Sequence record: PQ579973.1
Length of the DNA: 44,409 bases
DNA from: Escherichia phage MirsaeidiM_Esher4
Reading direction: 5' to 3' (one strand)
In this document: piece after piece, positions 1 to 44,409 of the stretch
Position numbering within the stretch: position 1 is the stretch's first letter
Layout of the letters: the number at the start of each line of letters is the position of its first letter
Program-made: the position numbers and the translations under genes
The notes under the pieces: generated by a model
Database searches by the model: none
What the model was told of the DNA's origin: nothing
Seen by the model: only the letters and a program-made list of their open reading frames with translations

Positions 1-55
1 AAAAACAAAAGGCCTGCGTACAGAGATGTAACTGTGTGGCATGGGTGGCAAAGGT
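1..55. repeat. Terminal direct repeat; identical to 44355..44409 (circular wrap or terminal redundancy)
   Basis: Bases 1-55 match bases 44355-44409 exactly on direct comparison; a reading frame continues across the junction. Confidence 0.9.
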
Positions 56-438
56 TTATGTCATTCCGTAAATGGTGGCTTTGTAATTATGTAGAGGGAT
101 GGGAACTAGATAAGGACATATTCTCCGGTATTAATAAGATATACAGTCCTACCACTTGCATTTTTATCCCGCAATGGTTGAATGTTTTTCTACAGGAAAA
201 GAAAAATAGTGGTTCACCCACCGGTGTTTTTTATGAAGAATCAAGAGGTAAATTTAAAGCATCAGTGAATTATGAGAAAAAAACTATTAATATAGGACGT
301 TTTGAAACTAAGGAAGAAGCGCTAGATGCCTACATTGCCGAAAAGATAAGGATAGCGGAATCAAGGAGATGTGAGATAGAGGCGATAAGAGAAGGTATGT
401 TCGACCGCGTTGTCGCCTTGATAAAAGAGGGGCGTTAG
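1..438 (+). CDS. AP2-domain protein, putative homing-endonuclease-like; C-terminal part of the gene that begins at 44142
   Basis: Frame is open from position 1 in phase with ATG 44142; AP2-like segment GVFYEESRGKFKASVNYEKKTINIGRFETKEEALDAYIAEK; no clear HNH motif seen; AT-richer than neighbours. Confidence 0.6.
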   Translation, partial: KNKRPAYRDVTVWHGWQRFMSFRKWWLCNYVEGWELDKDIFSGINKIYSPTTCIFIPQWLNVFLQEKKNSGSPTGVFYEESRGKFKASVNYEKKTINIGRFETKEEALDAYIAEKIRIAESRRCEIEAIREGMFDRVVALIKEGR

Positions 439-492
439 CTCGGAGGATGTAGGATGGCGTAAATATGGCCCGAAAGGGCCATATCTTTGTTA

Positions 493-2490
493 TCACTTAA
501 AGCCAGGTGCATTTCGCGTAGACTTGCGGGCCTTGCTAATCCGACTGTTGCTGTTCATTAGCTCAGAAGCCACCTGCTCAGAGATAATGATGCGCAGACG
601 CCCTTCATCATCCTGTTCAGTAGATACGTTGCCGATTTGTGCACTAGTGTTGTTAATGATGCTGATGTTAGCCGGGCCGCTGTTACCACTGCCTGACAGC
701 TCAGCCCGCGTCTGGCTTGCATTACTTGCACGACCGGCACCACCCATCTTAATAATCTCTGGACCACGTTCCCCGACAAGATAGCTACCGCCTGCGTTCA
801 TCTGCCCGCCCTGCTCACGCGCACCGCTAATCTTGGCGATGTTAGCCACACCTGCGGCAACTGCCAGACCGGCGGCAACCGGGGCTAGCGCCGGGCCAAC
901 AATCGGGATAGCTGCCGTGGACTTGTACGCCTCTATAGCTGCGGTGTAGGTGGCGATGGTCGCCTGGGTGATTGCGAACGCTTTATACGCGGCGGACGTT
1001 TCACCCAATGCGGATTTAGCATCGGCAGCCATGCTTCCGAACGCGTTGGCTGTAGCGTTAGCCTGCGCAATGTTGCTTTGCTCATTCAGCGCGGTAACTG
1101 CGTTGGCGTACTGTTCTTCGCTAATCAGCTTCTGTTTCAGGAAGTCATCCAGTTGCTTGAGTTTGGCGTCATTCTGCCGTTGGATTTCCTCGTACTCAGT
1201 GCCGCCAAGCGCTTGTAACTTCTGTAAATACACATCGGCGTTGTTGTAGAGGGCGTCCCGCTGTGCCTGAAACTCAGCCATGATGTCGCTTTTCGACTGC
1301 TCATACTCAGCGTCGCTTACCAGTTGCTTGTCATGGTATTCCTGCAACTTAGCTAGCTTCTGCTTCTCTTTAGCATCGATTTTGTCTAACTCGGTACCTG
1401 TGTTGGTATCGAGTTGCGCGATGAACTGGTCAGCGGCTTTCTGTGCGCTCTCCTGCGCTTTAGCCTCTGCTCGTGCCTGCGCGGACGCACGTTTCACGGC
1501 GGCAGCACTGATTCGATTCTGGCGGTCGATTTCCTTCTGCGCCCGGTCCGCTTTGTCCTTCTCGTATGTCTTCTCAGCCTGTTCTACGCCCTTACGTTCA
1601 GCGGCGCGTGTCTTCTCCTCTACGCCTAGGTAGTTCAGTTCATTACGCAGCTTGTTAAGCTCGATTTGCGCTTCCGGCGTCTTAGCTTTGATGCCGTCGA
1701 GGTACGCAATCAGTCCTTCACGAGCGCCCGGAACTCCAGCGGCGATAGCTTTCTGTGCGACCTCAATACTACGCATCTCTTTTGCGGTAAGTCCAGCGGC
1801 CTCTGCTGCTGCTTCGTACTGGAACGCCACCGCCCCAGCAGCATTACCGCCCTGCGCTATCTGCGACGCGGCAAGGTTGGTCGTAAGCTTCTGGAAGATG
1901 GACTGCGCCTTAGTCACCTTGTCGATTGCTTCTACAATCTTGTCAGCGGTAGCGTTGGCTTGCACGGCAGTAGCTTCCAGTGCCTTGTTGAGAAATGCCA
2001 TCTTCTCCGCCGTGGTAGCACCGATAGCGTCGAGCTTCTCCAGTGCGTCGTTCATTTCATACACGCCCGGCGTTGCTTCGTTCAGTGCATCATCGAGGAA
2101 CTTGGTCGCGTCTTCCAGTTCCTTTGCGGTGTCCTTCGCGTCGGACATCGAAGCGTATAGCGCGCCGCCGATAACCGTAGCCAGCGTCAACACAGTACCT
2201 GCAATCGGGTTAAACGCTGATACTAACTGGCTACCCTGCTGGGTGAACGCGGTGAGGGCCGATTGCCCGCCCTGAATCTGTACGATGAAGTCCTGTACCT
2301 GATATCCAGCGTTGCCGATGGACGCTTTGAGCGCGTTCATCTTCGGTGCCGCTGCCGATGTGGTGTCAGTCATCTTCTTGGTACTGGTATCCGCCTTACC
2401 CGCGGAACTGCTCAGGCTATCAAGCTGCTTGGCGGCCTGCTCTGCCCCGGTAGCCTGTACCTTTACGATTAAACTTGCGGTATCTGCCAT
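493..2490 (-). CDS. Tail tape measure protein
   Basis: Long Ala/Gln/Lys-rich coiled-coil-like protein with hydrophobic Gly/Ala C-terminal segment, downstream of tail chaperone ORFs. Start moved to ATG 2490 (MADTAS..., GAGGA RBS) from track start 2529. Confidence 0.85.
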   Translation of the reverse strand: MADTASLIVKVQATGAEQAAKQLDSLSSSAGKADTSTKKMTDTTSAAAPKMNALKASIGNAGYQVQDFIVQIQGGQSALTAFTQQGSQLVSAFNPIAGTVLTLATVIGGALYASMSDAKDTAKELEDATKFLDDALNEATPGVYEMNDALEKLDAIGATTAEKMAFLNKALEATAVQANATADKIVEAIDKVTKAQSIFQKLTTNLAASQIAQGGNAAGAVAFQYEAAAEAAGLTAKEMRSIEVAQKAIAAGVPGAREGLIAYLDGIKAKTPEAQIELNKLRNELNYLGVEEKTRAAERKGVEQAEKTYEKDKADRAQKEIDRQNRISAAAVKRASAQARAEAKAQESAQKAADQFIAQLDTNTGTELDKIDAKEKQKLAKLQEYHDKQLVSDAEYEQSKSDIMAEFQAQRDALYNNADVYLQKLQALGGTEYEEIQRQNDAKLKQLDDFLKQKLISEEQYANAVTALNEQSNIAQANATANAFGSMAADAKSALGETSAAYKAFAITQATIATYTAAIEAYKSTAAIPIVGPALAPVAAGLAVAAGVANIAKISGAREQGGQMNAGGSYLVGERGPEIIKMGGAGRASNASQTRAELSGSGNSGPANISIINNTSAQIGNVSTEQDDEGRLRIIISEQVASELMNSNSRISKARKSTRNAPGFK

Positions 2491-2491
2491 T

Positions 2492-2809
2492 CTATTCATC
2501 CTCGTTACGGCCTTCGAACAATGCGTCAAGGCCCATGATTAAATCCACCTCCAATAGCGTGAACGGTTGCTTGTGTAGTTCAGCATATGCTGTCAGGTGA
2601 TGGTATTGAAGCATCTCCCTCGGTATTAGTACGTTATTGCGACTTACAAACTTCAATGCGTAGTATTTGTCCATGATTCGCATCATATCAGCCGGGCATT
2701 CTGGAGGGTCTTCTTCCGGCTCTGGCGGGACTGGTAATCCCATCGCCGTCAAAGCCGCTTTGTGACCGTCCGCGATGGAGTCGAACTCCCGGCGCTTCTG
2801 ACGTATCAC
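2492..2809 (-). CDS. Putative tail assembly chaperone frameshift extension (GT-like)
   Basis: ORF in -1 frame relative to upstream chaperone ORF, open upstream across its stop, immediately before the tape measure gene. No slippery heptamer identified. Confidence 0.35.
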   Translation of the reverse strand: MIRQKRREFDSIADGHKAALTAMGLPVPPEPEEDPPECPADMMRIMDKYYALKFVSRNNVLIPREMLQYHHLTAYAELHKQPFTLLEVDLIMGLDALFEGRNEDE

Positions 2810-2841
2810 CCAGCGATACCGCGCATATTCGTAGAGCGCCT

Positions 2842-3258
2842 CTACTTTACCGACAGCGCTTTGCGGCTCTCTGCGTGATGCTGGGCCACTGCACCACCTA
2901 AGCCTTTGTATTCCTTGAGTAGTTTAACAAGCGCCTTCTTAGTGAACTTCTCGTCGAAGGACCAGCCTATCACTACAACGGCGGCAAGCGCATCATTCAG
3001 CTTCGCCAGTTCACTGTTCAACTCAGTGTTATATCTAGCCCAGTCGCCTTTCTCGCGGCACTCAGCGTCAAGCGGCTTCAGGTTGTCCAGGATGTCGCGA
3101 TAAGCAGAGATGAAGTCTTTAGCAGCTGCGATGGAGTCGTCGCAATCTGGCCCCATGACCTGTAGCCATTCGCCGGAATCGCTGCCGTCTGGCAACAGAA
3201 TCGGCATCTTGGTTCCTGCTGCGTGTTTGGACGCAAAGTAGAAGTCTGACAGTTTCAT
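2842..3258 (-). CDS. Tail assembly chaperone (G-like)
   Basis: 138-aa acidic protein directly upstream of tape measure gene; ATG 3258 with AAGGA RBS; assignment by position. Confidence 0.55.
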   Translation of the reverse strand: MKLSDFYFASKHAAGTKMPILLPDGSDSGEWLQVMGPDCDDSIAAAKDFISAYRDILDNLKPLDAECREKGDWARYNTELNSELAKLNDALAAVVVIGWSFDEKFTKKALVKLLKEYKGLGGAVAQHHAESRKALSVK

Positions 3259-3366
3259 TCTTTAATCCTTTGGTTAAGAGGTTGTTGGTTTGGCTTAAAT
3301 GCACCAGGCGGTAACCATCCGCTTTTCGTGCGCGACACTAGGTGCAAAATTATTCTAACACACTAC

Positions 3367-3399
3367 TTGCGCACCCAAATATAATAGGGTACTATTCAC
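3367..3399 (+). promoter_or_regulatory. Sigma70-like promoter (TTGCGC-N17-TACTAT) with overlapping operator ATAATAGGGTACTATTCAC
   Basis: Hexamers with 17-nt spacer upstream of ORF 3438; operator sequence recurs at 23525, 24825 and 28355-28420. Confidence 0.5.
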
Positions 3400-3437
3400 T
3401 TACACCAACAATGTTATCTCAAATAAGGAATTAACAA

Positions 3438-3764
3438 ATGCGTACATTAATCTTAGCTTTAGGTTTCATATCTTTTACTGCGGTAGGTTCCACTTGTGAG
3501 CAGATTTATTCTGAAACCCCATTAATAACTGCGGGTTTAATAGAAAGCGCCCCTGTAGCCGCGCAAAAAATGTTTAAAAATGCGGTTATTAAAGAATGTG
3601 AGGCCGCGTATTCAGCAGGAGCAGCAGGGGTTAGCTTCGACCTTGTAACAGGCCTTGTCATGAGTTCTGTGGACATGAAATCACCAGGCTACAGCAGCGC
3701 ATTGGTGGCTACTCGCTTACAAATCGTCTCTCTAGCTTGGGCGGCGGGAGTGGAAAGTAAATAG
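3438..3764 (+). CDS. Small secreted protein of unknown function
   Basis: N-terminal signal-peptide-like segment MRTLILALGFISFTAVGSTC; two Cys in mature part; AT-rich codon usage; own operator-controlled promoter; opposite strand to surrounding tail genes. Confidence 0.6.
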   Translation: MRTLILALGFISFTAVGSTCEQIYSETPLITAGLIESAPVAAQKMFKNAVIKECEAAYSAGAAGVSFDLVTGLVMSSVDMKSPGYSSALVATRLQIVSLAWAAGVESK

Positions 3765-3808
3765 CTATTGTAGTTAAATAAGACAAATCCTAAACACGAG
3801 GAATAAGC

Positions 3809-4939
3809 ATGGCCAGGAAGAAAATAACCGACGAACAGTTACAGGAAGAATTGAACGCCGGTATGAAGAATATCGACATCGCCCGTAAATACGGCATCTC
3901 CGACCGCGTTATTCGTATCCGTAAAGCGAAGCTGGCTAAGAAAGGTGTAGGCCACGGGCGTGACGTTAGTTACCTTGTACCGGACGGCTACAAGATTAAA
4001 GGAACGTCATCACTGGTGGATGAGTTTGGCAACACCAAGTTGCAATGGGTTAAGACCGACACCGATGCCGAACGTCAGGTTGAATTGATGAAAGCCGTAA
4101 TCGAAGGCATGAAGTCGGAGATTACACCAGTTGCACCTGTTAAAGCCGTTCGCGCCAAACGAGACGACAAGCTACTCAACCTTTACACTGTGTCTGATTT
4201 CCATCTCGGTATGCTGGCCTGGGCTGACGAGAGCGGCGACGACTGGGACATGAAGATTGCGGAAGACCTGTTCTCCCGCTGGTTCGACGCAGCGTTCCAG
4301 AAAGCACCGGATGCCGGAACAGGAGTTATTAATCTGCTGGGCGACCTTGCGCATTTCGATAGTCTGGACGCCGTTACACCTGCCAGTGGTCATGTTCTTG
4401 ACGCTGACACCCGCTATCAGAAACTTGTACGCTACATGATTCGTATGGTCCGCCGTGTCATTGATATGGCTCTCGTTAAACATAAAAATGTTCGCTTGCT
4501 TATCGTGCAAGGTAACCACGACGAAAGCGGAATGATTTGGTTAGCTGAGATGTTTAGTACGCTGTACGACAATGAGCCGCGTGTGTTCGTCGATACGTCG
4601 CCGGATGTTTACAAGATGGTGCAACACGGCAAAACGACGCTGTTCTTCCATCATGGGCATAAAGCACGATTCGACGCTATCGAACCGGTTATGATCGCCA
4701 AGTTCCGCAAAGCGTTCGGCGAGAGTGTTTACAGCTACGCCCACGTGGGTCACCTGCACCACCAAAAGATTATAGAAAGCCGTAACATGATTGTTGAGCA
4801 ACACCGCACTCTCGCGGCTAAAGATGCATATGCCTCCCGCGGTGGGTGGATGTCGGGCCGCAGTGCAAACGTAATTACTTATAGCGCCGAATATGGCGAG
4901 GTCGCACGTTTAACTATTTCACCGGAGATGCTTGGATGA
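3809..4939 (+). CDS. HTH-domain calcineurin-like metallophosphoesterase (possible nuclease or phosphatase)
   Basis: N-terminal HTH-like region IDIARKYGISDRVIRIRKAKL; metallophosphoesterase motifs VSDFH, LLGDLAH, VQGNHDE, FFHHGH, VGHLHH. Confidence 0.75.
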   Translation: MARKKITDEQLQEELNAGMKNIDIARKYGISDRVIRIRKAKLAKKGVGHGRDVSYLVPDGYKIKGTSSLVDEFGNTKLQWVKTDTDAERQVELMKAVIEGMKSEITPVAPVKAVRAKRDDKLLNLYTVSDFHLGMLAWADESGDDWDMKIAEDLFSRWFDAAFQKAPDAGTGVINLLGDLAHFDSLDAVTPASGHVLDADTRYQKLVRYMIRMVRRVIDMALVKHKNVRLLIVQGNHDESGMIWLAEMFSTLYDNEPRVFVDTSPDVYKMVQHGKTTLFFHHGHKARFDAIEPVMIAKFRKAFGESVYSYAHVGHLHHQKIIESRNMIVEQHRTLAAKDAYASRGGWMSGRSANVITYSAEYGEVARLTISPEMLG

Positions 4940-5421
4940 AAGATATTGTGATTTTCGATTTAGACGGGACATTGGCAGATGGTACTCATCGTTTACACCT
5001 GCTGCCGAAAGATAACTACGGCGAAACCTGGGCGTGGAAACCATTTAACATGGCGTGCAAAGACGATGCACCCATTAAAGATAACATCGAACTGTGTAAC
5101 GCCCTTAATCGTCGCTATGCCGTTATTATCTTAACAGGCCGTAGTGATGACGCGGAAAAAGAAACCAGAATGTGGTTGCAGCGCCACCGCGTCGAATTTT
5201 ATCAGTTAATCATGCGCAAAAAACACGACAACAGAAAAGACATCGTAATTAAAGAAGAGGTGTTGCGTGCTATTGGGCCGGAGAGAATCTTGTGTGCATT
5301 CGACGACTCTCCAGCGGTAATAAAGCATTTCCGCGAACTCGGCATAACCACTCACGCAGTTACTGAATACGACTGTAACGGGAACTCTACACACTTAAAA
5401 CCACATGGGAGTGATAAATAA
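4936..5421 (+). CDS. HAD-superfamily phosphatase (nucleotidase or polynucleotide 3'-phosphatase-like)
   Basis: HAD motif I FDLDGTL near N-terminus, later ILTGR and FDDS segments; start overlaps upstream stop (ATGA). Confidence 0.7.
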   Translation: MKDIVIFDLDGTLADGTHRLHLLPKDNYGETWAWKPFNMACKDDAPIKDNIELCNALNRRYAVIILTGRSDDAEKETRMWLQRHRVEFYQLIMRKKHDNRKDIVIKEEVLRAIGPERILCAFDDSPAVIKHFRELGITTHAVTEYDCNGNSTHLKPHGSDK

Positions 5422-5975
5422 TGGCTAAGGTAATTATTCTTAATGGTCCTGCGGGCTGCGGGAAAGACACACTTGCTAGGGCGCTGGTAGAAATGGGCTT
5501 TGCGAAGGGTGTCGCCAGTTTCAAGAATCCGATGTTCAATATTGCTATGGCCGCGTTAGGCCGGGATGCTTACCGCGAGTTTCTCGACGGCTACGACGAC
5601 CGGGCGCGGAAAGAAAAGCCAGAGGGTTTCCTTAACGGGTTGTCTCGGCGTCAGTTCATGATTGCCATTTCCGAGCAATTCATTAAACCGGTATTCGGTG
5701 ATGATTATTTCGGTAAGTATCTTGCCGGAAACTTGCCCGACGGCGACGAAGTTTTTGTGGTGTCTGATGGCGGGTTCGCCAGCGAAGTAACCCCTATCGT
5801 TGCCGCGGGGCATGATGTGAGAATCGTCCGCTTGCACAGAGACGGCCATACGTTTGAAGGGGACAGCCGCGGTTACCTGTACGATATTGATGGTGTAAAA
5901 GATTATGACACCTACATCATACCGGGTTACGTTAAATCGAACGCTATAGGCATTGCTTTAAGATTAGGTTTGTAA
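5421..5975 (+). CDS. P-loop kinase, dNMP kinase-like
   Basis: Walker A GPAGCGKDT with GKDT signature and overall resemblance to phage deoxynucleoside monophosphate kinases; start overlaps upstream stop. Confidence 0.6.
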   Translation: MAKVIILNGPAGCGKDTLARALVEMGFAKGVASFKNPMFNIAMAALGRDAYREFLDGYDDRARKEKPEGFLNGLSRRQFMIAISEQFIKPVFGDDYFGKYLAGNLPDGDEVFVVSDGGFASEVTPIVAAGHDVRIVRLHRDGHTFEGDSRGYLYDIDGVKDYDTYIIPGYVKSNAIGIALRLGL

Positions 5976-5977
5976 GA

Positions 5978-6003
5978 AAAAGGCCCCAAACGGGGCCTTA
6001 GTT
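5978..6003. terminator. Bidirectional intrinsic terminator hairpin
   Basis: GGCCCC-AAAC-GGGGCC stem-loop with T/A-rich runs on both sides, between convergent genes. Confidence 0.6.
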
Positions 6004-7170
6004 TTATGCGTATGTGATGCGCTGAATAACAATAGACGACTGGTACTGGTTGCCGGTAGCCTGGCCTTCAATAGACTGAGTGATTGACTCAGGTCCTCCA
6101 ATCTCAGGTGTAACCGCCGTAAGTTCTGCACGTTTCAAACTGAAAGACATAGCCCCGTTTACCCCAGCCAGAATAGAGTTAATCTCCACCTGCTGCTCGT
6201 TGATAAACTTCTGAATCATCGCCATGTCGTACAGCTTACCGGAGATGGAGAAGGTGTTAGCTGCTCGGCTACGCTCCACAAACGCTACGTTAGTGTTGCC
6301 GAGTTCGAACTGTGCGGACGCGCTGTTGTCGTTGGTGATAGTAAGGCTATCACAACGCAACGGCGTAGAGCCATCGAACACGGAAACGTCAACCGAAGAG
6401 AACGGCTCATCACCAAAAGTAACAGATGAGAAGTTGGAACCGGTCGGCGGCGTAGTGAGAATCTCCTGACTGCGACCGATGAATGGGAAGCTGCCAGTTA
6501 CCATCGCGTTAACAGCCTGTTCGATGGTAAAACCAGAAACTTCCACGCCTTTGGTTAACGTGTACGCGTCAGTACCGCCGCACTGGCCTTTGTACCAGGT
6601 AAGGATAGAGAACGTCTTACACGTGTTACCGGTTTCCAGCGTGTCGCCGGTTTTAGCCTTACTAGTTTTTGTCTCGGTGGTCAGGGTGTGTTGGATGCCC
6701 GCACCGGTAACAACCGTAGCCGTTACTGCAGTAACAATAAATGGTTTTGCGTTATCGCCTGTTAAATCGGTAAATGCAATCAGGTCGCCTACCCCAACTC
6801 CGTCAGTGATAAAACTGCCGGTAGCGCGTGTGAACGTCTTGCCCGCGGGCAAGACGGTAATCGACAGACTGGACAGGGAAACACCGGATTGCCACGTAGA
6901 GCCTAAAGCACCAGCCAGCCAGTCATCCTGGCTTTTCGAGCTAAGCTCGATCGCGTATTCACCGCTAACCTGTTTGTTACCGGTGCGGATGGATGTAGTT
7001 TCACGGCTGCCGTCCAGTTCGTTGGAGGTCAGCGTGTCGCGGGTAATGGCAGGAACACCGCCAGTGTTACGCAACGGTGACCAGACCGGGTTAGTCGGTG
7101 TTACGCCCGGGGTGACTTCCGCCACATAGAATTGCGCGGTATTCGCGCCCTTAAAAGGAGTTGTAGCCAT
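6004..7170 (-). CDS. Major tail protein
   Basis: Thr/Ser/Gly-rich beta-type protein upstream of chaperone and tape measure genes; start moved to ATG 7170 (AAGAGG RBS). Confidence 0.7.
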   Translation of the reverse strand: MATTPFKGANTAQFYVAEVTPGVTPTNPVWSPLRNTGGVPAITRDTLTSNELDGSRETTSIRTGNKQVSGEYAIELSSKSQDDWLAGALGSTWQSGVSLSSLSITVLPAGKTFTRATGSFITDGVGVGDLIAFTDLTGDNAKPFIVTAVTATVVTGAGIQHTLTTETKTSKAKTGDTLETGNTCKTFSILTWYKGQCGGTDAYTLTKGVEVSGFTIEQAVNAMVTGSFPFIGRSQEILTTPPTGSNFSSVTFGDEPFSSVDVSVFDGSTPLRCDSLTITNDNSASAQFELGNTNVAFVERSRAANTFSISGKLYDMAMIQKFINEQQVEINSILAGVNGAMSFSLKRAELTAVTPEIGGPESITQSIEGQATGNQYQSSIVIQRITYA

Positions 7171-7172
7171 AT

Positions 7173-7589
7173 TCACAGCCTCTTGGTGAATGCAATAAAG
7201 TTAATTGACAATGGTCGTTTGGCCCATCCGTTTTCTACAATCAGCGGCCCCAGGCTAACCGATTGAACCTCGGCGCAGATGTCGTTACGTGAAAATGACT
7301 TACCTGCTTTAAACGCCGTGTTAAGTAAGTCTGCCATTTTATTGATTGGCGCGCTACCTTTCACCGATGCGTAGTTAATGTCTACCTGATAAACACCGGC
7401 GCGTTGTTCCGTGAAGAACAAATCCGCCTGTTCCGTATCCGCAAGTAACATGTAACTTGCCAGATATGGCGTATCGGTTGACGTCGGCGCGTCGATGTTT
7501 TCAAGCGCGACCTTGATGCCGTTGGCGGTTCCGAAGGCTACCAGCGGCACATCAAACGCTTTTGTTAAGTCCTCAAAGTAGCCCATCAT
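7173..7589 (-). CDS. Tail completion or terminator-like protein
   Basis: Small protein directly upstream of major tail gene, ATGA-coupled to neighbours; assignment by position. Confidence 0.45.
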   Translation of the reverse strand: MMGYFEDLTKAFDVPLVAFGTANGIKVALENIDAPTSTDTPYLASYMLLADTEQADLFFTEQRAGVYQVDINYASVKGSAPINKMADLLNTAFKAGKSFSRNDICAEVQSVSLGPLIVENGWAKRPLSINFIAFTKRL

Positions 7590-7981
7590 TTCACCTTGTT
7601 GGCTTCTTCGTTAATGAGTTGCTGGAAGCGAGACACATTAGTCCTGACAACCCCGGCTGGCGCCTGTTGCGACCAACCATACTCCAGCCGTTGCGCATAC
7701 GGCAGATTATTTGTCAGCGTGAACTCATGCCAGTCAGCGGCTTTCAGCACGAAACTCGTAGCGTTTCCGGTTGCTGTGTTTCCTGATTTATCCGTAGCGT
7801 CCGTAATCCCGGAAGCAGGAGTACCGCCAGATGCCATCCAGTTCATACGAAAGCGGCCCGTGTCTACCGGACTCGCCTTTATAATAGCGGAAAACAGCTT
7901 GATAGACACCTGACGCATCACCTTCTCAGGGTTCTTCTTCGCCTTTTCCACGAACTTAGAGACATCGAGCGCGAAACTCAT
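7586..7981 (-). CDS. Neck or head-tail joining protein
   Basis: Position in head-tail joining block; translationally coupled; weak resemblance to HK97 gp10-type proteins. Confidence 0.45.
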   Translation of the reverse strand: MSFALDVSKFVEKAKKNPEKVMRQVSIKLFSAIIKASPVDTGRFRMNWMASGGTPASGITDATDKSGNTATGNATSFVLKAADWHEFTLTNNLPYAQRLEYGWSQQAPAGVVRTNVSRFQQLINEEANKVK

Positions 7982-8337
7982 TTTCTCACCTGAATAAAGT
8001 ACGCCACGACGTCATCGTTAACCATCTTCTTCTCAATAGCTACGATGGACCATTGCTCGCCGCCGAATTGCACCTTGTCTTCCATCTTCGGAACGACGCT
8101 GTAATCGGCTTTAACAATCATGTCGCCAGCCTGAATCGTCGTACCGTTTACCAGTCCCGCGTTTACCGGAACCGGAACGGCCTTCAACTGCAACACTTCA
8201 TCCGCAGACCAGACGTACTCACCGAGAACTTCATCCCATACTTTTGAACCAGCGCGAATCAGAGATACCGTGCTACCGAATTTGGTTAGCAGGCGCGTAC
8301 CCACGCCTTGCATACGTTTACTGAAAGCGGTGCTCAT
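7978..8337 (-). CDS. Head closure or head-tail joining protein
   Basis: Start moved to ATG 8337 (AAGAGGTG RBS) from track start 8418, which lacks an RBS; assignment by position. Confidence 0.4.
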   Translation of the reverse strand: MSTAFSKRMQGVGTRLLTKFGSTVSLIRAGSKVWDEVLGEYVWSADEVLQLKAVPVPVNAGLVNGTTIQAGDMIVKADYSVVPKMEDKVQFGGEQWSIVAIEKKMVNDDVVAYFIQVRK

Positions 8338-8431
8338 TTTAGCACCTCTTGCAGCGTCAAAAGAACACCGTAACTGTGCAAGACTACCGCGGTAAGAAAA
8401 CCAAAAACTACACCACATGTGAACTTATTCA

Positions 8432-9046
8432 TCAAGCGGCCTCCAGTCTCGAAATAACCAGTAGCGCGGACGGTGCTGTGTCCCATGCTGTTACGGTAGC
8501 GGCTTGTGGGTACACGCCGCCGAAGTTGCTTCCGGCACCATCCCGCATAATCTGAACGGCAAACGTCCGGCCTGCTGCGGGGTTAATAACGACGCGGGAT
8601 TCAATCGGGATTGTAGTATCAGCACTTACCAGTTTAGTAGCTGCTGGCGAGCCGTACTGTGCGCCGTTAAGAAGAATGCGCGATAACAGGACGGACGTCC
8701 CGCTCGCTCCAGTGCGCCCCGCCTGTAACTTGATGCGAACGGTGTAGTTGCCCGCAGTGTTGAACGTAACCAGACCCGCTGCATTAATCATTACCGGGTC
8801 AGATGCGCTACCCTGCGCGGGACCGAAAGTTAACTGCAATGCTGTGGCCACTGCGGATGGTGCTTGTATTACAGTGGACGCGGCACGGAGAACTTCAACC
8901 TCTTTCACCCCGGGAGTGGCATAGATAGGCGAATCTGCCATCTGCGTCATTACCTCGCGCAATGCGGCTGGGGTGATAAGACCGGTAGTGTTATCGGGAA
9001 GATTTGCACCGATTAGCGTGAATATCTCTGATTTAGTCTTCGCCAT
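8432..9046 (-). CDS. Virion structural protein, function unassigned
   Basis: 204-aa Ala/Thr/Gly-rich protein within the connector block. Confidence 0.4.
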   Translation of the reverse strand: MAKTKSEIFTLIGANLPDNTTGLITPAALREVMTQMADSPIYATPGVKEVEVLRAASTVIQAPSAVATALQLTFGPAQGSASDPVMINAAGLVTFNTAGNYTVRIKLQAGRTGASGTSVLLSRILLNGAQYGSPAATKLVSADTTIPIESRVVINPAAGRTFAVQIMRDGAGSNFGGVYPQAATVTAWDTAPSALLVISRLEAA

Positions 9047-9048
9047 TT

Positions 9049-9561
9049 TTAACCCCGGTACACGTTAAACGAGAAACCATTGTTAAGACCACCACACAGT
9101 AACGGGCGTAATGCGTCGTCCGCAGCGGTAATAGCGGTTGTGGCGCCACTGTTGCCGTTGTTGAAGTAGGTCACTGTTACCGCACCCTCAACACGCTCAG
9201 TCTGCACGGAACGCCCATCTGAGTTAGCCCGCACCTCAGTACCCGCGCCATAGGTAACAGCAGCGATTACCTGCGCAAGAATCACCTGTTTCGGAATGGC
9301 GTTGTTGGCCACCGGGAACCCGTTTAACGTAACGCCGGTGCGGGGGTATGCAAGAGACTGTTCGGCGGATACTCGACGACCGCACATCTGCGGTTCTGCA
9401 AGCCCTACATAAGTAGCACCGTTGCGTAAGGCCACCTCTGCTGCGGTATCGTCTTCCGGCAACACAAGACCGTAATTAGCCGCTAACGCGCGGGCGTCGA
9501 CCAGTGAGATGTACGAATCGGCCCCTTCTATAATTTGACCTGTTTCTACGGTTAAGGACAC
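9049..9561 (-). CDS. Head-tail connector (gp6-like adaptor)
   Basis: N-terminal ISLVDARALAANYGL-type segment typical of gp6-like connector proteins; GTG start with AAGGGG RBS. Confidence 0.5.
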   Translation of the reverse strand: MSLTVETGQIIEGADSYISLVDARALAANYGLVLPEDDTAAEVALRNGATYVGLAEPQMCGRRVSAEQSLAYPRTGVTLNGFPVANNAIPKQVILAQVIAAVTYGAGTEVRANSDGRSVQTERVEGAVTVTYFNNGNSGATTAITAADDALRPLLCGGLNNGFSFNVYRG

Positions 9562-9564
9562 TTT

Positions 9565-10314
9565 TCACCCCTTCTTACAGTTATCAAAGTGCCACCTCTT
9601 TAGAAGAGATAGCGCCCCTTCGGTTCCGCAATGTGGGCATACCCCGCGCGGGCGTTTCATTCCAGTAAGTTTATCTGAAATTTTCTTGACAGTCTCGCCC
9701 TTTAACGTATGGCCCTTCTTAAAACTTCCGGAGTTAGGTTTTCTATTAACCTTGCCAACGATTCTATTTGGGTCCGCGAACTGGCATTTCTTGCAGCAAT
9801 ATTTACGCGCTCGTGATTTAAAACGGTAGGGGATCGGCTGGTCGCATGTTACACATCGTTGTGGGTTTGCCATGTAATGCTCTATTCTGGCTTTTCTACT
9901 TGCAGTTTCCCCAGTAGCAATTCCTTTATTCCACGCCTTTTGCCCTAGATGTGCTTGTCTGAGATTTTCTATACGTTTATCAGAAAATTTAACACCAGTA
10001 TTCAACCTGGACATCTCTATAGCCCAAGCCTCTTTCGCCAACTTAAAGGAATGTGAGTTAACTTTTGACCTTTGATTGTTTTTAGGGTTAATACACATAA
10101 CCCTCCAGGCGAAAGCTAGTTCTTTAGTCCCGTGTATCTTATAGAGAAGCCAATGCGCAATAAAATGCTGTCTAGCGCTCAAAGATACAATATTGTCAAA
10201 AGTATCTCCACCACCCATGCATTTCGGGACTATGTGATGTTTTTCGGTATACCCACTAAACGGATTGATTTTTGCGTTCGATATTAACTGTTCATAGATT
10301 TTGGCGTAGTTCAT
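9565..10314 (-). CDS. HNH homing endonuclease
   Basis: HNH motif EKHHIVPKCMGGGDTFDNIVSLSARQHFIAH; basic Cys-rich C-terminal repeats; AT-rich; inserted between connector and capsid-decoration genes; 270-bp non-coding gap follows. Confidence 0.85.
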   Translation of the reverse strand: MNYAKIYEQLISNAKINPFSGYTEKHHIVPKCMGGGDTFDNIVSLSARQHFIAHWLLYKIHGTKELAFAWRVMCINPKNNQRSKVNSHSFKLAKEAWAIEMSRLNTGVKFSDKRIENLRQAHLGQKAWNKGIATGETASRKARIEHYMANPQRCVTCDQPIPYRFKSRARKYCCKKCQFADPNRIVGKVNRKPNSGSFKKGHTLKGETVKKISDKLTGMKRPRGVCPHCGTEGALSLLKRWHFDNCKKG

Positions 10315-10585
10315 GATTCACCCTTTTCAATGGAGGATGGATTCATTATACCAACTACGCCAGATATTACTATTCCTCAGACTTACGGCGACGACGCTTA
10401 GCGCCACCGCCGTTGTTGTGCGCTTCTTCGTTGTCCGGTTGGGTCGCAACCAGTTCATCCGCTTCTACAACACCGCGAACCGGCATAACCTGCCCATCAA
10501 CAACATCAACGTGGGTGTACTTTTCGCGGATTACGTAATTATCTGCCATGACCTTTCCTTATTACGGCCCCGAAGGGCCGCCGTA

Positions 10586-10927
10586 TTAAGACACAGTTGC
10601 TACGGTGCTGCTGGAGATAATATTACCATACACATCGTGAACAACCACTTTATACGTACCGGAATCGGTAGTCGCGAGTGAAGTTTTCTCGTAGGTGGCG
10701 GCGTTAGCGCCAGGAATAGCGTTGTTATTCTTATACCACTGGTAAGAGTACGGCTCGAGTCCACCAGCTACAACTACGGTCAGAGTCATCGTCTGCCCAG
10801 TAGACTTGGTAGTGGTAGCGTCAAGCGCAGTAGAAAAAGACGCAGGTGCGATATTTGCCATATCGATTTTAGCACCTACGGTATCGGCGGACACACCGGT
10901 AACACGACGTTTGATTACATCAACCAT
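10586..10927 (-). CDS. Ig-like domain structural protein (capsid-associated)
   Basis: Ig-like signature YQWYKNNNAIPGANAATYEKTSLATTDSGTYKVVVHD; GAGGAG RBS. Confidence 0.55.
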   Translation of the reverse strand: MVDVIKRRVTGVSADTVGAKIDMANIAPASFSTALDATTTKSTGQTMTLTVVVAGGLEPYSYQWYKNNNAIPGANAATYEKTSLATTDSGTYKVVVHDVYGNIISSSTVATVS

Positions 10928-10938
10928 TTTTAATCTCC

Positions 10939-11310
10939 TCAGGATGCGATGATTTTAGCGGCACGAAGCTGCGCCAGAAGTTCGTTTAGTTTAGTGCCTA
11001 CCGCGTTAACCGCGGTCTGTGCGGACGTAGCGACCGCGGTGGACTCTTCACCGGTAACGGTCTGTGAGCCGACGTCTGTAACCGCAGTGCCCTGAACGAA
11101 CTTATTCCCGGCCATCGCGGTAGTCGAAGTTGTTCCGATCACAAGGCTTGACGTACCCGCACCAATAGCGGTACGTGCCGCCTCTTGGGTCGCCCCCGAG
11201 GCGATTACCGCGGGTTTGCCTGTTACTTCTTCCCATCCTACGCTGATATCCAGGTCGCCGAAGTCGACATTCTGAAGGCTGCGAGGCAAGCCTTTTCCGG
11301 TCTTAGCCAT
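10939..11310 (-). CDS. Putative head decoration or fibre protein
   Basis: Small Ala/Thr/Gly-rich protein directly downstream of major capsid gene; AAGAGGTAA RBS. Confidence 0.4.
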   Translation of the reverse strand: MAKTGKGLPRSLQNVDFGDLDISVGWEEVTGKPAVIASGATQEAARTAIGAGTSSLVIGTTSTTAMAGNKFVQGTAVTDVGSQTVTGEESTAVATSAQTAVNAVGTKLNELLAQLRAAKIIAS

Positions 11311-11369
11311 AATTTACCTCTTAGTAAATGAAAAGAGGGACCGAAGTCCCTCTCGATTATATCTTAACC

Positions 11370-12419
11370 TTAAGCCCCGACACCAGTTACCAGGAAGGCA
11401 ATCGGTACATGCTTACGGTCAACCACACGGTTCCAGTTGGAGGCGTTCGCCAGGTCCTGCCAGGAAGCGGAGCGGGCGACAGTCTCGGTGCCGTTGCCGG
11501 TGATTACCGCGCTGGTGAAGCTGTAGCCCAGTGGGTGCAGCAACCAGGTCTTACGGGTCCACAGGGTTTCAACGCCGCCACCATTGCCGCGGGACGCTTC
11601 ACGTTCGTATTCCAGCGGGTTGGACGGGTTGCCTTCACCATAACCGATGGCACCGTTGCCAAAGATGATGGAGATGAACTTACGGCTTGAGCCAATACCA
11701 ACTACAGTCATGCTGTCGTCAACAATCACACGGTAGCCCTGGTAGCTAGCAAACATGGTGTTGTTGTCAGCGTCGCGAATGAAGTCGATAAGCTGCTGCT
11801 TACGCGCCTGTGCATAAACGAAGCTGTGCATCGCGATAGCGCCCAGCACCTCACCACCGTTACCCATCAGAGCATCGCCCATAGTCTGAGTGGCGTCGAT
11901 GAACGCACCTGCGTCGAAGCCCAGAGTAGCGGACACGTCGATAACCATATCGTTCTGCGTATGGTAAGCATCGGTAGCAGCTACGTTGTCGTTGTACAGA
12001 CCGAGCGCGGTAGCAATCAGACGGCGTTGTGCCTGACGCTGCCAGAAGTTATCCAGACGGGACGCTACGGATTGCAGAGGGTTCTGGCTGGTCAGTTCGA
12101 CAGTCAGGTCCGCCTGACCGAAACCTTCGTTCAGGTACGCAACGCGGGCCATCATCTCGCCAGTCTGCACATTACGCGGGGTAGCGATGTCCTGATAAAC
12201 ATCGTTCGAGTAGTTAGGCTCGATAGAAGTATCAATCGCTTTCCAGAAAGGAATGTTGGCGACGTTGGACGGACCGCGAGCAATCTCGGCAGCGTACGGA
12301 GTCGGGGTCAGAATACCAGACTGGAAGAACGCGGTTTTTTCTACCGGGTCCTCGGTCATATAAGACGCCAGGACCGGGATGTTGCCAGTTACGATATCGC
12401 CGATAGTGGTAATTGCCAT
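11370..12419 (-). CDS. Major capsid protein
   Basis: 349-aa protein following scaffold gene; composition and position typical of HK97-fold major capsid proteins; GAGGAAA RBS. Confidence 0.8.
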   Translation of the reverse strand: MAITTIGDIVTGNIPVLASYMTEDPVEKTAFFQSGILTPTPYAAEIARGPSNVANIPFWKAIDTSIEPNYSNDVYQDIATPRNVQTGEMMARVAYLNEGFGQADLTVELTSQNPLQSVASRLDNFWQRQAQRRLIATALGLYNDNVAATDAYHTQNDMVIDVSATLGFDAGAFIDATQTMGDALMGNGGEVLGAIAMHSFVYAQARKQQLIDFIRDADNNTMFASYQGYRVIVDDSMTVVGIGSSRKFISIIFGNGAIGYGEGNPSNPLEYEREASRGNGGGVETLWTRKTWLLHPLGYSFTSAVITGNGTETVARSASWQDLANASNWNRVVDRKHVPIAFLVTGVGA

Positions 12420-12421
12420 TA

Positions 12422-13123
12422 TTATTTCCTCAGGGCTTTAAGTTGCCGTTCAAATTCGGCAGGGTTCGATTTATACAGGGCTAAACGCTCTGCTTCACTC
12501 ATGTCTTTAAACGCTGGTGCGGCCCCGCCGCCTTTGCTACCGGAAGCCCCGCCGCCGGAAGCTGCATTTGCTTTAATCAAATGCGAAAACGCTTTATGTT
12601 CGCGCAGGTATTTGCGGAACTGTTCCGGGTCAGTTGTGACTACGTTGCCATCCGCGCCGACAAACTTAGTAACCACATCATCACCTTCAAACTCAGTCTT
12701 AACGAACGGCGCGAGAATGTCTACTGCTTCCGGGGTAATGAAGTCACCAGCGAAAGAACCTAACACCGCTTTGCGTTCGCTGCCGAGGATGCGCTCTGCC
12801 ATTCTGGAGATGCGACCATCTTTCTCGGCTAACACCGGGTCATACTGGCTACGAATCGTCTTTTCGAACTCGTCCATCTTACCGGCGGCTTTCAGGGCCT
12901 CCTGGTGTGCACGCTGCCGCTCTTCTTCGGCCTCTTTTGCTTTACGAGCGGCTTCTTTCTTCTCGTTCAGCAATGCTTCCTGGTTAGCCTTAAGCCCGGC
13001 GACTTCTTTCTCAATCAGCGCCTGCACTTCTTCAGCTGTGTACATTTTAGGTGCGTCACCGCCGCCTGATTTATCTTCTGCTCCAGCTTCTTCCTGGAAC
13101 GGATAACGTAAAAAACGATTCAT
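12422..13123 (-). CDS. Scaffolding protein
   Basis: Highly charged coiled-coil protein (KEAARKAKEAEEERQRAHQEALKAAGK) upstream of capsid gene; start moved to ATG 13123. Confidence 0.65.
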   Translation of the reverse strand: MNRFLRYPFQEEAGAEDKSGGGDAPKMYTAEEVQALIEKEVAGLKANQEALLNEKKEAARKAKEAEEERQRAHQEALKAAGKMDEFEKTIRSQYDPVLAEKDGRISRMAERILGSERKAVLGSFAGDFITPEAVDILAPFVKTEFEGDDVVTKFVGADGNVVTTDPEQFRKYLREHKAFSHLIKANAASGGGASGSKGGGAAPAFKDMSEAERLALYKSNPAEFERQLKALRK

Positions 13124-13205
13124 AGTCAGTATGTCCCCTGGACGTTGGAACCCGGGCCACCCGGATTTACATGTCAAGAATAAATTATTCCAACATACAA
13201 GGCAA

Positions 13206-13469
13206 CTATTCCAGAATATTCCTCACGTAATCCTGCAACATGAACACTTTAAGTCTCAGTTGCCGTACACATTCTGCGTTCTGGACGTCAATAGCTAAAT
13301 CCTCGTCCGCGTCGCTACTTGGCGCCGCCAGTTTGCACGGCGGCTGCATCATCGTCGTATCCGGGGATGGAATTGGCGTTGGCGACGGCACGTGACTTGA
13401 GCTGCACGCGCTCAGGGTCAAAAGTGCACACGCTGCGACCAGGCGTTTTAATGTACTTAACGACTTCAC
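13206..13469 (-). CDS. Outer-membrane lipoprotein spanin (Rz1-like)
   Basis: Lipobox LTLSAC after short signal peptide; proline-rich mature region; overlaps 3' part of Rz-like gene in another frame; GTG start with AGAGGTAA RBS. Confidence 0.55.
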   Translation of the reverse strand: MKSLSTLKRLVAACALLTLSACSSSHVPSPTPIPSPDTTMMQPPCKLAAPSSDADEDLAIDVQNAECVRQLRLKVFMLQDYVRNILE

Positions 13470-13701
13470 GGGTGATTACCTCTGATTTCGTCTTGCCTTC
13501 GTTGTCAGCGGCGGCGGCCTTTGATTCGTCCTGCTGCTGCCGTTGTGTTTTCTTCGCTAACTCAGCCTGTGCTTTCTGCCGTTGCTGCGAAACGAGATTC
13601 GCCTGGCCTTCGTTCCAGCCGCTGCGATACTGGTAGATTCCGTAGCCGTATGTCAGGAGGATGAAACATGCCCCCGCTACGACAGTTGCTTTAAGATTCA
13701 T
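13315..13701 (-). CDS. Inner-membrane spanin (Rz-like)
   Basis: N-terminal transmembrane helix VVAGACFILLTYGYGIY followed by Gln/Ala/Lys-rich coiled coil; AAAGGGGAA RBS. Confidence 0.65.
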   Translation of the reverse strand: MNLKATVVAGACFILLTYGYGIYQYRSGWNEGQANLVSQQRQKAQAELAKKTQRQQQDESKAAAADNEGKTKSEVITREVVKYIKTPGRSVCTFDPERVQLKSRAVANANSIPGYDDDAAAVQTGGAK

Positions 13702-13724
13702 GTTTCCCCTTTCTCGATAAGTAA

Positions 13725-13748
13725 AGCCCCGCCTTAAAGCGGGGCGCT
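13725..13748 (-). terminator. Terminator-like hairpin at 3' end of module A
   Basis: GCCCCGC-CTTAAA-GCGGGGC stem-loop followed on minus strand by UUUACUUAUC. Confidence 0.4.
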
Positions 13749-13779
13749 AGTCCTTATCATTTAAACATAGAAACGGCGT

Positions 13780-13955
13780 AATCTCAGTAAACCAGTTACT
13801 TTTTACACAAGCAATAGAGTATGGCCCTTCCGAACGCGTCAGCGTAACTACACTCAGGACTTACGTCCCGCTCCGTTACCTGCCCGCGCCGCGGTCGCTT
13901 GTTCATACTTCACAAGCTCAGGTGGAGCTTAGCACATTTTTGGTGAAAAGTCAAC
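13780..13955 (-). promoter_or_regulatory. Paralogous non-coding module, copy A (promoter TTGACT-N17-TAAGCT plus conserved hairpins; candidate small RNA or antitermination element)
   Basis: About 80 percent identical to 24977..25151 apart from a variable hairpin; no conserved ORF in any frame; 16-bp perfect palindrome AACTATTCGAATAGTT (13953-13968) overlaps the -35. Confidence 0.5.
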
Positions 13956-14020
13956 TATTCGAATAGTTTATTCCAACATTTACAATTGAGTGGAATAACT
14001 GGAATAGTCACAGGCACTAA

Positions 14021-14040
14021 AAAGCCCCTTTCGGGGCTTC
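14021..14040 (-). terminator. Intrinsic terminator after decoration gene
   Basis: AGCCCC-TTTC-GGGGCT hairpin followed on minus strand by TTTTTAG. Confidence 0.55.
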
Positions 14041-14043
14041 AGT

Positions 14044-14505
14044 TTATTCTGGCTTAGTAACCTTCGCTGCTTTACTTACGGCCTCTATACCGTCGGCATC
14101 AGTGACTTTAACGAAGTATTCACCAACTGCGTTAACCGTCAGAGACAGAGCCTCTTCCGGGGCGTTTACCACTTCCTTCCCGTCTTTGTACCAGGTCAGC
14201 GCATATGGTGCTTTGCCCGCCTTAACTTCGACAGCGATATTTGCGCTGCCGTCTGCCAGTTCAGCGTCCTGCGGTTGTACGGAGAAATACACATCACCGG
14301 CATCCGCCAGGTACTGAATCTCATAAAGCATACCTGCCGCTGGCAGCGCAATACCGGTCTTGTCCGCAAACGGCATATCGTCCACTGGTGTTCCGAGTAC
14401 ACTTTCGTCTTCAATAAACACCACGTTCTCGCCAGAGCCAGACACGCGGGCGTACTGGACTACGCGACGTGACGGTACATCAGTTACTTTGAAAAAGCCC
14501 ATCAT
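14044..14505 (-). CDS. Ig-like domain protein (putative capsid decoration)
   Basis: Ig-like segment YALTWYKDGKEVVNAPEEALSLTVNAVGEYFVKVTDADG. Confidence 0.5.
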   Translation of the reverse strand: MMGFFKVTDVPSRRVVQYARVSGSGENVVFIEDESVLGTPVDDMPFADKTGIALPAAGMLYEIQYLADAGDVYFSVQPQDAELADGSANIAVEVKAGKAPYALTWYKDGKEVVNAPEEALSLTVNAVGEYFVKVTDADGIEAVSKAAKVTKPE

Positions 14506-15581
14506 TAATCCCCTTTCAGATAATCAGCAACACGTTTATCGAGTTCCGCCATCTGCTTAAGCGTGAGCGGATTCCCGAAACCATCTACAGATATTACGCG
14601 AAACTCTTCCGGCGATATACCGCTGTTACGGAAAATCTTACCTCGCACCGGGCCGAGCGCCTGGTCCTGAAACCACGCCGGTTGTTGTTTAAGGAACTCG
14701 TAGTAAGTGGTGTCTACGCTTACTTGCGTTCCGCCATCAGCACCTTTGGCAGCACGTTTTGCGCCTGCATCAAGGAAGTCGAACTCTGAGCTAATTACAG
14801 GTGCTGTGGTACTTCGACAATTCGGATGGGCCGGCGGCGTAGGGCCTTTACCGATTTCCCATGTCATGCCATCTCTGGCCTTGCATATCGTGCTGGTACG
14901 GCTGTCCAGTGTTGACACCCATTCGTATTTCTCGATGATGTCGCTGTTCTGCCGATAAGTCTCGTTGCGGGCTTCGTTAGATACGTGTGAAAGTGCGGTG
15001 CGGATTACGGTAGCGGCATTGCGCTCTGAGATGTCCGCCAGCCCGCCGGAGCCAACAACGCTCTTGATAATCTGCCGTGTTGTCTGGCCCTGTACAAACC
15101 CCATCTTAACGCCAGTTACTAGGCGCGACACTTCTGTTTCACCCCAGCCTTCCATAAGTTTCGTGAAATCTGCTGGCTTGTCGCTTAAAGCCAGCGGTTG
15201 GAACACAGCGGCGGACCACACCTGCTCAGCGGTAGGGGTAACAAATTCCGTGTTAACGTTAGCCGCGAGTGTCTTCACATTCCACTCGGCCTCGTACGCC
15301 GCCAGTTCCTTAAGGTCTTCTGTCAGCTTCGTTTGCCAGTCACCGGTTAACCCGGTCAGTGCTTCTTCTAGGTCGCGTAACAATTTATTCAGACGTGCTG
15401 TGCTTCGCCCGTCGTCGCCGAATAGCAGCACCTGCCGTTTGATTTCGTCCCGCATCTCCTTAATGAACGGCGCGAGGTCTTTCACCTCACCGGATGCGGT
15501 GCGTTGCAGCCATATCTGGTGGCTGATTAGCGATGTAAGTAAGCTCATAGATAAACCCTGTGGCGCTAAAGTTAATAGCAT
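14505..15581 (-). CDS. Head morphogenesis protein (minor head protein)
   Basis: Position directly downstream of portal gene; C-terminal Cys/His-containing region TSTICKARDGMTWEIGKGPTPPAHPNCRST typical of this family. Start may be ATG 15548 instead. Confidence 0.7.
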   Translation of the reverse strand: MLLTLAPQGLSMSLLTSLISHQIWLQRTASGEVKDLAPFIKEMRDEIKRQVLLFGDDGRSTARLNKLLRDLEEALTGLTGDWQTKLTEDLKELAAYEAEWNVKTLAANVNTEFVTPTAEQVWSAAVFQPLALSDKPADFTKLMEGWGETEVSRLVTGVKMGFVQGQTTRQIIKSVVGSGGLADISERNAATVIRTALSHVSNEARNETYRQNSDIIEKYEWVSTLDSRTSTICKARDGMTWEIGKGPTPPAHPNCRSTTAPVISSEFDFLDAGAKRAAKGADGGTQVSVDTTYYEFLKQQPAWFQDQALGPVRGKIFRNSGISPEEFRVISVDGFGNPLTLKQMAELDKRVADYLKGD

Positions 15582-15617
15582 ACTATAAGAAAGCCCCTTT
15601 CGGGGCTATATGCGGAC

Positions 15618-17099
15618 TTACTGCTGAGCGGCGTCTTGTTGCTGCGCCGACTGCGGAATCTCTCCTGCCACCTGAGCAACAGCACCTAACGGTAGGGGTG
15701 CGTCCTCGATGGCGTTCTGAATGTCCTCATCGGTCCAGTCTGTCACACCCGCCTTACGCAAAGCCGCGTAGTAAGCAGTGGCTGGTAGCAAACCGGCATT
15801 AATGTCCGCCATCCACTGCGCACGGTCTTGCGCGGTCATAGGCTGCAGGAAGAACTCCATATTCAGCTTGAACTCAATCTCTGTGCCTTCTCGCAACCCA
15901 AGCATCGCAGCCACCCAGCGCAACGCATCTGTATACGCCATGCTTACATTACGAGCGATTGTTGCCATAACTGACGTATCAGCGCCGCGTTGCAGGCGTG
16001 CCGATTCCGCGGTGATTTGCTGCGTCGGGGTAATAAGCTGTGCACCAATCCGGATGGCCTGATTCTCTTTATCCAACATATTCTGTTTGGCGAGGTTGTT
16101 CTCCCCCGCCTGAACCAGAAACGCATTGCCGCCGTAGCCGATGTTGTGGCCTGAACGCGACCCCATGCGCACTCCGTGAGGGTTAGCTTCTTTCCACTGA
16201 GCCATGCTCATGTTCTCACCTGGCGCAATGAACAAGGTTGGCTGGCCCACAACGAAGCTGGACTCCTCATTGTCTGCGCTGTTGCGGAAATGCCCTATAT
16301 TTAGCTCAGCCAACGGCAGCAAAGGTGCATCGTCAATGGTTGCATCGTTGTTGCTCGCCCCAATGAACGTGAACGGGATTTTACCGCGTAACTGTTCTCC
16401 AAGTTCCGGGAAGATTTCGATTACTTCGTCCTGCGCGCCACCTTCAGCATCAAAGCGGTAAATGCGCTGACGGTAACGGCCTTCGATCAGGTCAAGAACA
16501 CGGTATTGTTCACCGAACTTGGTTTCGAACTCTGCACCAGGTTCCGAGTATTCCCACACCTCACGCAATACAACCATCGTCACGCGGTTAACTGAACCAA
16601 TGCGGGTCAGTCGCCAGTTGATGATGTTCTCTGCAGTGTAGAATGCGATAACAGGGTTTAATAATCCTGCGTTCTGTTCTGCCGCCGTTGCCGCGGCTGT
16701 CTCCGGGGCGTCCACCAGCAAGCCCCCTCGACCCACCGAGTCAATCTCCATCAGCGTGTCCTGCGCGTGCTGCCACAGCCCGACACCGGAACCGTCCGCG
16801 TTACGTAACAGGTACTCCAGTTCAGGCGGGATAATCTGTTCAGGGTCTTTGCGCATCACGGACCCGACCATACCCGACAGGGTACGCTTGGTGAAATTGT
16901 AGCAGATAGCGCCGTTCTCGTATTCTTCCTGGCGCTGGGCTGCATAAGTTGGGTCCGGCTCGTTCTTCCCGACGTTTCGCAGATAGCGGATAAGGTCACC
17001 CTCCAGTGCGTGGCGCACCTTCTGCCATTTATCGAAGTGATGCAGCCATTCCCGGTGTTTTGTCTTAACACCCTGATTCTGACCGTTCATAGTTAACAT
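15618..17099 (-). CDS. Portal protein
   Basis: 493-aa protein directly downstream of large terminase; AAGAGGA RBS. Confidence 0.85.
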   Translation of the reverse strand: MLTMNGQNQGVKTKHREWLHHFDKWQKVRHALEGDLIRYLRNVGKNEPDPTYAAQRQEEYENGAICYNFTKRTLSGMVGSVMRKDPEQIIPPELEYLLRNADGSGVGLWQHAQDTLMEIDSVGRGGLLVDAPETAAATAAEQNAGLLNPVIAFYTAENIINWRLTRIGSVNRVTMVVLREVWEYSEPGAEFETKFGEQYRVLDLIEGRYRQRIYRFDAEGGAQDEVIEIFPELGEQLRGKIPFTFIGASNNDATIDDAPLLPLAELNIGHFRNSADNEESSFVVGQPTLFIAPGENMSMAQWKEANPHGVRMGSRSGHNIGYGGNAFLVQAGENNLAKQNMLDKENQAIRIGAQLITPTQQITAESARLQRGADTSVMATIARNVSMAYTDALRWVAAMLGLREGTEIEFKLNMEFFLQPMTAQDRAQWMADINAGLLPATAYYAALRKAGVTDWTDEDIQNAIEDAPLPLGAVAQVAGEIPQSAQQQDAAQQ

Positions 17100-17111
17100 T
17101 GAATAATCCTC

Positions 17112-18362
17112 TTAAAGTGCGAAAGTCACCGGGATGTTGATTACTGGTTTAACCACCGGCATCTCGTAAACTACAGGATAGCCGAGAGCATCCGCCATAT
17201 GGTCAATGATGCCGTCTTTAGCTGGCTCTCCGTTATCATCGTATGCCTGCTGCTCCAGCGTCTTCGCTATCTCGGGGCATAAGTGGTCATTAACCCACAG
17301 CTTACCTTTTTCCAGTGCGGTATTCACGGCTAAAACACGGTCTTTAACCGGAGGGTTGGCGGATTTAGCGCGAACATCGAAACCGGCCTGCTGGAGTAAC
17401 GCAATATCTGAGATTGACGCCGAGTTGGTCTTGCGGTTCTTGCCGCTGGCGTCCGGGTAAACGACTATGCGGTGGCCCTGCGACTTCCACTTCTCAGTAA
17501 TTACACGCACGGTGTCCGGCGTATCAAACAGACCTTTCAGTTCTGCCACCGCGTGCCAGCCGTCTTTACGTTGCACATACACGGCGCTGGCGTTCTTCGT
17601 AACGTTGAAGTCCTGCCCGATGTACAGTGTATCGCCCGGTTGAATTGTCTCTTTGCTGCGGTGCTTGCGACGGTCATACGCATAATACACGCTGCCGGAT
17701 GTCAGGTTAACGAACTCACCGTTCAGGTACGCGTTAATCAGTTGCGCGGGGTAAGTCTCGGTCAGTGAGCTAATGTAGTCAGGCGGCAGGAATCGCGCGT
17801 TCTCGTGTGTAGAAGCCTGCACCATCGAGTAACTCGGCGTCGGGTTCTCTTTGAACTTGGCGTAGACGAACTTGAACCCTTCCGGTGTCGTGGTGACAGA
17901 GATGTGGTTAATTACGCCAGGAATAACAAGACGCATACGGGCCACAATTTTGTTCCACGCCAGTTCAGCTTTCTCGCGGCTCAATACATCAAGCTCATCC
18001 ACGACCGCAGCAGCGATTTTGAAGCCGACTATCGAGCCTGGGTTATCCATAGAACGGCAGATAACTGTACCGAGCACCGTCTTACCGCGAGTAACCACGA
18101 CTTCTTTGTCGCCAGATTTAACCAGCACATCGAGGCCGAGCAGGTTAGCGGCTTCCTCAAATGTCGGGTAGAAGATGTCACGGATAGCCGGGTATGTCGG
18201 GCCGAAGTAACCCAGGCGCGTACCTGGATGCTTGAGCATAAACGTAAGCAGGTCAAGGCAGCCAACAAATGTCTTTCCGCTGCCGAAGCCGCCGACATAG
18301 GCTTTGTATTTGTTATCGCAATTAAGGAACAGTGCCTGCGGTGCGGATAGCTGAATACTCAT
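17112..18362 (-). CDS. Terminase large subunit
   Basis: N-terminal Walker A-like KAYVGGFGSGKTF; size and position before portal gene. Confidence 0.9.
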   Translation of the reverse strand: MSIQLSAPQALFLNCDNKYKAYVGGFGSGKTFVGCLDLLTFMLKHPGTRLGYFGPTYPAIRDIFYPTFEEAANLLGLDVLVKSGDKEVVVTRGKTVLGTVICRSMDNPGSIVGFKIAAAVVDELDVLSREKAELAWNKIVARMRLVIPGVINHISVTTTPEGFKFVYAKFKENPTPSYSMVQASTHENARFLPPDYISSLTETYPAQLINAYLNGEFVNLTSGSVYYAYDRRKHRSKETIQPGDTLYIGQDFNVTKNASAVYVQRKDGWHAVAELKGLFDTPDTVRVITEKWKSQGHRIVVYPDASGKNRKTNSASISDIALLQQAGFDVRAKSANPPVKDRVLAVNTALEKGKLWVNDHLCPEIAKTLEQQAYDDNGEPAKDGIIDHMADALGYPVVYEMPVVKPVINIPVTFAL

Positions 18363-18907
18363 TCCTCTACCTCACCCATATTCGTTGTTACAATTTTACC
18401 TACAGGCTCTGCAACACTAAAAATAATCTCAGTCGGTGCCGTTTCTTCGGTGGATTCGACTGGTTTCTCTTTACCGAGGCCCAGTTTAGCTGCGGCGAAC
18501 GTAGCAGAGATGCCCGCGGCCCCTGTCTCAGTGAAATATGCCTCTTCCAGCGCCTGTGCTGTTTCATAGGCTTCTGCAAATGCGGGAATCTCACGCAGCC
18601 ACAGCTTAATAATCGGGATAGTTACACCGATGTGTAAGGCGAAGCGAGCCAGTGATGGCGGTTTATCCGCAATGACTGCTTTGTAGTCTCCGTGCGCTCC
18701 TGTCGGCATAGCCTCCCATGACGTGCGGTCGAAGAACTCTATTAACGCGTCGCAATAGTCCGGGTCCCACAACGCGGCGGAATTACGGGACGATTGATAA
18801 AGGCTCTGTTTCCCACGCGGTCGTTTACGTCGGCGGTTTGCGCTAACAGCTTCTTCATGTGCAGCTTGCACCACCTCTGGCGATGGCTGCTTGAGTTTCA
18901 GCTTCAT
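18359..18907 (-). CDS. Terminase small subunit (putative)
   Basis: Overlaps start of large terminase; basic DNA-binding-like N-terminus; start moved to ATG 18907 (AAGGGGA RBS). Confidence 0.5.
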   Translation of the reverse strand: MKLKLKQPSPEVVQAAHEEAVSANRRRKRPRGKQSLYQSSRNSAALWDPDYCDALIEFFDRTSWEAMPTGAHGDYKAVIADKPPSLARFALHIGVTIPIIKLWLREIPAFAEAYETAQALEEAYFTETGAAGISATFAAAKLGLGKEKPVESTEETAPTEIIFSVAEPVGKIVTTNMGEVEE

Positions 18908-19000
18908 ATAATCCCCTTGCATATGCGTCTGACCATCAGAGCGCACCAGACGCGCCCTACGCGTCTAAATGGATTATATAAGGTGATTGGGCGGGATGTA

Positions 19001-19026
19001 CAGAAAAGCCCTCGGTAGAGGGCTTG
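19001..19026 (-). terminator. Intrinsic terminator separating early-like minus-strand genes from terminase
   Basis: AGCCCTC-TACC-GAGGGCT hairpin followed on minus strand by UUUUCU. Confidence 0.5.
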
Positions 19027-19028
19027 TA

Positions 19029-19130
19029 TCAGTTGTATAGGCCGTGGCGTGGTGCTCTTTTACCATCGCCGCCGTAATGGTCGTTAGCTACGGGAATGGC
19101 CCAGGCGTTAGGGATGATTAGTAGTCTCAT
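19029..19130 (-). CDS. Small hypothetical protein (33 aa, below ORF-track cutoff)
   Basis: ATG with AAGGATGG RBS; ATGA-coupled to upstream ORF. Confidence 0.25.
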   Translation of the reverse strand: MRLLIIPNAWAIPVANDHYGGDGKRAPRHGLYN

Positions 19131-19285
19131 TTGAAGAAACCATCCTTGACAAGCTGACGGTATAGTTTAGCTGCGTAACGCTCCGCCTGGCCTTTGCGCC
19201 GAAATATTTTCCCATTAACTGAATACTTATTTAACTCTGGCTCGTACCAAACTTGGTTGTCGATGAACTCCAGAATACTAATCAT
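19127..19285 (-). CDS. Small hypothetical protein (52 aa, below ORF-track cutoff)
   Basis: ATG 19285 with GAGGAGAG RBS; ATGA overlaps on both ends. Confidence 0.3.
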   Translation of the reverse strand: MISILEFIDNQVWYEPELNKYSVNGKIFRRKGQAERYAAKLYRQLVKDGFFK

Positions 19286-19542
19286 TCCCCACTCTCCTCT
19301 TTAGCAATACGTTGCTCCGTTTTAGTGATACCCCGGCGCGTGAATAACACCGGGCTTGTCTTAACGTGCGTCATCAGACGGTTGTTATAAATTACATGGC
19401 GCTCGCAGTTAACGTCTTTGCTGTACTTGGCAATCGTCATTTCGTTGATGCCGGTTTGTCGGCATGTCTCAGCCATCGTGCCGTATTCTTTAATCAGGTT
19501 TGGAATGCTGGTAATCATCCTAAGAAATTCCTCGTTGTCCAC
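19282..19542 (-). CDS. Hypothetical protein with HTH-like segment
   Basis: Track ORF; alternative ATG at 19518; segment TMAETCRQTGINEMTIAKY is HTH-like. Confidence 0.4.
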   Translation of the reverse strand: MDNEEFLRMITSIPNLIKEYGTMAETCRQTGINEMTIAKYSKDVNCERHVIYNNRLMTHVKTSPVLFTRRGITKTEQRIAKEESGE

Positions 19543-19709
19543 ATCGCATTCGGATATTTGTTATCGCGGTCCTGTACCACAGCAATCATGTTTCCGCGTT
19601 GCACCAGGCAGAAGTGCCGTTGCTGCTCACCATTGTACCGGCGCCAGATTGCTTCTTCGATTGCCGCATTAATGTCACTGAACACTGTCTCTACCCCACA
19701 TAAACCCAA
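19515..19709 (-). CDS. Hypothetical protein
   Basis: Track ORF in chain of translationally coupled small genes. Confidence 0.35.
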   Translation of the reverse strand: MGLCGVETVFSDINAAIEEAIWRRYNGEQQRHFCLVQRGNMIAVVQDRDNKYPNAMWTTRNFLG

Positions 19710-19767
19710 TCAATACGCCGATAAAATAACCTGCTGCGACAAGGCCAATAACCACCTCAAGACTCAT
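19675..19767 (-). CDS. Small membrane protein (30 aa)
   Basis: ATG 19767 with GGAGGG RBS; single hydrophobic helix VVIGLVAAGYFIGVLIGFMW. Confidence 0.3.
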   Translation of the reverse strand: MSLEVVIGLVAAGYFIGVLIGFMWGRDSVQ

Positions 19768-19769
19768 AC

Positions 19770-20000
19770 TCAACCCTCCATACTTAATAGCACGTACCCT
19801 GGTAGGTAAGCCCCTACGTCCGCAACATGAATGATGCGGCGGTAAACGATACGGCCTGTGTACCCACCGTTTTCGTATTCTCGCAGGCACAGAGTGTCAT
19901 ATTCCTTAAAGTCGCGGTCGTTTAATCGAAGTTCCGCCAGCTTGATTCCCTCCATAACAGGCTCAAAATGATCAGGTAATATCTTCAGTTCGTGAAACAT
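19770..20000 (-). CDS. Hypothetical protein
   Basis: Track ORF, translationally coupled. Confidence 0.4.
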   Translation of the reverse strand: MFHELKILPDHFEPVMEGIKLAELRLNDRDFKEYDTLCLREYENGGYTGRIVYRRIIHVADVGAYLPGYVLLSMEG

Positions 20001-20004
20001 ACTC

Positions 20005-20187
20005 TCACCCCACTATCTCATCACCGAGCCACGCCGTTTCTCGTATATCGTCGACCACACAAGCGGCGTGCTCACGGCTAATTGCAAAAATGTAGAAGCT
20101 GAACTTCTTCCCGTCGGCGTCGATGTGGTTAACCGAGTATGGTTTCCACAGGACGCCATCGATAACTACGGGTTCAGGCGCTTTCAT
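20005..20187 (-). CDS. Hypothetical protein
   Basis: Track ORF. Confidence 0.35.
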   Translation of the reverse strand: MKAPEPVVIDGVLWKPYSVNHIDADGKKFSFYIFAISREHAACVVDDIRETAWLGDEIVG

Positions 20188-20431
20188 ACGCTTTACCGCA
20201 TTTTAAGCATGTGACTCGATGCCCCCCATCAACTAAATGCAGGCGGTAATCATGCTCGCAGGCGTTCATCTTTTCCTCTTCTCCTCTCAACAACATGAGA
20301 AGAACCTTAAATGCGGCTAACTGGTACTCACCGTTAATCGACAGTTGCCCGCCTAGCGTCTGTTTCTCCGACTCAAGCACCAGAATACGGCGCTCGAGCG
20401 ATGCGATTGTGATTTTAGGCATTGGTATCAC
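20174..20431 (-). CDS. Hypothetical protein with C-terminal zinc-ribbon-like Cys/His cluster
   Basis: CEHD...CLKCG segment. Confidence 0.4.
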   Translation of the reverse strand: MIPMPKITIASLERRILVLESEKQTLGGQLSINGEYQLAAFKVLLMLLRGEEEKMNACEHDYRLHLVDGGHRVTCLKCGKAYESA

Positions 20432-20600
20432 CCTTGTTCAGGTTGAAGCGGTTAATCAGTTCACGGCGTGTCTCGTAAAGCGACTCAACCATCTGCTCAG
20501 CTACTGCGATTTTAGTATTCAGGACGTGCATCACGTGTCCGATGTCTACGCCGCCGTTAACAGCCTCTACCATCATCTTTTCGTATTCACGGTCAGTCAT
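20415..20600 (-). CDS. Hypothetical protein
   Basis: Track ORF. Confidence 0.35.
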   Translation of the reverse strand: MTDREYEKMMVEAVNGGVDIGHVMHVLNTKIAVAEQMVESLYETRRELINRFNLNKGDTNA

Positions 20601-20755
20601 TCTTTACGCTCTCCCCACATGCGATTTAGATACTTGTTCTTGTCCGGCCCCAGGAAACTGTTGCGTTTCATCAGTTCCTCGCGTGTCGGGAACGGGGTGT
20701 GATTGACTTTACGGCCTACTCGTAATGGTTGGCTTACTTGACCTTGTTCGCTCAT
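20597..20755 (-). CDS. Small hypothetical protein (52 aa, below cutoff)
   Basis: ATGA-coupled on both ends, fills gap between track ORFs. Confidence 0.3.
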   Translation of the reverse strand: MSEQGQVSQPLRVGRKVNHTPFPTREELMKRNSFLGPDKNKYLNRMWGERKE

Positions 20756-20946
20756 TTCTTCTCTCCCGCAAGTTCAATATTGAACACGATACGAACATCT
20801 TCCAGCGGCGTAGTACCTACTAGCTTCGCGGCGTAAGCCCCTGCATCCTCAGATTGCTGGAACTGGCCGCAATCAACGTACTCGTCTCCGTCGAAATAAG
20901 AAACAACGAAACAACCTTCACCAACTTCCGGGATTATATTTTTCAT
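20752..20946 (-). CDS. Hypothetical protein
   Basis: Track ORF. Confidence 0.4.
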   Translation of the reverse strand: MKNIIPEVGEGCFVVSYFDGDEYVDCGQFQQSEDAGAYAAKLVGTTPLEDVRIVFNIELAGEKK

Positions 20947-21092
20947 TTCTTCTCTCCTGCATAAGCTGCTTTAAGTGTCTGCATCGCAGCGAACCAGAAC
21001 GCGTCCGCTGGAATGCTGTTGCTCAGGTTACTAACGGCGATGCGTGCCATCAGTTGCGCGTCTTTAAATGCTTCGGTATCTGTTATTTTCAT
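20943..21092 (-). CDS. Small hypothetical protein (49 aa, below cutoff)
   Basis: ATG 21092 with GGAG RBS; first gene after promoter at 21126-21154. Confidence 0.3.
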   Translation of the reverse strand: MKITDTEAFKDAQLMARIAVSNLSNSIPADAFWFAAMQTLKAAYAGEKK

Positions 21093-21125
21093 CTTCGCTA
21101 CTCCGTTCTCGTTGTCGATGGAGTA

Positions 21126-21154
21126 AATATAATAGGGTCTAAGGTAATAGTCAA
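21126..21154 (-). promoter_or_regulatory. Sigma70-like promoter (TTGACT-N17-TATATT) with operator half-site CCCTATTATATT
   Basis: Hexamers with 17-nt spacer read on minus strand; shares AATATAATAGGGT with site at 3379-3392. Confidence 0.4.
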
Positions 21155-21171
21155 CTAGTCATTACAGAAAA

Positions 21172-21205
21172 CAGATAAAAAAATCCCGGCTGGGTCAGTG
21201 CCGGG
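21172..21205 (-). terminator. Intrinsic terminator after endolysin
   Basis: CCCGGC...GCCGGG hairpin followed on minus strand by AUUUUUUUA. Confidence 0.6.
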
Positions 21206-21271
21206 ATAAAACTGGAGAGCAGAGGGATGGAACAGGAGGTGATTTAAGTATCGTCGGATTAGTCTTAGGTG

Positions 21272-21760
21272 TCAACCTTTCACCGCACGCCCGATTGCCT
21301 CAGCCTCCTGCCACGGTTTACCGTCGAACAATGCCAGACGTCCTGCGGTACGGCGACGCAGGCCAAGTAACGGTTTGCCGTTCTGGTTGATGAACAGCGC
21401 CAGCTTAGCCCGCAGCGTCGTAATATCACCCGAACGCAGCGCCTTACCGGTTCCGGTAGTAGCTGCTATCACACCAGCACCTGCGTTATAGACCAGGTCG
21501 CACACAGCGTCGAACTGTGCCTGTGTCAGTGAATGGTGTGCTGCTGCATCGACCGCAGCTACGGCCTTAGCCATATCGCGATTCAGTAACAGGAGGCCCT
21601 GACCCGGAGTGATGGTCTTTCCGGGCGTTACGTCCGGTCCGTAGTGCCCGTAGCCAATAGTCAGGTACTTCTCGTTCGACGTAGCACGATACGCAGTTCC
21701 ACGGAACCCCTCGAACGCGGCGGTAAAATGCAATCCATTATCTGAAATGTTTCGAGACAC
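21272..21760 (-). CDS. Endolysin, phage lysozyme (GH24-like)
   Basis: Motifs AAFEGFRGTAY...TIGYGH and GLRRRTAGRLALF typical of phage lysozymes; start moved to GTG 21760 (GGAGGG RBS) from TTG track start 21811. Confidence 0.8.
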   Translation of the reverse strand: MSRNISDNGLHFTAAFEGFRGTAYRATSNEKYLTIGYGHYGPDVTPGKTITPGQGLLLLNRDMAKAVAAVDAAAHHSLTQAQFDAVCDLVYNAGAGVIAATTGTGKALRSGDITTLRAKLALFINQNGKPLLGLRRRTAGRLALFDGKPWQEAEAIGRAVKG

Positions 21761-22010
21761 GCTTATGCCCTCCGTATGACAGCCACGCCTGGCGAATCTG
21801 GCGCAGCGCAACTAATGTGATTAACGTCTCAGGCAGCGTAGGCGACATGCTGCCCTGTAACAGGTGGATACACCCGGCGGCGCAGACGATAGCGGTCAGG
21901 ATATAGAGCACCCTACCAAATAGCCCGTCATCCACGCTCGGATGGTATACATTAAACAGCGATGTGCCGCCGATTGCCAGCATACCGCCGAACCAGAATA
22001 ACTCATTCAT
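21738..22010 (-). CDS. Holin-like or antiholin-like membrane protein
   Basis: About 90 aa with two hydrophobic helices; ATG 22010 with GAGGAGG RBS; between holin and endolysin. Confidence 0.5.
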   Translation of the reverse strand: MNELFWFGGMLAIGGTSLFNVYHPSVDDGLFGRVLYILTAIVCAAGCIHLLQGSMSPTLPETLITLVALRQIRQAWLSYGGHKRVSKHFR

Positions 22011-22311
22011 CTGTGCCTCCTCGACGTGCGATGTATTCTCCGGCGACGATACCGGAGAGACGGGAATAGATAGGCATCCAGAGAATAGCGATGATGAAGC
22101 CAAGGCCAGCGATTTCACGGTCGCCCGTGATACCGAACCATTGAGCCGCGAGAGGTGCGCCAAATACAGCGCAGGCGAAACCAGTAGCAATAAAGCAGAA
22201 TCCGTCGATAGGGCCAGAAATAACGGACTTATGTTGTCGTAGTCCGATGACCCCTCCGGCGAGTGCGGCAGCGAGAAGCCAGCCTGTCACTGTTTCAGTA
22301 AATTTATCCAA
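22003..22311 (-). CDS. Holin (putative, multi-TMD)
   Basis: 102 aa with about three hydrophobic helices and charged C-terminus, upstream of endolysin. Confidence 0.55.
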   Translation of the reverse strand: MDKFTETVTGWLLAAALAGGVIGLRQHKSVISGPIDGFCFIATGFACAVFGAPLAAQWFGITGDREIAGLGFIIAILWMPIYSRLSGIVAGEYIARRGGTDE

Positions 22312-22386
22312 GATGAATCCTCCAGGTGCGTATTAAGTATGCAGTAACTGGAGGATACCACGGTTAGGAATTATCCTAATAACGGT

Positions 22387-22680
22387 TTATTTATGACGCC
22401 AGATGTATTGTCGTCTCTGTGGTTTCGTCGGAATATCATCGTATCCCAACGATTTCCAGTAATTAAATAGCCGGTTAGCGATTGCTGCTCGTTCCTGTGT
22501 TTTAAACTCACCGAGATTCACAGCCTTCCCGTTCTGGAATCCACAGGCGCGGACCGCTTTGCGTCTGGCCTGAATCTCGGGGTACAATGCATTACGGCGG
22601 CGCTTGTGTATACGCGTATTCGCTCTCGGCGACAGCGGCGCAAGGCCGCTTCGTTTCAGGATGTCAGTTGCTAACGACAT
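22387..22680 (-). CDS. Hypothetical basic protein
   Basis: Track ORF. Confidence 0.35.
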   Translation of the reverse strand: MSLATDILKRSGLAPLSPRANTRIHKRRRNALYPEIQARRKAVRACGFQNGKAVNLGEFKTQERAAIANRLFNYWKSLGYDDIPTKPQRRQYIWRHK

Positions 22681-22883
22681 TATTTCTCCTGTTTACCAAG
22701 TCGCTTAGGTGAGCAGATAGCGCGTACCTCCGAATCGTTGGGCTTGTCGCCCTGAAACAGGAAGTGCGCGTTCTCTGCGGCGCGTGCCGCTGACTGGCAC
22801 GCCTCCATCGAATAAAACGTTTCCGATGCCGCTAGTTGCATCTGGCCCGCCGACAGTACCCAGATAAATAAGATGCTGGTCAT
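22680..22883 (-). CDS. Hypothetical protein with N-terminal hydrophobic segment
   Basis: Track ORF. Confidence 0.35.
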   Translation of the reverse strand: MTSILFIWVLSAGQMQLAASETFYSMEACQSAARAAENAHFLFQGDKPNDSEVRAICSPKRLGKQEK

Positions 22884-23308
22884 TTCAGTTTAGCCCCGCA
22901 ATCAAGACACTTTTTAGTAAAACCCGGCGCAAAGCCTTTGCGCAAACCGACGGTATTAGCGTGTTGGCAATCGCTCAATTCCGATTCTTGCTTACCGCAT
23001 TTAGCGCAAATGAAGTAGTCCCCTTTTTCATCTAGCGCCCAATCATGCTCGCATTCCTGAACGTCTTCCTTACGGCAACCAGATTGCTCGCCCTTGCGGA
23101 TAAGTTTATACGCCTCCACGTCACCCGTAGCTTGGGCCAGAGCCAGATGCAACTCCTTAATCTGCGCCGAAGCATCACGTAACTGGTTCTTGAGTGACAA
23201 CACCTCGTGCGCCAGGTCTTCGCACTGTTGCTTGTGCGCCTTACGTTCGTCCAGTGTTAGGTGCATTGCCGCTACCAAGTACTCGAATACTGCGTCGTTG
23301 TTATTCAT
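22880..23308 (-). CDS. Hypothetical protein, coiled-coil N-terminus and Cys-rich C-terminus
   Basis: Two CxxC pairs in C-terminal region. Confidence 0.4.
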   Translation of the reverse strand: MNNNDAVFEYLVAAMHLTLDERKAHKQQCEDLAHEVLSLKNQLRDASAQIKELHLALAQATGDVEAYKLIRKGEQSGCRKEDVQECEHDWALDEKGDYFICAKCGKQESELSDCQHANTVGLRKGFAPGFTKKCLDCGAKLK

Positions 23309-23493
23309 TTCGTATCTCCTACAAATCCAACCTTCATTATTCCGCGTTCGCCTTTCTTTCCGGCGCTAACCCAACCGCGGGCAACTTCATAATTGGCAAA
23401 TACAAGTTTAGGTACGTGCTTTCCGTCGTGCGCCAACTGATACCCGGCCCAACACGGGGTAACCTTAATCAAATGCTCGTTTGAATTAAACAT
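23305..23493 (-). CDS. Hypothetical protein
   Basis: Track ORF; first gene after promoter at 23525-23553. Confidence 0.35.
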   Translation of the reverse strand: MFNSNEHLIKVTPCWAGYQLAHDGKHVPKLVFANYEVARGWVSAGKKGERGIMKVGFVGDTK

Positions 23494-23524
23494 CTTCCGT
23501 CTCTCCTCTCGTTTGTGTAAATGA

Positions 23525-23553
23525 ATAGTAGCCTATTCTATCTTAGTGTGCAA
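23525..23553 (-). promoter_or_regulatory. Sigma70-like promoter (TTGCAC-N17-TACTAT) with overlapping operator
   Basis: Same architecture as 24825-24853; operator contains palindrome AATAG-N4-CTATT. Confidence 0.5.
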
Positions 23554-23868
23554 GTAAATTTTATTGGTGTGTTATAGAGTCGATGAACGCCAGTAACCCC
23601 CTTTCCGCTTCTGCCTCTCTTTCTTCAAGCGACCAGGTAGCGGATTCCTCTGTTGCCGTTGCTAAATCGGTTTTAGCATCAACCATCGTGTCGATTAACG
23701 TGATTAGTCGTTCAGCCTGTTCTTTAGTAATCATTGTTGCATCTCCTGCAATAGTCGCTTCGATTGTTGCGTTTGATGAAAGTGTCGCCTTTTGACGACA
23801 CTAAGTTAAAGTTGTACGCTGCTGTGTAGCAGCGTAAGTCACTCAGTAAAATCCCAAACTATTGAACA

Positions 23869-24069
23869 TCACACTTCTGGCGGCTCTGGTAACGGCCTCC
23901 AGTGTGTCACGTACTTATCATAGTGATTCCAGAACGGCTTTCTCCCGTCATCAGGAACTATGTAATAATCGTGCTGAACTGCGTTATTTAACGTTTCATA
24001 CACCAGGAACTCTTTATCCGTATACCCATTACCCGGCAGCATCTCACTACACTTAATCCACTCACCCAT
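23869..24069 (-). CDS. Hypothetical protein
   Basis: Track ORF. Confidence 0.35.
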   Translation of the reverse strand: MGEWIKCSEMLPGNGYTDKEFLVYETLNNAVQHDYYIVPDDGRKPFWNHYDKYVTHWRPLPEPPEV

Positions 24070-24217
24070 ACCTCACACCTCTTTCAATCAAGGATTGCAC
24101 ACCAGCTTTCCACGCCCGCCACGCGAGACGCGTCTTAACGTTCAGGTACTCTTTCTTTGAACCCTTGTTAACCGGCAGACCCTCGACCACAGCCCACCGT
24201 TCAAATGCTTCTCTCAT
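24062..24217 (-). CDS. Small hypothetical protein (51 aa, below cutoff)
   Basis: ATGA-coupled at both ends. Confidence 0.3.
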   Translation of the reverse strand: MREAFERWAVVEGLPVNKGSKKEYLNVKTRLAWRAWKAGVQSLIERGVRYG

Positions 24218-24402
24218 ACCAGAACCTCACATTCATCCCGATACACGAACAATAACGACCCTTTGTACTCAATCATAAAACCATAATGGTTGATGCTGAA
24301 CGCCGGAAAAACATCACCTACCGAGATACCGAAATCTATAAGCCTGCGGTCAGTTATACGGACAAGCCTGCGGTCAGTTATACGGATTCGCATTAACGGC
24401 AA
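24214..24402 (-). CDS. Hypothetical protein containing 24-bp tandem duplication
   Basis: Track ORF; tandem repeat encodes RITDRRLV twice. Confidence 0.3.
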   Translation of the reverse strand: MPLMRIRITDRRLVRITDRRLIDFGISVGDVFPAFSINHYGFMIEYKGSLLFVYRDECEVLV

Positions 24403-24596
24403 CCTCCCTCAGCGTCGTCGGCACAAGCATCATGATTCGATGCCGTTCGTATTGCTCGTAAGCTATTTAACATTCGCTCGCTGGTAGATGTAATAACCGT
24501 TATACCGTCCGCCAGATGCACCTCGTAGCGTTCAGCTACGAAATATATTTCCTCGAAATCATGATGTTTCAGTTCTTCAAATAATTCTTCCATCAC
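24393..24596 (-). CDS. Hypothetical acidic protein
   Basis: Track ORF. Confidence 0.35.
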   Translation of the reverse strand: MMEELFEELKHHDFEEIYFVAERYEVHLADGITVITSTSERMLNSLRAIRTASNHDACADDAEGGCR

Positions 24597-24799
24597 TTCA
24601 CCCTCCCCCCTTTAAATTTAAAATTGTTGCCGATGAGTTTTAAGTTCTCCTCCGCTACGTATATTTGTGAATTTACTCCTCTCACATTTTGCACGGTAAC
24701 TACGTACTTTCCTGGAAATAAAGCAGATTTTAATTCAATTATGCCGTGTTTATCGTCGGAGTATTTAACCAACTGACCGCGTTTAAACATAACCCTCAC
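24593..24799 (-). CDS. Hypothetical protein (first gene of minus-strand early-like operon)
   Basis: ATG 24799 with GAGGAG RBS downstream of operator-controlled promoter. Confidence 0.4.
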   Translation of the reverse strand: MRVMFKRGQLVKYSDDKHGIIELKSALFPGKYVVTVQNVRGVNSQIYVAEENLKLIGNNFKFKGGRVK

Positions 24800-24824
24800 T
24801 CCTCTGTCTCGTTTCGATAAGTGA

Positions 24825-24853
24825 ATAGTATCCTATTATGTTGGGGTGTGCAA
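24825..24853 (-). promoter_or_regulatory. Sigma70-like promoter (TTGCAC-N17-TACTAT) with overlapping operator
   Basis: Operator GTGAATAGTATCCTATTATG overlaps the -10; about 35 nt upstream of ATG 24799. Confidence 0.5.
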
Positions 24854-24976
24854 GAGAATAGTTACGTTGCCGTTGTGACTCTTTCGTTTAATGGGATAGC
24901 GAGCGAAACGAAACGAACGTGGTGCCGAAGGCACCAAGAGTGAGTGAGTGAGCTTGCGGTTCTAACCTACGGCAAA

Positions 24977-25151
24977 TCAGTAACTTAGATAATTAGACAG
25001 GAATTACAATAGACTATGGCCCTTCCGAATGCGCCAGCGAGACTCACTCCACACGTCGAGACGTGCTCGTTTCGCCTGCCGCGCACCGCGGTCGCTTGTT
25101 CATACTTCACAAGCTCAGGCTGAGCTTACCATATTTCTTAGTAAAAGTCAA
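24977..25151 (-). promoter_or_regulatory. Paralogous non-coding module, copy B (promoter TTGACT-N17-TAAGCT plus conserved hairpins; candidate small RNA or antitermination element)
   Basis: Paralog of 13780..13955; -35 and -10 at identical relative positions; followed on minus strand by hairpin GGTGCCGAAGGCACC (24921-24935) and U-rich tract. Confidence 0.5.
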
Positions 25152-25256
25152 TACTAGTAGCATCTTTTGTATTTTAGTAACTTTGTGTGGTGTTTTGGTT
25201 GCTTTTACAAAGTTACCGCCTTATACTTCGGTATATCTTACATAGGAGAACGTGAA

Positions 25257-25427
25257 ATGACTATCAATGAAGTTGCAGAATTAATCGGTGTCACCCGCCA
25301 GACAATTAATAACTGGATTAAGAGTGGAAAGTTTCCAGATTGCGGCGTTAAAGTAATGGGCCGCCGGATGCCGGGAACATTCGACCGTAATAAAGTTGAA
25401 GCGTGGATTAAGGAGAACGTGAAATGA
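25257..25427 (+). CDS. AlpA/excisionase-family HTH DNA-binding protein
   Basis: MTINEVAELIGVTRQTINNWIKSGKFP signature; ATG 25257 with AGGAGAA RBS. Confidence 0.6.
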   Translation: MTINEVAELIGVTRQTINNWIKSGKFPDCGVKVMGRRMPGTFDRNKVEAWIKENVK

Positions 25428-25657
25428 TTGGGCGTATGGGTTGTAGCTTCCGCGAAGACGGCAGCATTAAATATTATTTCAAGATTGCGTCAAATATAAC
25501 CGACGATGGGTGTTATGTAGAACTTTTCCCTTATAACTTTTGTGGACCCACTAAAATAGTTAAATTTTCTATAGAGGATATCCTTGATTGCAGTTTTTAC
25601 CGTAGCGAAGGAGAGTGGGTTAATGCGGTGCGTAGACAAAAGAAACCCCAACGCTAG
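25424..25657 (+). CDS. Hypothetical protein
   Basis: ATG overlapping upstream stop. Confidence 0.4.
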   Translation: MIGRMGCSFREDGSIKYYFKIASNITDDGCYVELFPYNFCGPTKIVKFSIEDILDCSFYRSEGEWVNAVRRQKKPQR

Positions 25658-25707
25658 AACGTCGGGGCCGAAGCATAAATCATCAAAGTAAGCACAAGGA
25701 TTATACA

Positions 25708-25836
25708 ATGACGAAGTTAATAGTTCCACAGCTACGCCGCCAGAAACACGGCGCTGATTTCTTCGCACCGGTAAAGATGAACCGCGCAATGCGCCGTATG
25801 CAGGAAGCCTTAGAACGTGCGGAGAAAAAGAAATGA
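25708..25836 (+). CDS. Small basic hypothetical protein (42 aa, below cutoff)
   Basis: ATG 25708; stop overlaps primase start (ATGA). Confidence 0.3.
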   Translation: MTKLIVPQLRRQKHGADFFAPVKMNRAMRRMQEALERAEKKK

Positions 25837-28094
25837 ATATTGTTTTTGCAACGCTGCGTAACACATTCGATAAAAACCCTGTAGCGCGTGAAATGCCGCT
25901 GGAGCAGTTCGTAGAGTATGTCTGTGATACATCGAAGCGTTTATCCGTGGACCCGTCGTGGACTAAGGAAGAGTACGACGCCGCCAAGATTAAACAGAAA
26001 GCTATCGCACCCGTTGGTGGTCGCCGTAAGAACGCGATTCTGGAAGACAGTGTGGTTAAGTTCGACTTTGACCATCTCAACCGTACTCAGTACCGCAACC
26101 TGACACGCAAATTTAAGAATGCGCCGTTCTTCAACATTCTGCATACAACGGCGTCACACCGGCACGCGTGCAAAAACGGGGATTACGCCTTCCGCGTTCT
26201 GGTTCCGGCTCGCACGCCGTTTAACTCTAACGATGCGTGGATGGTGCAACGTGCTATTTGTGCCGAGTTAGAAATAGACGAAGCATTGCGCGACCACTGC
26301 ACGGAAGACGGCAATCGCCTTATCTACCTGCCGCATAAAGAGTCAAAGATAACGGTTACAGAAGGGCGGGTTATCCGTGCTGAGCGGTACATCAAGAAAG
26401 CCGAAGAGATGGGATTGCGTAAGCGTGAAGCTAAGACGCTTGCTGCCGATGAGCACGGGCTTAACGCAGATATAGCCCATTTCTGCGAAGCTGAGTTAGG
26501 TCTTGACGCTCTATCTTCCGGCCGCGGGTACGAAGTACCATGTCCGAACGAACACCTGCACACCGGAAAAGGTTCCACCAGCATTATGCTTGACGGTAAA
26601 GAAGTGCGCTTCGTGTGCCAGCACACAAACAACGGCGCTTGCACTGAACTTAACCGTCGACAACATTTGGCCTTGCGTATGTGCGGGCTGCCAGACGAGC
26701 TTAACGTAGACAAGCAACCTATCAGTATTAACAGCATTCGTGCGGCTTTGCCGGATTTACCGGACGAAGAGATTGAGGAATTGCACCGCACAGAGAACGA
26801 AGAGCCTGTAACTTGCACTCTGGAAGACCTTGAAGACGAGCCGGAAGTAGAAAAAGAACCTGCTTACTCCGTCGTAGACGGCCTTATGCAGACTAATGAA
26901 TCCTTCTACATTTGCGCAAAGTCCCACACTGGTAAGTCAACATTTAGTATGGCGATTGACGCCGCTATTGCCGCTGAAAAAAGATATGCGTTCGGCGGGG
27001 CTGAGGTCGCAGAAGGACATGCGTTCATTTTTGCGGGTGAAGGTGCGCAGTCGTTCGAGCGACATAAAAAGTCTTTGCAGATTGCCCTCGGGGATAGCCT
27101 GGACCGCTTGCACATTATCGATTGTGTCGCCGATGGGTGTAATTTACTTGATGAGGCGTGGCGCCGCCAGGCGGTGAGAATGATGCGCCGTGTTGCCGGT
27201 GAAGAGAAAATTGTAAAGGTTACGTTTGATACCCTACAAACTTGCATACCGGGCTTCGACGAAAACGATAACAGGTCGATGAAAGAAGCGGCGCAGGCGC
27301 TTAACGAAATAGCGGCAACGCTTAACGCTGCGGTCGGCGCTATGGTGCACCCGACTAAAAACATCGACGAAACTGTGCCGTCTGAAAACGGCATGATGCC
27401 GAAGGGTGGAAGTGATTTTCACAACTCCATCGATAACGGGATGTTCCTGCATAAACCAGACAACGACAATAACTTAGAGATAAACCTGTATCACATAAAG
27501 AACCGAAATGGAGAACGGCAGAAAGCCAGAGGATTCGTAATACAGAAGATTAAGATAGCGGAGCCGCCGGAAAAGAAAGAACCAACTCACAACTTCATGG
27601 GGCTTCCGGAAGGGTATAGCAGTGATGATGTGCGCGATTTTGACGCGGGAAATCCGCATATTGATGTCTTTGTCAACTTCAACGCCTTCTCTGTCTTTGT
27701 GAAGAAAGTAGAAGGTATGACTGACGAACAGAAGGAAGCCGTTAAAGAAAAGGTAGGCCAGTTCGAGAAACTGGATTCCAAAGAGGCTACGGTTATTTAC
27801 GCATTAGGTAAATTGCAGGAGCAAGGCGACGACAAGCGAGGGTTCTCTATGTCAGCTATCGTCAAAGCGGCGAAAGAAGATAGTTACGGCGTACCGATTA
27901 ACGCTAATAACGACCTTCGAAAGAAACTGGAAGAGATGCACGAGGCGGGGGTTATCGTCTCTGGGCTGGATAACAACAACAGGCCCATCCCTAAGCAATA
28001 CAGGTTGCCGTGGGGTATAAACGACAACAAAATTCCTAAGACAATATACGAACCGAATGAAATGCTGACAGTGACAGAGGAGGATTTGGAATAG
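25833..28094 (+). CDS. Primase/helicase-like replication protein (zinc-binding region plus RecA/DnaB-like P-loop ATPase)
   Basis: Cys/His cluster CPNEHLHTGKG...CQHTNNGAC; Walker A SHTGKSTFSMAIDAA; 753 aa. Confidence 0.65.
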   Translation: MNIVFATLRNTFDKNPVAREMPLEQFVEYVCDTSKRLSVDPSWTKEEYDAAKIKQKAIAPVGGRRKNAILEDSVVKFDFDHLNRTQYRNLTRKFKNAPFFNILHTTASHRHACKNGDYAFRVLVPARTPFNSNDAWMVQRAICAELEIDEALRDHCTEDGNRLIYLPHKESKITVTEGRVIRAERYIKKAEEMGLRKREAKTLAADEHGLNADIAHFCEAELGLDALSSGRGYEVPCPNEHLHTGKGSTSIMLDGKEVRFVCQHTNNGACTELNRRQHLALRMCGLPDELNVDKQPISINSIRAALPDLPDEEIEELHRTENEEPVTCTLEDLEDEPEVEKEPAYSVVDGLMQTNESFYICAKSHTGKSTFSMAIDAAIAAEKRYAFGGAEVAEGHAFIFAGEGAQSFERHKKSLQIALGDSLDRLHIIDCVADGCNLLDEAWRRQAVRMMRRVAGEEKIVKVTFDTLQTCIPGFDENDNRSMKEAAQALNEIAATLNAAVGAMVHPTKNIDETVPSENGMMPKGGSDFHNSIDNGMFLHKPDNDNNLEINLYHIKNRNGERQKARGFVIQKIKIAEPPEKKEPTHNFMGLPEGYSSDDVRDFDAGNPHIDVFVNFNAFSVFVKKVEGMTDEQKEAVKEKVGQFEKLDSKEATVIYALGKLQEQGDDKRGFSMSAIVKAAKEDSYGVPINANNDLRKKLEEMHEAGVIVSGLDNNNRPIPKQYRLPWGINDNKIPKTIYEPNEMLTVTEEDLE

Positions 28095-28103
28095 GTAAAA
28101 ATA

Positions 28104-28122
28104 AAGGGGCGTTAAGCCCCTT
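28104..28122. terminator. Bidirectional terminator hairpin
   Basis: AGGGGC-GTTAA-GCCCCT between convergent primase and repressor genes. Confidence 0.5.
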
Positions 28123-28327
28123 CACCGAACGCCAGCCACTTGGCGTCTACTTCAAGCACTTCCGCCAGTTTAAACAGCGTCGCCGGGCGGACGTCCTGAG
28201 TTACACCGAGTGCAAGCTGGTTAATTGCGCCTTGGGAAACACCGGCCAGGACAGCCAGATGGCGCTGGGAGATACCGAGTTCTTTACGGCGTTGCTCTAC
28301 ACGGATACCTAGTTCAGATGGTTGCAT
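28112..28327 (-). CDS. XRE-family HTH transcriptional regulator (Cro/CI-like)
   Basis: Signature ISQRHLAVLAGVSQGAINQLALG; divergent from operator-containing promoters. Confidence 0.75.
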   Translation of the reverse strand: MQPSELGIRVEQRRKELGISQRHLAVLAGVSQGAINQLALGVTQDVRPATLFKLAEVLEVDAKWLAFGEGA

Positions 28328-28354
28328 GCCAATTACTCCTTAGTCAGTTGATAT

Positions 28355-28420
28355 GTGAATAGTACCATATTAATTATTTTAGAAAAGCCCATTGACAAGT
28401 GAATAGTTCGCTATTATAGT
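28355..28420. promoter_or_regulatory. Divergent promoter region with two operator copies (TTGACA-N17-TATAGT rightward; leftward regulator promoter)
   Basis: Operators GTGAATAGTACCATATTAAT (28355-28374) and GTGAATAGTTCGCTATTATAG (28399-28419); TTGACA at 28392-28397. Confidence 0.55.
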
Positions 28421-28451
28421 TAGCCCATACCAAACGAGAGGAGAGAAACAA

Positions 28452-28973
28452 ATGTTAGAGAAATTCTTGGTATTACTGGAACGTTTCGTAGTCGCCCACG
28501 AACTGATTGCTGCAAACAGTGTGAAACAACCGACTAGCAAATCTGTAGGTGAATTGACTGTTGACGTCGCGGTAACTGGGGTAGAGACAGTTAAAAAAGA
28601 ACTGGCTAAAGCACTTGAAGAAGTCGAGAAGGCGAAAGAAATCCCGGTTGAAGGTGAAGACATCGTCGACACTAAACCAGCAGAAGAAGAGAAGCCGAAG
28701 CGCAAGCCGCGTAAGGACAAAGTAGAGGAACCAACGCCAGAGCCGGAAGAAGAGAAAGAAGAAGTCGATTACCAGTCTCTGCGCGACCAGATTCAGGCTA
28801 TCGACGATGCGATTAACGAAGGCCCAAGCGATGCCGCGTGCGACGATTCTGACGAACTGCTGGAAGAGTTTACCGGTAAGAAGATGAAGATTGCAGCGAT
28901 TAAAGACGAAGACCTGGCTGAGTATCTGGAGCGCCTGACAGCAATCAAGAACAAGTATTTCGAAGAAGAATAA
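28452..28973 (+). CDS. Highly acidic early protein of unknown function
   Basis: Strong RBS AGAGGAGAGAAACAA; Glu/Asp/Lys-rich sequence; first gene from operator-controlled promoter. Confidence 0.5.
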   Translation: MLEKFLVLLERFVVAHELIAANSVKQPTSKSVGELTVDVAVTGVETVKKELAKALEEVEKAKEIPVEGEDIVDTKPAEEEKPKRKPRKDKVEEPTPEPEEEKEEVDYQSLRDQIQAIDDAINEGPSDAACDDSDELLEEFTGKKMKIAAIKDEDLAEYLERLTAIKNKYFEEE

Positions 28974-28978
28974 CTATC

Positions 28979-29000
28979 CCGCGGCCTTCGGGCCGCTTTA
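28979..29000 (+). terminator. Terminator-like hairpin
   Basis: GCGGCC-TTCG-GGCCGC followed by TTTAACT. Confidence 0.4.
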
Positions 29001-29016
29001 ACTGAGGGTCGGGATT

Positions 29017-29289
29017 ATGATTTACCAACTATACCGCGCCGTTGACCGGCGGGATACCACAGAGGCGCTATGGTTATTGCGTGCGCCGTCCGGTGCACAC
29101 CAGATGGAAGAGATGGCGTACTTAGGCAAAGTACCGCTGTCTAAAGATATAGGCCGTCACGTGTCGCAGATTAAGCGCACGACATTCGCCAAGCCTGACT
29201 TTTATGTCTTTGAGTCGATGTACAGCTGGGCTATGCACTGCGACCATAAGACACGACATTTAATTGACCAGTGGGAGATCAGGGTATGA
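29017..29289 (+). CDS. Hypothetical protein
   Basis: Track ORF; ATGA-coupled to next gene. Confidence 0.4.
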   Translation: MIYQLYRAVDRRDTTEALWLLRAPSGAHQMEEMAYLGKVPLSKDIGRHVSQIKRTTFAKPDFYVFESMYSWAMHCDHKTRHLIDQWEIRV

Positions 29290-30536
29290 TTTTAAAGGAA
29301 CGCGGCGGCAATAACGATGTGCACGCCTTACTGTCGCCGTCTGGCGCTAAAAAGTGGCTGGCGTGCAGTGCATCACTGGCCTGTGAGAAAGATATTCCCA
29401 ACACGTCTGGTAAAGCCGCCGTTACAGGGACTGCATGCCACACCATAGCGGAGATGCACCTTAACCAGTACATCAAAGGCACTGCTCTGCCATTAGAGCG
29501 TGAAGTTGGCGCTTATGTGCTGGATGAAGGTAAAGGCCAGATTAAGGCGCTAATCAGCCCAATGAAAGGCGCGGTACTGATTACGGCGGACATGATTGAG
29601 CAGGTGCGCAAGTACACCGACTACTGCAAAGCGATTATCGACGTAGCGACTTACGCTAAGCTGGAAATGCGCGTCAATCTTACTGAGGTGTTGCACCCAG
29701 GCTACGAAGGCGTTGAAACGTTCGGAACTGCTGACCTTGTTGCCGTACAGGAACTGGCAAACACCGACGAGCACATGCTCATTATTGGTGACCTGAAAAC
29801 AGGACGGCATCGCGTCGAAGCGAAAGAAAACAAGCAGCTTATGCTTTACGCTCTCGGTGTTTATCGCCGACTCAAGAGACGTTATAACATCACAGTAGCG
29901 CGCCTGGTCATCTTCCAGCCGTACGCGGGGGGTGCGTCGGAGTGGGATATCTCGGTCGAAGGTCTGGAACTGTTCGCTAAGTTCGCACAGAAACGGGCAC
30001 TGTTAGCGCTTGATGCTTATTTCCGTGGAAAGAAGAACCTGAAAGCGTCGGACTTTAAACCGTCGGTCGATGGTTGCCAGTGGTGCCGGTTCTCTGAACA
30101 GTGTGCCGCGCGTACAAAGACGGTTAATTCTGTACTGGCGGAAGAACTTGAAGACGACTTTGTGCTGGAACTGACGACGGAGCAACTCGTAGTTGAGTAT
30201 GAGAAGTTGCCGCTGTTACGCCAGCACATCGACAAGGTTGAGAAAGCGATGACCGCCGCATTGCATTCCGGTAAGAAAGTGCCGGGTTACAAGCTGGTTG
30301 AAGGCCGCCAGGGTAATCGTGCGTGGAAAGATGCCGATGCGATTGAAGTGTCACACGGCGACATTCTCAAAAAAGAGGTATTGATGACCCCTACGGAGGC
30401 AGCAAAAGTTCTTTCGGCGGATGAGATGGCAGCGCTTGAGCCGTTTATTACCCGTAAGCCAGGCGCACCATGTGTCGCAACGGCAGACGACAAACGTCCT
30501 GAGTGGAATCAGGTATCAGAGGAGGATTTGGAATGA
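29286..30536 (+). CDS. PD-(D/E)xK nuclease, Cas4/RecB-like (DUF2800-type)
   Basis: Motifs IGDLKTG, EAKENKQLMLYALG (ExK, QxxxY), C-terminal CQWCRFSEQC plus N-terminal Cys; start ATG 29286 with GGGAGA RBS. Confidence 0.7.
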   Translation: MILKERGGNNDVHALLSPSGAKKWLACSASLACEKDIPNTSGKAAVTGTACHTIAEMHLNQYIKGTALPLEREVGAYVLDEGKGQIKALISPMKGAVLITADMIEQVRKYTDYCKAIIDVATYAKLEMRVNLTEVLHPGYEGVETFGTADLVAVQELANTDEHMLIIGDLKTGRHRVEAKENKQLMLYALGVYRRLKRRYNITVARLVIFQPYAGGASEWDISVEGLELFAKFAQKRALLALDAYFRGKKNLKASDFKPSVDGCQWCRFSEQCAARTKTVNSVLAEELEDDFVLELTTEQLVVEYEKLPLLRQHIDKVEKAMTAALHSGKKVPGYKLVEGRQGNRAWKDADAIEVSHGDILKKEVLMTPTEAAKVLSADEMAALEPFITRKPGAPCVATADDKRPEWNQVSEEDLE

Positions 30537-31033
30537 GTTTAGTTCGGGAGCGTTTCATTTATGAAAACGGGAAACTAATCTATCGCCACAATACAAAAAG
30601 AATGTTAGCTGGTCAGGAGGCGGGAAGCCTCCACCATTCAGGGTATGTGCAGATATACATTAATTGTAAGTCCTACCAAAGAAGCCGTTTAATATGGGGG
30701 TACCACAACGGCCCTATACCTGAAGGGTTTGAGGTGGACCATATAAATGCGATAAGAAATGATGACAGGATAGAGAATCTCCAGTTAATCGCTCATAGCG
30801 ATAATGTGGCTAAAGGCGGCATTCAAACCGGAAGAAGTCATAACAAAAGCGGGTACACTGGCGTGTTCTGGCGCAAAAGCCACGGTAAATGGCAGGCTGG
30901 GATTACCGTAAACGGGCGATATCGTTACCTTGGACTATTCGAAACTCCTGAACAGGCTAACGTGGCAAGAAAGAATTTTGAAAGTAATTTGCTAAAAGAA
31001 GTTGACTACCGAATAGCGAACTATTATAGTTAA
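30533..31033 (+). CDS. HNH homing endonuclease with AP2 DNA-binding domain
   Basis: HNH motif GYHNGPIPEGFEVDHINAIRNDDRIENLQLIAHSDN; AP2-like SGYTGVFWRKSHGKWQAGITVNGRYRYLGLFETPEQA; AT-rich; start moved to ATG 30533. Confidence 0.8.
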   Translation: MSLVRERFIYENGKLIYRHNTKRMLAGQEAGSLHHSGYVQIYINCKSYQRSRLIWGYHNGPIPEGFEVDHINAIRNDDRIENLQLIAHSDNVAKGGIQTGRSHNKSGYTGVFWRKSHGKWQAGITVNGRYRYLGLFETPEQANVARKNFESNLLKEVDYRIANYYS

Positions 31034-31092
31034 ATCACTGGCCGGGCAGTTCCCGGAGTAACTTAAAATCTAAACTTAATGAGGGCTGAACT

Positions 31093-31719
31093 GTGGGACT
31101 GAAATTAAATCTGCGTAAAGTAAACACTGCATGGGTTAACGTATTCGAACGCGAAAAAGACCGTGAAAACGATGATGGCTCAATCACTAAAGGCCAGTAC
31201 AGCGCGACTATCATCCTGCCGTCTGACCACGCACAAATCGACGCGCTCTACGACACCGTTTACGCTGTGGTTGAAGAAGCGTTGGGCGCAGCTGCCGCTG
31301 AGAAGTGGATGAAGTCCAACTACGGCGAAGGTAAGCACATGGATAAATGTGCGATTAAAGACATTGCCGAGCGCGACAATCCGTTTGAAGACTTCCCGGA
31401 AGGCTTCTACTTCAAGGCGAAGGCACAGAAACAGCCACTGATTGTAACCTCTAAAAAAGGCGAGACTCAGGTAGAACAGGACTTCAATGTAGACGGCGAA
31501 CAGATTGAAGGTGAACAGGTTTACAGCGGCTGCGTCGCTAACGTAAGCGTTGAAATCTGGTTCAGCCAGAAATACAAAGTCCTCGGCGTTAACCTGCTGG
31601 CTATTAAATACGTTGGTGAAGGTAAAGCGTTTGGCGGTTCTAAAGTAGCCGCAAGCGTCGATGACCTTGAAGACGATGAAGAGGATGAAGCACCGCGCCG
31701 CGAACGTCGTCGCCGTTAA
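31093..31719 (+). CDS. DUF2815-like putative single-strand DNA-binding protein
   Basis: GTG start with GAGGG RBS; acidic stretch DDLEDDEEDE then basic tail; follows Cas4-like nuclease, a common pairing. Confidence 0.5.
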   Translation: MGLKLNLRKVNTAWVNVFEREKDRENDDGSITKGQYSATIILPSDHAQIDALYDTVYAVVEEALGAAAAEKWMKSNYGEGKHMDKCAIKDIAERDNPFEDFPEGFYFKAKAQKQPLIVTSKKGETQVEQDFNVDGEQIEGEQVYSGCVANVSVEIWFSQKYKVLGVNLLAIKYVGEGKAFGGSKVAASVDDLEDDEEDEAPRRERRRR

Positions 31720-31738
31720 TATCTGAATCAATTTAACT

Positions 31739-31764
31739 AAGGCCCTTCATTGGGCCTTTTTACT
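31739..31764 (+). terminator. Intrinsic terminator
   Basis: AGGCCC-TTCATT-GGGCCT followed by TTTTTAC. Confidence 0.6.
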
Positions 31765-31778
31765 AAGGGTCGAAAATA

Positions 31779-33959
31779 ATGAGTTACCTGTTCTTAGACT
31801 TTGAAACATTCTCCGAAGCCGATTTGAAGAAAGTCGGCTCCTACGCTTACGCCGAACATCCAACCACCGAAGTTCTAATCTGCACATATGCTTTTGACGA
31901 CGAGCCTGTGCAGGTATGGGATTGCACCAACGGCAGCGACATGCCGGGCGATTTGCACCGCGCGTTACGCCGTCTGGTGAAACCAAACAGCCGTATTAAG
32001 ATGGTGTGGCACAACGGCTCAATGTTCGACAGGCCCATCATGAAGCACTGCTGGGGTTTTGATATTCCCGTAAGCAACACCATTGATACGATGATTTGGG
32101 CGTTTCGTCACGCGCTGCCGGGTTCACTCGACGCATTGTGCGAAGTGCTTGGCGTGTCTGCAGACAACGCGAAAGACAAACGGGGCAAAGCGCTTATTCA
32201 GCGTTTCTCTAAACCGACGCCGAAGAACTACAAAATTCGCCGCTACACTGCTGAAACGCACCCGGATGAGTGGGCGCTGTTCATCAAGTACGCCGTTAGC
32301 GACATCACCGCGATGCGTGAAGTGTTCCATAAGTTGCCGCGTTGGGGTAACTCCGAGTTCGAAGACCGTGTACTGGAACTGGACCAGTTAATTAACGACC
32401 GCGGGTTTAGGGTCGACGTTGCGCTGGCGGAAGCCGCAATTGAAGCTGTGGAGAAACACAAGGCACAGTTACAGGAAGAAGCCCAACGTAAATACGGCGG
32501 CTCGCTTACCGGAAAGGACTTCCTTCCTATTCTGCGTGAACTCGCACCGGCGCACCGTATTCACAACGCACAGAAGTCTACGCTTAACGACCTGCTTGCT
32601 GACGATGATTTACCGGACGACGCCCGCACGATTATAGAAATGCGCCTCGGGGCGGCATCCACTGCGTCAACGAAATATAACCCGCTGCTGTTAGGTCGCT
32701 CGTCTGACGACCGCCGTCGCGGTTGCATCCAGTATGGTGGAGCTAAACGTACGTTACGATTTGCGGGTAAAGGCTTCCAGCCGCAGAACCTGGCGCGTGG
32801 GTACTATCACGATGATGAGCTGGATAAAGGTATTTCAGCATTACTTAAGGGCCGAGCACATCGCCGTTTTGATGTAGCCAAGCTAACGGCATCTACGGTT
32901 CGCAGCTGCATTATCCCGGAAGCCGGACATAAGTTTGTCGTTGCCGACTACTCGAACGTTGAAGGCCGCGGTTTGGCGTGGCTGGCTGGCGAAGAAACCG
33001 CGCTTGATACGTTCCGTGCCGGGCTGGATATTTACTGCGTAACCGCAGGCAAGATGTTCGGCATGGAGCCGGATTACATTAAGAAAGAACGTAAAGACTT
33101 ACGCCAGATTGGTAAGGCATGCGAACTTGGACTTGGCTACGCGGGTGGTGTCGGCGCATTCGTACAGTTCGCCAAGAACCTCGGCCTTGACCTTGTTGAT
33201 ATGACAAAAACAATGGACGGGACTTTCCCCGACCACATCTGGGCTGCTACCGCACGTGGATATGAGTGGGCGCGTATTCAGGAAGCCAAGCGACCACCAC
33301 GTCCAGGTGAAAATGATGACCGACCATCTTATATTCTTGATAAGAAAGTGTGGCGTACCTGCGACGCTATCAAGCGTATGTGGCGTGAGTCACACCCGGA
33401 AACAGTAGCTTTCTGGCGGGATATTGAAGACGCAGCTATGGCAGCTATCCGCAATCCGGGCAAAGAGTTCACCGCAGGTCCGCGCGGCGTTAAGTTTTCG
33501 CGTAACGTAGAAACAGACAACAACGGCAACAAAGTCGCTGGTTGGTGGTTGCGCATGACGCTGCCGTCAGGTCGCGTTATGTCTTATCCGGGTGTTGGGC
33601 TAAGCGTGTCGAAAGAGACAGACGAAGACGGGAAGGTGTCTACCAACGTGCGCATCAAGTACCAGGGCGAAAACCAGTTAACCCGTCAGTGGGGCTTCCA
33701 GTACACCTACTCTGGTAAACTGGTGGAAAACTGCACTCAGGCGCTGTGCCGTGATTTGTTGGCTAATGCACTGCTGAACGTCGAAGCAAACGGCTACCCG
33801 ATTGTGCTCCATGTTCACGATGAGATTATCTGCGAGACACCAGATTTACCAGAATACAATGTCGCAGAACTGGAACGATTGATGTGCGAATTACCAGAGT
33901 GGGCCGAGGGGTTCCCTCTTGTAGCAGAAGGCGCGGAGATGAAGCGTTATGCCAAGTAA
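31779..33959 (+). CDS. DNA polymerase, family A (3'-5' exonuclease plus polymerase domains)
   Basis: Exo motif FLDFETFS at N-terminus; polymerase motif HVHDEIICE near C-terminus; 726 aa. Confidence 0.9.
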   Translation: MSYLFLDFETFSEADLKKVGSYAYAEHPTTEVLICTYAFDDEPVQVWDCTNGSDMPGDLHRALRRLVKPNSRIKMVWHNGSMFDRPIMKHCWGFDIPVSNTIDTMIWAFRHALPGSLDALCEVLGVSADNAKDKRGKALIQRFSKPTPKNYKIRRYTAETHPDEWALFIKYAVSDITAMREVFHKLPRWGNSEFEDRVLELDQLINDRGFRVDVALAEAAIEAVEKHKAQLQEEAQRKYGGSLTGKDFLPILRELAPAHRIHNAQKSTLNDLLADDDLPDDARTIIEMRLGAASTASTKYNPLLLGRSSDDRRRGCIQYGGAKRTLRFAGKGFQPQNLARGYYHDDELDKGISALLKGRAHRRFDVAKLTASTVRSCIIPEAGHKFVVADYSNVEGRGLAWLAGEETALDTFRAGLDIYCVTAGKMFGMEPDYIKKERKDLRQIGKACELGLGYAGGVGAFVQFAKNLGLDLVDMTKTMDGTFPDHIWAATARGYEWARIQEAKRPPRPGENDDRPSYILDKKVWRTCDAIKRMWRESHPETVAFWRDIEDAAMAAIRNPGKEFTAGPRGVKFSRNVETDNNGNKVAGWWLRMTLPSGRVMSYPGVGLSVSKETDEDGKVSTNVRIKYQGENQLTRQWGFQYTYSGKLVENCTQALCRDLLANALLNVEANGYPIVLHVHDEIICETPDLPEYNVAELERLMCELPEWAEGFPLVAEGAEMKRYAK

Positions 33960-34080
33960 ACTGATTATCGCGGTACTGGCGGGATTTGCTGCCGGTGTCT
34001 ACTGTCACGAGGGTCAATACGGCATGATGGTTGCCATATTGGGCATGTTCATCGCAATTTATCTGTGGGTGCTGGAATGA
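33949..34080 (+). CDS. Small membrane protein (43 aa, below cutoff)
   Basis: ATG overlapping polymerase stop; two hydrophobic segments. Confidence 0.3.
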   Translation: MPSKLIIAVLAGFAAGVYCHEGQYGMMVAILGMFIAIYLWVLE

Positions 34081-34166
34081 AAATTTACTGGTTTTATGAA
34101 GAAGACTGTCGAATCTGCCCGCGCTGTGGTATTGAACATACGAAACGTGAGGGGTGCGTATTATGA
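34077..34166 (+). CDS. Small zinc-ribbon-like protein (29 aa, below cutoff)
   Basis: CRICPRCG plus C-terminal Cys; ATGA-coupled. Confidence 0.25.
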   Translation: MKIYWFYEEDCRICPRCGIEHTKREGCVL

Positions 34167-34315
34167 CAATGTTTGTATTTTGGACGATAGTAACCATGCT
34201 CGCGCTGTTACTCGGTGCGGGGATAGCCGCGATGTTCTGTTACGGCCTGTTCTTTAAGTTTGTCGGTGTCGCCGTTCTAGGAGGGGCTTTCCTTACTTGG
34301 GTTCTACGCTCATGA
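34163..34315 (+). CDS. Small membrane protein (50 aa, below cutoff)
   Basis: Two hydrophobic helices; ATGA-coupled at both ends. Confidence 0.3.
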   Translation: MTMFVFWTIVTMLALLLGAGIAAMFCYGLFFKFVGVAVLGGAFLTWVLRS

Positions 34316-34596
34316 CTAAAGAGGGCCGCGTACAGAAATACGCAAAAGACCGATTCGAGGCCCTTGGCGGCCTCGTTCGCAAACTCTCCTACGAGGGGCG
34401 TTCCGGCGCCCCAGACCTGCTGGTAATTCTCCCCGGCGGCATAGTCTGGTTCGTCGAGGTTAAGAAAGACGAGAACACGAAGCCAGACCCGCACCAGCTA
34501 CGGGAACATGAGCGGATGCGTAAACGTGGTGCGAATGTTTTTGTCGTTGGTTCGTTTAAACAGGTTGACGACCTAATAGCTAGCTATTATAGTTAG
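34312..34596 (+). CDS. VRR-NUC domain nuclease
   Basis: Segment GAPDLLVILPGGIVWFVEVKK matches the D...E.K core of VRR-NUC; start moved to ATG 34312. Confidence 0.55.
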   Translation: MTKEGRVQKYAKDRFEALGGLVRKLSYEGRSGAPDLLVILPGGIVWFVEVKKDENTKPDPHQLREHERMRKRGANVFVVGSFKQVDDLIASYYS

Positions 34597-34626
34597 TCCT
34601 ACACCAACAATATAAGGAATTGAGAA

Positions 34627-34818
34627 ATGAAACACGAATATGACCGCAAACCAGCACGTGACATCGTACCGGGTGACATGATTTTCAACGTTAAGACACG
34701 TCAACCTGTTGCCGTTGATACGGTGTACGTCGAGTCAAACGGTAAACTGGTTATCGAAGATGTAACCGGTAACGTTACGGCGTTCGGGCGTAAAGAGTTA
34801 GTTCTGGTGGCGAAATGA
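34627..34818 (+). CDS. Hypothetical protein
   Basis: Track ORF; ATGA-coupled to methyltransferase gene. Confidence 0.35.
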   Translation: MKHEYDRKPARDIVPGDMIFNVKTRQPVAVDTVYVESNGKLVIEDVTGNVTAFGRKELVLVAK

Positions 34819-35639
34819 ACTATTACAATGAATGGGATAAAGGCGCAGCCGCGTGGCTGCGTGAGTTGATAAAACAGGGTAACATACCTTTTGGAGTTGT
34901 AGATGAAAGAAGCATTACCGAAGTTAAGCCAGAAGACCTTGACGGGTTCACCCAGTGTCATTTTTTCGCGGGTATCGGCGGCTGGCCTCTCGCGCTCAGA
35001 CTTGCGGGAGTTCCGGAAGATGCGCCTCTCTGGACGGGAAGCCCGCCTTGCCAACCGTTTAGCGCGGCGGGAAAGCAACTCGGACAGTTCGACCCGAGAC
35101 ACCTCGCGCCGGTCTTCCTCGACATCATCAGCGAGTGCCGCCCTCCAGTCATCTTTGGGGAGCAGGTTGCGCCAGCAATTGCAAAATCGTGGATGTGCGA
35201 TTTACAAGCTCACCTGGAAGGAGAAGACTACGCCGTCGGGTTTGCTGTACTCCCAGCTTGTAGCGTCGGCGCACCGCACAAAAGAGAACGACTCTTCTTT
35301 GGCGCGCACGAACTGGCCTACACCGACAGCGAACGACTTCAGAGGGAGCGGAGAGACAGTGATTCGCACGGACGGGAGGGACAGAACATTCGACAGGCTG
35401 GACTACTCAACAGAGCAGGGATTGAAAGCGAGTCAACCAACCCGCACCACGGCTTCTGGTCAGATGCTGACTGGCTCGGATGCCGTGATGGAAAGTTCCG
35501 GCCGGTTGAACCCGGCGCATTCCCGCTGGCTAATGGGGTACCCGCAAGAGTGGGACGATTGCGCGGTTACGGCAATGCCATCGTCCCGCAAGTAGCCGCC
35601 GAATTTATAAAGGCGTTTATGGGGGCGGTAAATGAGTAA
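34815..35639 (+). CDS. DNA cytosine-5 methyltransferase (frame may be disrupted; see findings)
   Basis: Motif I FAGIGG, motif IV PPCQPFS, ENV-like GEQV, motif [14 protein letters not shown], motif [15 protein letters not shown]; motif IX-like [10 protein letters not shown] lies in overlapping +1 frame. Confidence 0.65.
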
Positions 35640-37056
35640 GTTTCAAAGGCGCGAATACCAGAAGCTCATGACTTCGTTCATGCTGCGGCACCATCGCTGC
35701 AATATCTGGGCGAGCATGGGCAGCGGTAAGTCGGGGTCAACGTTGTGGGTTCTCAATCGACTGTTCCGTAATGGGCAACTTAATGACGACGACCGAGTGT
35801 TAATTCTGGCTCCTTTACGTGTTGCGTCAGGTACGTGGCCCGCGGAACAGGCACGTTGGAGCTTCCCCTGTCTGAGTGTCGTAGACGCAACCGGTTCAGA
35901 GAAGCGCCGTATCGCGGCGCTGGAGTCAGATGCTAACGTGGTGTGCACAAACTACGAAGTTATCGAGTGGCTGATTGACTACTACGGCAAAGACGACTGG
36001 CCTTTTACGGTTATCGTTGCTGATGAGAGCACGAAGCTGAAATCTTTCCGTAGCCGTTCTGGAGGAAGCAAACGGGCTAAGGCGCTAAGCAAAGTGGCGT
36101 TCGGAAAGGTTAAGCGTTTCATTAACCTGACAGGCACACCGTCGCCGAACGGCCTCAAGGACTTGTGGGGGCAGAACTGGTTTATCGACGCTGGCGAGCG
36201 CCTTGGTTCTTCGTACACGGCATTCACAGACCGCTGGTTTAACTCGGTACAGAAAGGGAAATCCGCGATGGCGCGGGAGTATCACGCACGACCGGGTGCG
36301 GATAATGAGATTCATCAGAAGATGAAAGACATTAGTCTCACTATTGACGCCGCTGAGTGGTTCGGGTGTGAAGCGCCGATTATTGTTACGGTTGAAATCG
36401 ACCTGCCGAAGAAAGCACGTCAGGCGTACATCGATATGGAGGAGAAGTTATTCGCGGAACTTGAGAGCGGGGAAGTGGAAGCTGCTAACGCTGCGGCGAA
36501 GACGTCGAAGTGCTTGCAAATTGCGTCCGGTGCCGTATATGTATCTGGGCCAGACGGCGAAGCAACCAAAGACTGGGAGAAAGTACACGACACGAAACTG
36601 GATGCGCTGGAGTCCATTGCCGAGGAGTTGCAGGGTGCGCCGTTACTAGTCGCCTATCAGTTCAAGCACGAACTGGAGCGCATCCTCAAGCGCTTCCCGC
36701 AGGCGCAGGCTTTTGCAAAAGGCGCGAAGGGCAATAAGCAGATGGAAGCGTGGAACCGTGGCGAAATCGAAATCCTATGCGTGCACCCCGCGTCAGCCGG
36801 CCATGGCTTGAATTTACAGGACGGCGGACATCATCTGGCGTTTATTTCGCAAGGCTGGAACCTTGAGCACTATTTGCAGGTTGTCGAGCGTATAGGCCCG
36901 GTGCGCCAGAAGCAGGCGGGCCACGAGCGACCAGTGTTCATCTATCACATCGTTGCTAAAGACACGCTGGACGAGGTTGTTGCCTCGCGTACTGACGAGA
37001 AGAAATCGGTCCAGGAAGAGTTGCTTAATTACATGAAGAGACGAGGTAAGAAATGA
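35632..37056 (+). CDS. SNF2/DEAD-like superfamily 2 helicase
   Basis: Walker A SMGSGKSGST, DExx-like VIVADESTKL, NLTGTPSPN motif. Confidence 0.75.
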   Translation: MSKFQRREYQKLMTSFMLRHHRCNIWASMGSGKSGSTLWVLNRLFRNGQLNDDDRVLILAPLRVASGTWPAEQARWSFPCLSVVDATGSEKRRIAALESDANVVCTNYEVIEWLIDYYGKDDWPFTVIVADESTKLKSFRSRSGGSKRAKALSKVAFGKVKRFINLTGTPSPNGLKDLWGQNWFIDAGERLGSSYTAFTDRWFNSVQKGKSAMAREYHARPGADNEIHQKMKDISLTIDAAEWFGCEAPIIVTVEIDLPKKARQAYIDMEEKLFAELESGEVEAANAAAKTSKCLQIASGAVYVSGPDGEATKDWEKVHDTKLDALESIAEELQGAPLLVAYQFKHELERILKRFPQAQAFAKGAKGNKQMEAWNRGEIEILCVHPASAGHGLNLQDGGHHLAFISQGWNLEHYLQVVERIGPVRQKQAGHERPVFIYHIVAKDTLDEVVASRTDEKKSVQEELLNYMKRRGKK

Positions 37057-37190
37057 ACATCATGTCCCCGACTCCGGCATTGCAAAAACGTATCAAGGAA
37101 CTTGAGGAGGAGGTTCTACGACTACGGCAGCAAAGAGACGCCGCTAATGCACAACTGGCGTTCATACTGGAGAAGTTATCTGAAGGGTAG
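37053..37190 (+). CDS. Small coiled-coil protein (45 aa, below cutoff)
   Basis: ATG overlapping helicase stop; heptad-like sequence. Confidence 0.3.
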   Translation: MNIMSPTPALQKRIKELEEEVLRLRQQRDAANAQLAFILEKLSEG

Positions 37191-37195
37191 AGAAA

Positions 37196-37215
37196 AGGCC
37201 CCGTTTGGGGCCTTA
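37196..37215. terminator. Bidirectional intrinsic terminator where the two transcription arms converge
   Basis: AGGCCCC-GTTT-GGGGCCT hairpin flanked by A-run and T-run. Confidence 0.65.
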
Positions 37216-37218
37216 GTT

Positions 37219-40173
37219 TTATTTATCTTCTAGTGCTGCCAGCCTCTTCTCGAACTCGCGCATCTTCTTACGCTGATAGGCAATCTCTATGAAGAACATC
37301 TGGTCCGCCCTAACCCCCCATCTGCCGCCGGGAGGGGATACTTGTACAGTCTGGCCATCTTCATCAATATCATACGCAGCTTCAATTGGGTCGTAGCACA
37401 AGAAAGCATATTTACAATCGGTAGAATCTTTCTCCATAAGCCCATGGTTGACCAAGATGTCTCGCACATCTTGGGCTATCACACCGAAGTGTATCCTTGC
37501 AGTGTCACCCTTGATTGCTAGGCTTTCAAGCCACTTAAAAGATATTACATGTATATCTTCCCATGCGGTAAGGAGTTGTCCCTCAATTTCCTCTTTATTC
37601 GTCTTAAGTGTACCATCAGACGTGTTTATCGTACCGGTGGTCGCGTACACCGTAGTCCACCTATTACCTGCCGAACCTAAAGACACTTGCGAGTCTAAGT
37701 AAGGAAGGAAATTGTTGTATGAGTAGAAGCCTCCTGACGCATACATAATAGCCCTGTTAGGCGTTGCATGGTTTACCCCGTACAGTTGCAGCAACGCACC
37801 ATCGGAACTGGATGCACCATCACCACCGCTAACTATCAGTCTTTGACCCGATGGGGTTTTAGTGGGGACTGTTTTTGAAATCAGCCCGTAATCACCATCA
37901 AACCGTGCACGCACGGCAGACTGTTGTGTACCATCGTATTCCAGCCCCGTTACATGCAGGGAGTACACGCTTACATCATTGTCAAACGTTAAAGGTGCTT
38001 CTACATGGCGTACACCATCTACCCCCATGGCGACAGGTATTGTACGGTTAGGAGTTGCCCCGTATTTGAAATCACGTGATACGTACGGGTGGTCTTCAAT
38101 CTTTATCCGGTAGCTATATAAGTCAGCCGGATGCCCATCATGTTTGTACCATAACTTCGCACTGTTATCCCCTATGCTCCAGGGAGAGAAGAAGTCTTCC
38201 CCACCAAAGATATAGTACAACCAGCCATCTTTAACACAGACCGAGCCGACGCCGACAGCAGAGTTAACGATATGACCCTGGTATATTTGGTCGGTAATAT
38301 TAAACCACTGAACATCATCTAAAGATGAAGGCCAGGACGACACATTAACTTTGCACATAAAGGTCCTCGGATACGAACCTTCATAGCGGCTGTCCTGCTC
38401 ACCACCTTCCCACTCACCAAAGGCACGTTCTGTACCAAAGATGTAGAGATAGTCACCTACTTTAGCGAACGGAAGATTGGAGTGATGTACATTGTTCGGA
38501 AATCGCAAGTAGCTCCAGTTTTGCCCAGAATCGGTGCTCATCGCCAGTGTAGAGCCAGGGGAAGTAGGTAATGTGCCGCGTGTGGTAAGGTATAACACAC
38601 CACCATAACTTTTCACGCACGGCTCAGAAGCGTTATCAGCGTATGCCTGAGCGACAGTGCGACGAACGAATACGCCTGGATTATCATACACGTTACTAAA
38701 ATACAAGACACCGAGACGCCGAGGGGACACATCGCCGTTGTGATAGCCGACAGCGATAGTGTAGTTAACATCATCTATAACCGCAAAACTATGTGTCTCC
38801 GTGACACACAAATCAGCGTTAGTGGAGTATGCTACCCCAGGCAATTCGGTAATTTCCCACGGGCTGTCCCAGAATCTCGTTGCGAAGTTCCAGGTAACAC
38901 CTGCATTGTTTATGGTGGAACTCGCCGGGCTTGAGAGCGTAACAGTGATCGTATTTCGGTTAATTATAGACGAAACCGTCATATTACCCGATACGCCAGT
39001 TGCCGATGTATTAGAGAAGTTAACCGCATCTCCTGCTTTTAGGCCATGATTTTCTATGACAATGGTAGCAGTAGTGGAGCCAGAACTAATAGTTATTCCG
39101 CCGGTTGGGTGTCTAAAATACGGCATTGGGCGTGACCAAAGTTCTGCCTTCTTCATCCGCATATTAGATAAGTAGCGGGTTTCTATAACTGCATATAATC
39201 GGTTGCCGCACGTACCCATGCTCATGCAGTGGTAGTTAACTCTGTCCGTAGAAACACTAGCATTATAGTCAGCATGGATTGGAGTCAACCACTCAGGCAT
39301 TGACCAAGTCTGCCCGTCGTCTCCAGAGCGAACCCAAGCTACATGTAAGTTTTGAACGCCATGTCGTTCGCCTGCCATAAACGGAGCGTAAATAACATTG
39401 TCGTAGACGAAAGTTTTATCCTGCGTCCATGCGTTGTAGAACGGGGTATCCGTCACCTTAGTTAGTGAGCTGTTAAAGAAGCCATCAGCTACATAAGTAA
39501 GCGGTTGCCCGGCTACGCGCTCGTAAACGAATGCAGCATTCTTAAATTTACTAATGTCGGGTAATTGGGAAACTTTATAAGTCAAGCCCCTGCAGTCTAT
39601 AATCCAATTGTTGGGTGAAGCGGCTAATACATTAAAAATAGATTGGGTATCATCAGTTACGCCGTCGCCCACGGCGCCCCATGCGCGCGGGTCGTATTCG
39701 TCCTTCCATCGCGCCACATGTAAATCTGGGTACAGAATTGCGCCGTTCGCATTAGATATTTGCTGCCTCAGTACGACCGACCCGGCGCGTTGCCATGCCC
39801 CTTCGGACACGCCTCCTGTAGACTGCGGAGAAGATGACGCCGGGATAGTTTTTGGCAGAGCGCCCAACCAATAGTACCAATCCCCGTCACCGCCAGAGGA
39901 CGACGGCCACAAAACTGCGGTGTTTCGGTCGTTAGCGGATAGTGTACCGCCTGACGTGAAATCAAAATCTGCCAGTTTAAAACCAGCATCACGCAACACT
40001 GCAGGTAACGTCTTCTGGGTCTGTCCAGTAACCTTATTTGTCGCGTAATCAATATCGGCACCACCGGCGACACCGCCGGATTTGCCAGTGATAACCTCGG
40101 CTTCAAAAATTTGGTGTTTCTTGGCGGTCTGTAAATCCGCCAGGCTTAAAACGTCACCGCATCCGCTTGACAT
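37219..40173 (-). CDS. Tailspike or tail fibre protein with C-terminal intramolecular chaperone (peptidase S74-like) domain
   Basis: 984 aa; C-terminal region (DGTLKTNKEEIEGQ...HFGVIAQDV...) resembles auto-cleaving chaperone domains of endosialidase-type tailspikes; AAGAGGA RBS. Confidence 0.75.
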   Translation of the reverse strand: MSSGCGDVLSLADLQTAKKHQIFEAEVITGKSGGVAGGADIDYATNKVTGQTQKTLPAVLRDAGFKLADFDFTSGGTLSANDRNTAVLWPSSSGGDGDWYYWLGALPKTIPASSSPQSTGGVSEGAWQRAGSVVLRQQISNANGAILYPDLHVARWKDEYDPRAWGAVGDGVTDDTQSIFNVLAASPNNWIIDCRGLTYKVSQLPDISKFKNAAFVYERVAGQPLTYVADGFFNSSLTKVTDTPFYNAWTQDKTFVYDNVIYAPFMAGERHGVQNLHVAWVRSGDDGQTWSMPEWLTPIHADYNASVSTDRVNYHCMSMGTCGNRLYAVIETRYLSNMRMKKAELWSRPMPYFRHPTGGITISSGSTTATIVIENHGLKAGDAVNFSNTSATGVSGNMTVSSIINRNTITVTLSSPASSTINNAGVTWNFATRFWDSPWEITELPGVAYSTNADLCVTETHSFAVIDDVNYTIAVGYHNGDVSPRRLGVLYFSNVYDNPGVFVRRTVAQAYADNASEPCVKSYGGVLYLTTRGTLPTSPGSTLAMSTDSGQNWSYLRFPNNVHHSNLPFAKVGDYLYIFGTERAFGEWEGGEQDSRYEGSYPRTFMCKVNVSSWPSSLDDVQWFNITDQIYQGHIVNSAVGVGSVCVKDGWLYYIFGGEDFFSPWSIGDNSAKLWYKHDGHPADLYSYRIKIEDHPYVSRDFKYGATPNRTIPVAMGVDGVRHVEAPLTFDNDVSVYSLHVTGLEYDGTQQSAVRARFDGDYGLISKTVPTKTPSGQRLIVSGGDGASSSDGALLQLYGVNHATPNRAIMYASGGFYSYNNFLPYLDSQVSLGSAGNRWTTVYATTGTINTSDGTLKTNKEEIEGQLLTAWEDIHVISFKWLESLAIKGDTARIHFGVIAQDVRDILVNHGLMEKDSTDCKYAFLCYDPIEAAYDIDEDGQTVQVSPPGGRWGVRADQMFFIEIAYQRKKMREFEKRLAALEDK

Positions 40174-40185
40174 ATAGAGTCCTCT

Positions 40186-42741
40186 TTAATTAAAACCATT
40201 GCTGAATCCGTCGGAGAAACCGCTGCCGTATGGCGCGACGCCGTCGTATTTGTAGAATCCGTCGTCATAGTTGTAGCCAGTAATCTTGACCGTGCGGTCG
40301 TCGCCAGGGTCGATTGAAGAAACAACTATCTTCTGAGCATTATGCCTTGCTTCGTTGCCGAATGAAAACTCAGTTTTTAGTGCGCTATTCCCCGTGTAGA
40401 TTGCTTCTTCCGGCGCGGAGAGCATAATCACTTCGCGGTCGTGTCTTCCTTTGATGACAGAGATACTCTGCACTGAGCCATCGCGCTTCTTAAGAATGAT
40501 GGAGTGGTCGTCGCCAGGAGTAAACGTAACAGGCTGGGATAGCGTAAGTGTAAGCCCGTTAACGGCAACAACATAGCCGTCCTGTGGCGCGATACGTGAA
40601 CCTTTAACTACGCTGATTACCCCACCGGGCGTAGCGAGCGCACCTTCTTCCGTAGCTTCGAACTCTACAACAACTTTACTTAACGCATTGCGCTGATAGC
40701 GACGCCACGCCAGCCAATATGCCTGTTGGTAGTTACGCACGCCCTTTGATTCGTATTCCTCCGTATTTGCACCCAGTTCTTCCGGGATGTAAATCGTTTC
40801 CTGTACGTTAGTATCCGGGTCGATGTATGAGAACGACAGGCTATCGTAGGTTGTCGAATCGTTGAACGTGCGGGTCCATTTCTCGGTACCGGTAGTTTTG
40901 CTGCGGTGGGTGAACACCATTTCAGGCCCCGCGACAGGACGGTCGAATCGCAGCATAATATCCGCACCTTTACGGTACGCAGTACAGAAAACGGCTTCCG
41001 CTATGGTCTGGACGATGTCCTGCATGGTTGTGTCATAGTCGTCGAACGTGTAGCAGAATTGCCCTGCTAATTCACTTCCGAAATAGGACTCAATTTCTTC
41101 CTGCACAGCAAGTAACTTGTCCATGTTTGCCGTTGTAAGTTCCAGATTGCCTACTGCGGGGTCGCGCGCCAGTCGAATTAGAGATTGTACGGCTTGCGTG
41201 TTCGGTGTCATTACTGTATCGAATACCCCATTGCCGAGGTATTTGTAACACATCTCGGTTGCAATCATGCGCAGTTCCGGGTTGTCTATGCTGGCGGCAC
41301 GCGGCGTCTGTTTACGGGCGCAATGTACGGTAGTTCTGTTGCCGTAGTGTGGAGTGGTGTCCAGAGACTGCCCATACAGGTTAATGAATGTTATCTCGTC
41401 GCTTACTGTACCGTTGTAGTCCTTATCAAAATTCGTTATACGGCGCATACGGGCGCGGAAACGCGATGCAGTAGGCAATTGCCCGTAGATAGACGTACCG
41501 ACGTAATCCGTGCTATTACCGGTAATTGTAGCCTGTACTGTGTAAATATCGCTCAATGGGTTGCGCCGAGAGTCAATCATCTGGTACTGGAGTTCTACGG
41601 TTACGCTGGTGCGGTTGTAGCCGCCGTCGTATTTGTAGAGGCCGTTCTGCCCGACAACGTTAGCAAGTACCCGGTCAACCTCTCCGCGCACCATGTAATA
41701 CCAGTCCGTAAGAGATACGTCATAGGTGTTGCTCGGGCCGATAAACGTATCTGAACGCTCTGTTAGGGCGTACGTTTGCCCGCTGGTCAACGCTGCCCAG
41801 TTAGACGCGCCGTTTACGGCTAATCTCACTTCGAAGTCGTCAACGTATAAAACCTCAAACGAACCATTCAGGTTAGTCACATCGGCAACGTCGAAGTTGC
41901 TCAGAACCGCGACATCCCCGACGCTAAGAAACTCAGAAAAAGCAGAGTCCCCTGACGGGTCATAAATGTAGCCGGTGTTTGAAATACGTTTAGCTGTGCC
42001 GTCGGCGCTTGGGTTAGCTCCAATGTCGTTTGGCGCTTTCAGTACAATACCGTCAACGTCGTCGTTAGAGTACGTCACATAGAGTTTCTGGTCGATGACG
42101 TCGCCGATTTGTAGTTGCGGCGATGTGGTGTTGTTCGGTGACGTATACGGCGCGTATACGGCAACAGAGGAACCTGTGATGTCGCTTATCAGGGTGTCGC
42201 CCTCTGTGACGCCATCAGCCTCAATATGCAGATGTCCGCGCCCTGCGTCATAGTACGAATACTCCAGCAAAGCACCAGTGGAGTTGAACGCCTTATACGT
42301 CTGCATCAGGTCGTTAGGGATTGTCTGCACAGTCCCGCAGATGTCATAGGAGCGCTCGTAAGGGCGTGGTTTGTTTGAGCGGTCTGTGAGGCTGTTATTT
42401 GGTGATGTTGTCTGGTTGTTAGTCGCCGTATAGTTGGCGTTTGCGGACATGTTCAGACCAAACAACTTAGCGATTGGCTTAAGGATAAAACCGAACACCT
42501 TACTAACGGCACCAAGCGCCCCGCTACCAGCACCCTCTATAATGTGGTACACGGCGTCTTCGTCTTTGAGTGCGTCGAAGTCGTCAGTTACGTCGGTATC
42601 ATCACCAATTTCGCCGAGGTAGACGCGCACCGGCACGCCGTCCGGGATACGGTTAACGACAAACTCCATCGGCATCCCGACGTGTTTTGTACGGTCGAAA
42701 GCGCCATCAGCGTTTCGCGTGTAGTGCAGGATTATCGCCAA
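40186..42741 (-). CDS. Tail tip or central fibre protein (J-like host specificity protein)
   Basis: 851 aa following K-like and L-like tail genes; N-terminal roughly 100 aa resemble tail assembly protein I; start codon uncertain. Confidence 0.65.
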   Translation of the reverse strand: MAIILHYTRNADGAFDRTKHVGMPMEFVVNRIPDGVPVRVYLGEIGDDTDVTDDFDALKDEDAVYHIIEGAGSGALGAVSKVFGFILKPIAKLFGLNMSANANYTATNNQTTSPNNSLTDRSNKPRPYERSYDICGTVQTIPNDLMQTYKAFNSTGALLEYSYYDAGRGHLHIEADGVTEGDTLISDITGSSVAVYAPYTSPNNTTSPQLQIGDVIDQKLYVTYSNDDVDGIVLKAPNDIGANPSADGTAKRISNTGYIYDPSGDSAFSEFLSVGDVAVLSNFDVADVTNLNGSFEVLYVDDFEVRLAVNGASNWAALTSGQTYALTERSDTFIGPSNTYDVSLTDWYYMVRGEVDRVLANVVGQNGLYKYDGGYNRTSVTVELQYQMIDSRRNPLSDIYTVQATITGNSTDYVGTSIYGQLPTASRFRARMRRITNFDKDYNGTVSDEITFINLYGQSLDTTPHYGNRTTVHCARKQTPRAASIDNPELRMIATEMCYKYLGNGVFDTVMTPNTQAVQSLIRLARDPAVGNLELTTANMDKLLAVQEEIESYFGSELAGQFCYTFDDYDTTMQDIVQTIAEAVFCTAYRKGADIMLRFDRPVAGPEMVFTHRSKTTGTEKWTRTFNDSTTYDSLSFSYIDPDTNVQETIYIPEELGANTEEYESKGVRNYQQAYWLAWRRYQRNALSKVVVEFEATEEGALATPGGVISVVKGSRIAPQDGYVVAVNGLTLTLSQPVTFTPGDDHSIILKKRDGSVQSISVIKGRHDREVIMLSAPEEAIYTGNSALKTEFSFGNEARHNAQKIVVSSIDPGDDRTVKITGYNYDDGFYKYDGVAPYGSGFSDGFSNGFN

Positions 42742-43097
42742 AATTCAATCTCCGTGTACGTGTCTCTGAGGTCCGCCAGCCTGTCAAGCCGTACCTGACG
42801 AGAAGCAAGCTCGCAATGGCTAACCATCCCGTCGAAGTATACTCCTGCGTGCCACACGATACGACCACCACGGCGATAACCCATAAGCACCGCGCAGAAG
42901 TTTTCAGGCTTATCAATTTTTGTAAGCCCCTTCGTGTCACGGTGGCCTTCGTCAAACGCTTCGTTAATTGCCGTAGGGCTTGTAACGTCGAACGCAGGGG
43001 TTTCTAACCCTGCATCCGCGCGGACAATGCGCACGTGATGCCAGCAATTGCGTTTGCGAAAGTCGTAAGGTATGCCCGTGTAGTCGTTAATATTCAT
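42732..43097 (-). CDS. Tail assembly protein (K-like, NlpC/P60-type Cys-His)
   Basis: Segment NCWHHVRIV and later His residues suggest papain-like Cys/His fold; position in distal tail cluster. Confidence 0.45.
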   Translation of the reverse strand: MNINDYTGIPYDFRKRNCWHHVRIVRADAGLETPAFDVTSPTAINEAFDEGHRDTKGLTKIDKPENFCAVLMGYRRGGRIVWHAGVYFDGMVSHCELASRQVRLDRLADLRDTYTEIEFWR

Positions 43098-43609
43098 GTG
43101 GTCAACAGGCCGCGTAATAACGGTATCTCTTTAGGTGTCATCAGTATACCAGTGCTTCGTTGGTTCAGCATAGGTGTACCGACATCTGCGGAGAACTCGC
43201 CTTTCTCCTGGTTGATAGCCTGTAACTCGTACACGACCGGGCCGTCCGCCGGATAAGACAGGTCGGTACTGACATAACGGCGGAAGACGAATTTCGGCAA
43301 CTCGGTGTTACTCATCGGGATTTTATCCATCTCATCGTCCAGTTGATTGAGAATATCCGGTAGAGTAAACGTCGTCGTCTGGTCCATATCACTGTTGTTA
43401 GCAGCCCCCGACGCTTCCATCGGGGTGGGTTCAAATGTGATAGTTTCGCCGGTTTCCAGTGTCGCCGTAAGTTCCTGCAGCCCGCGCACAAGATAGTACG
43501 TCTTCGACAGCAACGGGTGGCTGATTTGCAACGTTACGTAGTCCATCTCGCCGTCTGGATTTGATGCCAACTTACGGCGATAGGCAGCTTCTACTGATTC
43601 CTGGCTCAT
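43094..43609 (-). CDS. Minor tail protein (L-like by position)
   Basis: Start moved to ATG 43609 (ATGA-coupled) from TTG track start 43624. Confidence 0.45.
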   Translation of the reverse strand: MSQESVEAAYRRKLASNPDGEMDYVTLQISHPLLSKTYYLVRGLQELTATLETGETITFEPTPMEASGAANNSDMDQTTTFTLPDILNQLDDEMDKIPMSNTELPKFVFRRYVSTDLSYPADGPVVYELQAINQEKGEFSADVGTPMLNQRSTGILMTPKEIPLLRGLLTT

Positions 43610-44106
43610 TGCATCGGGTCCCAAATTCGTGGAAACGTTGATTGTGCAGTTCCGTAGGCTTTAAGGAAACACCCCAGCCCGTCACCATAGCAACCGTACA
43701 AATCCGGCAGATTGTTAATCAGGCACTGGTTCTCGAGGTCCTGGAACGGTGATTTCTCAGCGGTTGCCGTGAAGGTAATTGTCCAGTTAATCCCGTCTTC
43801 GGTAGACTCGGCGATGGTTGACGTGATTGTTACCTGATAATCTTCGATGCCCATGCCGAAGTCGTGCGCCATCCAGAAACTTGACGCACCGCCGTCTACT
43901 TTTTCGAGGAACGACAGAAACGCCTGTCGCCCCATTGCGGATGTAATCAGGGTTACGCTAACAGGGAACACGTCGTAATACGTGTCACGGCCCTGACGCA
44001 CCCCGCCACCGGCTAAATCTACACTCCAGACGTTGTTACGTCTGGTCATCGAATAGCCTTTCGACACCACCGGCTTTAAACTTGCTGGAAATTTCAAGGA
44101 AGACAT
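43606..44106 (-). CDS. Minor tail protein (gpM-like)
   Basis: Resembles lambda M-type minor tail proteins (SVTL...FLE..GG..SF.W pattern); AGGAG RBS. Confidence 0.5.
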   Translation of the reverse strand: MSSLKFPASLKPVVSKGYSMTRRNNVWSVDLAGGGVRQGRDTYYDVFPVSVTLITSAMGRQAFLSFLEKVDGGASSFWMAHDFGMGIEDYQVTITSTIAESTEDGINWTITFTATAEKSPFQDLENQCLINNLPDLYGCYGDGLGCFLKAYGTAQSTFPRIWDPMQ

Positions 44107-44141
44107 AGTAAGATACTCCTATTATTTTAGGAGATACTAAC

Positions 44142-44409
44142 ATGATACCCACCGAAAAAGTAGCTAAGAGTATGTGGCTGCGTGCGAATTATCCCGCGAA
44201 CAAAAGCAGCAAAACTAGGCGCGCAACTATATGCGATTTTGGCATAAATGACGCCGATTATGTAGTTAGTCCTAAGATAAACGGCAACCGTGAGCCGTGT
44301 CCGGCGTACGCTACATGGCGAGGGATGATCCAACGTTGTACAGACACCGAGTATAAAAACAAAAGGCCTGCGTACAGAGATGTAACTGTGTGGCATGGGT
44401 GGCAAAGGT
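44142..44409 (+). CDS. AP2-domain putative homing-endonuclease-like protein, N-terminal part (continues at 1..438)
   Basis: ATG 44142 with TAGGAG RBS; frame runs into the terminal repeat in phase with ORF 34..438; combined product about 216 aa. Confidence 0.6.
   Translation, partial: MIPTEKVAKSMWLRANYPANKSSKTRRATICDFGINDADYVVSPKINGNREPCPAYATWRGMIQRCTDTEYKNKRPAYRDVTVWHGWQR
44355..44409. repeat. Terminal direct repeat (copy of 1..55)
   Basis: Exact 55-bp identity with window start. Confidence 0.9.

What the first reader, a model, noticed from the sequence alone, without database searches (positions are those of the whole stretch)
3300..6003. Opposite-strand accessory island inside the tail morphogenesis cluster: candidate host-takeover or nucleotide-pool module
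Between the major tail gene and the tail chaperone genes (both minus strand) sits a plus-strand unit with its own operator-controlled promoter and a bidirectional terminator. It encodes a secreted small protein, an HTH-fused calcineurin-like metallophosphoesterase (all five motifs present), a HAD phosphatase (FDLDGTL) and a dNMP-kinase-like P-loop protein, the last three translationally coupled. The combination would fit a nuclease-like enzyme, a nucleotidase and a dNMP kinase acting in host DNA or nucleotide turnover, or in countering nucleotide-based defences. The placement inside a structural operon and the repressor control suggest a horizontally acquired module. Functions are motif-based inference only.
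Basis: partly seen in the sequence, partly recalled or inferred. Interest (0 to 1): 0.65.

Follow-up and report, generated by a model that had tools for sequence, protein, structure and literature searches.

The report
Known phage nuclease-phosphatase-kinase gene cluster
This is the already-annotated, opposite-strand DNA-metabolism gene cluster of Kagunavirus phages: a core nuclease-like enzyme flanked by swappable cargo genes, ordinary in kind though none of its enzymes has been tested.

Summary
The window is a complete Kagunavirus (Guernseyvirinae) genome. The region is 97-99% identical to published phages (K1G, K1H, fKuEco01) that carry the same annotations.

**Confirmed:**
- Four plus-strand ORFs between the tail-tube and tail-chaperone genes.
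- The ATGA and TAATG overlaps between the last three genes.
- The bidirectional terminator.
- The enzyme families:
  - an HTH-fused metallophosphoesterase with all five motifs invariant and a Mre11/SbcD/PolD-DP1-like fold;
  - a PNKP-type HAD phosphatase;
  - a P-loop kinase whose best fold match is T4 gp1 dNMP kinase.

**Not supported:**
- The "operator". Those inverted repeats largely belong to a covarying int-alpA-like RNA motif on the opposite strand, upstream of the tail chaperone gene.
- A single acquired island.
  - The metallophosphoesterase is a core gene (the T1 gp16 family, found in about 2,050 phage records).
  - Both flanking positions are swappable.
  - HAD+kinase replaces a 76-aa ORF exactly between the metallophosphoesterase stop codon and the terminator.
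  - HAD→kinase is itself a conserved pair: 73 of 80 kinase loci have it.

**Most likely role (inferred):** processing DNA, probably host DNA, into dNDPs for phage replication. The rivals are split-PNKP end healing and removal of alarm nucleotides. Interest is low to moderate.

The parts
3300..3346 (-). int-alpA-like structured RNA motif: a 6-bp closing stem, a 4-bp hairpin, GAAAA, then a 5-bp hairpin. It lies 42-88 nt upstream of the tail assembly chaperone start codon.
   Evidence: Rfam RF02996 scores 28.2 bits in the window, below the 35.8 gathering score, and 35.8 bits in the relative Bas72. On 14 Guernseyvirinae sequences 96.9% of cells are paired, four pairs show compensatory changes, and the G-U wobbles fit only the minus strand. 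RNAalifold predicts the same structure independently.
3357..3395 (+). Candidate host-RNA-polymerase promoter(s) of the plus-strand unit: TTGCGC-17-TACTAT, overlapping AACACA-17-TATAAT.
   Evidence: Read from the sequence. The TTGC and TAyTAT blocks are invariant across Kagunavirus and Jerseyvirus SETP7. Both candidates fall below the threshold of the consensus scan. No transcription start data are available.
3438..3764 (+). Cargo slot 1: a small, probably periplasmic protein (108 aa) with a signal-peptide-like N-terminus and two invariant cysteines. Function unknown.
   Evidence: phrog_14165, unknown function, 2e-24. No Pfam, NCBIfam or PADLOC match. Homologues are at most 47% identical and lie at the same site in 98 Kagunavirus/Jerseyvirus records. 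Other relatives carry an Imm_superinfect gene here instead. Local GC is 0.40-0.43, against about 0.5 in the flanks.
3809..4939 (+). Core gene: an N-terminal HTH (residues ~8-44), a beta-hairpin/helix linker, and a binuclear metallophosphoesterase domain (~119-376). Predicted Mn-dependent phosphodiesterase or nuclease of the T1 gp16 / phrog_704 family.
4936..5421 (+). Cargo slot 2, gene 1: a stand-alone PNKP-type HAD (DxDxT) phosphatase.
   Evidence: Pfam HAD_PNKP PF25109 scores 72.9 bits against a 27.6 cut-off. The best solved relatives are Pnkp1 4xrp and the T4 Pnkp phosphatase domain. It is 28% identical to a T4-type PseT phosphatase domain over the whole domain, E 5e-12, with FDxDGT, (S/T)GR, RKDxxxKEE and DD conserved.
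5421..5975 (+). Cargo slot 2, gene 2: a P-loop (GxxxxGKD) kinase with a T4 gp1-like nucleoside-monophosphate-kinase fold.
5980..5999 (.). Bidirectional intrinsic terminator shared by the plus-strand unit and the convergent tail tube gene.
   Evidence: An 8-bp stem with 6 G-C pairs and T-rich tails on both strands. It is conserved in relatives whatever cargo precedes it.

Best explanation
The region is the standard opposite-strand DNA-metabolism transcription unit of Guernseyvirinae phages. It is wedged between the tail tube gene and the tail chaperone genes and points the same way as the replication genes.

**Architecture (shown)**
- One core gene, the HTH-fused binuclear metallophosphoesterase of the T1 gp16 family.
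- An exchangeable cargo position on each side of it.
- In this phage the upstream cargo is a small exported protein.
- The downstream cargo is a two-gene cassette: a PNKP-type HAD phosphatase followed by a gp1-like kinase. It is translationally coupled to the metallophosphoesterase gene.

**Proposed mechanism (inferred)**
1. The unit is transcribed by host RNA polymerase, independently of the late tail operon.
2. The metallophosphoesterase cuts or trims DNA, most probably the host chromosome.
3. The HAD enzyme removes 3'-phosphates from DNA ends or from 3'-mononucleotides, so that exonucleases can finish the job.
4. The kinase converts the released dNMPs to dNDPs for phage DNA synthesis.

Gene identities, architecture and linkage are shown. 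Substrates, timing and the host-DNA target are inferred.
For: **Identity of the phage and region**
- The region is 97-99% identical to annotated Kagunavirus genomes.

**Core status of the metallophosphoesterase**
- It occupies the same site in Jerseyvirus SETP7, which lacks the HAD and kinase genes.
- It is present alone in Dhillonvirus and in Rtp/T1.
- It occurs in 2,050 phage records and 4,626 50%-identity clusters.

**Active site and fold**
- The active-site residues are invariant.
- The closest folds are nucleases and exonuclease subunits: Mre11, SbcD and PolD DP1.

**Cassette**
- The HAD passes the Pfam HAD_PNKP threshold and aligns with the T4-type phosphatase domain, with the motif residues FDxDGT, (S/T)GR, RKDxxxKEE and DD conserved.
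- The kinase's best fold match is T4 dNMP kinase, and it aligns further with gp1 than with Pnkp.
- Homology with relatives breaks exactly at the metallophosphoesterase stop codon (4939) and resumes at 5972, just before the terminator. Relatives carry a 76-aa ORF in between.

**Linkage**
- 73 of 80 kinase loci have the HAD gene upstream on the same strand. 27 of 80 have the full order metallophosphoesterase, HAD, kinase.
- That order recurs in Klebsiella Webervirus.
- It also recurs in Erwinia Autographiviridae phage S2, among exonuclease, endonuclease VII and ligase genes.

**Context and precedents**
- In other phages the kinase sits beside nucleotide or DNA-metabolism genes, such as thymidylate synthase in a Vequintavirus.
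- Phage metallophosphoesterases can destroy host DNA: T5 A1 (bioRxiv 10.64898/2026.04.02.716235) and mycobacteriophage gp48 (PMC12287305).
- The plus-strand unit is co-oriented with the replication module at 25.8-37 kb.
Against: - No enzyme of these three families from these phages has been assayed, and no functional paper was found.
- The metallophosphoesterase is not detectably homologous to T5 A1 beyond the GNHD motif or to T4 gp47. The host-DNA-degradation precedents are therefore analogies, not homologues.
- The HTH could indicate a regulatory role instead.
- Most metallophosphoesterase loci (68 of 80) have no HAD or kinase gene nearby, so the three need not form one pathway.
- A fixed phosphatase-kinase pair is the hallmark of end healing rather than of salvage.
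- The kinase does not reach any Pfam family threshold, including DNMK.
- Expression timing is unknown.
Confidence: 0.45

Rival explanations
1. Split PNKP end healing. The HAD phosphatase and the P-loop kinase together act as a two-polypeptide polynucleotide kinase-phosphatase. They convert 3'-phosphate/5'-hydroxyl breaks in DNA or RNA into ligatable 3'-OH/5'-phosphate ends. The metallophosphoesterase acts as the accompanying nuclease or 2',3'-cyclic phosphodiesterase. The purpose would be repair of phage DNA, or of tRNA/mRNA cut by host defence nucleases. Sealing would be done by host ligase.
For: - The HAD belongs to the PNKP phosphatase family.
- HAD then kinase is a near-obligate, same-strand, fixed-order pair (73 of 80 loci). 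From my own knowledge, mammalian PNKP has its phosphatase and kinase domains in this order.
- In Erwinia phage S2 the three genes are followed directly by a DNA ligase gene.
- Bacterial Pnkp uses a metallophosphoesterase domain as its 2',3'-phosphoesterase (PMC3675462, PMC2190708; abstracts).
- P. putida MPE nuclease leaves a mixture of 3'-PO4 and 3'-OH ends and sits in a DNA repair operon (PMC7826289).
Against: - The kinase's best fold match is the small-molecule kinase T4 gp1, with 169 aligned residues. T4 Pnkp, mammalian PNKP, CthPnkp and Clp1 are absent from the top 60.
- hhalign matches a T4-type Pnkp only over the Walker A segment.
- No RNA or DNA ligase is annotated in the near-identical genome.
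- From my own knowledge, E. coli RtcB would seal unhealed 3'-P or cyclic-phosphate ends, so healing would not help that route.
- The cassette is absent from most Guernseyvirinae.
Confidence: 0.25
2. Counter-defence by editing the nucleotide pool. The phosphatase, with or without the kinase, removes signal or alarm nucleotides. Examples are modified dNMPs such as m6dAMP released by host-genome degradation, or cyclic or 3'-phosphorylated signalling nucleotides. Defence systems that sense them would then not fire. The metallophosphoesterase might likewise hydrolyse cyclic-nucleotide messengers.
For: - The Metis defence system senses m6dAMP from phage-induced genome degradation. Its own HAD phosphatase, MisB, keeps m6dAMP low (bioRxiv 10.1101/2025.11.05.686725). 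A phage HAD phosphatase doing the same would blunt it.
- The cassette is present in some members of a genus and absent from others, and is exchanged between phage families, as accessory anti-defence genes often are.
- Cargo slot 1 also holds conflict-type genes, such as superinfection immunity.
Against: - There is no sequence link to any known anti-defence enzyme, and no PADLOC match.
- The HAD is of the PNKP type (PF25109), not the MisB type (PF13419).
- The kinase has no obvious role in this scheme.
- T5 encodes a dNMP phosphatase yet is still sensitive to Metis.
- In other phages the genes sit within DNA-metabolism clusters.
Confidence: 0.1
3. The three enzymes do not form one pathway. The HTH-metallophosphoesterase is a replication or recombination nuclease, or a DNA-binding regulator acting on phage DNA. 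Examples would be end or hairpin processing, proofreading like PolD DP1, or autoregulation through its HTH. The neighbouring cargo genes are unrelated passengers that use a permissive insertion site.
For: - 68 of 80 metallophosphoesterase loci lack HAD and kinase genes.
- The downstream slot holds unrelated genes in relatives: a 76-aa ORF, and other unassigned ORFs of 66, 157, 203 and 223 aa.
- In T1 the metallophosphoesterase gene (gp16) is distant from the HAD/kinase pair.
- The structural neighbours include DP1 and B-subunits of replicative polymerases.
- The HTH is conserved family-wide.
Against: - The order metallophosphoesterase, HAD, kinase recurs in at least three unrelated phage lineages. 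It is seen in 15 of 68 kinase loci that are not Kagunavirus.
- In the window the three genes are translationally coupled.
- No Rad50/SbcC partner is annotated in the near-identical genome.
Confidence: 0.2

Closest known systems
Annotated clusters of published Kagunavirus phages (K1G, K1H, K1ind1-3, vB_EcoS_fKuEco01, RP180)
   Same: The three enzyme genes have the same order, position, strand and terminator at 90-99% nucleotide identity. They are annotated as metallophosphoesterase or DNA repair exonuclease, polynucleotide kinase/phosphatase, and deoxynucleotide kinase or ATP-binding protein.
   Different: The first gene differs. Many relatives carry an Imm_superinfect gene plus a tiny ORF. The window's 108-aa protein is only 45-47% identical to the version in K1H, Bas72 and M01.
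Coliphage T1 gp16 / Rtp61 and the T1 'pnk' (ST64) + ST62 pair
   Same: Homologous HTH-metallophosphoesterase (about 46% identity to Rtp61). Homologous PNKP-type HAD and P-loop kinase (39% identity), in the order HAD then kinase.
   Different: In T1 the pair lies in the early left-end region, is split by an HNH gene, and is far from gp16. None of these genes lies inside the tail cluster.
T4 polynucleotide kinase-phosphatase (PseT/Pnkp)
   Same: The HAD protein matches the C-terminal 3'-phosphatase domain across its whole length, with the DxDxT, SGR, RKDxxxKEE and DD motifs. A kinase is genetically coupled to it.
   Different: Here the two activities are separate proteins in the reverse order. 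The kinase resembles gp1 rather than the Pnkp kinase domain. No RNA ligase partner is present.
T4 gp1 deoxynucleoside monophosphate kinase (1DEK)
   Different: Only 20% identity. hhalign aligns just the first 72 columns. The window protein has no Pfam DNMK hit. Substrate range is unknown.
Mre11/SbcD nucleases and the PolD DP1 exonuclease subunit
   Different: No significant sequence homology. No Rad50/SbcC partner. A family-specific N-terminal HTH and beta-hairpin module.
Host-DNA-degrading phage metallophosphatases (T5 A1; mycobacteriophage A10ZJ24 gp48)
   Same: These are phage-encoded metallophosphoesterase-superfamily proteins tied to destruction of host DNA. They are a functional precedent for the proposed role.
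   Different: T5 A1 aligns only at the GNHD motif, at 11% probability. Homology to gp48 was not tested.

Membership tests
Calcineurin-like binuclear metallophosphoesterase superfamily (Pfam PF00149 / PF12850) | The five metal-ligand motifs: DxH, GD, GNH(D/E), H, GHxH | tested here: met
   D130/H132, G178-D179, N236-H237 (G235 and D238 nearly invariant), H282, and G314/H315/H317 are invariant in the alignment of 61 sequences; the same residues except G178 are listed as invariant in the 73-sequence alignment.
Calcineurin-like binuclear metallophosphoesterase superfamily (Pfam PF00149 / PF12850) | Score above Pfam's gathering threshold | tested here: not met
   Metallophos_2 scores 22.0 bits against a 27 cut-off. 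Metallophos scores 18.8 against 21.5. This is a divergent family.
Calcineurin-like binuclear metallophosphoesterase superfamily (Pfam PF00149 / PF12850) | Metallophosphoesterase sandwich fold | tested here: met
Calcineurin-like binuclear metallophosphoesterase superfamily (Pfam PF00149 / PF12850) | Metal-dependent phosphoester hydrolysis | not testable with these tools
   Requires a biochemical assay.
Mre11/SbcD nuclease family | Significant sequence homology to Mre11, SbcD or T4 gp47 | tested here: not met
   A profile search of PDB sequences gives E of at least 0.29 for SbcD/Mre11. hhalign to T4 gp47 gives 5.8% probability.
Mre11/SbcD nuclease family | A partner Rad50/SbcC ATPase encoded alongside | tested here: not met
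   No such gene is annotated in the near-identical complete genome.
Phage HTH-metallophosphoesterase family (PHROG 704; T1 gp16 / Rtp61) | Full-length profile match and shared architecture | tested here: met
   phrog_704 at 4e-167 over residues 4-375. Full-length tblastn matches to Rtp61, which is annotated as 'highly similar to gp16 of phage T1'.
PNKP-type HAD phosphatase (Pfam PF25109 HAD_PNKP) | Score above the gathering threshold | tested here: met
   72.9 bits against a 27.6 cut-off, E 3.9e-20, covering profile positions 2-140 of 143.
PNKP-type HAD phosphatase (Pfam PF25109 HAD_PNKP) | DxDxT nucleophile motif plus the (S/T)GR, RKDxxxK and DD motifs of the T4 Pnkp phosphatase | tested here: met
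   FDLDGT, LTGR, RKDIVIKEE and FDD align with FDVDGT, VSGR, RKDDVVKEE and IDD of a T4-type PseT. The assignment of these motifs to catalytic residues of T4 Pnkp is from my own knowledge.
PNKP-type HAD phosphatase (Pfam PF25109 HAD_PNKP) | 3'-phosphatase activity on polynucleotide ends | not testable with these tools
   Requires an assay on 3'-phosphorylated oligonucleotides against 3'- and 5'-mononucleotides.
Bifunctional polynucleotide kinase-phosphatase (T4 Pnkp type) | Kinase and phosphatase fused in one polypeptide | tested here: not met
   They are separate ORFs, 4936-5421 and 5421-5975, overlapping by one base.
Bifunctional polynucleotide kinase-phosphatase (T4 Pnkp type) | Kinase module homologous to the Pnkp 5'-kinase domain | tested here: not met
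T4 gp1-type dNMP kinase (Pfam PF21448 DNMK) | Sequence-profile membership | tested here: not met
   The window protein has no DNMK hit. One of seven relatives hits at E 0.16. phrog_139, named dNMP kinase, matches at 1e-45 but is a broad cluster.
T4 gp1-type dNMP kinase (Pfam PF21448 DNMK) | gp1-like fold, including the NMP-binding insert | tested here: met
T4 gp1-type dNMP kinase (Pfam PF21448 DNMK) | Phosphorylation of dNMPs | not testable with these tools
   Requires an enzyme assay.
int-alpA RNA motif (Rfam RF02996) | Score at or above the gathering threshold | tested here: not met
   The window scores 28.2 bits against 35.8. The relative Bas72 reaches 35.8 and K1H 31.6.
int-alpA RNA motif (Rfam RF02996) | Closing stem enclosing two hairpins, supported by covariation | tested here: met
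   96.9% of cells are paired, four pairs have changes on both sides, and no shuffle in 500 reaches the covariation score. RNAalifold gives the same structure.
Superinfection immunity protein (Imm_superinfect) | The first gene of the unit belongs to this family | tested here: not met
   The window's 108-aa protein has no Pfam hit. Relatives carry Imm at this position instead.

The most novel reading that the evidence does not exclude
The PNKP-type HAD phosphatase and gp1-like kinase form a mobile, two-gene functional unit that has not been described as such. The order HAD then kinase is conserved in about 90% of sampled kinase loci, across Drexlerviridae, Guernseyvirinae and Autographiviridae. 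The unit would act in one of two ways:
- as a split polynucleotide kinase-phosphatase that heals 3'-P/5'-OH breaks made by the adjacent metallophosphoesterase or by host defence nucleases; or
- as a nucleotide-pool editor that destroys alarm or modified dNMPs (for example m6dAMP, sensed by Metis) while channelling normal dNMPs into phage DNA.

Separately, the int-alpA-like RNA in the leader of the tail chaperone/tape-measure operon could be a cis-regulator of late tail-gene expression.
Probability: 0.12. Interest if true: 0.65.

Novelty: already known. Interest (0 to 1): 0.25.

Why it matters
As a discovery it matters little. The genes, their order and their family-level annotations are already in GenBank for dozens of near-identical phages.

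**What the re-analysis adds:**
- It separates a core gene (a T1 gp16-type HTH-metallophosphoesterase, one of the most widespread uncharacterised enzymes of small virulent coliphages) from two hot spots where cargo is exchanged.
- It shows that the HAD and kinase genes travel as a fixed pair.
- It reassigns the supposed operator to a structured RNA on the tail-operon strand.

If the enzymes were assayed, the result would say how T1-like and Kagunavirus phages handle host DNA and nucleotide pools. These phages are used in therapy and in synthetic-phage work. It would also bear on the newly described defences that sense host-genome degradation. Natural cassette-plus and cassette-minus phages offer a ready-made experiment.

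Tried and rejected
- **Homology to T5 A1, the host-DNA-degrading metallophosphatase.** hhalign found only the GNHD segment, at 11% probability. Rejected as a homologue and kept as an analogy.
- **Homology to T4 gp47 (SbcD-like).** 5.8% probability. Rejected.
- **Sequence and profile searches of the metallophosphoesterase and kinase against PDB sequences.**
  - For the metallophosphoesterase, there was nothing significant beyond weak HTH matches.
  - For the kinase, there was only one borderline match (adenylate kinase 9, E 0.0077) and P-loop matches.
  - Fold search was needed instead.
- **PADLOC defence-protein models.** No hit for any of the four proteins.
- **Pfam and NCBIfam for the 108-aa protein,** including lenient thresholds on six homologues. 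Nothing was found. The 'DUF3718' label on one GenBank homologue could not be reproduced.
- **Operator hypothesis.** The promoter block occurs only once in the window. The 11-mer repeat is at chance frequency.
- **Consensus promoter scan.** It found nothing in the intergenic region.
- **Other copies of the int-alpA-like RNA in the window.** None.
- **Single-sequence folding of the leader.** Not significant, z = -0.56. Only the comparative evidence supports the RNA.
- **Literature searches for functional work** on this module in Kagunavirus, Jerseyvirus or Drexlerviridae. Only genome descriptions were returned.
- **First attempt at search for related loci** with the 61-sequence alignment. It failed for lack of a conserved stretch. 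It was repeated with 12 sequences.

Full report
**What the window is.**
- The 2.7-kb region matches 198 phage records by megablast. The best are Escherichia phages vB_EcoS-UTI89UKE1, fKuEco01, K1G, K1H and K1ind1-3, at 95-99% identity. All belong to Kagunavirus, Guernseyvirinae.
- The ORF map shows the window is a whole, circularly permuted genome of this type. Structural genes lie on the minus strand. The replication module lies on the plus strand at about 25.8-37 kb.

**Checking the observation.**
- They lie between the minus-strand tail tube gene (6004-7176, Phage_tube_2) and the tail assembly chaperone genes (2842-3258, 2492-2809).
- The last three genes are coupled by an ATGA overlap and a TAATG overlap, each with a Shine-Dalgarno sequence upstream.
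- The hairpin at 5980-5999 scores as an intrinsic terminator on both strands.
- The promoter is less certain.
  - The consensus scan found nothing between 3259 and 3437.
  - Reading the sequence gives TTGCGC-17-TACTAT (3367-3395), overlapping a perfect TATAAT at 3380-3385 that has a poor -35.
  - The TTGC and TAyTAT blocks are invariant from Kagunavirus to Jerseyvirus SETP7, so a host-type promoter is plausible but unproven.

**The proteins: metallophosphoesterase (376 aa).**
- It matches PHROG 704 end to end (4e-167). Its Pfam Metallophos matches fall below threshold.
- In alignments of 61 and 73 homologues (34-54% identical, apart from two near-identical sequences in the larger set) the canonical metal ligands are invariant: D130, H132, G178-D179, N236-H237, H282, G314, H315, H317.
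- An AlphaFold model built on the diverse alignment is good (pLDDT 81.8). It shows a three-helix N-terminal HTH, a beta-hairpin plus helix, and then the phosphoesterase domain.
- It is not detectably homologous to T5 A1 or to T4 gp47.

**The proteins: HAD phosphatase (161 aa).**
- It passes the Pfam HAD_PNKP threshold comfortably: 72.9 bits against 27.6.
- It aligns over its whole length with the phosphatase domain of a T4-type PseT. The FDxDGT, (S/T)GR, RKDxxxKEE and DD motifs are kept.

**The proteins: P-loop kinase (184 aa).**
- It has no Pfam family above threshold.
- Its model is excellent (pLDDT 94).
- Next come an adenylate-kinase relative and human phosphomevalonate kinase. T4 Pnkp, mammalian PNKP, CthPnkp and Clp1 are not in the top 60.
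- Profile comparison aligns 72 columns with gp1 but only the Walker A segment with Pnkp.

**The proteins: small first protein (108 aa).**
- It has a signal-peptide-like N-terminus and two invariant cysteines.
- It matches only an unannotated PHROG.
- It is just 45-47% identical to its nearest phage homologues.

**Architecture across relatives.** The metallophosphoesterase is the fixed element.
- It sits at the same site in Jerseyvirus SETP7, where it is flanked by a superinfection-immunity gene and a 76-aa ORF, with no HAD or kinase gene.
- It stands alone in Dhillonvirus and in Rtp, where it is annotated as highly similar to T1 gp16.
- It occurs in 2,050 phage records and 4,626 50%-identity clusters.

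Both neighbouring positions are variable.
- Upstream, relatives carry either Imm_superinfect plus a tiny ORF, or the 108-aa protein.
- Downstream, Kagunavirus contigs whose metallophosphoesterase is 96-98% identical to the window's lack HAD and kinase genes. They carry a 76-aa ORF, sometimes with further ORFs.
- The swap is precise. Homology to such relatives runs to the metallophosphoesterase stop codon (4939) and resumes at 5972, just before the shared terminator.
- By identity bands, about 52-56 phage records hold a HAD or kinase at least 80% identical, against 291 for the metallophosphoesterase.

**Linkage of the enzymes.**
- Of 80 viral contigs found with the metallophosphoesterase, only 12 have a HAD gene within 5 kb.
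- Of 80 contigs found with the kinase, 73 have the PNKP-type HAD upstream on the same strand. Inserts of up to about 2 kb sometimes separate them, as with T1's HNH gene.
- 27 of those 80 have the complete order metallophosphoesterase, HAD, kinase. Fifteen of the 27 are not Kagunavirus.
- The three-gene order recurs in Klebsiella Webervirus, just before the lysis cassette.
- It recurs in Erwinia Autographiviridae phage S2, between exonuclease/endonuclease VII and DNA ligase.
- So HAD then kinase is a genuine two-gene unit that often, but not necessarily, docks behind the metallophosphoesterase gene.

**The 'operator'.**
- The conserved block at 3300-3346 gave a sub-threshold Rfam hit to the int-alpA RNA on the minus strand (28.2 bits). 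The same element reaches the gathering score in phage Bas72 (35.8 bits).
- On 14 Guernseyvirinae sequences I tested a closing stem, a 4-bp hairpin, GAAAA and a 5-bp hairpin.
  - 96.9% of cells pair.
  - Four pairs show compensatory changes.
  - No shuffle in 500 reaches the covariation score.
  - The G-U wobbles would be A-C mismatches on the plus strand.
- RNAalifold finds the same structure unaided.
- The element lies 42-88 nt upstream of the chaperone start codon. It is most simply a leader or regulatory RNA of the minus-strand chaperone/tape-measure operon, not an operator of the plus-strand promoter.
- One arm of the 11-nt inverted repeat found by the repeat tool (3323-3333 with 3369-3379) lies inside this RNA. 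The other arm overlaps the -35 candidate, so a DNA-level role cannot be fully excluded.
- The repeat motifs are not enriched elsewhere in the genome.

**How it most likely works.**
- *Shown:* gene identities, intact catalytic motifs, coupling, the terminator, the core-plus-cargo architecture, and the HAD/kinase linkage.
- *Inferred:* a host-polymerase-transcribed unit, co-oriented with the replication genes, in which three steps follow.
  1. The metallophosphoesterase cleaves or trims DNA.
  2. The PNKP-type phosphatase removes 3'-phosphates.
  3. The gp1-like kinase feeds dNMPs towards dNTPs.
- *Precedents:* phage metallophosphatases that destroy host DNA, namely T5 A1 and mycobacteriophage gp48. 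P. putida MPE leaves mixed 3'-PO4 and 3'-OH ends.
- I put this at about 0.45.
- *Main rival (0.25):* the HAD/kinase pair is a split PNKP for end healing. The near-obligate pairing and the ligase neighbour in S2 favour it. The kinase's fold neighbours and the absence of a ligase here count against it.
- *Counter-defence reading (0.1):* removal of alarm nucleotides such as the m6dAMP sensed by Metis. It is attractive but has no direct support.
- *Unlinked-genes reading (0.2):* the metallophosphoesterase may be functionally independent of its neighbours.

**Comparison with what is known, and verdict.**
- Every gene here is already deposited and annotated in near-identical genomes.
- The enzyme superfamilies are textbook ones.
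- T4 also places its dNMP kinase gene among structural genes.
- No paper describing the function of this module turned up. The biology is unstudied rather than strange.
- I rate the finding as already known in content, with low-to-moderate interest.
- The useful residue is threefold: the corrected architecture, the conserved HAD/kinase pair, and the int-alpA-like RNA in the tail-operon leader.

Noticed in passing
window 3300-3346, minus strand (relatives: L014 425-489, L013 425-489): A conserved, covarying structured RNA resembling the Rfam int-alpA motif sits in the leader of the tail assembly chaperone/tape-measure operon of Kagunavirus and Jerseyvirus phages. Only one copy is present in the window, and its function is unknown.
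   Followed up: yes
window 4940-5971, compared with L022/L025 6132-6354: There is an exact cassette replacement between the metallophosphoesterase stop codon and the shared terminator. The window has HAD+kinase where relatives have a 76-aa ORF (MTSKYNRTMTNTHG...). That ORF is absent from the window and has no assigned function.
   Followed up: partly
window 3438-3764: The 108-aa exported protein is a strongly divergent allele: 45-47% identical to the K1H, Bas72 and M01 versions, which are nearly identical to one another, while the flanking genes are 97-99% identical. Its exact sequence forms a one-member cluster seen on 5 contigs. Local GC is 0.40-0.43. This suggests rapid evolution or replacement of a surface or periplasm-acting gene.
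   Followed up: partly
window 34-438 (+) and 9565-10314 (-): Two low-GC ORFs interrupt the structural gene clusters. One has an AP2-type DNA-binding domain (24.2 bits, below cut-off). The other has an HNH motif (18.4 bits, below cut-off). They are probably homing endonucleases.
   Followed up: partly
window 2492-3258, minus strand: The two tail assembly chaperone ORFs (2842-3258 and 2492-2809) correspond to the product annotated as a programmed frameshift (joined CDS) in fKuEco01 and K1H. The slippery site was not examined here.
   Followed up: no
window 3323-3333 and 3369-3379: An 11-nt inverted repeat links hairpin 1 of the RNA motif with the candidate -35 region. The window (GTGCGC/GCGCAC) and K1H (GTGTGC/GCACAC) differ by a compensatory change. 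Single-sequence folding of the minus strand prefers this alternative pairing, so a possible alternative structure remains unexplained.
   Followed up: partly
L008 (Erwinia phage vB_EamP-S2) 716-4033: A T7-like podovirus carries the same metallophosphoesterase, HAD and kinase genes in the same order, immediately followed by its DNA ligase gene and preceded by 5'-3' exonuclease and endonuclease VII genes.
   Followed up: partly

What the first reader, a model, noticed from the sequence alone, without database searches (positions are those of the whole stretch)
3438..3764. AT-rich signal-peptide protein with private promoter amid tail genes: candidate superinfection-exclusion factor
The ORF has a clear N-terminal signal-peptide-like segment, markedly AT-rich codon usage (tta, ata, aaa) unlike its neighbours, and sits directly behind an operator-regulated promoter on the strand opposite the tail genes. 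Small secreted or lipoprotein genes beside tail genes in siphoviruses often block the phage's own receptor. The cleavage site is not a canonical lipobox.
Basis: inference. Interest (0 to 1): 0.45.

Follow-up and report, generated by a model that had tools for sequence, protein, structure and literature searches.

The report
Exported small phage protein, candidate exclusion factor
A real 108-residue gene of a K1H-like E. coli phage encodes a small helical protein exported to the periplasm; in most related phages the same genome position holds a T4 Imm-type superinfection-immunity gene, so it is a reasonable but untested candidate for a new family of proteins that stop a second phage from injecting its DNA.

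Summary
The ORF (3438-3764, +) is real. It has full-length homologues in about 98 isolated phages and matches phrog_14165 (function unknown). dN/dS among close alleles is about 0.05.

It has a Sec-type signal peptide with a likely signal peptidase I site (AVG|S) and no lipobox. The mature part has two invariant cysteines and a confident all-helical model with no match to a solved fold. Ten distant homologues carry a canonical lipobox instead.

The window is a K1H-like Kagunavirus, a group whose receptor is a surface glycan. In every context examined the gene is the first gene transcribed divergently from the tail assembly chaperone genes.

In 35 loci found through the chaperone gene, the position holds this family (12), a T4 Imm-family gene (16), or neither (7), and never both. 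Two Jerseyviruses with 95% identical tape measure proteins differ by a clean swap of one gene for the other.

In the window the gene was replaced together with the tape measure and chaperone genes. Similarity to K1H returns to 98-99% five bases after its stop codon.

Best reading: an entry-blocking exclusion protein acting in the periplasm, comparable to T4 Spackle or HK97 gp15 rather than a receptor blocker. This is unproven. The "operator" is not supported; those repeats overlap a covarying three-stem element resembling Rfam int-alpA on the other strand.

The parts
3438..3764 (+). ORF108 coding sequence: 108 aa precursor, member of the uncharacterised phage family phrog_14165
3438..3488 (+). 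Predicted Sec signal peptide (residues 1-17, MRTLILALGFISFTAVG), likely cleaved by signal peptidase I before Ser18. No lipobox.
   Evidence: rule-based; family alignment; pLDDT below 50 for residues 1-15
3489..3761 (+). Predicted mature periplasmic domain: 91 aa, 9.4 kDa, pI 4.9, all-helical. Invariant Cys20 and Cys54; conserved motifs CEQ-I/V-F/Y-SET, ECExA and ATRxQ...GW.
3425..3429 (+). Shine-Dalgarno sequence AAGGA, 8 nt before the ATG
   Evidence: read directly from the sequence
3367..3395 (+). Weak candidate promoter for the + strand block: TTGCGC, 17-nt spacer, TACTAT. The hexamers are conserved in Kagunavirus and Jerseyvirus. An alternative -10, TATAAT at 3380-3385, lies inside the interval. 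Inferred only.
   Evidence: alignment of 9 relatives. The consensus scan found nothing.
3809..5975 (+). Downstream genes of the same + strand block, probably co-transcribed: metallophosphoesterase (3809-4939), HAD/PNKP-type phosphatase (4936-5421), P-loop kinase-like protein (5421-5975)
   Evidence: No terminator between 3764 and 3809.
493..3258 (-). Tape measure protein (493-2529) and the two tail assembly chaperone ORFs (2492-2809, 2842-3258). This is the module that was replaced together with ORF108 relative to phage K1H.
3765..3768 (.). Right-hand recombination breakpoint. To its left ORF108 shows no detectable nucleotide similarity to K1H. From 3769 onward identity is 98-99%.
3296..3347 (-). 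Conserved, covarying three-stem element (resembles Rfam int-alpA) in the shared intergenic region, on the chaperone-gene strand. It is not shown to regulate ORF108.

Best explanation
ORF108 encodes a small accessory protein that the Sec pathway exports to the periplasm of the infected cell. Signal peptidase I probably removes the signal peptide, and a Cys20-Cys54 disulfide probably stabilises a compact helical domain.

It is transcribed from the divergent intergenic region ahead of a nucleotide and DNA-end-processing gene block, that is, with non-structural genes.

Most likely function: superinfection exclusion at the genome-entry step. From the periplasmic side it would stop the tail tip or tape measure protein of a later-arriving related phage from opening a DNA channel. 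This is the job attributed to the inner-membrane Imm-family protein that occupies the same position in most sister phages.

Shown here: the gene is real and under constraint; the export signal; the absence of a lipobox; the helical model; the conserved position; the mutually exclusive swap with Imm; the joint replacement with the tape measure and chaperone genes.

Inferred: signal peptide cleavage, the disulfide, the timing of expression, the exclusion function and its target.
For: 1. Export. The signal-peptide layout is conserved in all 22 family members. Ten distant members (P0009, P0013-P0021) instead carry a canonical lipobox with Ser at +2, so the domain works outside the cytoplasm whether soluble or lipid-anchored.

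2. The position is shared with a known exclusion family.
- In K1G, EC3-1 and others the gene between the same conserved intergenic region and the same metallophosphoesterase gene is a 63-aa protein matching Pfam Imm_superinfect (E 7.5e-13) and phrog_1039.
- Of 35 loci found through the chaperone gene, 12 hold this family, 16 hold Imm, 7 hold neither and none holds both.
- Among isolated phages about 349 records carry the Imm type and about 98 carry this family.

3. Clean cassette exchange. Jerseyvirus loci L029 and L031 have 95% identical tape measure proteins and 84-90% identical flanks. They differ only from just after the -10 region to the stop codon, where one has this family and the other has Imm.

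4. Other occupants of the position are also envelope proteins. L046 has an unrelated 107-aa protein with a signal peptide and two cysteines. L011 has a 65-aa protein with two transmembrane segments next to a lipoprotein member of this family.

5. Link to the DNA-delivery module.
- The gene is next to the chaperone genes in all 8 distinct contexts, although the proteins are only 25-60% identical and the downstream genes differ.
- The window is 95-99% identical to K1H nearly everywhere, except a block holding exactly the tape measure, chaperone and ORF108 genes plus an HNH endonuclease gene.
- Allele divergence tracks chaperone ORF 1 (rho 0.86) but not the metallophosphoesterase 45 nt downstream (rho 0.12).

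6. Precedents. T4 uses Imm together with the periplasmic, helical, disulfide-bonded Spackle (PMC7677548). HK97 gp15 is an exclusion gene lying between the chaperone and tape measure genes, and its effect depends on the tail region of the incoming phage (PMC3594210).

7. Low GC3 (z = -2.06) fits a mobile accessory gene.
Against: - The Imm-family gene of Guernseyvirinae is itself annotated by homology only. One transcriptome paper places it in a late class (PMC12645636).
- The position is not reserved for envelope proteins. L023, L025 and L026 hold a phrog_1273 protein without a signal peptide, and L027 holds nothing.
- Joint inheritance with the tape measure and chaperone genes may reflect adjacency alone. 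The L029/L031 case shows the gene can swap independently of them.
- There are only about six independent allele lineages, so the correlations are not independent tests.
- The mature protein is rather hydrophobic (GRAVY +0.43), so it may stay membrane-associated.
- No exclusion phenotype has been tested for any family member. Literature searches found none.
Confidence: 0.45

Rival explanations
1. It regulates lysis timing. This would be a periplasmic antiholin or lysis-inhibition factor in the manner of T4 RI, or a modulator of spanins or endolysin, rather than a block to incoming DNA.
For: It is a small exported helical protein of a virulent phage, the same general architecture as T4 RI (own knowledge). 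T4 spackle mutants also change lysis behaviour (PMC7677548). Nothing in the sequence excludes this.
Against: The lysis genes lie elsewhere and look complete: holin and endolysin at 21272-22190, and spanins annotated in K1H between the head genes. ORF108 is never next to them in the 8 contexts examined. Its alternative at the same position is an Imm-family protein. No lysis-related PHROG or Pfam match was found.
Confidence: 0.13
2. It masks the receptor. The protein would interfere in the periplasm with export or assembly of the capsule or O-antigen, or block an unknown outer-membrane secondary receptor as Cor and Llp do. Later phages, or progeny released at lysis, would then fail to adsorb.
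For: Distant homologues are predicted outer-membrane lipoproteins (lipobox, Ser at +2), like T5 Llp and Cor. Kagunavirus infection depends on glycans (PMC11990801).
Against: The family occurs unchanged in kind in phages that use K1 capsule, O16 antigen or Salmonella O-antigen, so the target cannot be glycan-specific. The gene is not next to the tailspike gene (37219-40173). In the window the tailspike is 96% identical to that of K1H while ORF108 is only 45% identical, so the allele does not follow receptor specificity. No protein receptor is known for this group. The window protein has no lipid anchor.
Confidence: 0.1
3. It is some other envelope-directed accessory function. Examples are neutralising a periplasmic or membrane-associated host defence, or remodelling the envelope for the phage's own benefit. 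The shared position with Imm would then only reflect a general site for accessory gene cassettes.
For: The position also holds unrelated genes (phrog_1273 without a signal peptide, an unrelated exported protein in L046, or nothing), as expected of a generic cassette site behind a conserved promoter. The downstream genes (metallophosphoesterase, PNKP-type phosphatase, kinase) resemble repair or counter-defence functions.
Against: No match to known defence or anti-defence families (one Tad3 match at E 0.058 in 1 of 8 members is at chance level). The strict either/or pattern with Imm across two genera, and the conserved adjacency to the chaperone genes over 25-60% protein identity, are not explained by a generic cassette site.
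Confidence: 0.2
4. It is a chance ORF or a decaying remnant with no function.
For: It is short and AT-rich, with no annotated function anywhere.
Against: The full-length family is conserved down to about 25% identity with invariant Cys, Gly and Trp columns. dN/dS is 0.05. It has a good Shine-Dalgarno sequence. The AlphaFold2 model is confident (pLDDT about 88 for the mature part) and superposes on the K1H homologue model at TM-score 0.82.
Confidence: 0.02

Closest known systems
T4 Spackle (gp61.3), the periplasmic partner of Imm in T4 superinfection exclusion
   Same: Both are small precursors (97 vs 108 aa) with a cleavable signal peptide and an acidic mature domain. Both are helical bundles with one cysteine pair, the first cysteine lying near the mature N-terminus. 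Both are paired, conceptually, with an Imm-family protein (PMC7677548).
T4 Imm family (Pfam PF14373, phrog_1039), as found in K1G and most Guernseyvirinae
   Same: Identical genomic position, the same conserved upstream region and the same downstream gene. Mutually exclusive and cleanly interchangeable.
   Different: Imm is a 59-68 aa inner-membrane protein with two transmembrane segments. ORF108 is a secreted 91-aa helical domain. There is no sequence relationship.
HK97 gp15 (moron-encoded exclusion protein, YebO-like)
   Same: Both are small envelope proteins encoded beside the tail assembly chaperone and tape measure genes. gp15 exclusion depends on the tail region of the incoming phage (PMC3594210), which parallels the joint inheritance of ORF108 with the tape measure and chaperone genes.
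   Different: gp15 is an inner-membrane protein of a temperate phage, expressed from the prophage. It is unrelated in sequence. ORF108 belongs to a virulent phage and is divergently transcribed.
Lipoprotein exclusion factors: T5 Llp, Cor of phi80/N15/T1, Ltp of TP-J34
   Same: All are small exported phage proteins. Ten distant members of the ORF108 family are predicted lipoproteins. Ltp is reported to target the tape measure protein (Bebeacua 2013, cited in PMC3952083).
   Different: The window protein has no lipobox. There is no homology. Llp and Cor block a protein receptor (FhuA) and lie next to receptor-binding genes, whereas Guernseyvirinae use glycan receptors.
phrog_14165 (uncharacterised phage protein family; K1H ORF18, G AB-2017 G_9)
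   Same: Full-length match at E 2e-24, same length and same genomic position.
   Different: The window allele is only 45-47% identical to any isolate in the phage collection and 58% identical to its nearest metagenomic relative. The family has no assigned function.

Membership tests
phrog_14165 (uncharacterised phage family) | Full-length match to the family profile | tested here: met
   E 2e-24, residues 1-108 against profile positions 1-109. The lipoprotein forms and the L014 protein also match.
Sec-exported protein with a signal peptidase I site | Positively charged n-region, hydrophobic h-region of at least 10 residues, small residues at -3 and -1, and no further transmembrane segment | tested here: met
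   Rule-based check only: Arg2, an 18-residue uncharged stretch, AVG|S, later Kyte-Doolittle 19-residue maximum 1.41. The layout is conserved in 22 homologues. SignalP and DeepTMHMM were not available.
Bacterial lipoprotein | Lipobox matching PROSITE PS51257, [LVI][ASTVI][GAS]C, at the end of the signal peptide | tested here: not met
   No match in the window protein; the residues before Cys20 are G-S-T. Ten distant homologues do match, with Cys17 and Ser at +2.
Imm_superinfect (PF14373) | Match to the Pfam profile; small protein with two transmembrane segments | tested here: not met
   No Pfam match even at E up to 10. Only the genomic position is equivalent.
T4 Spackle | Sequence or fold similarity to gp61.3 | tested here: not met
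T4 Spackle | Binds and inhibits a tail-associated lysozyme | not testable with these tools
   No lysozyme domain was found in the window's tape measure protein. The other virion proteins were not searched exhaustively.
DUF3718 (the annotation carried by the homologue in Salmonella phage S4lw) | Match to the Pfam DUF3718 profile | tested here: not met
   No Pfam match at E up to 10 for the window protein, for the S4lw protein itself, or for 11 other members. A profile-profile comparison was not possible because no DUF3718 sequences were at hand.
Cor / Llp receptor-blocking lipoproteins | Lipid anchor, a gene next to the receptor-binding gene, and a protein receptor to block | tested here: not met
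   No lipobox. The gene is next to the chaperone genes, not the tailspike gene. The receptor is a glycan (PMC11990801). No PHROG or Pfam match.
Moron (independent accessory transcription unit) | Own promoter and terminator, with base composition unlike the neighbours | tested here: inconclusive
   GC3 is low (z = -2.06). A promoter is required by the gene's orientation, but only weak hexamers were found. No terminator follows the gene in the window. In L013 and L053 the homologue is followed by a strong terminator.
Superinfection exclusion protein (functional class) | Expression reduces infection by the same or related phages at adsorption or DNA entry | not testable with these tools
   An experiment is required. 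No published test of any family member was found.

The most novel reading that the evidence does not exclude
phrog_14165 is a previously unrecognised family of periplasmic, or in some phages outer-membrane-lipoprotein, superinfection-exclusion proteins of Guernseyvirinae-like siphoviruses. It would be functionally interchangeable with the inner-membrane Imm protein and matched to the tape measure and chaperone module it travels with. That would make it a siphovirus counterpart of T4 Spackle, acting on the tape measure protein or tail tip of incoming phages.
Probability: 0.35. Interest if true: 0.6.

Novelty: new variant of a known kind. Interest (0 to 1): 0.42.

Why it matters
Kagunaviruses and Jerseyviruses are widely isolated for therapy against E. 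coli K1, uropathogenic E. coli and Salmonella. Exclusion genes decide whether the phages in a cocktail interfere with one another.

If this family excludes superinfection, about a fifth of the Guernseyvirinae records counted here would use a different, periplasmic exclusion device from the Imm type carried by the rest (about 98 against about 349 records). The natural Imm-for-this-family swaps on nearly identical genomes provide ready-made comparison pairs.

Its joint inheritance with the tape measure gene would also offer a handle on how glycan-dependent siphoviruses cross the periplasm, a step that is poorly understood.

If it is not an exclusion factor, it is still a conserved exported protein of unknown role in a medically used group of phages.

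Tried and rejected
- **Pfam, NCBIfam and PADLOC scans** of the protein and of 8-22 homologues gave nothing meaningful. The 'DUF3718' and 'glycoprotein precursor' labels on homologues in GenBank records could not be reproduced.
- **Word-indexed search of 5.8 billion proteins.** The single sequence found only itself. Two profile searches found 17 and 27 clusters, all unnamed and all on phage-sized contigs.
- **Exhaustive phmmer against 1.84 billion representatives** gave 8 hits. One of them, a eukaryotic sushi-repeat protein (P0007), is spurious.
- **Scan of one genome per bacterial species** with family motifs found no relative. An earlier attempt failed because the alignment was too diverse.
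- **Direct profile comparison with T4 Spackle** showed no relationship.
- **Consensus promoter scans** in the window and three relatives found no + strand promoter above chance.
- **The operator idea** was rejected because the inverted repeat is not conserved as a repeat.
- **A lysis role** was considered unlikely because the holin, endolysin and spanin genes lie elsewhere.
- **Diversifying selection within an allele type** was not seen (dN/dS 0.05, or 0.22 in one Jerseyvirus pair).
- **MAFFT misaligned the 3' half of the intergenic RNA-like element**, so I used per-sequence folding instead.
Full report
**1. What is at the coordinates**

The window holds an ATG-initiated ORF of 108 codons at 3438-3764 on the + strand. 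A Shine-Dalgarno sequence AAGGA lies at 3425-3429.

To the left, on the - strand, are:
- the two tail assembly chaperone ORFs (2842-3258, Pfam Phage_TAC_4; 2492-2809, Phage_TAC_18);
- the tape measure gene (493-2529).

To the right, on the + strand, are:
- a metallophosphoesterase gene (3809-4939);
- a HAD/PNKP-type phosphatase gene (4936-5421);
- a P-loop kinase-like gene (5421-5975).

The major tail gene follows on the - strand at 6004-7176. ORF108 is therefore the first gene of a four-gene block set in reverse orientation inside the tail gene cluster.

**2. The gene is real**

- The identical protein is encoded on at least 7 public contigs, always in the same phage context. One is labelled 'hypothetical protein MLO98_23690 [Escherichia coli]'.
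- tblastn finds full-length homologues in 98 isolated phages. None is more than 47% identical.
- The protein matches phrog_14165, function unknown, over its whole length at E 2e-24.
- Among nine K1H-type alleles, dN/dS is 0.05. That is within the range of the flanking genes, 0.01-0.08.

**3. The protein**

*Signal peptide.*
- Residues 1-17 (MRTLILALGFISFTAVG) have a charged n-region and a hydrophobic core (Kyte-Doolittle 12-residue maximum 2.34).
- The -3/-1 pattern is A-V-G.
- No later segment reaches transmembrane hydrophobicity; the maximum is 1.41.
- All family members share this layout, although the N-terminal sequence and length vary.

*Lipobox.*
- The PROSITE lipobox pattern does not match the window protein.
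- It does match ten distant members (P0009, P0013-P0021), which have ...LGC|SY or ...IGC|SY with Ser at +2.
- In the alignment the window's LALGFISF lines up with their AVLGCSYV. The family therefore exists in a soluble form and in a lipid-anchored form.

*Mature domain.*
- It is 91 aa, 9.4 kDa, pI 4.9 and fairly hydrophobic, GRAVY +0.43.
- Cys20 and Cys54 are invariant.
- Conserved motifs are CEQ-I/V-F/Y-SET, ECExA and ATRxQ...GW..G.

*Structure.*
- AlphaFold2 on a 16-sequence alignment gives an all-helical model with mean pLDDT 80.
- pLDDT is about 88 once the disordered residues 1-15 are excluded.
- The model superposes on the BFVD model of the K1H homologue at TM-score 0.82.
- I could not inspect coordinates, so the disulfide is inferred from the invariant cysteine pair and the periplasmic location.

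*Family searches.*
- Pfam, NCBIfam and PADLOC give nothing for any member.
- This includes the S4lw protein that its GenBank record calls 'DUF3718'.
- Exhaustive and profile searches find only a few dozen clusters. All are unnamed and lie on contigs of at most 45 kb.
- A scan of one genome per bacterial species found none.
- In these searches the family appears only in phages and phage-sized contigs.

**4. What phage this is**

- The flanks match Kagunavirus phages.
- Compared with the whole K1H genome, the window is 95-99% identical over most of its length. This includes the 984-aa tailspike gene and the distal tail genes (37085-44076, 96%) and the stretch 3769-8477 (98.4%).
- According to the BASEL extension paper, Guernseyvirinae use surface glycans as terminal receptor: K1 capsule for K1G, O16 antigen for Bas70-76, and O-antigen for Salmonella Jerseyviruses (PMC11990801).

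**5. The position is a swappable cassette site**

*What sister phages carry.*
- In K1G, EC3-1 and many others, a 63-aa gene lies between the same intergenic region and the same metallophosphoesterase gene.
- It encodes a protein with two transmembrane segments that matches Pfam Imm_superinfect (E 7.5e-13) and phrog_1039 'immunity to superinfection'.

*Counts in loci found through the chaperone gene.* I fetched 35 IMG/VR loci using the chaperone protein as anchor and classified the position with profile searches.

| Occupant | Loci |
|---|---|
| This family (one match weak) | 12 |
| Imm family | 16 |
| Neither | 7 |
| Both | 0 |

Of the seven with neither:
- L028 and L045 lacked enough flank to judge.
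- L023, L025 and L026 hold a phrog_1273 protein without a signal peptide.
- L046 holds an unrelated 107-aa protein with a signal peptide and two cysteines.
- L027 holds no ORF.

*Isolated phages.* About 349 records carry the Imm type and about 98 carry this family.

*A clean swap.*
- Jerseyvirus loci L029 and L031 have 95% identical tape measure proteins and 84-90% identical flanks.
- They differ only between the -10 region and the stop codon of the slot gene. One carries this family (330 nt) and the other carries Imm (180 nt).

**6. Link to the tape measure and chaperone module**

- In all eight distinct contexts the gene is the first (in L011 the second) gene transcribed divergently from the chaperone genes.
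- These contexts are the window, K1H type, Jerseyvirus, L010, L011, L013, L052 and L053.
- This holds although the proteins are only 25-60% identical and the downstream genes differ or are absent.
- In L013 the gene stands alone, followed by a strong bidirectional terminator.

*The replaced block.*
- The only large region where the window departs from K1H runs from about 44077, across the window ends, to 3768.
- It holds an HNH endonuclease gene (34-438), a short ORF at 44127-44405, the tape measure gene, both chaperone ORFs, the intergenic region and ORF108.
- Protein identities to K1H inside the block are 41-57%. They are 99-100% for the next four genes.
- The right-hand breakpoint lies within five bases of the ORF108 stop codon.
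- Contig L004 carries an identical tape measure gene, chaperone genes and ORF108, but different genes to the right.

*Across loci.*
- Clusters of tape measure or chaperone proteins at 80% identity or more each carry a single slot type: Imm 12/12, K1H type 7/7, window type 4/4, phrog_1273 3/3. The Jerseyvirus cluster is the exception.
- Pairwise divergence of this family tracks chaperone ORF 1 (Spearman 0.86). It does not track the metallophosphoesterase 45 nt downstream (0.12).

*Caveats.*
- There are only about six independent lineages.
- The genes are adjacent.
- The Jerseyvirus swap shows that the coupling is not obligatory.

An earlier study of the Smith and Huggins phages also listed the chaperone and the 'superinfection immunity protein' among the few genes separating phage P from phages G and L (PMC5582158).

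**7. Promoter and 'operator'**

*Promoter.*
- The consensus scan finds no sigma-70 promoter in 3100-3950.
- The gene's orientation requires a promoter within 3259-3437.
- An alignment of nine relatives shows the intergenic region is far better conserved (81% mean identity) than the flanking coding sequence.
- It contains TTGCRC, a 17-nt spacer and TAYTAT, conserved in both genera. In the window these lie at 3367-3372 and 3390-3395.
- A TATAAT at 3380-3385 is specific to Kagunavirus.
- These promoter assignments are inference.
- The promoter would serve the whole + strand block, not ORF108 alone.

*'Operator'.*
- The inverted repeat GTGCGC/GCGCAC is not maintained as a repeat in relatives.
- Its left arm lies inside a conserved element on the - strand (3296-3347).
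- That element gives sub-threshold matches to Rfam int-alpA (RF02996): 28.2 bits in the window and 31.6-34.2 bits in relatives, against a gathering score of 35.8.
- Eight of eleven distinct versions fold on their own into the same outer stem enclosing two hairpins.
- The outer stem covaries completely:
  - GCACC/GGUGC (window)
  - GCGCC/GGCGC
  - GCGUC/GACGC
  - GCCGUGAA/UUCACGGC
  - GCCUCCGA/UCGGAGGC
  - GCCGAGGA/UCCUCGGC
- It lies 40-90 nt upstream of the chaperone start codon, so it may be the leader of the chaperone and tape measure mRNA. This is a side observation, not a demonstrated regulator of ORF108.

**8. Codon usage**

- GC3 is 0.385 against a window mean of 0.533 (z = -2.06). That is the 4th lowest of 61 ORFs; the HNH gene is lowest.
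- The bias is strongest in the first 40 codons.
- Other alleles of the family also have low GC3, 0.36-0.47.

**9. Interpretation**

The secure conclusions are these:
- ORF108 encodes a conserved, exported, helical protein with two cysteines.
- The family appears only in phages.
- The gene sits at a cassette position beside the DNA-delivery genes.

The best functional inference is superinfection exclusion at the entry step. Four points support it:
- The alternative occupant of the position belongs to the Imm family.
- T4 pairs Imm with a periplasmic, helical, disulfide-bonded protein, Spackle (PMC7677548).
- HK97 gp15 is an exclusion gene between the chaperone and tape measure genes whose effect depends on the tail region of the incoming phage (PMC3594210).
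- Lipoprotein forms recall Llp, Cor and Ltp. Ltp is reported to target the tape measure protein (cited in PMC3952083).

Receptor blocking is less likely, for three reasons:
- The receptors are glycans of several kinds.
- The window's tailspike is 96% identical to that of K1H while ORF108 is only 45% identical.
- The gene lies away from the tailspike gene.

There is no homology to any of these precedents, so membership in any of them is not claimed. The Imm gene of these phages has not been tested either. The only transcriptome paper found places it in a late class (PMC12645636). Overall confidence in exclusion is about 0.45. The rivals are lysis timing, receptor masking and some other envelope-directed function.

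**10. Verdict**

- The gene is a divergent member of an existing but uncharacterised phage family.
- If the exclusion reading holds, it would be a new family within a known functional class.
- Interest is moderate. Natural Imm-for-this-family swaps make the hypothesis easy to test, but nothing here is mechanistically surprising.

Noticed in passing
window 3296-3347 (- strand); homologous positions in L001-L003, L010, L011, L023, L029-L031, L046: A conserved three-stem element lies in the intergenic region between the chaperone gene and ORF108. It gives sub-threshold matches to Rfam int-alpA (RF02996): 28-34 bits against a gathering score of 35.8. The outer stem covaries completely across lineages, and the single-stranded motifs CUAG, CGAAAAGCG and UGGUUA are conserved. 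It sits 40-90 nt upstream of the chaperone start codon and may be the leader of the chaperone and tape measure mRNA.
   Followed up: partly
window 3352-3360 (- strand): A possible extended -10 promoter (TGTTAGAAT) points toward the chaperone genes, immediately upstream of the three-stem element. The TAGAAT hexamer is conserved in Kagunavirus relatives. It overlaps the candidate + strand promoter back to back. Inference from sequence only.
   Followed up: no
window about 44077-44409 plus 1-3768: Relative to phage K1H, which is 95-99% identical elsewhere, this block has been replaced by a divergent module. It holds the tape measure gene, both chaperone ORFs and ORF108. The window ends are adjacent in K1H coordinates, so the window looks like a circularly permuted complete genome.
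   Followed up: yes
window 493-2529 (-): The tape measure protein is only 678 aa, against about 760-775 aa in K1H, K1G and Jerseyvirus relatives. This predicts a noticeably shorter tail.
   Followed up: no
window 34-438 (+): An HNH homing endonuclease gene (phrog_953, E 1e-38) sits next to the end of the tape measure gene, at the left edge of the replaced block. It has the lowest GC3 in the window (0.378). It may have helped mobilise the module.
   Followed up: no
L046 3515-3838 (-); L011 5790-5987 (+); L023 2386-2688 (-): The same position holds other cassettes in other phages. L046 has an unrelated 107-aa protein with a signal peptide and two cysteines. L011 has a 65-aa protein with two transmembrane segments upstream of a lipoprotein member of the family. 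L023, L025 and L026 have a phrog_1273 protein without a signal peptide.
   Followed up: partly
L013 5200-5219; L053 4479-4500: In distant relatives the homologue forms a unit of one or two genes that ends in a strong GC-rich terminator. In L013 the terminator reads as bidirectional; in L053 the scan reports it on the + strand only. This is moron-like; the window has no such terminator after ORF108.
   Followed up: no
L050 (Salmonella phage S4lw, OQ660438.1) 1201-1530; PV696613.1 and PQ571306.1: Public records label homologues 'DUF3718 domain-containing protein' or 'glycoprotein precursor'. Neither label could be reproduced with Pfam hmmscan.
   Followed up: yes

What the first reader, a model, noticed from the sequence alone, without database searches (positions are those of the whole stretch)
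9565..10314. Three homing-endonuclease-like insertions interrupting conserved modules
An HNH endonuclease (9565-10314) sits between connector and capsid-decoration genes and is followed by a 270-bp non-coding gap. An HNH-AP2 endonuclease (30533-31033) is wedged between the Cas4-like nuclease and the SSB-like gene. An AP2-domain protein (44142 to 438 across the junction) lies on the opposite strand between the tape measure and distal tail genes. All are AT-richer than flanking genes, consistent with mobile elements. Two carry AP2 DNA-binding domains.
Basis: partly seen in the sequence, partly recalled or inferred. Interest (0 to 1): 0.4.

Follow-up and report, generated by a model that had tools for sequence, protein, structure and literature searches.

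The report
Three selfish endonuclease genes in phage
This K1G-like E. coli phage genome carries three small, AT-rich, sporadically distributed endonuclease-type genes slotted between conserved genes, which is an ordinary and already annotated kind of selfish DNA in phages.

Summary
The window is a circularly assembled Kagunavirus (K1G-like) genome, 44,354 bp plus a 55-bp assembly overlap. All three ORFs exist at the stated coordinates, are intact, are under purifying selection, and have 42-43% GC against 50.8% for the genome.

- HEG1 (9565-10314, minus strand) is a MobE-like HNH protein. It is 99.6% identical to K1G's annotated homing endonuclease.
- HEG2 (30533-31033) is an HNH_3 + AP2 protein.
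- HEG3 (44142 to 438 across the junction) has an AP2 domain. Its N-terminal domain could not be shown to be a nuclease.

Each lies in an intergenic slot that is empty in most relatives. In IMG/VR, HEG1 is present at 1 of 34 Kagunavirus-like loci, HEG2 at 0 of 36 and HEG3 at 0 of 25. Diverged orthologues (54-81% identity) sit at exactly the same three sites in other Guernseyvirinae-like contigs.

The HEG1 cassette is 99.4% identical to K1G while the adjacent gene is only 81% identical, which indicates recent lateral transfer.

One claim is wrong. The "270-bp non-coding gap" contains a conserved 59-aa gene.

The HEG2 site is also a general variable slot, so its flanking "silent changes" are not specific to HEG2.

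The feature is real but ordinary.

The parts
9565..10314 (-). HEG1: 249-aa MobE-like HNH endonuclease gene. It has an N-terminal HNH motif (EKHHIVP...DN...QH), a YacG-like zinc ribbon, and NUMOD3 motifs in its homologues.
   Evidence: ORF. phrog_655 at E 7.6e-56 and Pfam HNH at 18.4 bits, below threshold. HNH stretch aligns to the McrA HNH, and the zinc ribbon to YacG. 99.6% aa identity to K1G gp13 'homing endonuclease' and 32-34% over the full length to Mob-type HEGs of T4-like phages. Homologues carry PF07460 NUMOD3. dN/dS 0.085.
9501..10396 (.). HEG1 cassette, the block shared with K1G. It holds the HEG, 55 bp of upstream spacer, the last ~27 nt of the 59-aa ORF, and the recoded first ~20 codons of the adaptor gene.
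   Evidence: 5 differences in ~896 nt against K1G. The adjacent stretch 9301-9500 is 81% identical to K1G but 94% identical to the HEG-less fEg-Eco19.
9505..9561 (-). Recoded 5' end of the head-tail adaptor gene. It is the predicted HEG1 target region, present here in a resistant form.
   Evidence: 52.6% nt identity to HEG-less alleles, against 90-94% further on. The variant GATTCGTA is in 6 of 6 HEG+ loci and 1 of 45 HEG- loci, Fisher p 4e-7 with phylogeny ignored.
10345..10353 (-). Extended -10 promoter-like element TGGTATAAT, 30 nt upstream of the HEG1 ATG (end of element to start codon) and inside the cassette.
   Evidence: The only TGNTATAAT in the window, with 1.18 expected genome-wide. 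Conserved in K1G. This is a consensus match only, and there is no -35 element.
10370..10549 (-). It is not part of the mobile element.
   Evidence: phrog_4451 at E 8e-34. Annotated orthologues in K1G, fEg-Eco19, VIPECOTH07 and SP-031.
30533..31033 (+). HEG2: 166-aa HNH_3 + AP2 endonuclease gene.
   Evidence: Pfam HNH_3 at 60 bits (cut-off 24.8) and AP2 at 25.2 bits, below threshold. phrog_99 at E 2.9e-50. D69, H70, N82 and N91 are invariant in 11 homologues. dN/dS 0.10 against the 97%-identical copy in L009.
30515..30536 (+). Last codons of the exonuclease gene, carrying a GAGGAGG Shine-Dalgarno sequence and an ATGA stop/start overlap that couples HEG2 to the exonuclease gene.
   Evidence: 6 silent differences from the empty-site alleles. 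The same junction is used by at least 6 unrelated small ORFs in 20 of 36 IMG/VR loci, so it is not specific to HEG2.
31002..31030 (+). Sigma-70-like promoter TTGACT-17-TATAGT for the SSB gene, overlapped by the 3' end of the HEG2 ORF.
   Evidence: 10 of 12 consensus match. Conserved as an intergenic element in all empty and occupied alleles.
44142..44409 (+). HEG3, 5' part (codons 1-89). The ORF continues at window position 56.
   Evidence: SD sequence AGGAGA lies 7 nt upstream of the ATG.
1..438 (+). HEG3, 3' part (codon 72 to the stop; positions 1-55 repeat 44355-44409). The 216-aa protein has an AP2 domain (residues ~145-190) and a conserved N-terminal domain with invariant D108, K109, D110, Y119 and N132.
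   Evidence: Pfam AP2 at 23 bits, below threshold, and phrog_953 at E 8.7e-65. Alignment of 63 homologues. Model with pLDDT 95.4. Foldseek hit to the AP2 domain of 1gcc, probability 1.0. dN/dS 0.13-0.17.
463..484 (+). Intrinsic-terminator-like hairpin ATATGGCCCGAAAGGGCCATAT followed by a T-rich tail, downstream of HEG3 and facing the tape measure gene.
   Evidence: The scan calls it on the + strand only, so it would stop the antisense HEG3 transcript.
44077..44106 (-). Recoded first 10 codons of the distal tail gene, associated with the presence of HEG3.
   Evidence: 96.7% identical to HEG3+ phages and 54.5% identical to K1G. All 25 HEG-less IMG/VR loci read ATGAGCGAC... and have a TAATG overlap with the tape measure stop.

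Best explanation
The window is a complete Kagunavirus genome carrying three free-standing (intergenic) homing-endonuclease-type gene cassettes.

Inferred mechanism, by analogy with the T4 seg/mob genes. During co-infection with a related phage that lacks the cassette, the encoded protein binds a conserved sequence near the empty site. Binding would use NUMOD3 and zinc-ribbon modules in HEG1 and the AP2 domain in HEG2 and HEG3. The protein then nicks or cuts that DNA. Recombinational repair from the cassette-bearing genome copies the gene and some flanking sequence into the recipient.

Each cassette is fitted into the host's expression signals.
- HEG1 carries an extended -10 element. Its 3' end supplies the ribosome-binding site for a recoded adaptor gene that starts with GTG.
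- HEG2 is translationally coupled to the exonuclease gene through an ATGA overlap. It reads through the SSB promoter without destroying it.
- HEG3 lies antisense in the tail operon. It has its own SD sequence and terminator, and it brings a new SD sequence for the downstream tail gene.

Shown here: the ORFs, their domains, composition, sporadic site-specific distribution, purifying selection, and the mosaic borders of the HEG1 cassette.

Inferred: cleavage, target sites, and homing itself. For HEG3, nuclease activity is also only inferred.
For: Identity of the genome. It is K1G-like.

Domains.
- HNH_3 above threshold in HEG2.
- HEG1 has full-length similarity to Mob-type HEGs and an HH..N..H motif.
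- AP2 fold in HEG3.

Sporadic distribution.
- K1G is +/-/- at the three sites, and fEg-Eco19 and VIPECOTH07 are -/-/+.
- In IMG/VR the elements are present at 1 of 34, 0 of 36 and 0 of 25 loci.

Same site across divergence.
- HEG1 orthologues at 67%, 55% and 54% identity.
- HEG2 orthologues at 97%, 66% and 58% identity.
- HEG3 orthologues at 81%, 58% and 55% identity, always antisense.

Recent transfer.
- The HEG1 cassette is 99.4% identical to K1G inside a backbone that is 81% identical to K1G.
- The HEG2 block is 96-100% identical to L009, whose exonuclease gene is 62-90% identical to the window's. The window's flanks are 98-100% K1G-like.

Target-region recoding.
- Adaptor gene 5' end.
- Tail gene 5' end.

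Other support.
- Low GC.
- dN/dS of 0.09-0.22.
- Literature precedent: T4 MobE is a free-standing HNH endonuclease that nicks the neighbouring gene and is inherited with co-conversion (PMC2790892). Free-standing HEGs sit in intergenic regions, often embed or displace promoters, and T4's segD is antisense (PMC2988022). HNH/HNN-AP2 endonuclease genes are gained and lost in phages (PMC2248197).
Against: - No biochemical or genetic test of cleavage or homing is possible here.
- HEG1 scores below Pfam's HNH threshold.
- HEG3 matches no Pfam nuclease domain in any of 63 family members.
- HEG3's profile similarity to the HNH_3-AP2 family disappears once the AP2 part is trimmed off (probability 0.65%).
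- Fold search of the HEG3 N-domain gives only non-significant HNH hits (4h9d at E 6.9).
- The position that would hold the catalytic His in HEG3 is an invariant Lys.
- HEG3 is about as diverged from its closest copies (91-92%) as the adjacent tail genes are, so there is no sign of recent transfer.
- The HEG2 site is a general variable slot. Its left junction and part of its right flank also occur with unrelated cargo or with none. Those flanks are therefore not evidence of HEG2-driven co-conversion.
Confidence: 0.75

Rival explanations
1. HEG3 is not an endonuclease. It is a sequence-specific DNA-binding protein, such as a regulator or a domesticated or decayed HEG relative. Its patchy distribution would then reflect ordinary recombination between phages.
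For: - No nuclease domain was detected by Pfam in 63 members.
- The trimmed profile comparison is not significant, and neither are the comparisons.
- PDB fold searches match only the AP2 domain.
- Most BFVD structural neighbours are unnamed or 'DNA-binding domain protein'.
- The divergence of HEG3 equals that of its flanks.
Against: - D108, K109, D110, Y119 and N132 are invariant and lie in a predicted beta-beta-alpha element, as a His-Me finger would.
- The local motif EGWELD matches EGFEVD of HNH_3.
- PHROGs groups the protein with families named HNH endonuclease.
- It keeps the same site and orientation across 55-81% divergence, yet is absent from the closest tail-gene relatives.
- It has low GC and a recoded flank.
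Confidence: 0.3
2. The three genes are accessory cargo exchanged by general recombination at pre-existing hot spots between conserved modules. The encoded nucleases would play no part in their spread.
For: - Locus 2 holds at least 6 unrelated small ORFs, or nothing, between the same two junctions in 36 IMG/VR loci.
- Kagunavirus genomes are mosaic. For example, the tape measure gene is ~65% identical next to genes that are 90-97% identical.
Against: - Loci 1 and 3 are tight, translationally coupled junctions in every empty genome (3-nt spacer, TAATG overlap). No other cargo was seen there in the empty loci examined.
- Two of the three proteins have recognisable HNH catalytic motifs that are maintained by selection.
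- The HEG-linked recoding of the adjoining gene is what target immunity predicts.
Confidence: 0.12
3. The nucleases serve the phage itself, for example as a packaging-associated HNH like HK97 gp74, in host DNA degradation, or in exclusion of competitors, rather than being selfish.
For: HNH proteins with phage functions exist (PMC3592412). Marker exclusion by HEGs benefits the carrier (PMC2988022).
Against: - None of the three genes lies next to the terminase genes.
- Nearly all relatives lack them and are viable isolates.
Confidence: 0.05

Closest known systems
Escherichia phage K1G gp13 (YP_009168793, 'homing endonuclease; similar to T6 mobE') and the T4-type Mob family, of which MobE is characterised
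   Same: HEG1 is 99.6% identical to K1G gp13 and sits at the same site. It is 32-34% identical over its full length to Mob-type HNH genes of T4-like phages. It is free-standing, with an N-terminal HNH and a C-terminal DNA-binding region. The gene next to it carries the presumed target, as nrdB does for MobE (PMC2790892).
   Different: HEG1 lies in a siphovirus head-to-tail module rather than the nrd cluster. It has a promoter-like element of its own, whereas T4 mobE has no promoter. Its activity has not been tested.
HNH(HNN)-AP2 phage endonucleases (Pfam HNH_3 + AP2; described by Magnani et al. 2004 as cited in PMC2248197), for example FSL SP-031 gp08
   Same: HEG2 has the same two-domain layout. 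It is 66.5% identical to SP-031 gp08, which occupies the same exonuclease|SSB site.
   Different: This version was not found in any Kagunavirus record of the phage collection. In that genus it was seen only in a Logan assembly, at 97% identity.
PHROG 953 / AP2-domain phage proteins annotated 'HNH endonuclease', for example VIPECOTH07_00051 and fEg-Eco19 gp47
   Same: HEG3 is 90-92% identical to these proteins. They sit at the same TMP|tail-gene site and are also antisense.
   Different: The family has an invariant Lys where HNH_3 has the catalytic His. No nuclease domain could be demonstrated.
T4 segD (antisense free-standing HEG between genes 23 and 24)
   Same: Like HEG3, it is oriented against an essential late structural operon, is flanked by terminators, and has no recognisable promoter of its own (PMC2988022).
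   Different: segD is a GIY-YIG protein, which is an unrelated protein family.

Membership tests
HNH / His-Me finger endonucleases (Pfam PF01844, PF13392) | Significant match to the HNH profile, with the catalytic His and the Asn residues present. Tested for HEG2. | tested here: met
   HNH_3 at 60 bits against a cut-off of 24.8. D69, H70, N82 and N91 are invariant.
HNH / His-Me finger endonucleases (Pfam PF01844, PF13392) | The same feature, tested for HEG1. | tested here: inconclusive
   Pfam HNH at 18.4 bits, below the 21.4 cut-off. The motif HH(26-27)...DN...H aligns to the McrA HNH at E 0.004. phrog_655 'homing endonuclease' at E 7.6e-56.
HNH / His-Me finger endonucleases (Pfam PF01844, PF13392) | The same feature, tested for HEG3. 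| tested here: not met
   No HNH hit in any of 63 family members. Trimmed hhalign gives probability 0.65%. Foldseek's best HNH hit has E 6.9. Lys109 occupies the position of the catalytic His.
AP2 DNA-binding domain (PF00847) | Three-stranded sheet plus helix fold with a profile match. | tested here: met
   Pfam scores are below threshold (25.2 and 23.0 bits against 33.3). The HEG3 model matches AtERF1 1gcc with rmsd 2.3 over 54 residues and probability 1.0. HEG2 matches the WRI1 AP2 domain at E 0.0036. The two families align over the AP2 region with probability 98%.
Free-standing homing endonuclease genes (T4 seg/mob type) | Intergenic ORF that is not inside an intron or intein. | tested here: met
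   Alignments to empty sites show clean insertion between genes.
Free-standing homing endonuclease genes (T4 seg/mob type) | Sporadic presence and absence at one fixed site among close relatives. | tested here: met
Free-standing homing endonuclease genes (T4 seg/mob type) | Transfer together with flanking sequence (co-conversion). | tested here: inconclusive
   Clear for HEG1, with a sharp 99.4% / 81% border. Confounded for HEG2, because the slot is a general one. No recent transfer is visible for HEG3.
Free-standing homing endonuclease genes (T4 seg/mob type) | Site-specific cleavage of the element-less allele and super-Mendelian inheritance. | not testable with these tools
   Requires crosses and enzyme assays.

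The most novel reading that the evidence does not exclude
The HEG3 family (AP2 domain plus a confidently folded N-terminal domain with invariant D-K-D...Y...N and no histidine) may be an uncharacterised, widespread class of phage site-specific nuclease in which Lys replaces the His-Me general base. Alternatively it may be a non-catalytic 'homing' DNA-binding protein that relies on other nucleases. In Guernseyvirinae it has kept one antisense position between the tape measure and distal tail genes across about 45% sequence divergence.
Probability: 0.2. Interest if true: 0.45.

Novelty: new member of a known kind. Interest (0 to 1): 0.2.

Why it matters
The value is mostly for annotation and genome curation. 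The analysis identifies the phage as a Kagunavirus, fixes the circular junction, corrects a missed gene, and flags three dispensable selfish cassettes. That is useful if such phages are engineered or compared for therapy.

It also gives concrete, testable target predictions:
- the adaptor-gene codons ...GCCGACAGTTACATTAGT... for HEG1;
- the TAATG tape-measure/tail-gene junction for HEG3.

Finally, it points to a common phage AP2 protein family whose supposed 'HNH' annotation rests on no detectable nuclease domain.

Tried and rejected
- I first read the 6 silent changes at the end of the exonuclease gene and the ~110-nt variant stretch downstream of HEG2 as an HEG2 co-conversion or immunity tract. 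The IMG/VR census rejected this. The same left junction (SD sequence plus ATGA) precedes at least 6 unrelated small ORFs, and the GTG-start variant of the SSB leader occurs in empty alleles.
- I suspected HEG3 was a degenerate HNH_3 with H changed to K. The full-length profile comparison looked strong (probability 98%), but the signal comes from the AP2 domain. Sequence search of the PDB, fold search of the whole model and of the N-domain model, and comparisons with a 'DRID'-motif ORF found in fEg-Eco19 were all non-significant.
- The small ORFs at locus 2 in Hrm2 and Bas76 are not remnants of HEG2.
- No further paralogues of the three genes exist in the window.
- The consensus promoter scan found nothing for HEG1 or HEG3.
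- NCBIfam gave no useful names.
- Literature searches on Kagunavirus or Jerseyvirinae together with HEGs returned nothing specific.

Full report
**What the window is.** The first 55 bases repeat the last 55, so the sequence is a circularly closed assembly of 44,354 bp. Megablast of three 3-kb pieces finds hundreds of Guernseyvirinae phages. The best match is Escherichia phage K1G and other Kagunavirus phages, at 88-97% identity. Complete annotated relatives were fetched for comparison:
- K1G (L001)
- fEg-Eco19 (L002)
- Cornellvirus FSL SP-031 (L003)
- vB_VIPECOTH07 (L011)

**Checking the observation.** All three ORFs are present as described.
- 9565-10314(-) encodes 249 aa.
- 30533-31033(+) encodes 166 aa.
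- The third ORF starts at ATG 44142 and stops at 438 once the overlap is removed, giving 216 aa.

PHROG matches confirm the neighbours:
- head-tail adaptor Ad1 and Hoc-like decoration protein
- PD-(D/E)XK exonuclease and Gp2.5-like SSB
- tape measure and a virion/distal tail protein, with the third ORF on the opposite strand

GC is 42.5%, 43.1% and 42.2%, against 50.8% for the genome. These values lie in the lowest 1-4% of same-length windows. GC3 is 0.42-0.44, against 0.53-0.65 in neighbouring genes.

One claim fails. The "270-bp non-coding gap" after the first ORF contains a 59-aa ORF at 10370-10549(-). It matches phrog_4451 at E 8e-34 and is annotated in all four fetched relatives.

**What the proteins are: HEG1.**
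- It matches PHROG 655 "homing endonuclease" over its whole length (E 7.6e-56).
- It scores only 18.4 bits on Pfam HNH, below the cut-off of 21.4.
- Its N-terminal EKHHIVP...DN...QH stretch aligns with the McrA HNH, and residues 153-201 align with the YacG zinc ribbon.
- Many of its homologues carry NUMOD3.
- It is 99.6% identical to K1G gp13, annotated "homing endonuclease, similar to T6 mobE".
- It is 32-34% identical, end to end, to Mob-type genes of T4-like phages.

**What the proteins are: HEG2.** It has HNH_3 at 60 bits and a sub-threshold AP2 domain. D69, H70, N82 and N91 are invariant among its homologues.

**What the proteins are: HEG3.**
- It has a sub-threshold AP2 hit.
- An AlphaFold model built from 63 homologues (pLDDT 95.4) matches the AtERF1 AP2 domain, with probability 1.0.
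- Its N-terminal domain has invariant D108, K109, D110, Y119 and N132 in a predicted beta-beta-alpha element.
- None of the 63 members hits a Pfam nuclease domain.
- The apparent relation to the HNH_3-AP2 family (probability 98%) vanishes when the AP2 part is removed (probability 0.65%).
- Fold search of the isolated N-domain gives only non-significant HNH hits.

I therefore do not file HEG3 as an HNH endonuclease.

All three ORFs are intact, with dN/dS of 0.09-0.22 against their closest copies.

**Presence and absence.**

| Element | Phage collection (50,697 records) | IMG/VR census | Diverged orthologues at the same site |
|---|---|---|---|
| HEG1 | K1G only | 1 of 34 Kagunavirus-like adaptor loci, 0 of 9 more distant | 67%, 55%, 54% identity |
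| HEG2 | No Kagunavirus; 66.5% identity in SP-031-like Salmonella phages | 0 of 36 | 97%, 66%, 58% identity |
| HEG3 | 4 phages at 90-92% identity | 0 of 25 | 81%, 58%, 55% identity, always antisense |

- K1G is +/-/- at the three sites. fEg-Eco19 and VIPECOTH07 are -/-/+.
- The phages whose adjacent tail genes are closest to the window (fKuEco01 at 97%, K1H at 96%) lack HEG3.
- Each element thus has diverged orthologues at exactly its own site in other ~40-45 kb Guernseyvirinae-like contigs, yet is absent from most close relatives.

This combination of a fixed site and a patchy distribution is the expected signature of homing endonuclease genes.

**Borders and anatomy: HEG1.** The block 9501-10396 differs from K1G at 5 positions in about 896 nt. 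The next 200 nt of the adaptor gene are 81% identical to K1G and 94% identical to the HEG-less fEg-Eco19. This is a sharp mosaic border that indicates recent lateral transfer of the cassette.

The first ~20 codons of the adaptor gene are recoded, at 52.6% nt identity to empty alleles. The variant GATTCGTA, in place of GACAGTTA, is found in 6 of 6 HEG-bearing loci and 1 of 45 HEG-less loci. The Fisher p-value of 4e-7 ignores phylogeny. I take this region to be the likely target, here in a resistant form. The single exception, L024, looks like an empty but resistant allele.

The cassette also carries the window's only TGNTATAAT element, 30 nt upstream of the start codon.

**Borders and anatomy: HEG2.** The ATG overlaps the exonuclease stop codon (ATGA) and follows a GAGGAGG Shine-Dalgarno sequence written into the exonuclease's last codons. 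The ORF's 3' end runs through the conserved SSB promoter, TTGACT-17-TATAGT.

The window's flanks are 98-100% K1G-like. The block 30515-31107 is 96-100% identical to contig L009, whose exonuclease gene is only 62-90% identical to the window's.

The census shows this site to be a general cargo slot. Of the 36 loci, 16 are empty and 20 hold one of at least six unrelated small ORFs behind the same SD/ATGA junction. The downstream leader variant also occurs in empty alleles. The flanking changes are therefore not HEG2-specific evidence of co-conversion.

**Borders and anatomy: HEG3.** In empty genomes the tape measure stop codon overlaps the next gene's start codon (TAATG). This holds for K1G and for all 25 IMG/VR loci.

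The insertion (44077-44354 plus 1-496) adds four things:
- the antisense ORF with its own SD sequence
- a hairpin terminator at 463-484 on the HEG strand
- a new SD sequence for the tail gene
- a recoded set of first 10 codons for the tail gene

HEG3 is as diverged from its nearest copies as the neighbouring tail genes are (91-92% against 91-94%, with similar dS). No recent transfer is visible.

**Mechanism.** T4 provides the precedents.
- MobE is a free-standing HNH enzyme that nicks the neighbouring nrdB gene of a mobE-less phage. It is then inherited together with flanking markers (PMC2790892).
- Free-standing HEGs occupy intergenic regions and integrate with, or embed, host promoters. One of them, segD, lies antisense in a late operon (PMC2988022).
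- HNH/HNN-AP2 genes are gained, decay and are lost in phages (PMC2248197).

By analogy, the best explanation is that these are three homing-endonuclease cassettes that spread during co-infection by cleavage of the empty allele followed by recombinational repair.
- Shown here: anatomy, distribution, selection, and the transfer of HEG1.
- Inferred: cleavage, target sites, and homing.
- For HEG3, the nuclease activity itself is unproven. The main rival is that it is a DNA-binding protein without catalytic activity.

**Novelty.** HEG1 and HEG3 have near-identical annotated counterparts in GenBank. HEG2 has an annotated orthologue in a sister genus. Free-standing HEGs are commonplace in phages. This is a new combination of members of a known kind. 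The only mildly open point is the nature of the His-less N-terminal domain of the HEG3 family.

Noticed in passing
window 1-55 and 44355-44409: An exact 55-bp terminal duplication, which is the overlap artefact of a circular assembly. The true genome length is 44,354 bp.
   Followed up: yes
window 30515-31107; IMG/VR loci L066-L101: The exonuclease|SSB junction is a general variable slot in Kagunavirus. It is empty in 16 of 36 loci and holds one of at least 6 unrelated ORFs of 52-83 aa (some look membrane-spanning) in 20 of 36. All of these sit behind the same GAGGAGGATTTRGAATGA coupling junction.
   Followed up: partly
L024 (IMGVR_UViG_3300045988_017057), adaptor gene start at 2001: A genome without HEG1 that carries the HEG1-associated variant GATTCGTACATCTCA in an otherwise HEG-less-type adaptor gene. 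It may be a resistant empty site or a footprint of loss or partial conversion.
   Followed up: no
L002 (fEg-Eco19) ~35356-36249, inside the DNA polymerase gene: The polymerase gene is ~894 nt longer than the window's. The extra segment reads through in frame as C...LVAHN|C, which looks like an intein. It also contains, in another frame, an ORF with the motif LEMDRIDTDGNYEPGNIRFVSRSEN that has no Pfam hit.
   Followed up: partly
L018 633-1259: A second paralogue of HEG3, 35% identical and also antisense, lies between two other tail genes in a metagenomic relative. The family can therefore occupy more than one site in the tail operon.
   Followed up: partly
L009 1310-1555: An 81-aa ORF similar to the N-terminal part of HEG2 (31% identity, weak HNH_3 hit) lies upstream of the exonuclease gene. 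It is probably a truncated HEG remnant.
   Followed up: no
window 3438-3764 (+): A 108-aa ORF on the opposite strand with a hydrophobic N-terminus and low local GC (~43%). It matches phrog_14165 (unknown function) and is absent from K1G and fEg-Eco19. It is a moron-like accessory gene.
   Followed up: partly
window 493-2529 (-): The tape measure gene is only ~65% identical, or unalignable, to relatives whose adjacent tail genes are 90-97% identical. This is a strong mosaic break next to HEG3.
   Followed up: no
window 25425-28016: The primase-helicase region (ORF 25833-28094) has no nucleotide match in K1G and only a partial match in fEg-Eco19. The replication module has been swapped.
   Followed up: no
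L008 1471-2103 (vB_Eco_Hrm2) and L002 18559-19191: A 37%-identical relative of HEG3 occupies a different site, after the major tail protein gene, in several Kagunavirus phages. That site is empty in the window.
   Followed up: partly

What the first reader, a model, noticed from the sequence alone, without database searches (positions are those of the whole stretch)
13780..13955. Paralogous roughly 170-bp non-coding module, copy A: candidate small RNA or antitermination cassette inside the late operon
The segment is about 80 percent identical to 24977-25151. Both copies share a 5' block (CAATAGANTATGGCCCTTCCGAAYGCGYCAGCG) and a 3' block (CGCGGTCGCTTGTTCATACTTCACAAGCTCAGG..GAGCTTA) holding two inverted repeats. 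Between the blocks each copy has a different short hairpin at the same position (GGAC-TTAC-GTCC here, CACGTC..GACGTG in copy B), which resembles structure-preserving covariation. Both carry TTGACT-N17-TAAGCT at the same relative position on the minus strand, and each is followed by a GC hairpin with a U-rich tract about 200 nt downstream. No ORF is conserved between the copies. Copy A sits between two terminator hairpins (14021-14040 and 13725-13748), so it could be a free-standing sRNA gene or a promoter-proximal antitermination element.
Basis: seen in the sequence. Interest (0 to 1): 0.8.

Follow-up and report, generated by a model that had tools for sequence, protein, structure and literature searches.

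The report
Structured leader RNA of phage operons
The two repeats are copies of a promoter plus a roughly 110-nt folded RNA leader at the start of the long rightward operons of a Kagunavirus phage; this RNA family is undescribed, occurs in about 450 Salmonella and E. coli phage genomes, and most plausibly helps RNA polymerase read through terminators.

Summary
The window is a Kagunavirus (Guernseyvirinae) genome. Both copies lie on the minus strand. Each has an extended -10 sigma-70-type promoter (TTGACT-17-TGnTAAGCT), a conserved transcribed leader, and a GC hairpin about 180 nt downstream.

The leader folds into a 5'-terminal hairpin (P1) and a long irregular stem II made of helices PL, P3 and P4. 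A conserved tail follows (AAGGGCC..CUAUUGC). Covariation supports the fold: 95% of cells are paired against 88% in shuffles and about 40% in slid controls, and ten pairs change on both sides. G.U pairs fix the strand. No reading frame is conserved.

Copy A sits upstream of the spanin, scaffold and capsid genes. It is in every relative found: 180 K-type records, and 269 records with a divergent J-type in the same slot. It is 93-98% identical between genera whose flanking genes are 64-90% identical. Copy B, at the divergent early region, is present in only about a quarter of K-type genomes.

Nothing matches in Rfam, in HK022 put, or in E. coli genomes. No Q- or N-like protein was seen.

Best reading: a cis-acting leader that modifies transcription elongation, working like put (confidence about 0.4). 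The function is inferred, not shown. Rivals are a free-standing sRNA and a stabilising or processing 5' UTR.

The parts
14019..14038 (-). Terminator T1. It closes the upstream terminase-portal-Ig-like operon: GCCCC-GAAA-GGGGC followed by UUUUU.
   Evidence: Sequence. Annotated as a terminator in phage Shashou.
13956..14018 (-). Operator-like repeats upstream of the copy A promoter: TATTCC / GGAATAA motifs and the palindrome CTATTCGAATAG abutting the -35. They are not part of the A/B repeat.
   Evidence: The same motif family lies upstream of the J-type and S-type promoters.
13926..13954 (-). Copy A promoter. -35 TTGACT at 13954-13949, a 17-nt spacer, TG at 13934-13933, -10 TAAGCT at 13931-13926. 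The predicted start site is G at about 13919.
   Evidence: Read. Conserved in all K-type copies. The J-type has TAGACT-17-TGnTACGCT.
13897..13917 (-). Copy A helix P1, the 5'-terminal hairpin: GCUUGU-GAAGUAUGA-ACAAGC.
   Evidence: U-A changes to U.G in L024 and L048. B6 and the J-type have different stems at the same place.
13830..13894 (-). Copy A stem II. PL pairs CCG.CGGCGCG with CGCGUUCGG. P3 pairs CAGGUAAC with GUUAC.CUG. P4 is a hairpin at 13870-13855. The 3' internal loop AGUGUA is conserved.
   Evidence: Minimum-free-energy (MFE) folds. Covariation counts.
13812..13829 (-). Copy A conserved tail, AAGGGCCAUACUCUAUUG.
   Evidence: Alignments.
13746..13811 (-). Copy A A+U-rich 3' part of the leader. 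It holds the conserved island GAUUACGCCGU.
13717..13745 (-). Hairpin T2 (GCCCCGC-UUUAA-GGCGGGGC followed by UUUACUUAU). It lies 24 nt upstream of the i-spanin ATG at 13701.
   Evidence: Compensatory stem changes among relatives. Fixed distance to the ATG in K, J and S types.
25123..25151 (-). Copy B promoter. -35 TTGACT at 25151-25146, a 17-nt spacer, TGg, -10 TAAGCT at 25128-25123. The predicted start site is at about 25116.
25094..25114 (-). Copy B helix P1. Its sequence is identical to P1 of copy A.
25025..25091 (-). Copy B stem II (PL, P3 and P4). The P4 hairpin is at 25066-25051.
25007..25024 (-). Copy B conserved tail, AAGGGCCAUAGUCUAUUG.
24911..24936 (-). Copy B downstream hairpin (UGGUGCC-UUC-GGCACCA) with a moderately U-rich tail.
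24825..24853 (-). Second promoter-like site, TTGCAC-17-TACTAT, downstream of copy B and upstream of the first small ORF. It is not part of the repeat.
   Evidence: The site is conserved in SETP13, which lacks copy B.

Best explanation
Each copy is a cassette made of a host sigma-70 promoter of the extended -10 type and a structured RNA leader of about 110 nt that begins at or within 2-3 nt of the transcription start.

The RNA folds into a 5'-terminal hairpin (P1). One or two nucleotides later comes a long irregular stem II of about 65 nt, built from helices PL, P3 and P4. Some unpaired and wobble-paired nucleotides in and after stem II are conserved: a bulged C, tandem G.U pairs, the loop AG[U/C]GUA, and the tail AAGGGCC..CUAUUGC.

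Copy A heads the spanin-scaffold-capsid-connector-tail operon. Copy B heads the rightward operon that runs through small early genes, holin and endolysin to terminase.

Proposed mechanism (inferred): the nascent leader stays in cis with the RNA polymerase that made it, alone or with a host or phage factor. It makes that polymerase resistant to pausing and termination. Only transcripts started at these promoters would then pass the proximal hairpin and the internal terminators of the long operons.

Shown: the promoter-like sequence, the strand, the fold with covariation, the synteny, and the extreme conservation.

Inferred: the exact start site, that the hairpins terminate, and any effect on RNA polymerase.
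For: Fold and covariation:
- On the covariance-model alignment of 36 distinct sequences, 95.1% of cells are paired against 87.8% in shuffles (0 of 500 shuffles reach the observed value) and 30-45% when partners are slid. Ten pairs change on both sides.
- The result is similar when the J-type is added.
- Pair 35:92 of PL occurs as C-G, U-A and A-U. Pair 46:81 of P3 occurs as U-A, A-U and G-C. P4 has at least 8 different stems.
- Each divergent variant, folded on its own, gives the same two-stem architecture.
- About 100 of the 1036 cells are G.U. The minus strand folds at -39.9 kcal/mol and the plus strand at -26.7.

Conservation and distribution:
- The element is 93-98% identical between this window and Jerseyvirus SETP13, while the flanking genes are 64-90% identical.
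- Copy A is in all 180 K-type records. A J-type with a different P1, P3 and P4 but the same PL, loop motif and tail occupies the same slot in 269 more records.

Context:
- A strong terminator lies upstream. A hairpin lies 24 nt before the spanin ATG with no room for a promoter. Canonical terminators lie inside the operon, after the capsid gene at 11354-11333 and at 5999-5980.
- The J-type hairpin lacks a U-tract, so there the leader is simply the 5' end of the operon mRNA.
- A and B have unrelated terminator stems and no conserved alternative pairing with the leader. That fits a terminator-independent (processive) mode rather than attenuation.
- No Q- or N-like protein was found among the 10 proteins scanned near copy B or in two annotated relatives.
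- Two adjacent stem-loops starting at the transcription start is also the layout of HK022 putL (PMC9378689).
Against: - There is no experimental evidence for the start site, for termination at the hairpins, or for read-through.
- The J-type proximal hairpin, and the possible S-type one, is a poor terminator, so a promoter-proximal terminator is not a constant partner of the leader.
- Other promoter-like sites without a leader exist along the copy B operon, at 21275, 21154 and 19002. A conserved promoter-like site follows copy B. Copy B could therefore be a self-contained unit.
- Most relatives do without copy B.
- There is no sequence or structure similarity to put.
- Shuffle z-scores of the fold are only moderate: -2.0, -1.2 and -3.9.
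- A second, local pairing competes with PL and is unresolved.
Confidence: 0.4

Rival explanations
1. Free-standing trans-acting small RNA. The promoter drives a transcript of about 175-195 nt that ends at the downstream hairpin. The structured core acts as a scaffold or protein-binding module, and the A+U-rich 3' part pairs with host or phage mRNAs or titrates a protein.
For: - In K-type copy A the unit has a promoter and a terminator-like hairpin with a U-rich tail.
- Copy B is followed by a further conserved promoter-like site, as if it were an insert upstream of the normal promoter.
- The 3' A+U-rich part of copy A is also about 97% conserved.
Against: - The J-type hairpin, and the B2 and B6 hairpins, have no usable U-tract.
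- The copy A hairpin lies 24 nt from the spanin ATG with no promoter in between, so the essential capsid operon must be transcribed through it.
- The U-tail is short and interrupted.
- The conserved core is structural rather than a seed.
Confidence: 0.2
2. A passive 5' UTR. The 5'-terminal hairpin and the compact fold protect the long late mRNAs from 5'-end-dependent decay, guide processing, or keep Rho off a 200-nt untranslated leader. There is no effect on RNA polymerase itself.
For: - A hairpin starts within 1-3 nt of the predicted start in K and J types and in the possible S-type, although its sequence differs in each.
- The hairpin before the spanin RBS keeps a fixed distance to the ATG.
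Against: Simple stabilisers do not need near-invariant unpaired nucleotides, a conserved bulge and tandem G.U pairs held across genera at 93-98% identity.
Confidence: 0.15
3. A binding platform for a phage-encoded or host protein that gives timed control, like N-nut or a translational or RNA-processing regulator. The leader would be inactive on its own.
For: - The conserved single-stranded motifs AG[U/C]GUA and AAGGGCC..CUAUUGC look like recognition sites.
- Operator-like repeats upstream of copy A suggest that this promoter is regulated.
- A small HTH_17 protein is encoded next to copy B.
Against: - No N-, Q- or RNA-binding protein was recognised.
- The P4 loop is not conserved, so it is not a boxB-like site.
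- No convincing boxA is present.
Confidence: 0.12
4. A riboswitch or attenuator. A ligand or a condition switches the leader between terminator and antiterminator folds.
For: - Two mutually exclusive pairings exist for CCGCGGYGCGG: a local hairpin or the long-range helix PL.
- A hairpin follows the leader.
Against: - No conserved complementarity links the leader to the terminator arms, which differ completely between copy A, copy B and the J-type.
- No Rfam family matches, even at E-values up to 10.
- About 65 nt of poorly conserved spacer separates the core from the hairpin.
Confidence: 0.04
5. A DNA-level element (origin with a primer RNA, operator, or recombination site) or the remnant of a duplicated gene.
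For: - Copy B lies in the divergent region at the cumulative GC-skew minimum, next to the helicase-primase gene.
- The inverted repeat AAGCTC-N5-GAGCTT spans the -10 and the start site.
- The core is followed by A+T-rich DNA.
Against: - The universal copy, A, lies among structural genes with no skew feature.
- Strand-specific G.U pairs and compensatory changes point to RNA.
- No frame is conserved and there is no Pfam match.
Confidence: 0.05

Closest known systems
HK022 put RNAs (putL, putR): cis-acting, protein-independent processive antiterminator RNAs
   Same: - Phage of enterobacteria.
- Two paralogous copies per genome, each downstream of a sigma-70 promoter and upstream of terminators.
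- The RNA starts at or near +1 (putL) and consists of two adjacent stem-loops with functionally important bulges and internal loops (PMC9378689).
- No dedicated phage protein was recognised here either.
   Different: - No sequence or structure similarity: the covariance model scores at most 7 bits on the HK022 PL/PR region.
- Different size: about 92-110 nt against about 72 nt.
- Stem I here is short and not conserved in sequence.
- The phage is virulent and not lambdoid.
- The element heads structural and lysis operons, not early operons.
- Activity is untested.
Lambda PR'-qut-6S RNA-tR' late cassette (Q-dependent antitermination)
   Same: - A constitutive-looking promoter lies directly upstream of lysis and structural genes.
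- It is followed about 180-200 nt later by a terminator that must be read through.
- The terminated product would be a short RNA like 6S.
   Different: - No Q-like gene was found.
- Lambda needs no structured RNA, whereas here the conserved feature is an RNA fold.
- A -10-like repeat in the initially transcribed region is only suggestive (TGAGCT in K-type, TACGCT in J-type).
EAR (Bacillus eps operon), canT (Tn916) and conAn2 (pLS20): RNA-based processive antitermination in long operons
   Same: A structured leader at the head of a long operon that contains internal terminators. These act in cis and are orientation-specific (PMC11658703).
   Different: - Those systems are in Gram-positive hosts and have unrelated sequences.
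- No Rfam family matched in the window (I did not check which of these elements Rfam holds).
- canT is about 450 nt long.
- conAn2 needs a protein partner.
Phage-encoded small RNAs with their own promoter and terminator (for example lambda oop, P22 sar)
   Same: A short transcription unit bounded by a promoter and a hairpin.
   Different: Those are antisense to a target gene and are not large conserved folds. Here there is no overlapping gene, and the terminator is not conserved across types.

Membership tests
HK022 put RNA family | Sequence and secondary-structure homology to putL/putR | tested here: not met
   Covariance model R1, run with filters off on HK022 20000-33000, gives a best score of 7 bits at E = 1.8.
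HK022 put RNA family | Two adjacent stem-loops beginning at the transcript start, downstream of a sigma-70 promoter and upstream of terminators | tested here: met
   P1 plus stem II is recovered in every variant. Promoter and hairpins are shown. Sizes differ from put.
HK022 put RNA family | Terminator read-through in cis without phage proteins, dependent on the beta' zinc-binding domain | not testable with these tools
   Needs reporter assays or in vitro transcription, and rpoC mutants.
Lambda-type Q/qut late cassette | A Q-family antiterminator gene in the genome | tested here: not met
   No such annotation in Shashou or SETP13. Ten proteins around copy B show no Q or N family. The HTH_17 protein scores only 15 bits against AlpA, below the cutoff of 21. 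Not every protein in the window was scanned.
Lambda-type Q/qut late cassette | Promoter followed by a terminator about 200 nt downstream, directly upstream of late genes | tested here: met
   K-type copy A has its promoter at 13954-13926 and hairpin T2 at 13745-13726. The J-type hairpin lacks a U-tract.
Lambda-type Q/qut late cassette | A -10-like pause element in the initially transcribed region | tested here: inconclusive
   TGAGCT lies at about -1 to +5 in K-type and TACGCT at about -3 to +3 in J-type. Nothing comparable is seen in the possible S-type.
N/nut or rrn-type antitermination site | A boxA consensus plus a boxB hairpin with a conserved loop | tested here: not met
   The tail CUCUAUUGC / GCUAUAUUGC matches GCUCUUUA poorly. 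The P4 loop varies freely: GUAA, GUUA, CUCG, CACA, AUUA and others.
Known Rfam families (riboswitches, ribozymes, sRNAs and others) | A score at or above a family's gathering threshold | tested here: not met
   No hit in the whole window. With E-values up to 10 on both loci, only noise at or below 20 bits.
Independent sRNA gene | Own promoter and an efficient intrinsic terminator, conserved together | tested here: inconclusive
   The promoter is always present. The terminator is good in K-type copy A, moderate in B1, and lacks a U-tract in B2, B6 and the J-type.
Protein-coding gene or remnant | A conserved open frame with indels in multiples of three | tested here: not met
   Indels of 1-2 nt between types. 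Frames are interrupted or shifted. No Pfam match.

The most novel reading that the evidence does not exclude
The leader is a second, evolutionarily independent family of protein-free RNAs that bind E. coli or Salmonella RNA polymerase and make it terminator-resistant. It would work like put but with a different fold. Virulent Guernseyvirinae would use it to drive their capsid, tail and lysis operons. The competition between the local hairpin and helix PL would act as a co-transcriptional folding checkpoint, so that only promoter-initiated transcripts become active.
Probability: 0.25. Interest if true: 0.8.

Novelty: new variant of a known kind. Interest (0 to 1): 0.62.

Why it matters
- Guernseyvirinae (Jerseyvirus, Kagunavirus) are among the phages most often isolated for Salmonella and E. 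coli K1/UTI therapy and biocontrol, yet the six full-text searches run here found no study of how their transcription is controlled.
- This leader is the most conserved non-coding sequence in the stretch compared between genera (11.3-15.5 kb). Annotators have mis-called it as a 36-aa protein.
- If it modifies RNA polymerase, it would add a second family in enterobacteria to the handful of RNA-only antiterminators. That would allow a direct structural and genetic comparison with put.
- It would also give a compact part (promoter plus about 110 nt) for insulating synthetic operons from terminators.
- If it is instead an sRNA or a protein platform, it is still a new RNA family worth curating, with about 450 genomic instances.

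Tried and rejected
- Rfam, at gathering threshold and at permissive E-values: nothing.
- tRNA or tmRNA: none.
- Homology to HK022 put by covariance model: none.
- Host origin or a prophage copy in 5,426 E. coli genomes: no match.
- Protein-coding reading: rejected.
- Helices P0 (CCUG/CAGG) and P0' (CCU/AGG), proposed by single-sequence and alignment folding: dropped. The CCU lies upstream of the predicted start, and B6 has ACU there.
- Register 2 of P3 (CGGAGC/GUUACG): rejected, because B6 cannot form it while register 1 covaries.
- A -10-like pause signal in the P1 loop (AAGUAU): dropped, because the loop differs in L042, B6 and the J-type.
- A pseudoknot between the loop AGUGU and the tail AUACU: rejected, because the partner of G is hypervariable (C, G, A or U).
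- A boxA reading of the tail: unconvincing.
- An antiterminator pairing between the leader and T2: not conserved.
- Wider search for new classes with the degenerate pattern CCGCGNNGC-N35-65-GNNTYCGGAAGG in IMG/VR: only known J-type copies passed the model.
- More distant relatives (capsid protein 54-89% identical): no significant hit.
- A possible third type (S-type, E about 1) shares CGGAAGGGUC, the promoter layout and a 5' hairpin. Homology is not established.
- Literature searches on Kagunavirus, Jerseyvirus and Guernseyvirinae promoters, transcriptomes and intergenic elements found no description of the element. The 2015 Jerseyvirinae paper is not in the library.

Full report
**What the window is.** BLAST of the region around copy A finds 180 phage records, 178 of which cover at least 80% of the query at 95-99.7% identity. 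They are Kagunavirus and Jerseyvirus phages of the subfamily Guernseyvirinae, infecting E. coli and Salmonella. The annotated relative Shashou gives the gene map. In window coordinates the minus strand carries the following order:
- the divergent early region, with copy B at about 25.1 kb;
- about 20 small ORFs, an HslV-like protein, holins and endolysin;
- small and large terminase, portal, head morphogenesis protein and an Ig-like (Hoc-like) protein;
- a terminator;
- copy A at about 13.9 kb;
- i- and o-spanin, scaffold, major capsid protein, a terminator, decoration protein, connectors and tail tube, and a bidirectional terminator.

The plus strand from 25257 onwards carries an HTH_17 protein and the replication genes.

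**Check of the observation.**
- Identity over the stated coordinates is 74% globally, against 50% mean and 56% maximum in shuffles. Over the core it is about 80% locally.
- On the minus strand both copies read TTGACT, then 17 nt, then TGnTAAGCT. This is an extended -10 sigma-70-type promoter. It lies at 13954-13926 in copy A and 25151-25123 in copy B.
- The seventh base after the -10 is a G, at about 13919 and about 25116. The RNA would therefore start GAGCUUGUG.
- Conservation between the copies begins at the -35 and runs about 165 nt into the transcript. The sequence upstream of the -35 is unrelated.
- Minus-strand hairpins with U-rich tails follow at 13745-13726 and 24936-24920.
- A covariance model built from the variants finds exactly two copies in the window, at 148 and 110 bits. 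It finds two in Shashou and one in SETP13.

**It is an RNA, read from the minus strand.** I collected variants from IMG/VR by exact patterns, by covariance model and by synteny with the capsid gene.
- The K-type comes in several forms: the dominant A1, the mosaics A2 and A3, and six copy B forms, B1 to B6.
It occupies the same slot upstream of the i-spanin gene in other Jerseyviruses such as SE2, in 269 records.

When each variant is folded alone from the predicted start to CUAUUG, the minimum-free-energy structure is the same in all:
- P1, a 5'-terminal hairpin;
- a linker of 1-2 nt;
- stem II, a long irregular helix made of PL, P3 and P4;
- a tail.

The helices compare as follows across types.

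| Helix | K-type | Other forms |
|---|---|---|
| P1 | GCUUGU / ACAAGC | B6: GCUUGUG / CGCAAGC; J-type: UACGCU / AGCGUA |
| PL | CCG.CGGYGC / GCRUUCGG | Near-invariant in K and J; bulged C and tandem G.U pairs; pair 35:92 occurs as C-G, U-A and A-U |
| P3 | CAGG[U/A/G]AAC / GUU[A/U/C]C.CUG | J-type: (GGU)CGCG / CGCG(ACC) |
| P4 | at least eight different stems | Loops not conserved |

On the model-based alignment (36 distinct rows, 31 pairs) the counts are as follows.

| Measure | Observed | Shuffled | Slid partners |
|---|---|---|---|
| Cells paired | 95.1% | 87.8% (0 of 500 shuffles reach the observed value) | 30-45% |
| Pairs changed on both sides | 10 | 5.9 | 0-5 |

With the J-type included the result holds: 88.9% paired against 79.0% in shuffles, and a covariation score of 0.239 against 0.092.

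About a tenth of the paired cells are G.U. These would be A.C mismatches on the other strand. The minus-strand core folds at -39.9 kcal/mol, with the MFE structure making up 33% of the ensemble. The plus strand folds at -26.7 kcal/mol. Shuffle z-scores are moderate (-2.0, -1.2, -3.9), so covariation is the main evidence rather than energy.

No reading frame survives between types, and indels are 1-2 nt. The 36-aa ORF annotated in Shashou is therefore spurious.

**Conserved unpaired parts.** These are:
- the 3' internal loop AG[U/C]GUA of stem II;
- the tail AAGGGCC, then five variable positions, then CUAU(A)UUGC;
- further downstream, the island GAUUnCGCCGU.

P1, the P4 stem and loop, and the 5' internal loop are free to vary in sequence.

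**Strength of constraint.** Between the window and Jerseyvirus SETP13 the element is 93-98% identical in 100-nt windows. The capsid, scaffold, spanin and Ig-like genes around it are 64-90% identical. Form A2 (locus L027) carries the stem II of a copy B form (B5, L059) inside copy A flanks, so the paralogues exchange sequence.

**Context and inference on function.**
- Copy A is preceded by a strong terminator (GCCCC-GAAA-GGGGC-UUUUU at 14019-14038) that closes the previous operon.
- It is followed by a hairpin only 24 nt before the spanin ATG.
- No promoter fits between that hairpin and the ATG. The spanin-scaffold-capsid-tail operon must therefore be transcribed from the copy A promoter, or from read-through of T1, and through this hairpin.
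- Further canonical terminators lie inside the operon, at 11354-11333 after the capsid gene and at 5999-5980. The one after the capsid gene is conserved in the J-type.
- In the J-type the proximal hairpin keeps its position, and its stem is kept by compensatory changes, but it has almost no U-tract. What is universal is therefore 'promoter plus structured 5' leader of the late operon', not 'promoter-terminator unit'. This argues against a purely free-standing sRNA.
- The terminator stems of copy A, copy B and the J-type are unrelated, and nothing in the leader is complementary to them in a conserved way. This argues against a riboswitch-type attenuator and for a terminator-independent mode.
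- No Q, N or other antiterminator protein is recognisable. The neighbour of copy B is an HTH_17 protein (41 bits) that scores only 15 bits against AlpA.
- The layout resembles HK022 putL/putR (PMC9378689) and, more loosely, EAR, canT and conAn2 (PMC11658703): paralogous copies, each just after a sigma-70 promoter, two adjacent stem-loops from the start, conserved bulges and loops, and terminators downstream.
- It is not a member of the put family. The model finds nothing in the HK022 PL/PR region.

I therefore rank a cis-acting, elongation-modifying leader that works like put first, at about 0.4. The activity is wholly inferred.

**What weakens that reading.**
- Copy B occurs in only about 42 of 180 K-type genomes.
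- Copy B is followed by its hairpin and then by a promoter-like site, TTGCAC-17-TACTAT at 24853-24825. SETP13 has that site at the same place without having copy B. Copy B may thus be a self-contained cassette inserted upstream of the ordinary promoter.
- SETP13 has another, unrelated promoter and leader of about 370 nt in that slot.
- Other promoter-like sites without the leader occur along the copy B operon.
- A passive role of the 5' hairpin and compact fold in stability, processing or protection from Rho is possible. It does not explain the near-invariant unpaired nucleotides.

**Unresolved structural points.**
- The segment CCGCGGYGCGG can also form a local hairpin, CCGY-NNN-RCGG. In L062 a double change (C to U and G to A) keeps that hairpin while weakening PL.
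- PL itself has three pair types at 35:92. Both pairings may form in succession during transcription.
- In the J-type the hexamer TACGCT is the -10, and it recurs as the 5' arm of P1. Its complement AGCGTA is both the 3' arm of P1 and the conserved loop of stem II. In the K-type the loop is 7/8 complementary to the -10 region. I have no tested explanation.

**Distribution and novelty.**
- No Rfam family matches.
- There is no match in 5,426 complete E. coli genomes.
- A possible third type (S-type) is not significant, at E about 1.
- Literature searches found genome papers that only list predicted promoters and terminators (PMC7203180, PMC9825357), and one RNA-seq time course in which a search for 'intergenic', 'promoter', 'non-coding' and 'sRNA' found none of these terms (PMC12645636).
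- I conclude that the RNA family is undescribed, as far as these tools can tell.

Noticed in passing
window 13956-14018 (minus strand, upstream of the copy A -35); L143 2437-2490; L166 2060-2125: Repeated TATTCC / GGAATAA motifs and the palindrome CTATTCGAATAG abut the -35 of the late promoter. The same motif family lies upstream of the J-type and S-type promoters. It also occurs in a second intergenic region between spanin and scaffold in some relatives (L125, L151 and L157 at about 3257). It is absent upstream of copy B. These are probably operators for a phage DNA-binding regulator. PMC9825357 lists a similar PHIRE motif (tgAATAGTa-ccTATTat-T, 7 copies) as 'phage promoters'.
   Followed up: partly
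window 24825-24853 (minus strand); L066 36318-36346: A promoter-like site, TTGCAC-17-TACTAT, lies about 35 nt upstream of the first small rightward ORF and downstream of the copy B hairpin. It is conserved (TTGTGT-17-TACTAT) in SETP13, which has no copy B.
   Followed up: partly
L066 (SETP13) 35990-36310: Where the window has copy B, SETP13 has a different promoter (TTGACA-17-TAAGTT) and an unrelated non-coding leader of about 300 nt with its own hairpins. This slot seems to host interchangeable non-coding cassettes.
   Followed up: no
L027 2217-2337 compared with L059 1607-1727: A copy at the copy A locus (form A2) carries a stem II identical to that of a copy B form (B5), inside copy A flanks. 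This indicates recombination or gene conversion between the two paralogues.
   Followed up: partly
L156 2100-2240; L161, L164, L165; L166 2140-2260: A possible third, remote type (S-type) sits in the same slot. It has the promoter TGGACT-17-TGnTAACCT, a 5' hairpin CGUUC-UAC-GAACG, a GC-rich structured region, and then GACCGCGCGGAAGGGUC..GUCUGUUAC. The model E-value is about 1, so homology is not established.
   Followed up: partly
L066 5447-5872: SETP13 carries an endonuclease VII (homing-type) gene on the opposite strand, inserted between the Hoc-like gene and the leader cassette. The cassette itself is left intact.
   Followed up: no
L054 (Shashou) 5621-5731 and 37530-37637; window 13799-13906 (minus strand): Small 'hypothetical protein' genes annotated inside both leader copies in Shashou are very likely mis-calls of the RNA element. 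The copy A frame is broken in copy B and in the J-type. The copy B ORF, annotated on the strand opposite to the RNA, was not examined.
   Followed up: yes
window 3438-5975 (plus strand), flanked by 5980-5999: An island of plus-strand genes interrupts the minus-strand tail operon. By the Shashou annotation these are a superinfection-immunity-like protein, a phosphatase and small ORFs. On the side facing the tail-tube operon the island is bounded by a perfect bidirectional terminator, AAGGCCCC-N4-GGGGCCTT.
   Followed up: no
whole window: The window is nearly the same length as IMG/VR contig UViG_3300010279_000003 (44,407 bp against 44,409 bp). The pieces of that contig seen here (L051, L064, L167) carry a closely related copy A that differs from the window's at a few positions.
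   Followed up: no

What the first reader, a model, noticed from the sequence alone, without database searches (positions are those of the whole stretch)
24977..25151. Paralogous non-coding module, copy B, in the divergent control region
Copy B lies in the roughly 450-bp non-coding hub (24800-25256) from which the minus-strand and plus-strand arms diverge. On the minus strand it has the same TTGACT-N17-TAAGCT arrangement (-35 at 25146-25151, -10 at 25123-25128), then the conserved hairpins, then hairpin GGTGCCGAAGGCACC (24921-24935) with a U-rich tract. Next come a (GTGA)3 microrepeat and the operator-controlled promoter at 24825-24853. A short terminated leader upstream of lysis and late genes is reminiscent of lambda pR'/6S RNA/qut or HK022 put-type control; this is an analogy only.
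Basis: partly seen in the sequence, partly recalled or inferred. Interest (0 to 1): 0.75.

Follow-up and report, generated by a model that had tools for sequence, protein, structure and literature searches.

The report
Structured leader RNA of Guernseyvirinae phages
The flagged stretch is one of two copies of a previously undescribed, roughly 110-base folded RNA that starts at the first base transcribed from a strong phage promoter; it is found in some 450 E. coli and Salmonella phage genomes and probably controls how far RNA polymerase reads into the late genes.

Summary
The window is a complete Kagunavirus (Guernseyvirinae) genome. Copy B (RNA 25116-25005, minus strand) and copy A (13919-13810, minus) are the only two members of one structured-RNA family in it. 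Each starts 5-6 nt after an identical TTGACT-N17-TGnTAAGCT promoter.

The fold is a short 5' hairpin, then a long irregular hairpin, then a conserved single-stranded tail (UUCGGAAGGGCC...CUAUUG). The long hairpin has an invariant basal helix with two G-U pairs. Covariation supports the fold: 95.7% of cells paired and 16 of 28 pairs with double changes, against 32-44% paired in slid controls. It is strand-specific and non-coding.

Copy A heads the spanin-capsid-tail operon in about 450 phage records, in two sequence types. Copy B is a later duplication found in a Kagunavirus subset. Nothing matches in Rfam, HK022 put or E. coli genomes, and I found no literature.

The most likely function is a promoter-proximal cis-acting RNA that makes RNA polymerase resistant to termination. 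It would work like put or nut without being homologous to them. This is inferred, not shown.

The parts
25146..25151 (-). -35 hexamer TTGACT of promoter P_B
   Evidence: Read directly. The identical hexamer and spacing occur at copy A and in all K-type homologues.
25123..25131 (-). Extended -10 element TGG-TAAGCT of P_B (-10 hexamer at 25128-25123, TG at 25131-25130)
   Evidence: The TGn-TAAGCT element sits 5-6 nt before the RNA start in every K-type copy. Jersey-type copies have TGn-TACGCT.
25005..25116 (-). Copy B of the structured leader RNA (covariance-model match, 112 nt). GAGCUU at +1..+6 echoes the -10 hexamer.
   Evidence: R1 gives 103.3 bits, E about 1e-24. R2 gives 94.7 bits with filters off. 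The fold is shown.
25094..25114 (-). P1: short 5' hairpin GCUUGU-GAAGUAUGA-ACAAGC
   Evidence: In Jersey-type phages it is replaced by UACGCU-UUC-AGCGUA, a fully compensated change. Helix 1 is 98% paired, and 4 of its 6 pairs show double changes.
25025..25091 (-). P2: long irregular hairpin. It has an invariant basal helix (CCG.GGNGCG / CGCN'UU.CGG) with two G-U pairs, a conserved asymmetric internal loop (..GAG.. / GGAGUGAG), and a variable apical hairpin (CACGU-CUCG-ACGUG).
   Evidence: The pair at columns 40/112 is C-G in 16, U-A in 12 and A-U in 3 sequences. The apical helix has 4 of 5 pairs with double changes.
25005..25024 (-). Conserved single-stranded tail AAGGGCCAUAGUCUAUUGUA. Together with the preceding UUCGG it is the most conserved sequence in all types.
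   Evidence: Alignments. CGGAAGGG is retained even in Cornellvirus SP-031.
24938..24952 (-). (UCAC)3 microrepeat in the spacer. It is complementary to the Shine-Dalgarno region GGAGUGAGGG (24802-24793) of the first gene of the arm.
   Evidence: Sequence. The pairing is predicted in the minimum-free-energy fold of the whole leader. In type-C homologues the repeat has the opposite sense, so the role is unclear.
24920..24936 (-). Stable UUCG-loop hairpin UGGUGCC-UUC-GGCACCA. It is terminator-like only by a loose criterion.
   Evidence: Free energy is -10.5 kcal/mol and T-tract score 0.94. In other B-type copies a different long hairpin (GGGGUGGGC..GCCCACCC) sits at the same place.
24825..24853 (-). 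Second, operator-bearing promoter TTGCAC-N17-TACTAT. The palindrome AATAG-N4-CTATT (24824-24837) overlaps the -10.
   Evidence: It forms an inverted-repeat pair with 3366-3402 (I1) and belongs to the same operator family as 28378-28422, 30988-31032 and 34551-34595 (D1, I6).
13926..13954 (-). Promoter P_A of copy A, TTGACT-N17-TGC-TAAGCT. The perfect palindrome AACTATTCGAATAGTT (13953-13968) abuts it.
13810..13919 (-). Copy A of the structured leader RNA (110 nt)
   Evidence: R1 gives 137.6 bits. It is identical or nearly identical in dozens of Kagunavirus and some Jerseyvirus genomes.
13726..13745 (-). Intrinsic-terminator-like hairpin t_A (GCCCCGC-UUUAA-GGCGGGGC, then UUUACUUAU). The ribosome-binding site and start of the spanin gene (ATG at 13701) follow immediately.
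   Evidence: Free energy is -16.1 kcal/mol and T-score 3.0, comparable to the operon-end terminator. There is no room for another promoter before the gene.

Best explanation
Copy B is a duplicated cassette of promoter plus leader RNA. A strong, operator-free sigma-70 promoter (consensus -35, extended -10) starts transcription exactly at the first base of a roughly 110-nt RNA. As it emerges, the RNA folds into a short 5' hairpin and a long irregular hairpin, followed by a conserved purine-rich tail.

I propose that this nascent RNA acts in cis on the RNA polymerase that made it. It could do so on its own, as HK022 put does, or by recruiting a host or phage factor, as lambda nut does. Either way the elongation complex would become resistant to termination and pausing. 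It could then pass the GC hairpins just downstream and the terminators inside the long operons: t_A at 13745-13726, the terminator after the capsid gene at 11354-11333, and those at 15607-15592 and 14048-14019.

The -10-like hexamer at +1..+6 may cause a sigma-dependent promoter-proximal pause that gives time for folding or factor loading.

Copy A, which is universal in the subfamily, would license expression of the spanin-capsid-tail operon. Copy B, found only in a Kagunavirus sub-lineage, would add a class of modified transcripts that run from upstream through the operator-controlled promoter into the early, lysis and packaging arm.

What is shown: the promoter motif, the start-aligned conserved RNA, its fold, its strand specificity, its non-coding nature, its distribution and its genomic placement. 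What is inferred: transcription from that promoter in vivo, any effect on termination, and whether the action is factor-independent.
For: 1. Two and only two copies are present, each 5-6 nt downstream of the same TTGACT-N17-TGnTAAGCT promoter. Conservation begins at the predicted +1.
2. The fold is supported by covariation. Of paired cells, 95.7% are standard pairs, against 31.6-44.3% in slid controls. Sixteen of 28 pairs show double changes, and 0 of 500 shuffles reach the observed values. Jersey-type copies have entirely different P1 and P2 stem sequences but the same fold.
3. The fold is strand-specific. Two G-U pairs are invariant, and the sense strand folds better than the antisense in 31 of 31 distinct sequences (-41.7 against -31.9 kcal/mol).
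4. It is not coding. Lengths are 97, 98 and 109-112 nt with frame-breaking indels, and no reading frame stays open across the types.
5. Copy A is followed by a credible terminator and then directly by the ribosome-binding site of the spanin gene, with a terminator upstream of the promoter as well. Any polymerase that expresses the capsid operon must therefore read through t_A.
6. Further terminator-like hairpins lie inside both downstream operons.
7. The module is placed this way in about 180 K-type and about 269 Jersey-type phage records. A diverged analogue sits at the same site in Cornellvirus.
8. Copies A and B exchange parts between phages: L014 at the A site carries the P2 seen at the B site of L048. 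This suggests they are functionally equivalent and position-independent.
9. The -10 hexamer is echoed at the transcript start in both types: TAAGCT/TGAGCT in K-type and TACGCT/TACGCT in Jersey-type. The putL paper proposes a comparable sigma-dependent pause element (PMC9378689).
10. The basal helix and tail are invariant although paired, which suggests sequence-specific recognition by a conserved partner.
11. No known antiterminator protein family was found among 13 nearby small proteins.
Against: - No experimental data exist on transcripts, termination or readthrough. No paper on the subject turned up in the searches I ran (a further search returned nothing specific to Jerseyvirus).
- The hairpin after copy B and its type-C/D counterpart have very poor U-tracts (T-scores 0.94 and 0.46). 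The hairpin after Jersey-type copy A is weak (1.86). The promoter-RNA-terminator logic is therefore clear only for K-type copy A.
- K1G and Jersey have no copy B, so copy B is dispensable for the leftward arm.
- The tail-gene arm (3258 down to 1, continuing from 44409 to 37219) has no such RNA.
- There is no similarity to put, and no boxA or ops motif.
- If the RNA acts alone from a constitutive promoter, it is unclear how late-gene timing would be achieved.
- The covariation statistics were computed on an alignment fitted to the model, which inflates them somewhat.
Confidence: 0.4

Rival explanations
1. It is a stand-alone small RNA. The promoter makes a discrete RNA of about 190-220 nt that ends at the downstream hairpin and acts in trans, for example by base-pairing with host or phage mRNAs, sequestering a host protein, or countering a defence system. 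Downstream genes would be expressed only by leak-through.
For: A strong constitutive promoter sits next to a structured RNA and a GC hairpin. There are two gene copies, which would raise dosage. The conserved single-stranded tail could serve as a seed for base-pairing. The element is phage-specific, with no host homologue.
Against: At copy A the hairpin is followed within about 10 nt by the ribosome-binding site of the spanin-capsid operon. That operon has no other promoter and has a terminator upstream, so efficient termination would starve the most highly expressed genes. The hairpins after copy B and after Jersey-type copy A lack proper U-tracts. No target was identified. The spacer between the RNA and the hairpin is poorly conserved.
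Confidence: 0.2
2. It is a 5'-UTR processing or stability element. The long irregular hairpin would be an RNase III or RNase E processing site, or a 5' stabiliser, that sets the half-life or translation of the operon mRNA, like the RNase III sites of T7 early mRNAs or the lambda N leader.
For: P2 comprises about 22 bp in total, interrupted by internal loops. To my knowledge this is the size and style of phage RNase III substrates. It lies in the 5' leader of highly expressed operons and has paralogous copies within one genome.
Against: RNase III has little sequence specificity, to my knowledge. That does not explain the invariant basal helix with two fixed G-U pairs, the conserved internal loop, the conserved single-stranded tail, or the exact alignment with +1 and the -10 echo. 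The apical part, which makes up a large share of the duplex, varies freely in length.
Confidence: 0.15
3. It is a sensor-type attenuator, riboswitch-like or protein-dependent. The structured RNA would bind a metabolite or a phage or host protein and thereby decide whether the downstream hairpin forms or whether the spanin ribosome-binding site is exposed.
For: The layout of aptamer-sized structured RNA, then hairpin, then ribosome-binding site is the standard riboswitch arrangement. Conserved unpaired nucleotides lie in an internal loop.
Against: About 75 nt of poorly conserved spacer separate the RNA from the hairpin. No conserved alternative pairing between them was found. There is no multi-helix junction or pseudoknot. 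Rfam gives no match even at E up to 10. At copy B the next element is a promoter, not a gene.
Confidence: 0.1
4. It is a Q/qut-type DNA-level system. The conserved promoter-proximal DNA, including the -10-like element at +1..+6, would be a loading site for an unrecognised Q-like phage protein on a sigma-paused polymerase, and the RNA fold would be secondary.
For: TTGACT-N17-TAAGCT-N5-TGAGCT resembles the layout of lambda pR' as I recall it (not checked against the lambda sequence). The echo of the -10 hexamer changes together with the hexamer between K-type and Jersey-type copies. A short leader with a terminator downstream resembles the lambda 6S RNA and tR' arrangement.
Against: Compensatory base changes and G-U pairs show that selection acts on RNA pairing along about 95 nt, far beyond a qut site. 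No Q-family protein was detected among the proteins scanned. Cornellvirus lacks the echo.
Confidence: 0.1
5. It encodes a small protein, or it is a DNA structure such as an origin, a pac site or a cruciform.
For: GenBank records annotate short hypothetical CDSs over it, for example Jersey gp08 and Snoke_056. ORFs of 35-42 aa overlap it in the window.
Against: No ORF is conserved between types, and the indels break the frame. The G-U pairs would be A-C mismatches on the other strand, and the antisense strand folds worse in 31 of 31 sequences.
Confidence: 0.03

Closest known systems
HK022 put RNAs (putL, putR): cis-acting, factor-independent processive antiterminator RNAs
   Same: Both are nascent RNAs with two stem-loops. 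putL, like this element, begins at the very start of the transcript from a strong early promoter. Both occur as two paralogous copies per genome, each heading a transcription unit. Both lie upstream of terminators that must be passed. Both have a -10-like element in the early transcribed region. No dedicated antiterminator protein is evident nearby in either case (PMC9378689).
   Different: There is no sequence or covariance-model similarity: 0 hits on the HK022 genome, and the put sequences extracted are not alignable with it. This element is larger, about 96-110 nt against about 72 nt. Its topology differs: a small 5' hairpin plus one long irregular hairpin and a conserved tail, instead of two comparable stems with a triplex. 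The host phages are virulent siphoviruses, not lambdoid temperate phages. The element heads a late structural operon rather than early operons. Its function is untested.
Lambda pR' / qut / 6S RNA / tR' with the Q antiterminator
   Same: As I recall lambda pR', both have a constitutive strong promoter with -35 TTGACT, a -10-like hexamer at +1..+6, a leader of about 200 nt ending at a hairpin terminator (copy A), and late lysis or structural genes downstream.
   Different: Here the leader RNA structure is under selection, which is not known for lambda 6S RNA. No Q-like protein was found. A Q-binding DNA element could not be assessed.
Lambda nutL/nutR with N protein (boxA plus boxB)
   Same: Both have two promoter-proximal RNA sites per genome that would make polymerase termination-resistant over long operons. 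An RNA hairpin is the recognition element.
   Different: No boxA-like sequence is present: the best matches have 2 of 8 or 4-5 of 13 mismatches. There is no 15-nt boxB-type hairpin. No arginine-rich N-like protein family was detected.
RNase III processing hairpins of T7 early mRNAs
   Same: Both are long irregular hairpins with internal loops, repeated within a phage genome in untranslated regions.
   Different: This element has a fixed position at +1, a sequence-invariant basal helix and a conserved tail, and only one or two copies. T7 sites lie between genes, not at transcript starts (my own knowledge; not tested here).

Membership tests
HK022 put antiterminator RNA family | Sequence and structure homology to putL/putR | tested here: not met
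   Covariance model R1 gives 0 hits on the whole HK022 genome at E up to 10. putL and putR were located and aligned to each other, and I saw no alignable similarity to this RNA on reading them. Rfam holds no matching family.
HK022 put antiterminator RNA family | Two stem-loops formed by the nascent RNA directly downstream of a promoter (putL starts at +3) | tested here: met
   P1 and P2 are supported by covariation. The RNA starts 5-6 nt after the -10 hexamer, at the predicted +1. Size and topology differ from put.
HK022 put antiterminator RNA family | Lies upstream of terminators that are read through | tested here: inconclusive
   K-type copy A is followed by a credible terminator (T-score 3.0), and there are internal terminators downstream. 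The hairpins after copy B and after Jersey-type copy A are poor terminators. Readthrough itself was not measured.
HK022 put antiterminator RNA family | Acts in cis without protein factors by binding the beta' zinc-binding domain of RNA polymerase | not testable with these tools
   This needs in vitro transcription and rpoC zinc-binding-domain mutants.
Lambda Q / qut late-gene antitermination | Q-family antiterminator gene in the genome | tested here: inconclusive
   No Q-like family was found among the 13 small proteins nearest copy B: the ten downstream ORFs were scanned against PHROGs and the three plus-arm ORFs (plus three of the ten) against Pfam, and four proteins at copy A and the other divergent region against Pfam. 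None is annotated in the related records. Not every ORF of the window was scanned, and Q families are diverse.
Lambda Q / qut late-gene antitermination | -10-like pause-inducing element in the initially transcribed region | tested here: met
   GAGCTT occupies +1..+6, with A at position 2 and T at position 6. TGAGCT echoes TAAGCT, and in Jersey-type copies TACGCT is repeated exactly. This is a sequence match only; pausing was not measured.
Lambda N / nut antitermination | boxA (CGCUCUUA-like) followed by a boxB hairpin | tested here: not met
   The best boxA-like matches in both leaders have 2 of 8 or 4-5 of 13 mismatches. No boxB-type 15-nt hairpin appears in the folds.
Rho-independent terminator (for the hairpin at 24936-24920) | GC-rich stem-loop immediately followed by a U-tract | tested here: inconclusive
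   It passes a loose scan, with 7 pairs and 5 T in an 8-nt window. However, the tract starts with ACG and scores T=0.94, against 2.6-3.3 for the clear terminators of this genome.
Any described RNA family (Rfam 15) | Score at or above the family gathering threshold | tested here: not met
   There are 0 matches at gathering thresholds in the whole window. Only chance-level hits (E of 0.9 or more, far below threshold) appear in both loci.
Protein-coding gene | Reading frame conserved among homologues | tested here: not met
   Every frame is interrupted in one or more sequence types, and lengths differ by 1-2 nt.

The most novel reading that the evidence does not exclude
This may be a second, evolutionarily independent family of RNA-only processive antiterminators, with no homology to put. 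Virulent siphoviruses of E. coli and Salmonella would use it to drive their late structural operon with unmodified host RNA polymerase. A sigma-70-dependent pause encoded by an echo of the promoter's own -10 hexamer would be coupled to its action. The promoter-plus-RNA unit would be a portable cassette that has been duplicated and exchanged between operon heads.
Probability: 0.25. Interest if true: 0.8.

Novelty: new variant of a known kind. Interest (0 to 1): 0.62.

Why it matters
Guernseyvirinae (Kagunavirus, Jerseyvirus) are among the phages most often isolated for therapy and biocontrol against E. coli K1/ExPEC and Salmonella. I found no published account of how they time and sustain late transcription with host RNA polymerase alone, and related records annotate no antiterminator.

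A covariation-supported RNA at the first transcribed base of the capsid-operon promoter, conserved in about 450 genomes, is a concrete and easily tested candidate for that control.

If it is an autonomous antiterminator, it would be only the second such phage RNA family after put. It would offer a compact part for synthetic biology: a promoter plus about 100 nt that lets polymerase ignore terminators.

There is also a practical annotation point. Several GenBank records place spurious hypothetical-protein CDSs over this RNA.

Tried and rejected
- Rfam, at gathering thresholds over the whole window and at E up to 10 on both loci: nothing meaningful. No tRNA or tmRNA.
- Homology to HK022 put: 0 covariance-model hits. 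putL and putR were extracted and aligned to each other, and I saw no alignable similarity to this RNA. A short GC-rich resemblance (CGGCGGG..CAGG..AACGG) was judged to be chance.
- Host mimicry: no blastn match in 5,426 complete E. coli genomes.
- Spread beyond the subfamily: pattern scans of viral contigs and of 100,044 species genomes gave true covariance-model hits only in Guernseyvirinae contigs. Two 'bacterial' records that hit look like phage contamination. The other pattern matches were in coding sequence or by chance.
- A second copy in K1G, Jersey and Cornellvirus: none found with filters off.
- Coding potential: rejected.
- boxA and ops motifs: absent.
- Pseudoknot between the internal loop GUAG and the tail CUAU: considered by reading the alignments; no consistent positional covariation between types, so dropped.
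- Similarity of the t_A stem (CCCCGC/GCGGGG) to the E. coli type I-E CRISPR repeat stem, which would suggest an RNA anti-CRISPR: no CRISPR-repeat family hit on t_A even at E up to 10, so treated as coincidence.
- Literature: no paper on antitermination or small RNAs in Guernseyvirinae turned up. One search was too unspecific to be informative, and another returned nothing specific to Jerseyvirus. The one Kagunavirus transcriptome paper gives gene-level time classes only and does not mention promoters, terminators or intergenic RNA.
- Co-variation between RNA type and a phage protein, to find a partner: considered but not run, because the conserved RNA core is shared by all types and the test would not be decisive.
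Full report
**What the window is.** The first and last 55 bases are identical (D3). A 701-nt query around the finding matches 437 phage records, the best being Escherichia phages of the genus Kagunavirus, subfamily Guernseyvirinae. The window is therefore a complete genome of about 44.35 kb from a virulent siphovirus.

Gene layout follows from the ORF list and from the annotated relatives Snoke, K1G and Jersey. A divergent non-coding hub lies at 24800-25256. Rightward from it run an HTH gene and the replication genes. Leftward, on the minus strand, run about a dozen small genes, then holins and endolysin, terminase, portal and head-morphogenesis genes, ending at a terminator at 14048-14019. 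Next on the minus strand come copy A, the spanins, scaffold, major capsid and tail genes, down to a bidirectional terminator at 5980-5999.

**Checking the observation.**
- -35 TTGACT at 25151-25146
- 17-nt spacer
- -10 TAAGCT at 25128-25123
- hairpin at 24936-24920
- operator promoter TTGCAC-N17-TACTAT at 24853-24825

The paralogue is real: copy A matches at 13812-13849 and 13885-13954 with 86-87% identity (D2 and D5). TTGACT-N17-TAAGCT occurs exactly twice in the genome, at these two places.

Two details need correcting. In transcript order the (UCAC)3 microrepeat (24952-24938) comes before the hairpin, not after it. The 'U-rich tract' after the hairpin is ACGUUCGUUUCGUUUCG, which is a poor terminator tail.

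**The conserved part is a structured RNA.** Between copies A and B, the outer blocks are nearly identical. The middle differs, but in a compensated way: GUAAC/GUUAC against CGA/UCG, and GGGAC/GUCCU against CACGU/ACGUG.

Homologues came from 52 and 94 viral-contig loci and from GenBank phages. They fall into several sequence types at two genomic sites. All fold the same way:
- P1, a short 5' hairpin.
- P2, a long irregular hairpin. Its basal helix is CCG.GGNGCG / CGCN'UU.CGG with two invariant G-U pairs. It also has a middle helix, an asymmetric internal loop with conserved purines (GGAGC / GAGUGUAG), and an apical hairpin of free sequence and length.
- A conserved single-stranded tail, UUCGGAAGGGCCAUAnUCUAUUG.

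A covariance model built on 23 sequences finds exactly two copies in the window, at 137.6 and 103.3 bits. It also recovers a much more divergent Jersey-type copy at 41 bits. In that copy P1 is UACGCU-UUC-AGCGUA and the P2 stems are entirely different, yet all are paired.

On 58 matches (32 distinct sequences), 95.7% of cells form standard pairs. With partners slid by 1-3 columns the figure is 31.6-44.3%. Sixteen of 28 pairs show changes on both sides, and no shuffle out of 500 reaches the observed values. That alignment is fitted to the model, which favours it. However, the compensations between independent types are visible in the raw sequences.

The fold belongs to the strand downstream of the promoter. 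The invariant G-U pairs would be A-C mismatches on the other strand. The sense strand is more stable than the antisense in 31 of 31 distinct sequences (mean -41.7 against -31.9 kcal/mol).

It is not coding. Lengths are 97, 98, 109, 110, 111 and 112 nt, and no reading frame stays open across the types. Several GenBank records nevertheless place 'hypothetical protein' CDSs on it.

**Relation to the promoter.** In all K-type copies the RNA begins 5-6 nt after TGn-TAAGCT, at the predicted +1. Upstream of that point the sequences vary. The first bases of the RNA echo the -10 hexamer. In K-type copies the arrangement is TAAGCT-N4/5-TGAGCT, which puts GAGCTT at +1..+6 with A at position 2 and T at position 6. 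In Jersey-type copies it is TACGCT-N3-TACGCT, an exact repeat.

The echo changes together with the hexamer between the two types. A -10-like element at this position is what induces sigma-70-dependent promoter-proximal pausing at lambda pR' (my own knowledge). The putL structure paper proposes a comparable element for co-transcriptional folding (PMC9378689). Cornellvirus lacks the echo, so this is a lead rather than a rule.

**What lies downstream.** At copy A the RNA is followed about 65 nt later by GCCCCGC-UUUAA-GGCGGGGC-UUUACUUAU (13745-13726). Its stem energy (-16.1 kcal/mol) and T-tract score (3.0) match those of the operon-end terminator at 5999-5980 (-15.0 kcal/mol, 3.3). The ribosome-binding site and ATG of the spanin gene follow within about 20 nt, so no other promoter can fit. 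Upstream of P_A there is another good terminator at 14048-14019.

Consequently, any polymerase that expresses the spanin, scaffold, capsid and tail genes must read through t_A, and then through the hairpin after the capsid gene at 11354-11333.

At copy B the picture is weaker. The hairpin at 24936-24920 has a UUCG-type loop but a T-score of only 0.94. Other B-type copies carry a different long hairpin at that place, with a T-score of 0.46. The hairpin after Jersey-type copy A scores 1.86. A GC hairpin is thus conserved in position in all lineages, with compensatory changes such as GCCCGGC/GCCGGGC against GCCCGAC/GUCGGGC. Only K-type copy A, however, looks like a strong intrinsic terminator.

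After the copy B hairpin comes a second promoter, with the operator palindrome AATAG-N4-CTATT over its -10. The same operator sits in four other promoters of the genome (D1, I1, I6).

**Distribution and history.** K-type copies occur in 180 phage records, comprising Kagunavirus and some Jerseyvirus such as SETP13 and LSPA1. Jersey-type copies occur in 269 records. In every locus whose flanks I read, the site is the same: between the head-decoration gene and the spanins.

Cornellvirus SP-031 has, at that site, a diverged analogue: P1 GUUC-UAC-GAAC, a GC-rich long hairpin and the tail GCGGAAGGGUCGG. The model cannot score it.

Copy B is found only in a subset of Kagunavirus, about 42 records with two places. 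K1G and Jersey have none. In K1G the same position holds a different promoter-plus-hairpin leader, while the sequence further downstream is shared.

One phage (L014) carries at the A site a P2 almost identical to the P2 at the B site of another phage (L048). The two sites therefore exchange parts and are presumably equivalent in function.

Outside this subfamily nothing was found:
- no match in 5,426 E. coli genomes;
- no Rfam family;
- no paper found.

**Most likely mechanism.** The design is a strong, operator-free promoter, a conserved structured RNA that starts at +1, GC hairpins or terminators, and then long operons with internal terminators. There are two interchangeable copies, each heading a transcription unit. 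This is the design of processive antitermination signals.

I therefore favour a cis-acting nascent RNA that renders the polymerase termination-resistant. It could act alone, like HK022 put, or through a host or phage factor, like lambda nut. The sequence-invariant basal helix with fixed G-U pairs, the conserved internal loop and the conserved tail look like a recognition surface for a conserved partner. The -10 echo may provide a pause for folding or loading.

For copy B this would mean two classes of leftward transcripts. Those from the operator-controlled promoter would be unmodified. Those from P_B would be modified and able to reach the distal lysis and packaging genes across the terminators at 15607-15592 and 14048-14019. 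All of this is inference, and I put it at about 0.4.

It is not a member of the put family. The model gives no hit on HK022, and I saw no alignable similarity on reading the extracted put sequences. No boxA or ops motif is present. None of the 13 small proteins nearest copy B matches a known antiterminator family in the libraries each was scanned against.

**Rivals.**
- A free-standing small RNA ending at the hairpin (0.2). It fits the strong promoter and the conserved tail. It fits poorly with the capsid operon's dependence on readthrough at copy A and with the weak U-tracts elsewhere.
- An RNase III-type processing or stability element (0.15). It fits the long irregular duplex, but not the sequence invariance or the alignment with +1.
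- A ligand-dependent or protein-dependent attenuator (0.1). No conserved alternative pairing with the hairpin was found.
- A Q/qut-type DNA site (0.1). It is suggested by the pR'-like promoter and the echo, but it does not explain covariation over 95 nt.
- A small protein or a DNA structure. Both are rejected.

**Verdict.** The finding is real and more substantial than its coordinates suggest. It is one copy of an undescribed, covariation-supported leader RNA family that is near-universal in a large and practically important phage subfamily. The decisive experiments are simple: end mapping, in vitro readthrough with compensatory mutants, and zinc-binding-domain mutant hosts.

Noticed in passing
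window 28378-28422, 30988-31032, 34551-34595 (+), 3366-3402 (+), 24818-24854 (-): Five sigma-70-type promoters carry the same palindromic operator, (G)AATAG-N4-CTATT(AT). It lies in the spacer in three rightward promoters and over the -10 in the two others. One regulator probably controls all of them. The P_A and P_B promoters lack it.
   Followed up: partly
window 13953-13968: A perfect 16-bp palindrome, AACTATTCGAATAGTT, abuts and overlaps the -35 of the copy A promoter. It holds the same half-sites as the operator family but in everted order. It is conserved in all K-type A copies and absent in Jersey-type copies.
   Followed up: no
window 25117-25128 and 13920-13931; L059 7294-7312: The -10 hexamer is echoed at the transcript start: TAAGCT..TGAGCT in K-type and TACGCT..TACGCT in Jersey-type. 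In K-type copies AAGCTC is also the reverse complement of GAGCTT, giving an 8-bp inverted repeat AAGCTCAG-C-CTGAGCTT at copy B. This could be a sigma-dependent pause signal, or an alternative pairing in transcripts that read through from upstream.
   Followed up: partly
window 24938-24952 and 24793-24802: The (UCAC)3 microrepeat in the copy B leader is complementary to the Shine-Dalgarno region GGAGUGAGGG of the first leftward gene, and the two pair in the predicted fold of the full leader. Transcripts from the inner operator promoter would lack the repeat. In type-C homologues (L037) the repeat has the opposite sense (GUGA)3.
   Followed up: partly
window 24955-24963 and 25108-25116: In copy B the 5' end GAGCUUGUG can also pair with a downstream CGCAAGCUC instead of forming P1 (predicted fold). 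This is seen in the window-type B copies but not in types C or D.
   Followed up: no
window about 24978-24984 and about 24866-24872; also the downstream sequences of L048 and L037, and L058 about 36927-36934 and 37022-37029: UUGCCGU and ACGGCAA flank the hairpin domain between RNA B and the operator promoter. They are conserved in all B-site leaders, including K1G, which lacks the RNA. They could close a large stem, or they could be a DNA site upstream of the inner promoter.
   Followed up: no
window 5978-6007, 14019-14048, 31735-31761, 37193-37222: A family of near-identical bidirectional terminators, AAAAGGCCCC-N4-GGGGCCTT, marks the ends of the transcription arms (D4, I2, I4, I7).
   Followed up: no
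L058 (K1G) 36680-36900: K1G lacks copy B. At the same position it has a different promoter (TTGACA-N17-TAAAAT) followed by two hairpins. One of them, GCCCCGCCAUAAAGCGGGGC, resembles the terminator after copy A. The promoter-plus-leader unit therefore behaves as a replaceable cassette.
   Followed up: partly
L014 2220-2330 compared with L048 6743-6852: An A-site copy in one phage has the P2 hairpin of the B-site copy of another phage, while keeping A-type flanks. This is evidence for recombination or gene conversion between the two sites.
   Followed up: partly
L059 7265-7456 (Jersey gp08); L001 4316-4423 (Snoke_056); several records: GenBank records annotate 'hypothetical protein' CDSs over the RNA element. 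These are probably spurious, because no frame is conserved.
   Followed up: yes
L136 (a 'Bacillota' MAG contig, 6.2 kb) and L152 (Taishania pollutisoli scaffold48, 738 bp): Two records filed as bacterial genomes carry full-scoring copies of the phage RNA (97.4 and 40.6 bits). They look like Guernseyvirinae contamination or mis-binning, though I did not inspect the rest of either contig.
   Followed up: no
window 1-55 and 44355-44409: An exact 55-bp terminal direct repeat, consistent with an assembly overlap of a circularly permuted or circular genome.
   Followed up: no
L093, L094, L108 and L109 (viral contigs): An unrelated promoter-leader-terminator unit turned up through the search pattern: TTGACA-N17-TAAATT, then about 120 nt, then the hairpin AACCCUUCUUCGGAAGGGUU followed by UCUUUUU. 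It may be another small phage RNA.
   Followed up: no
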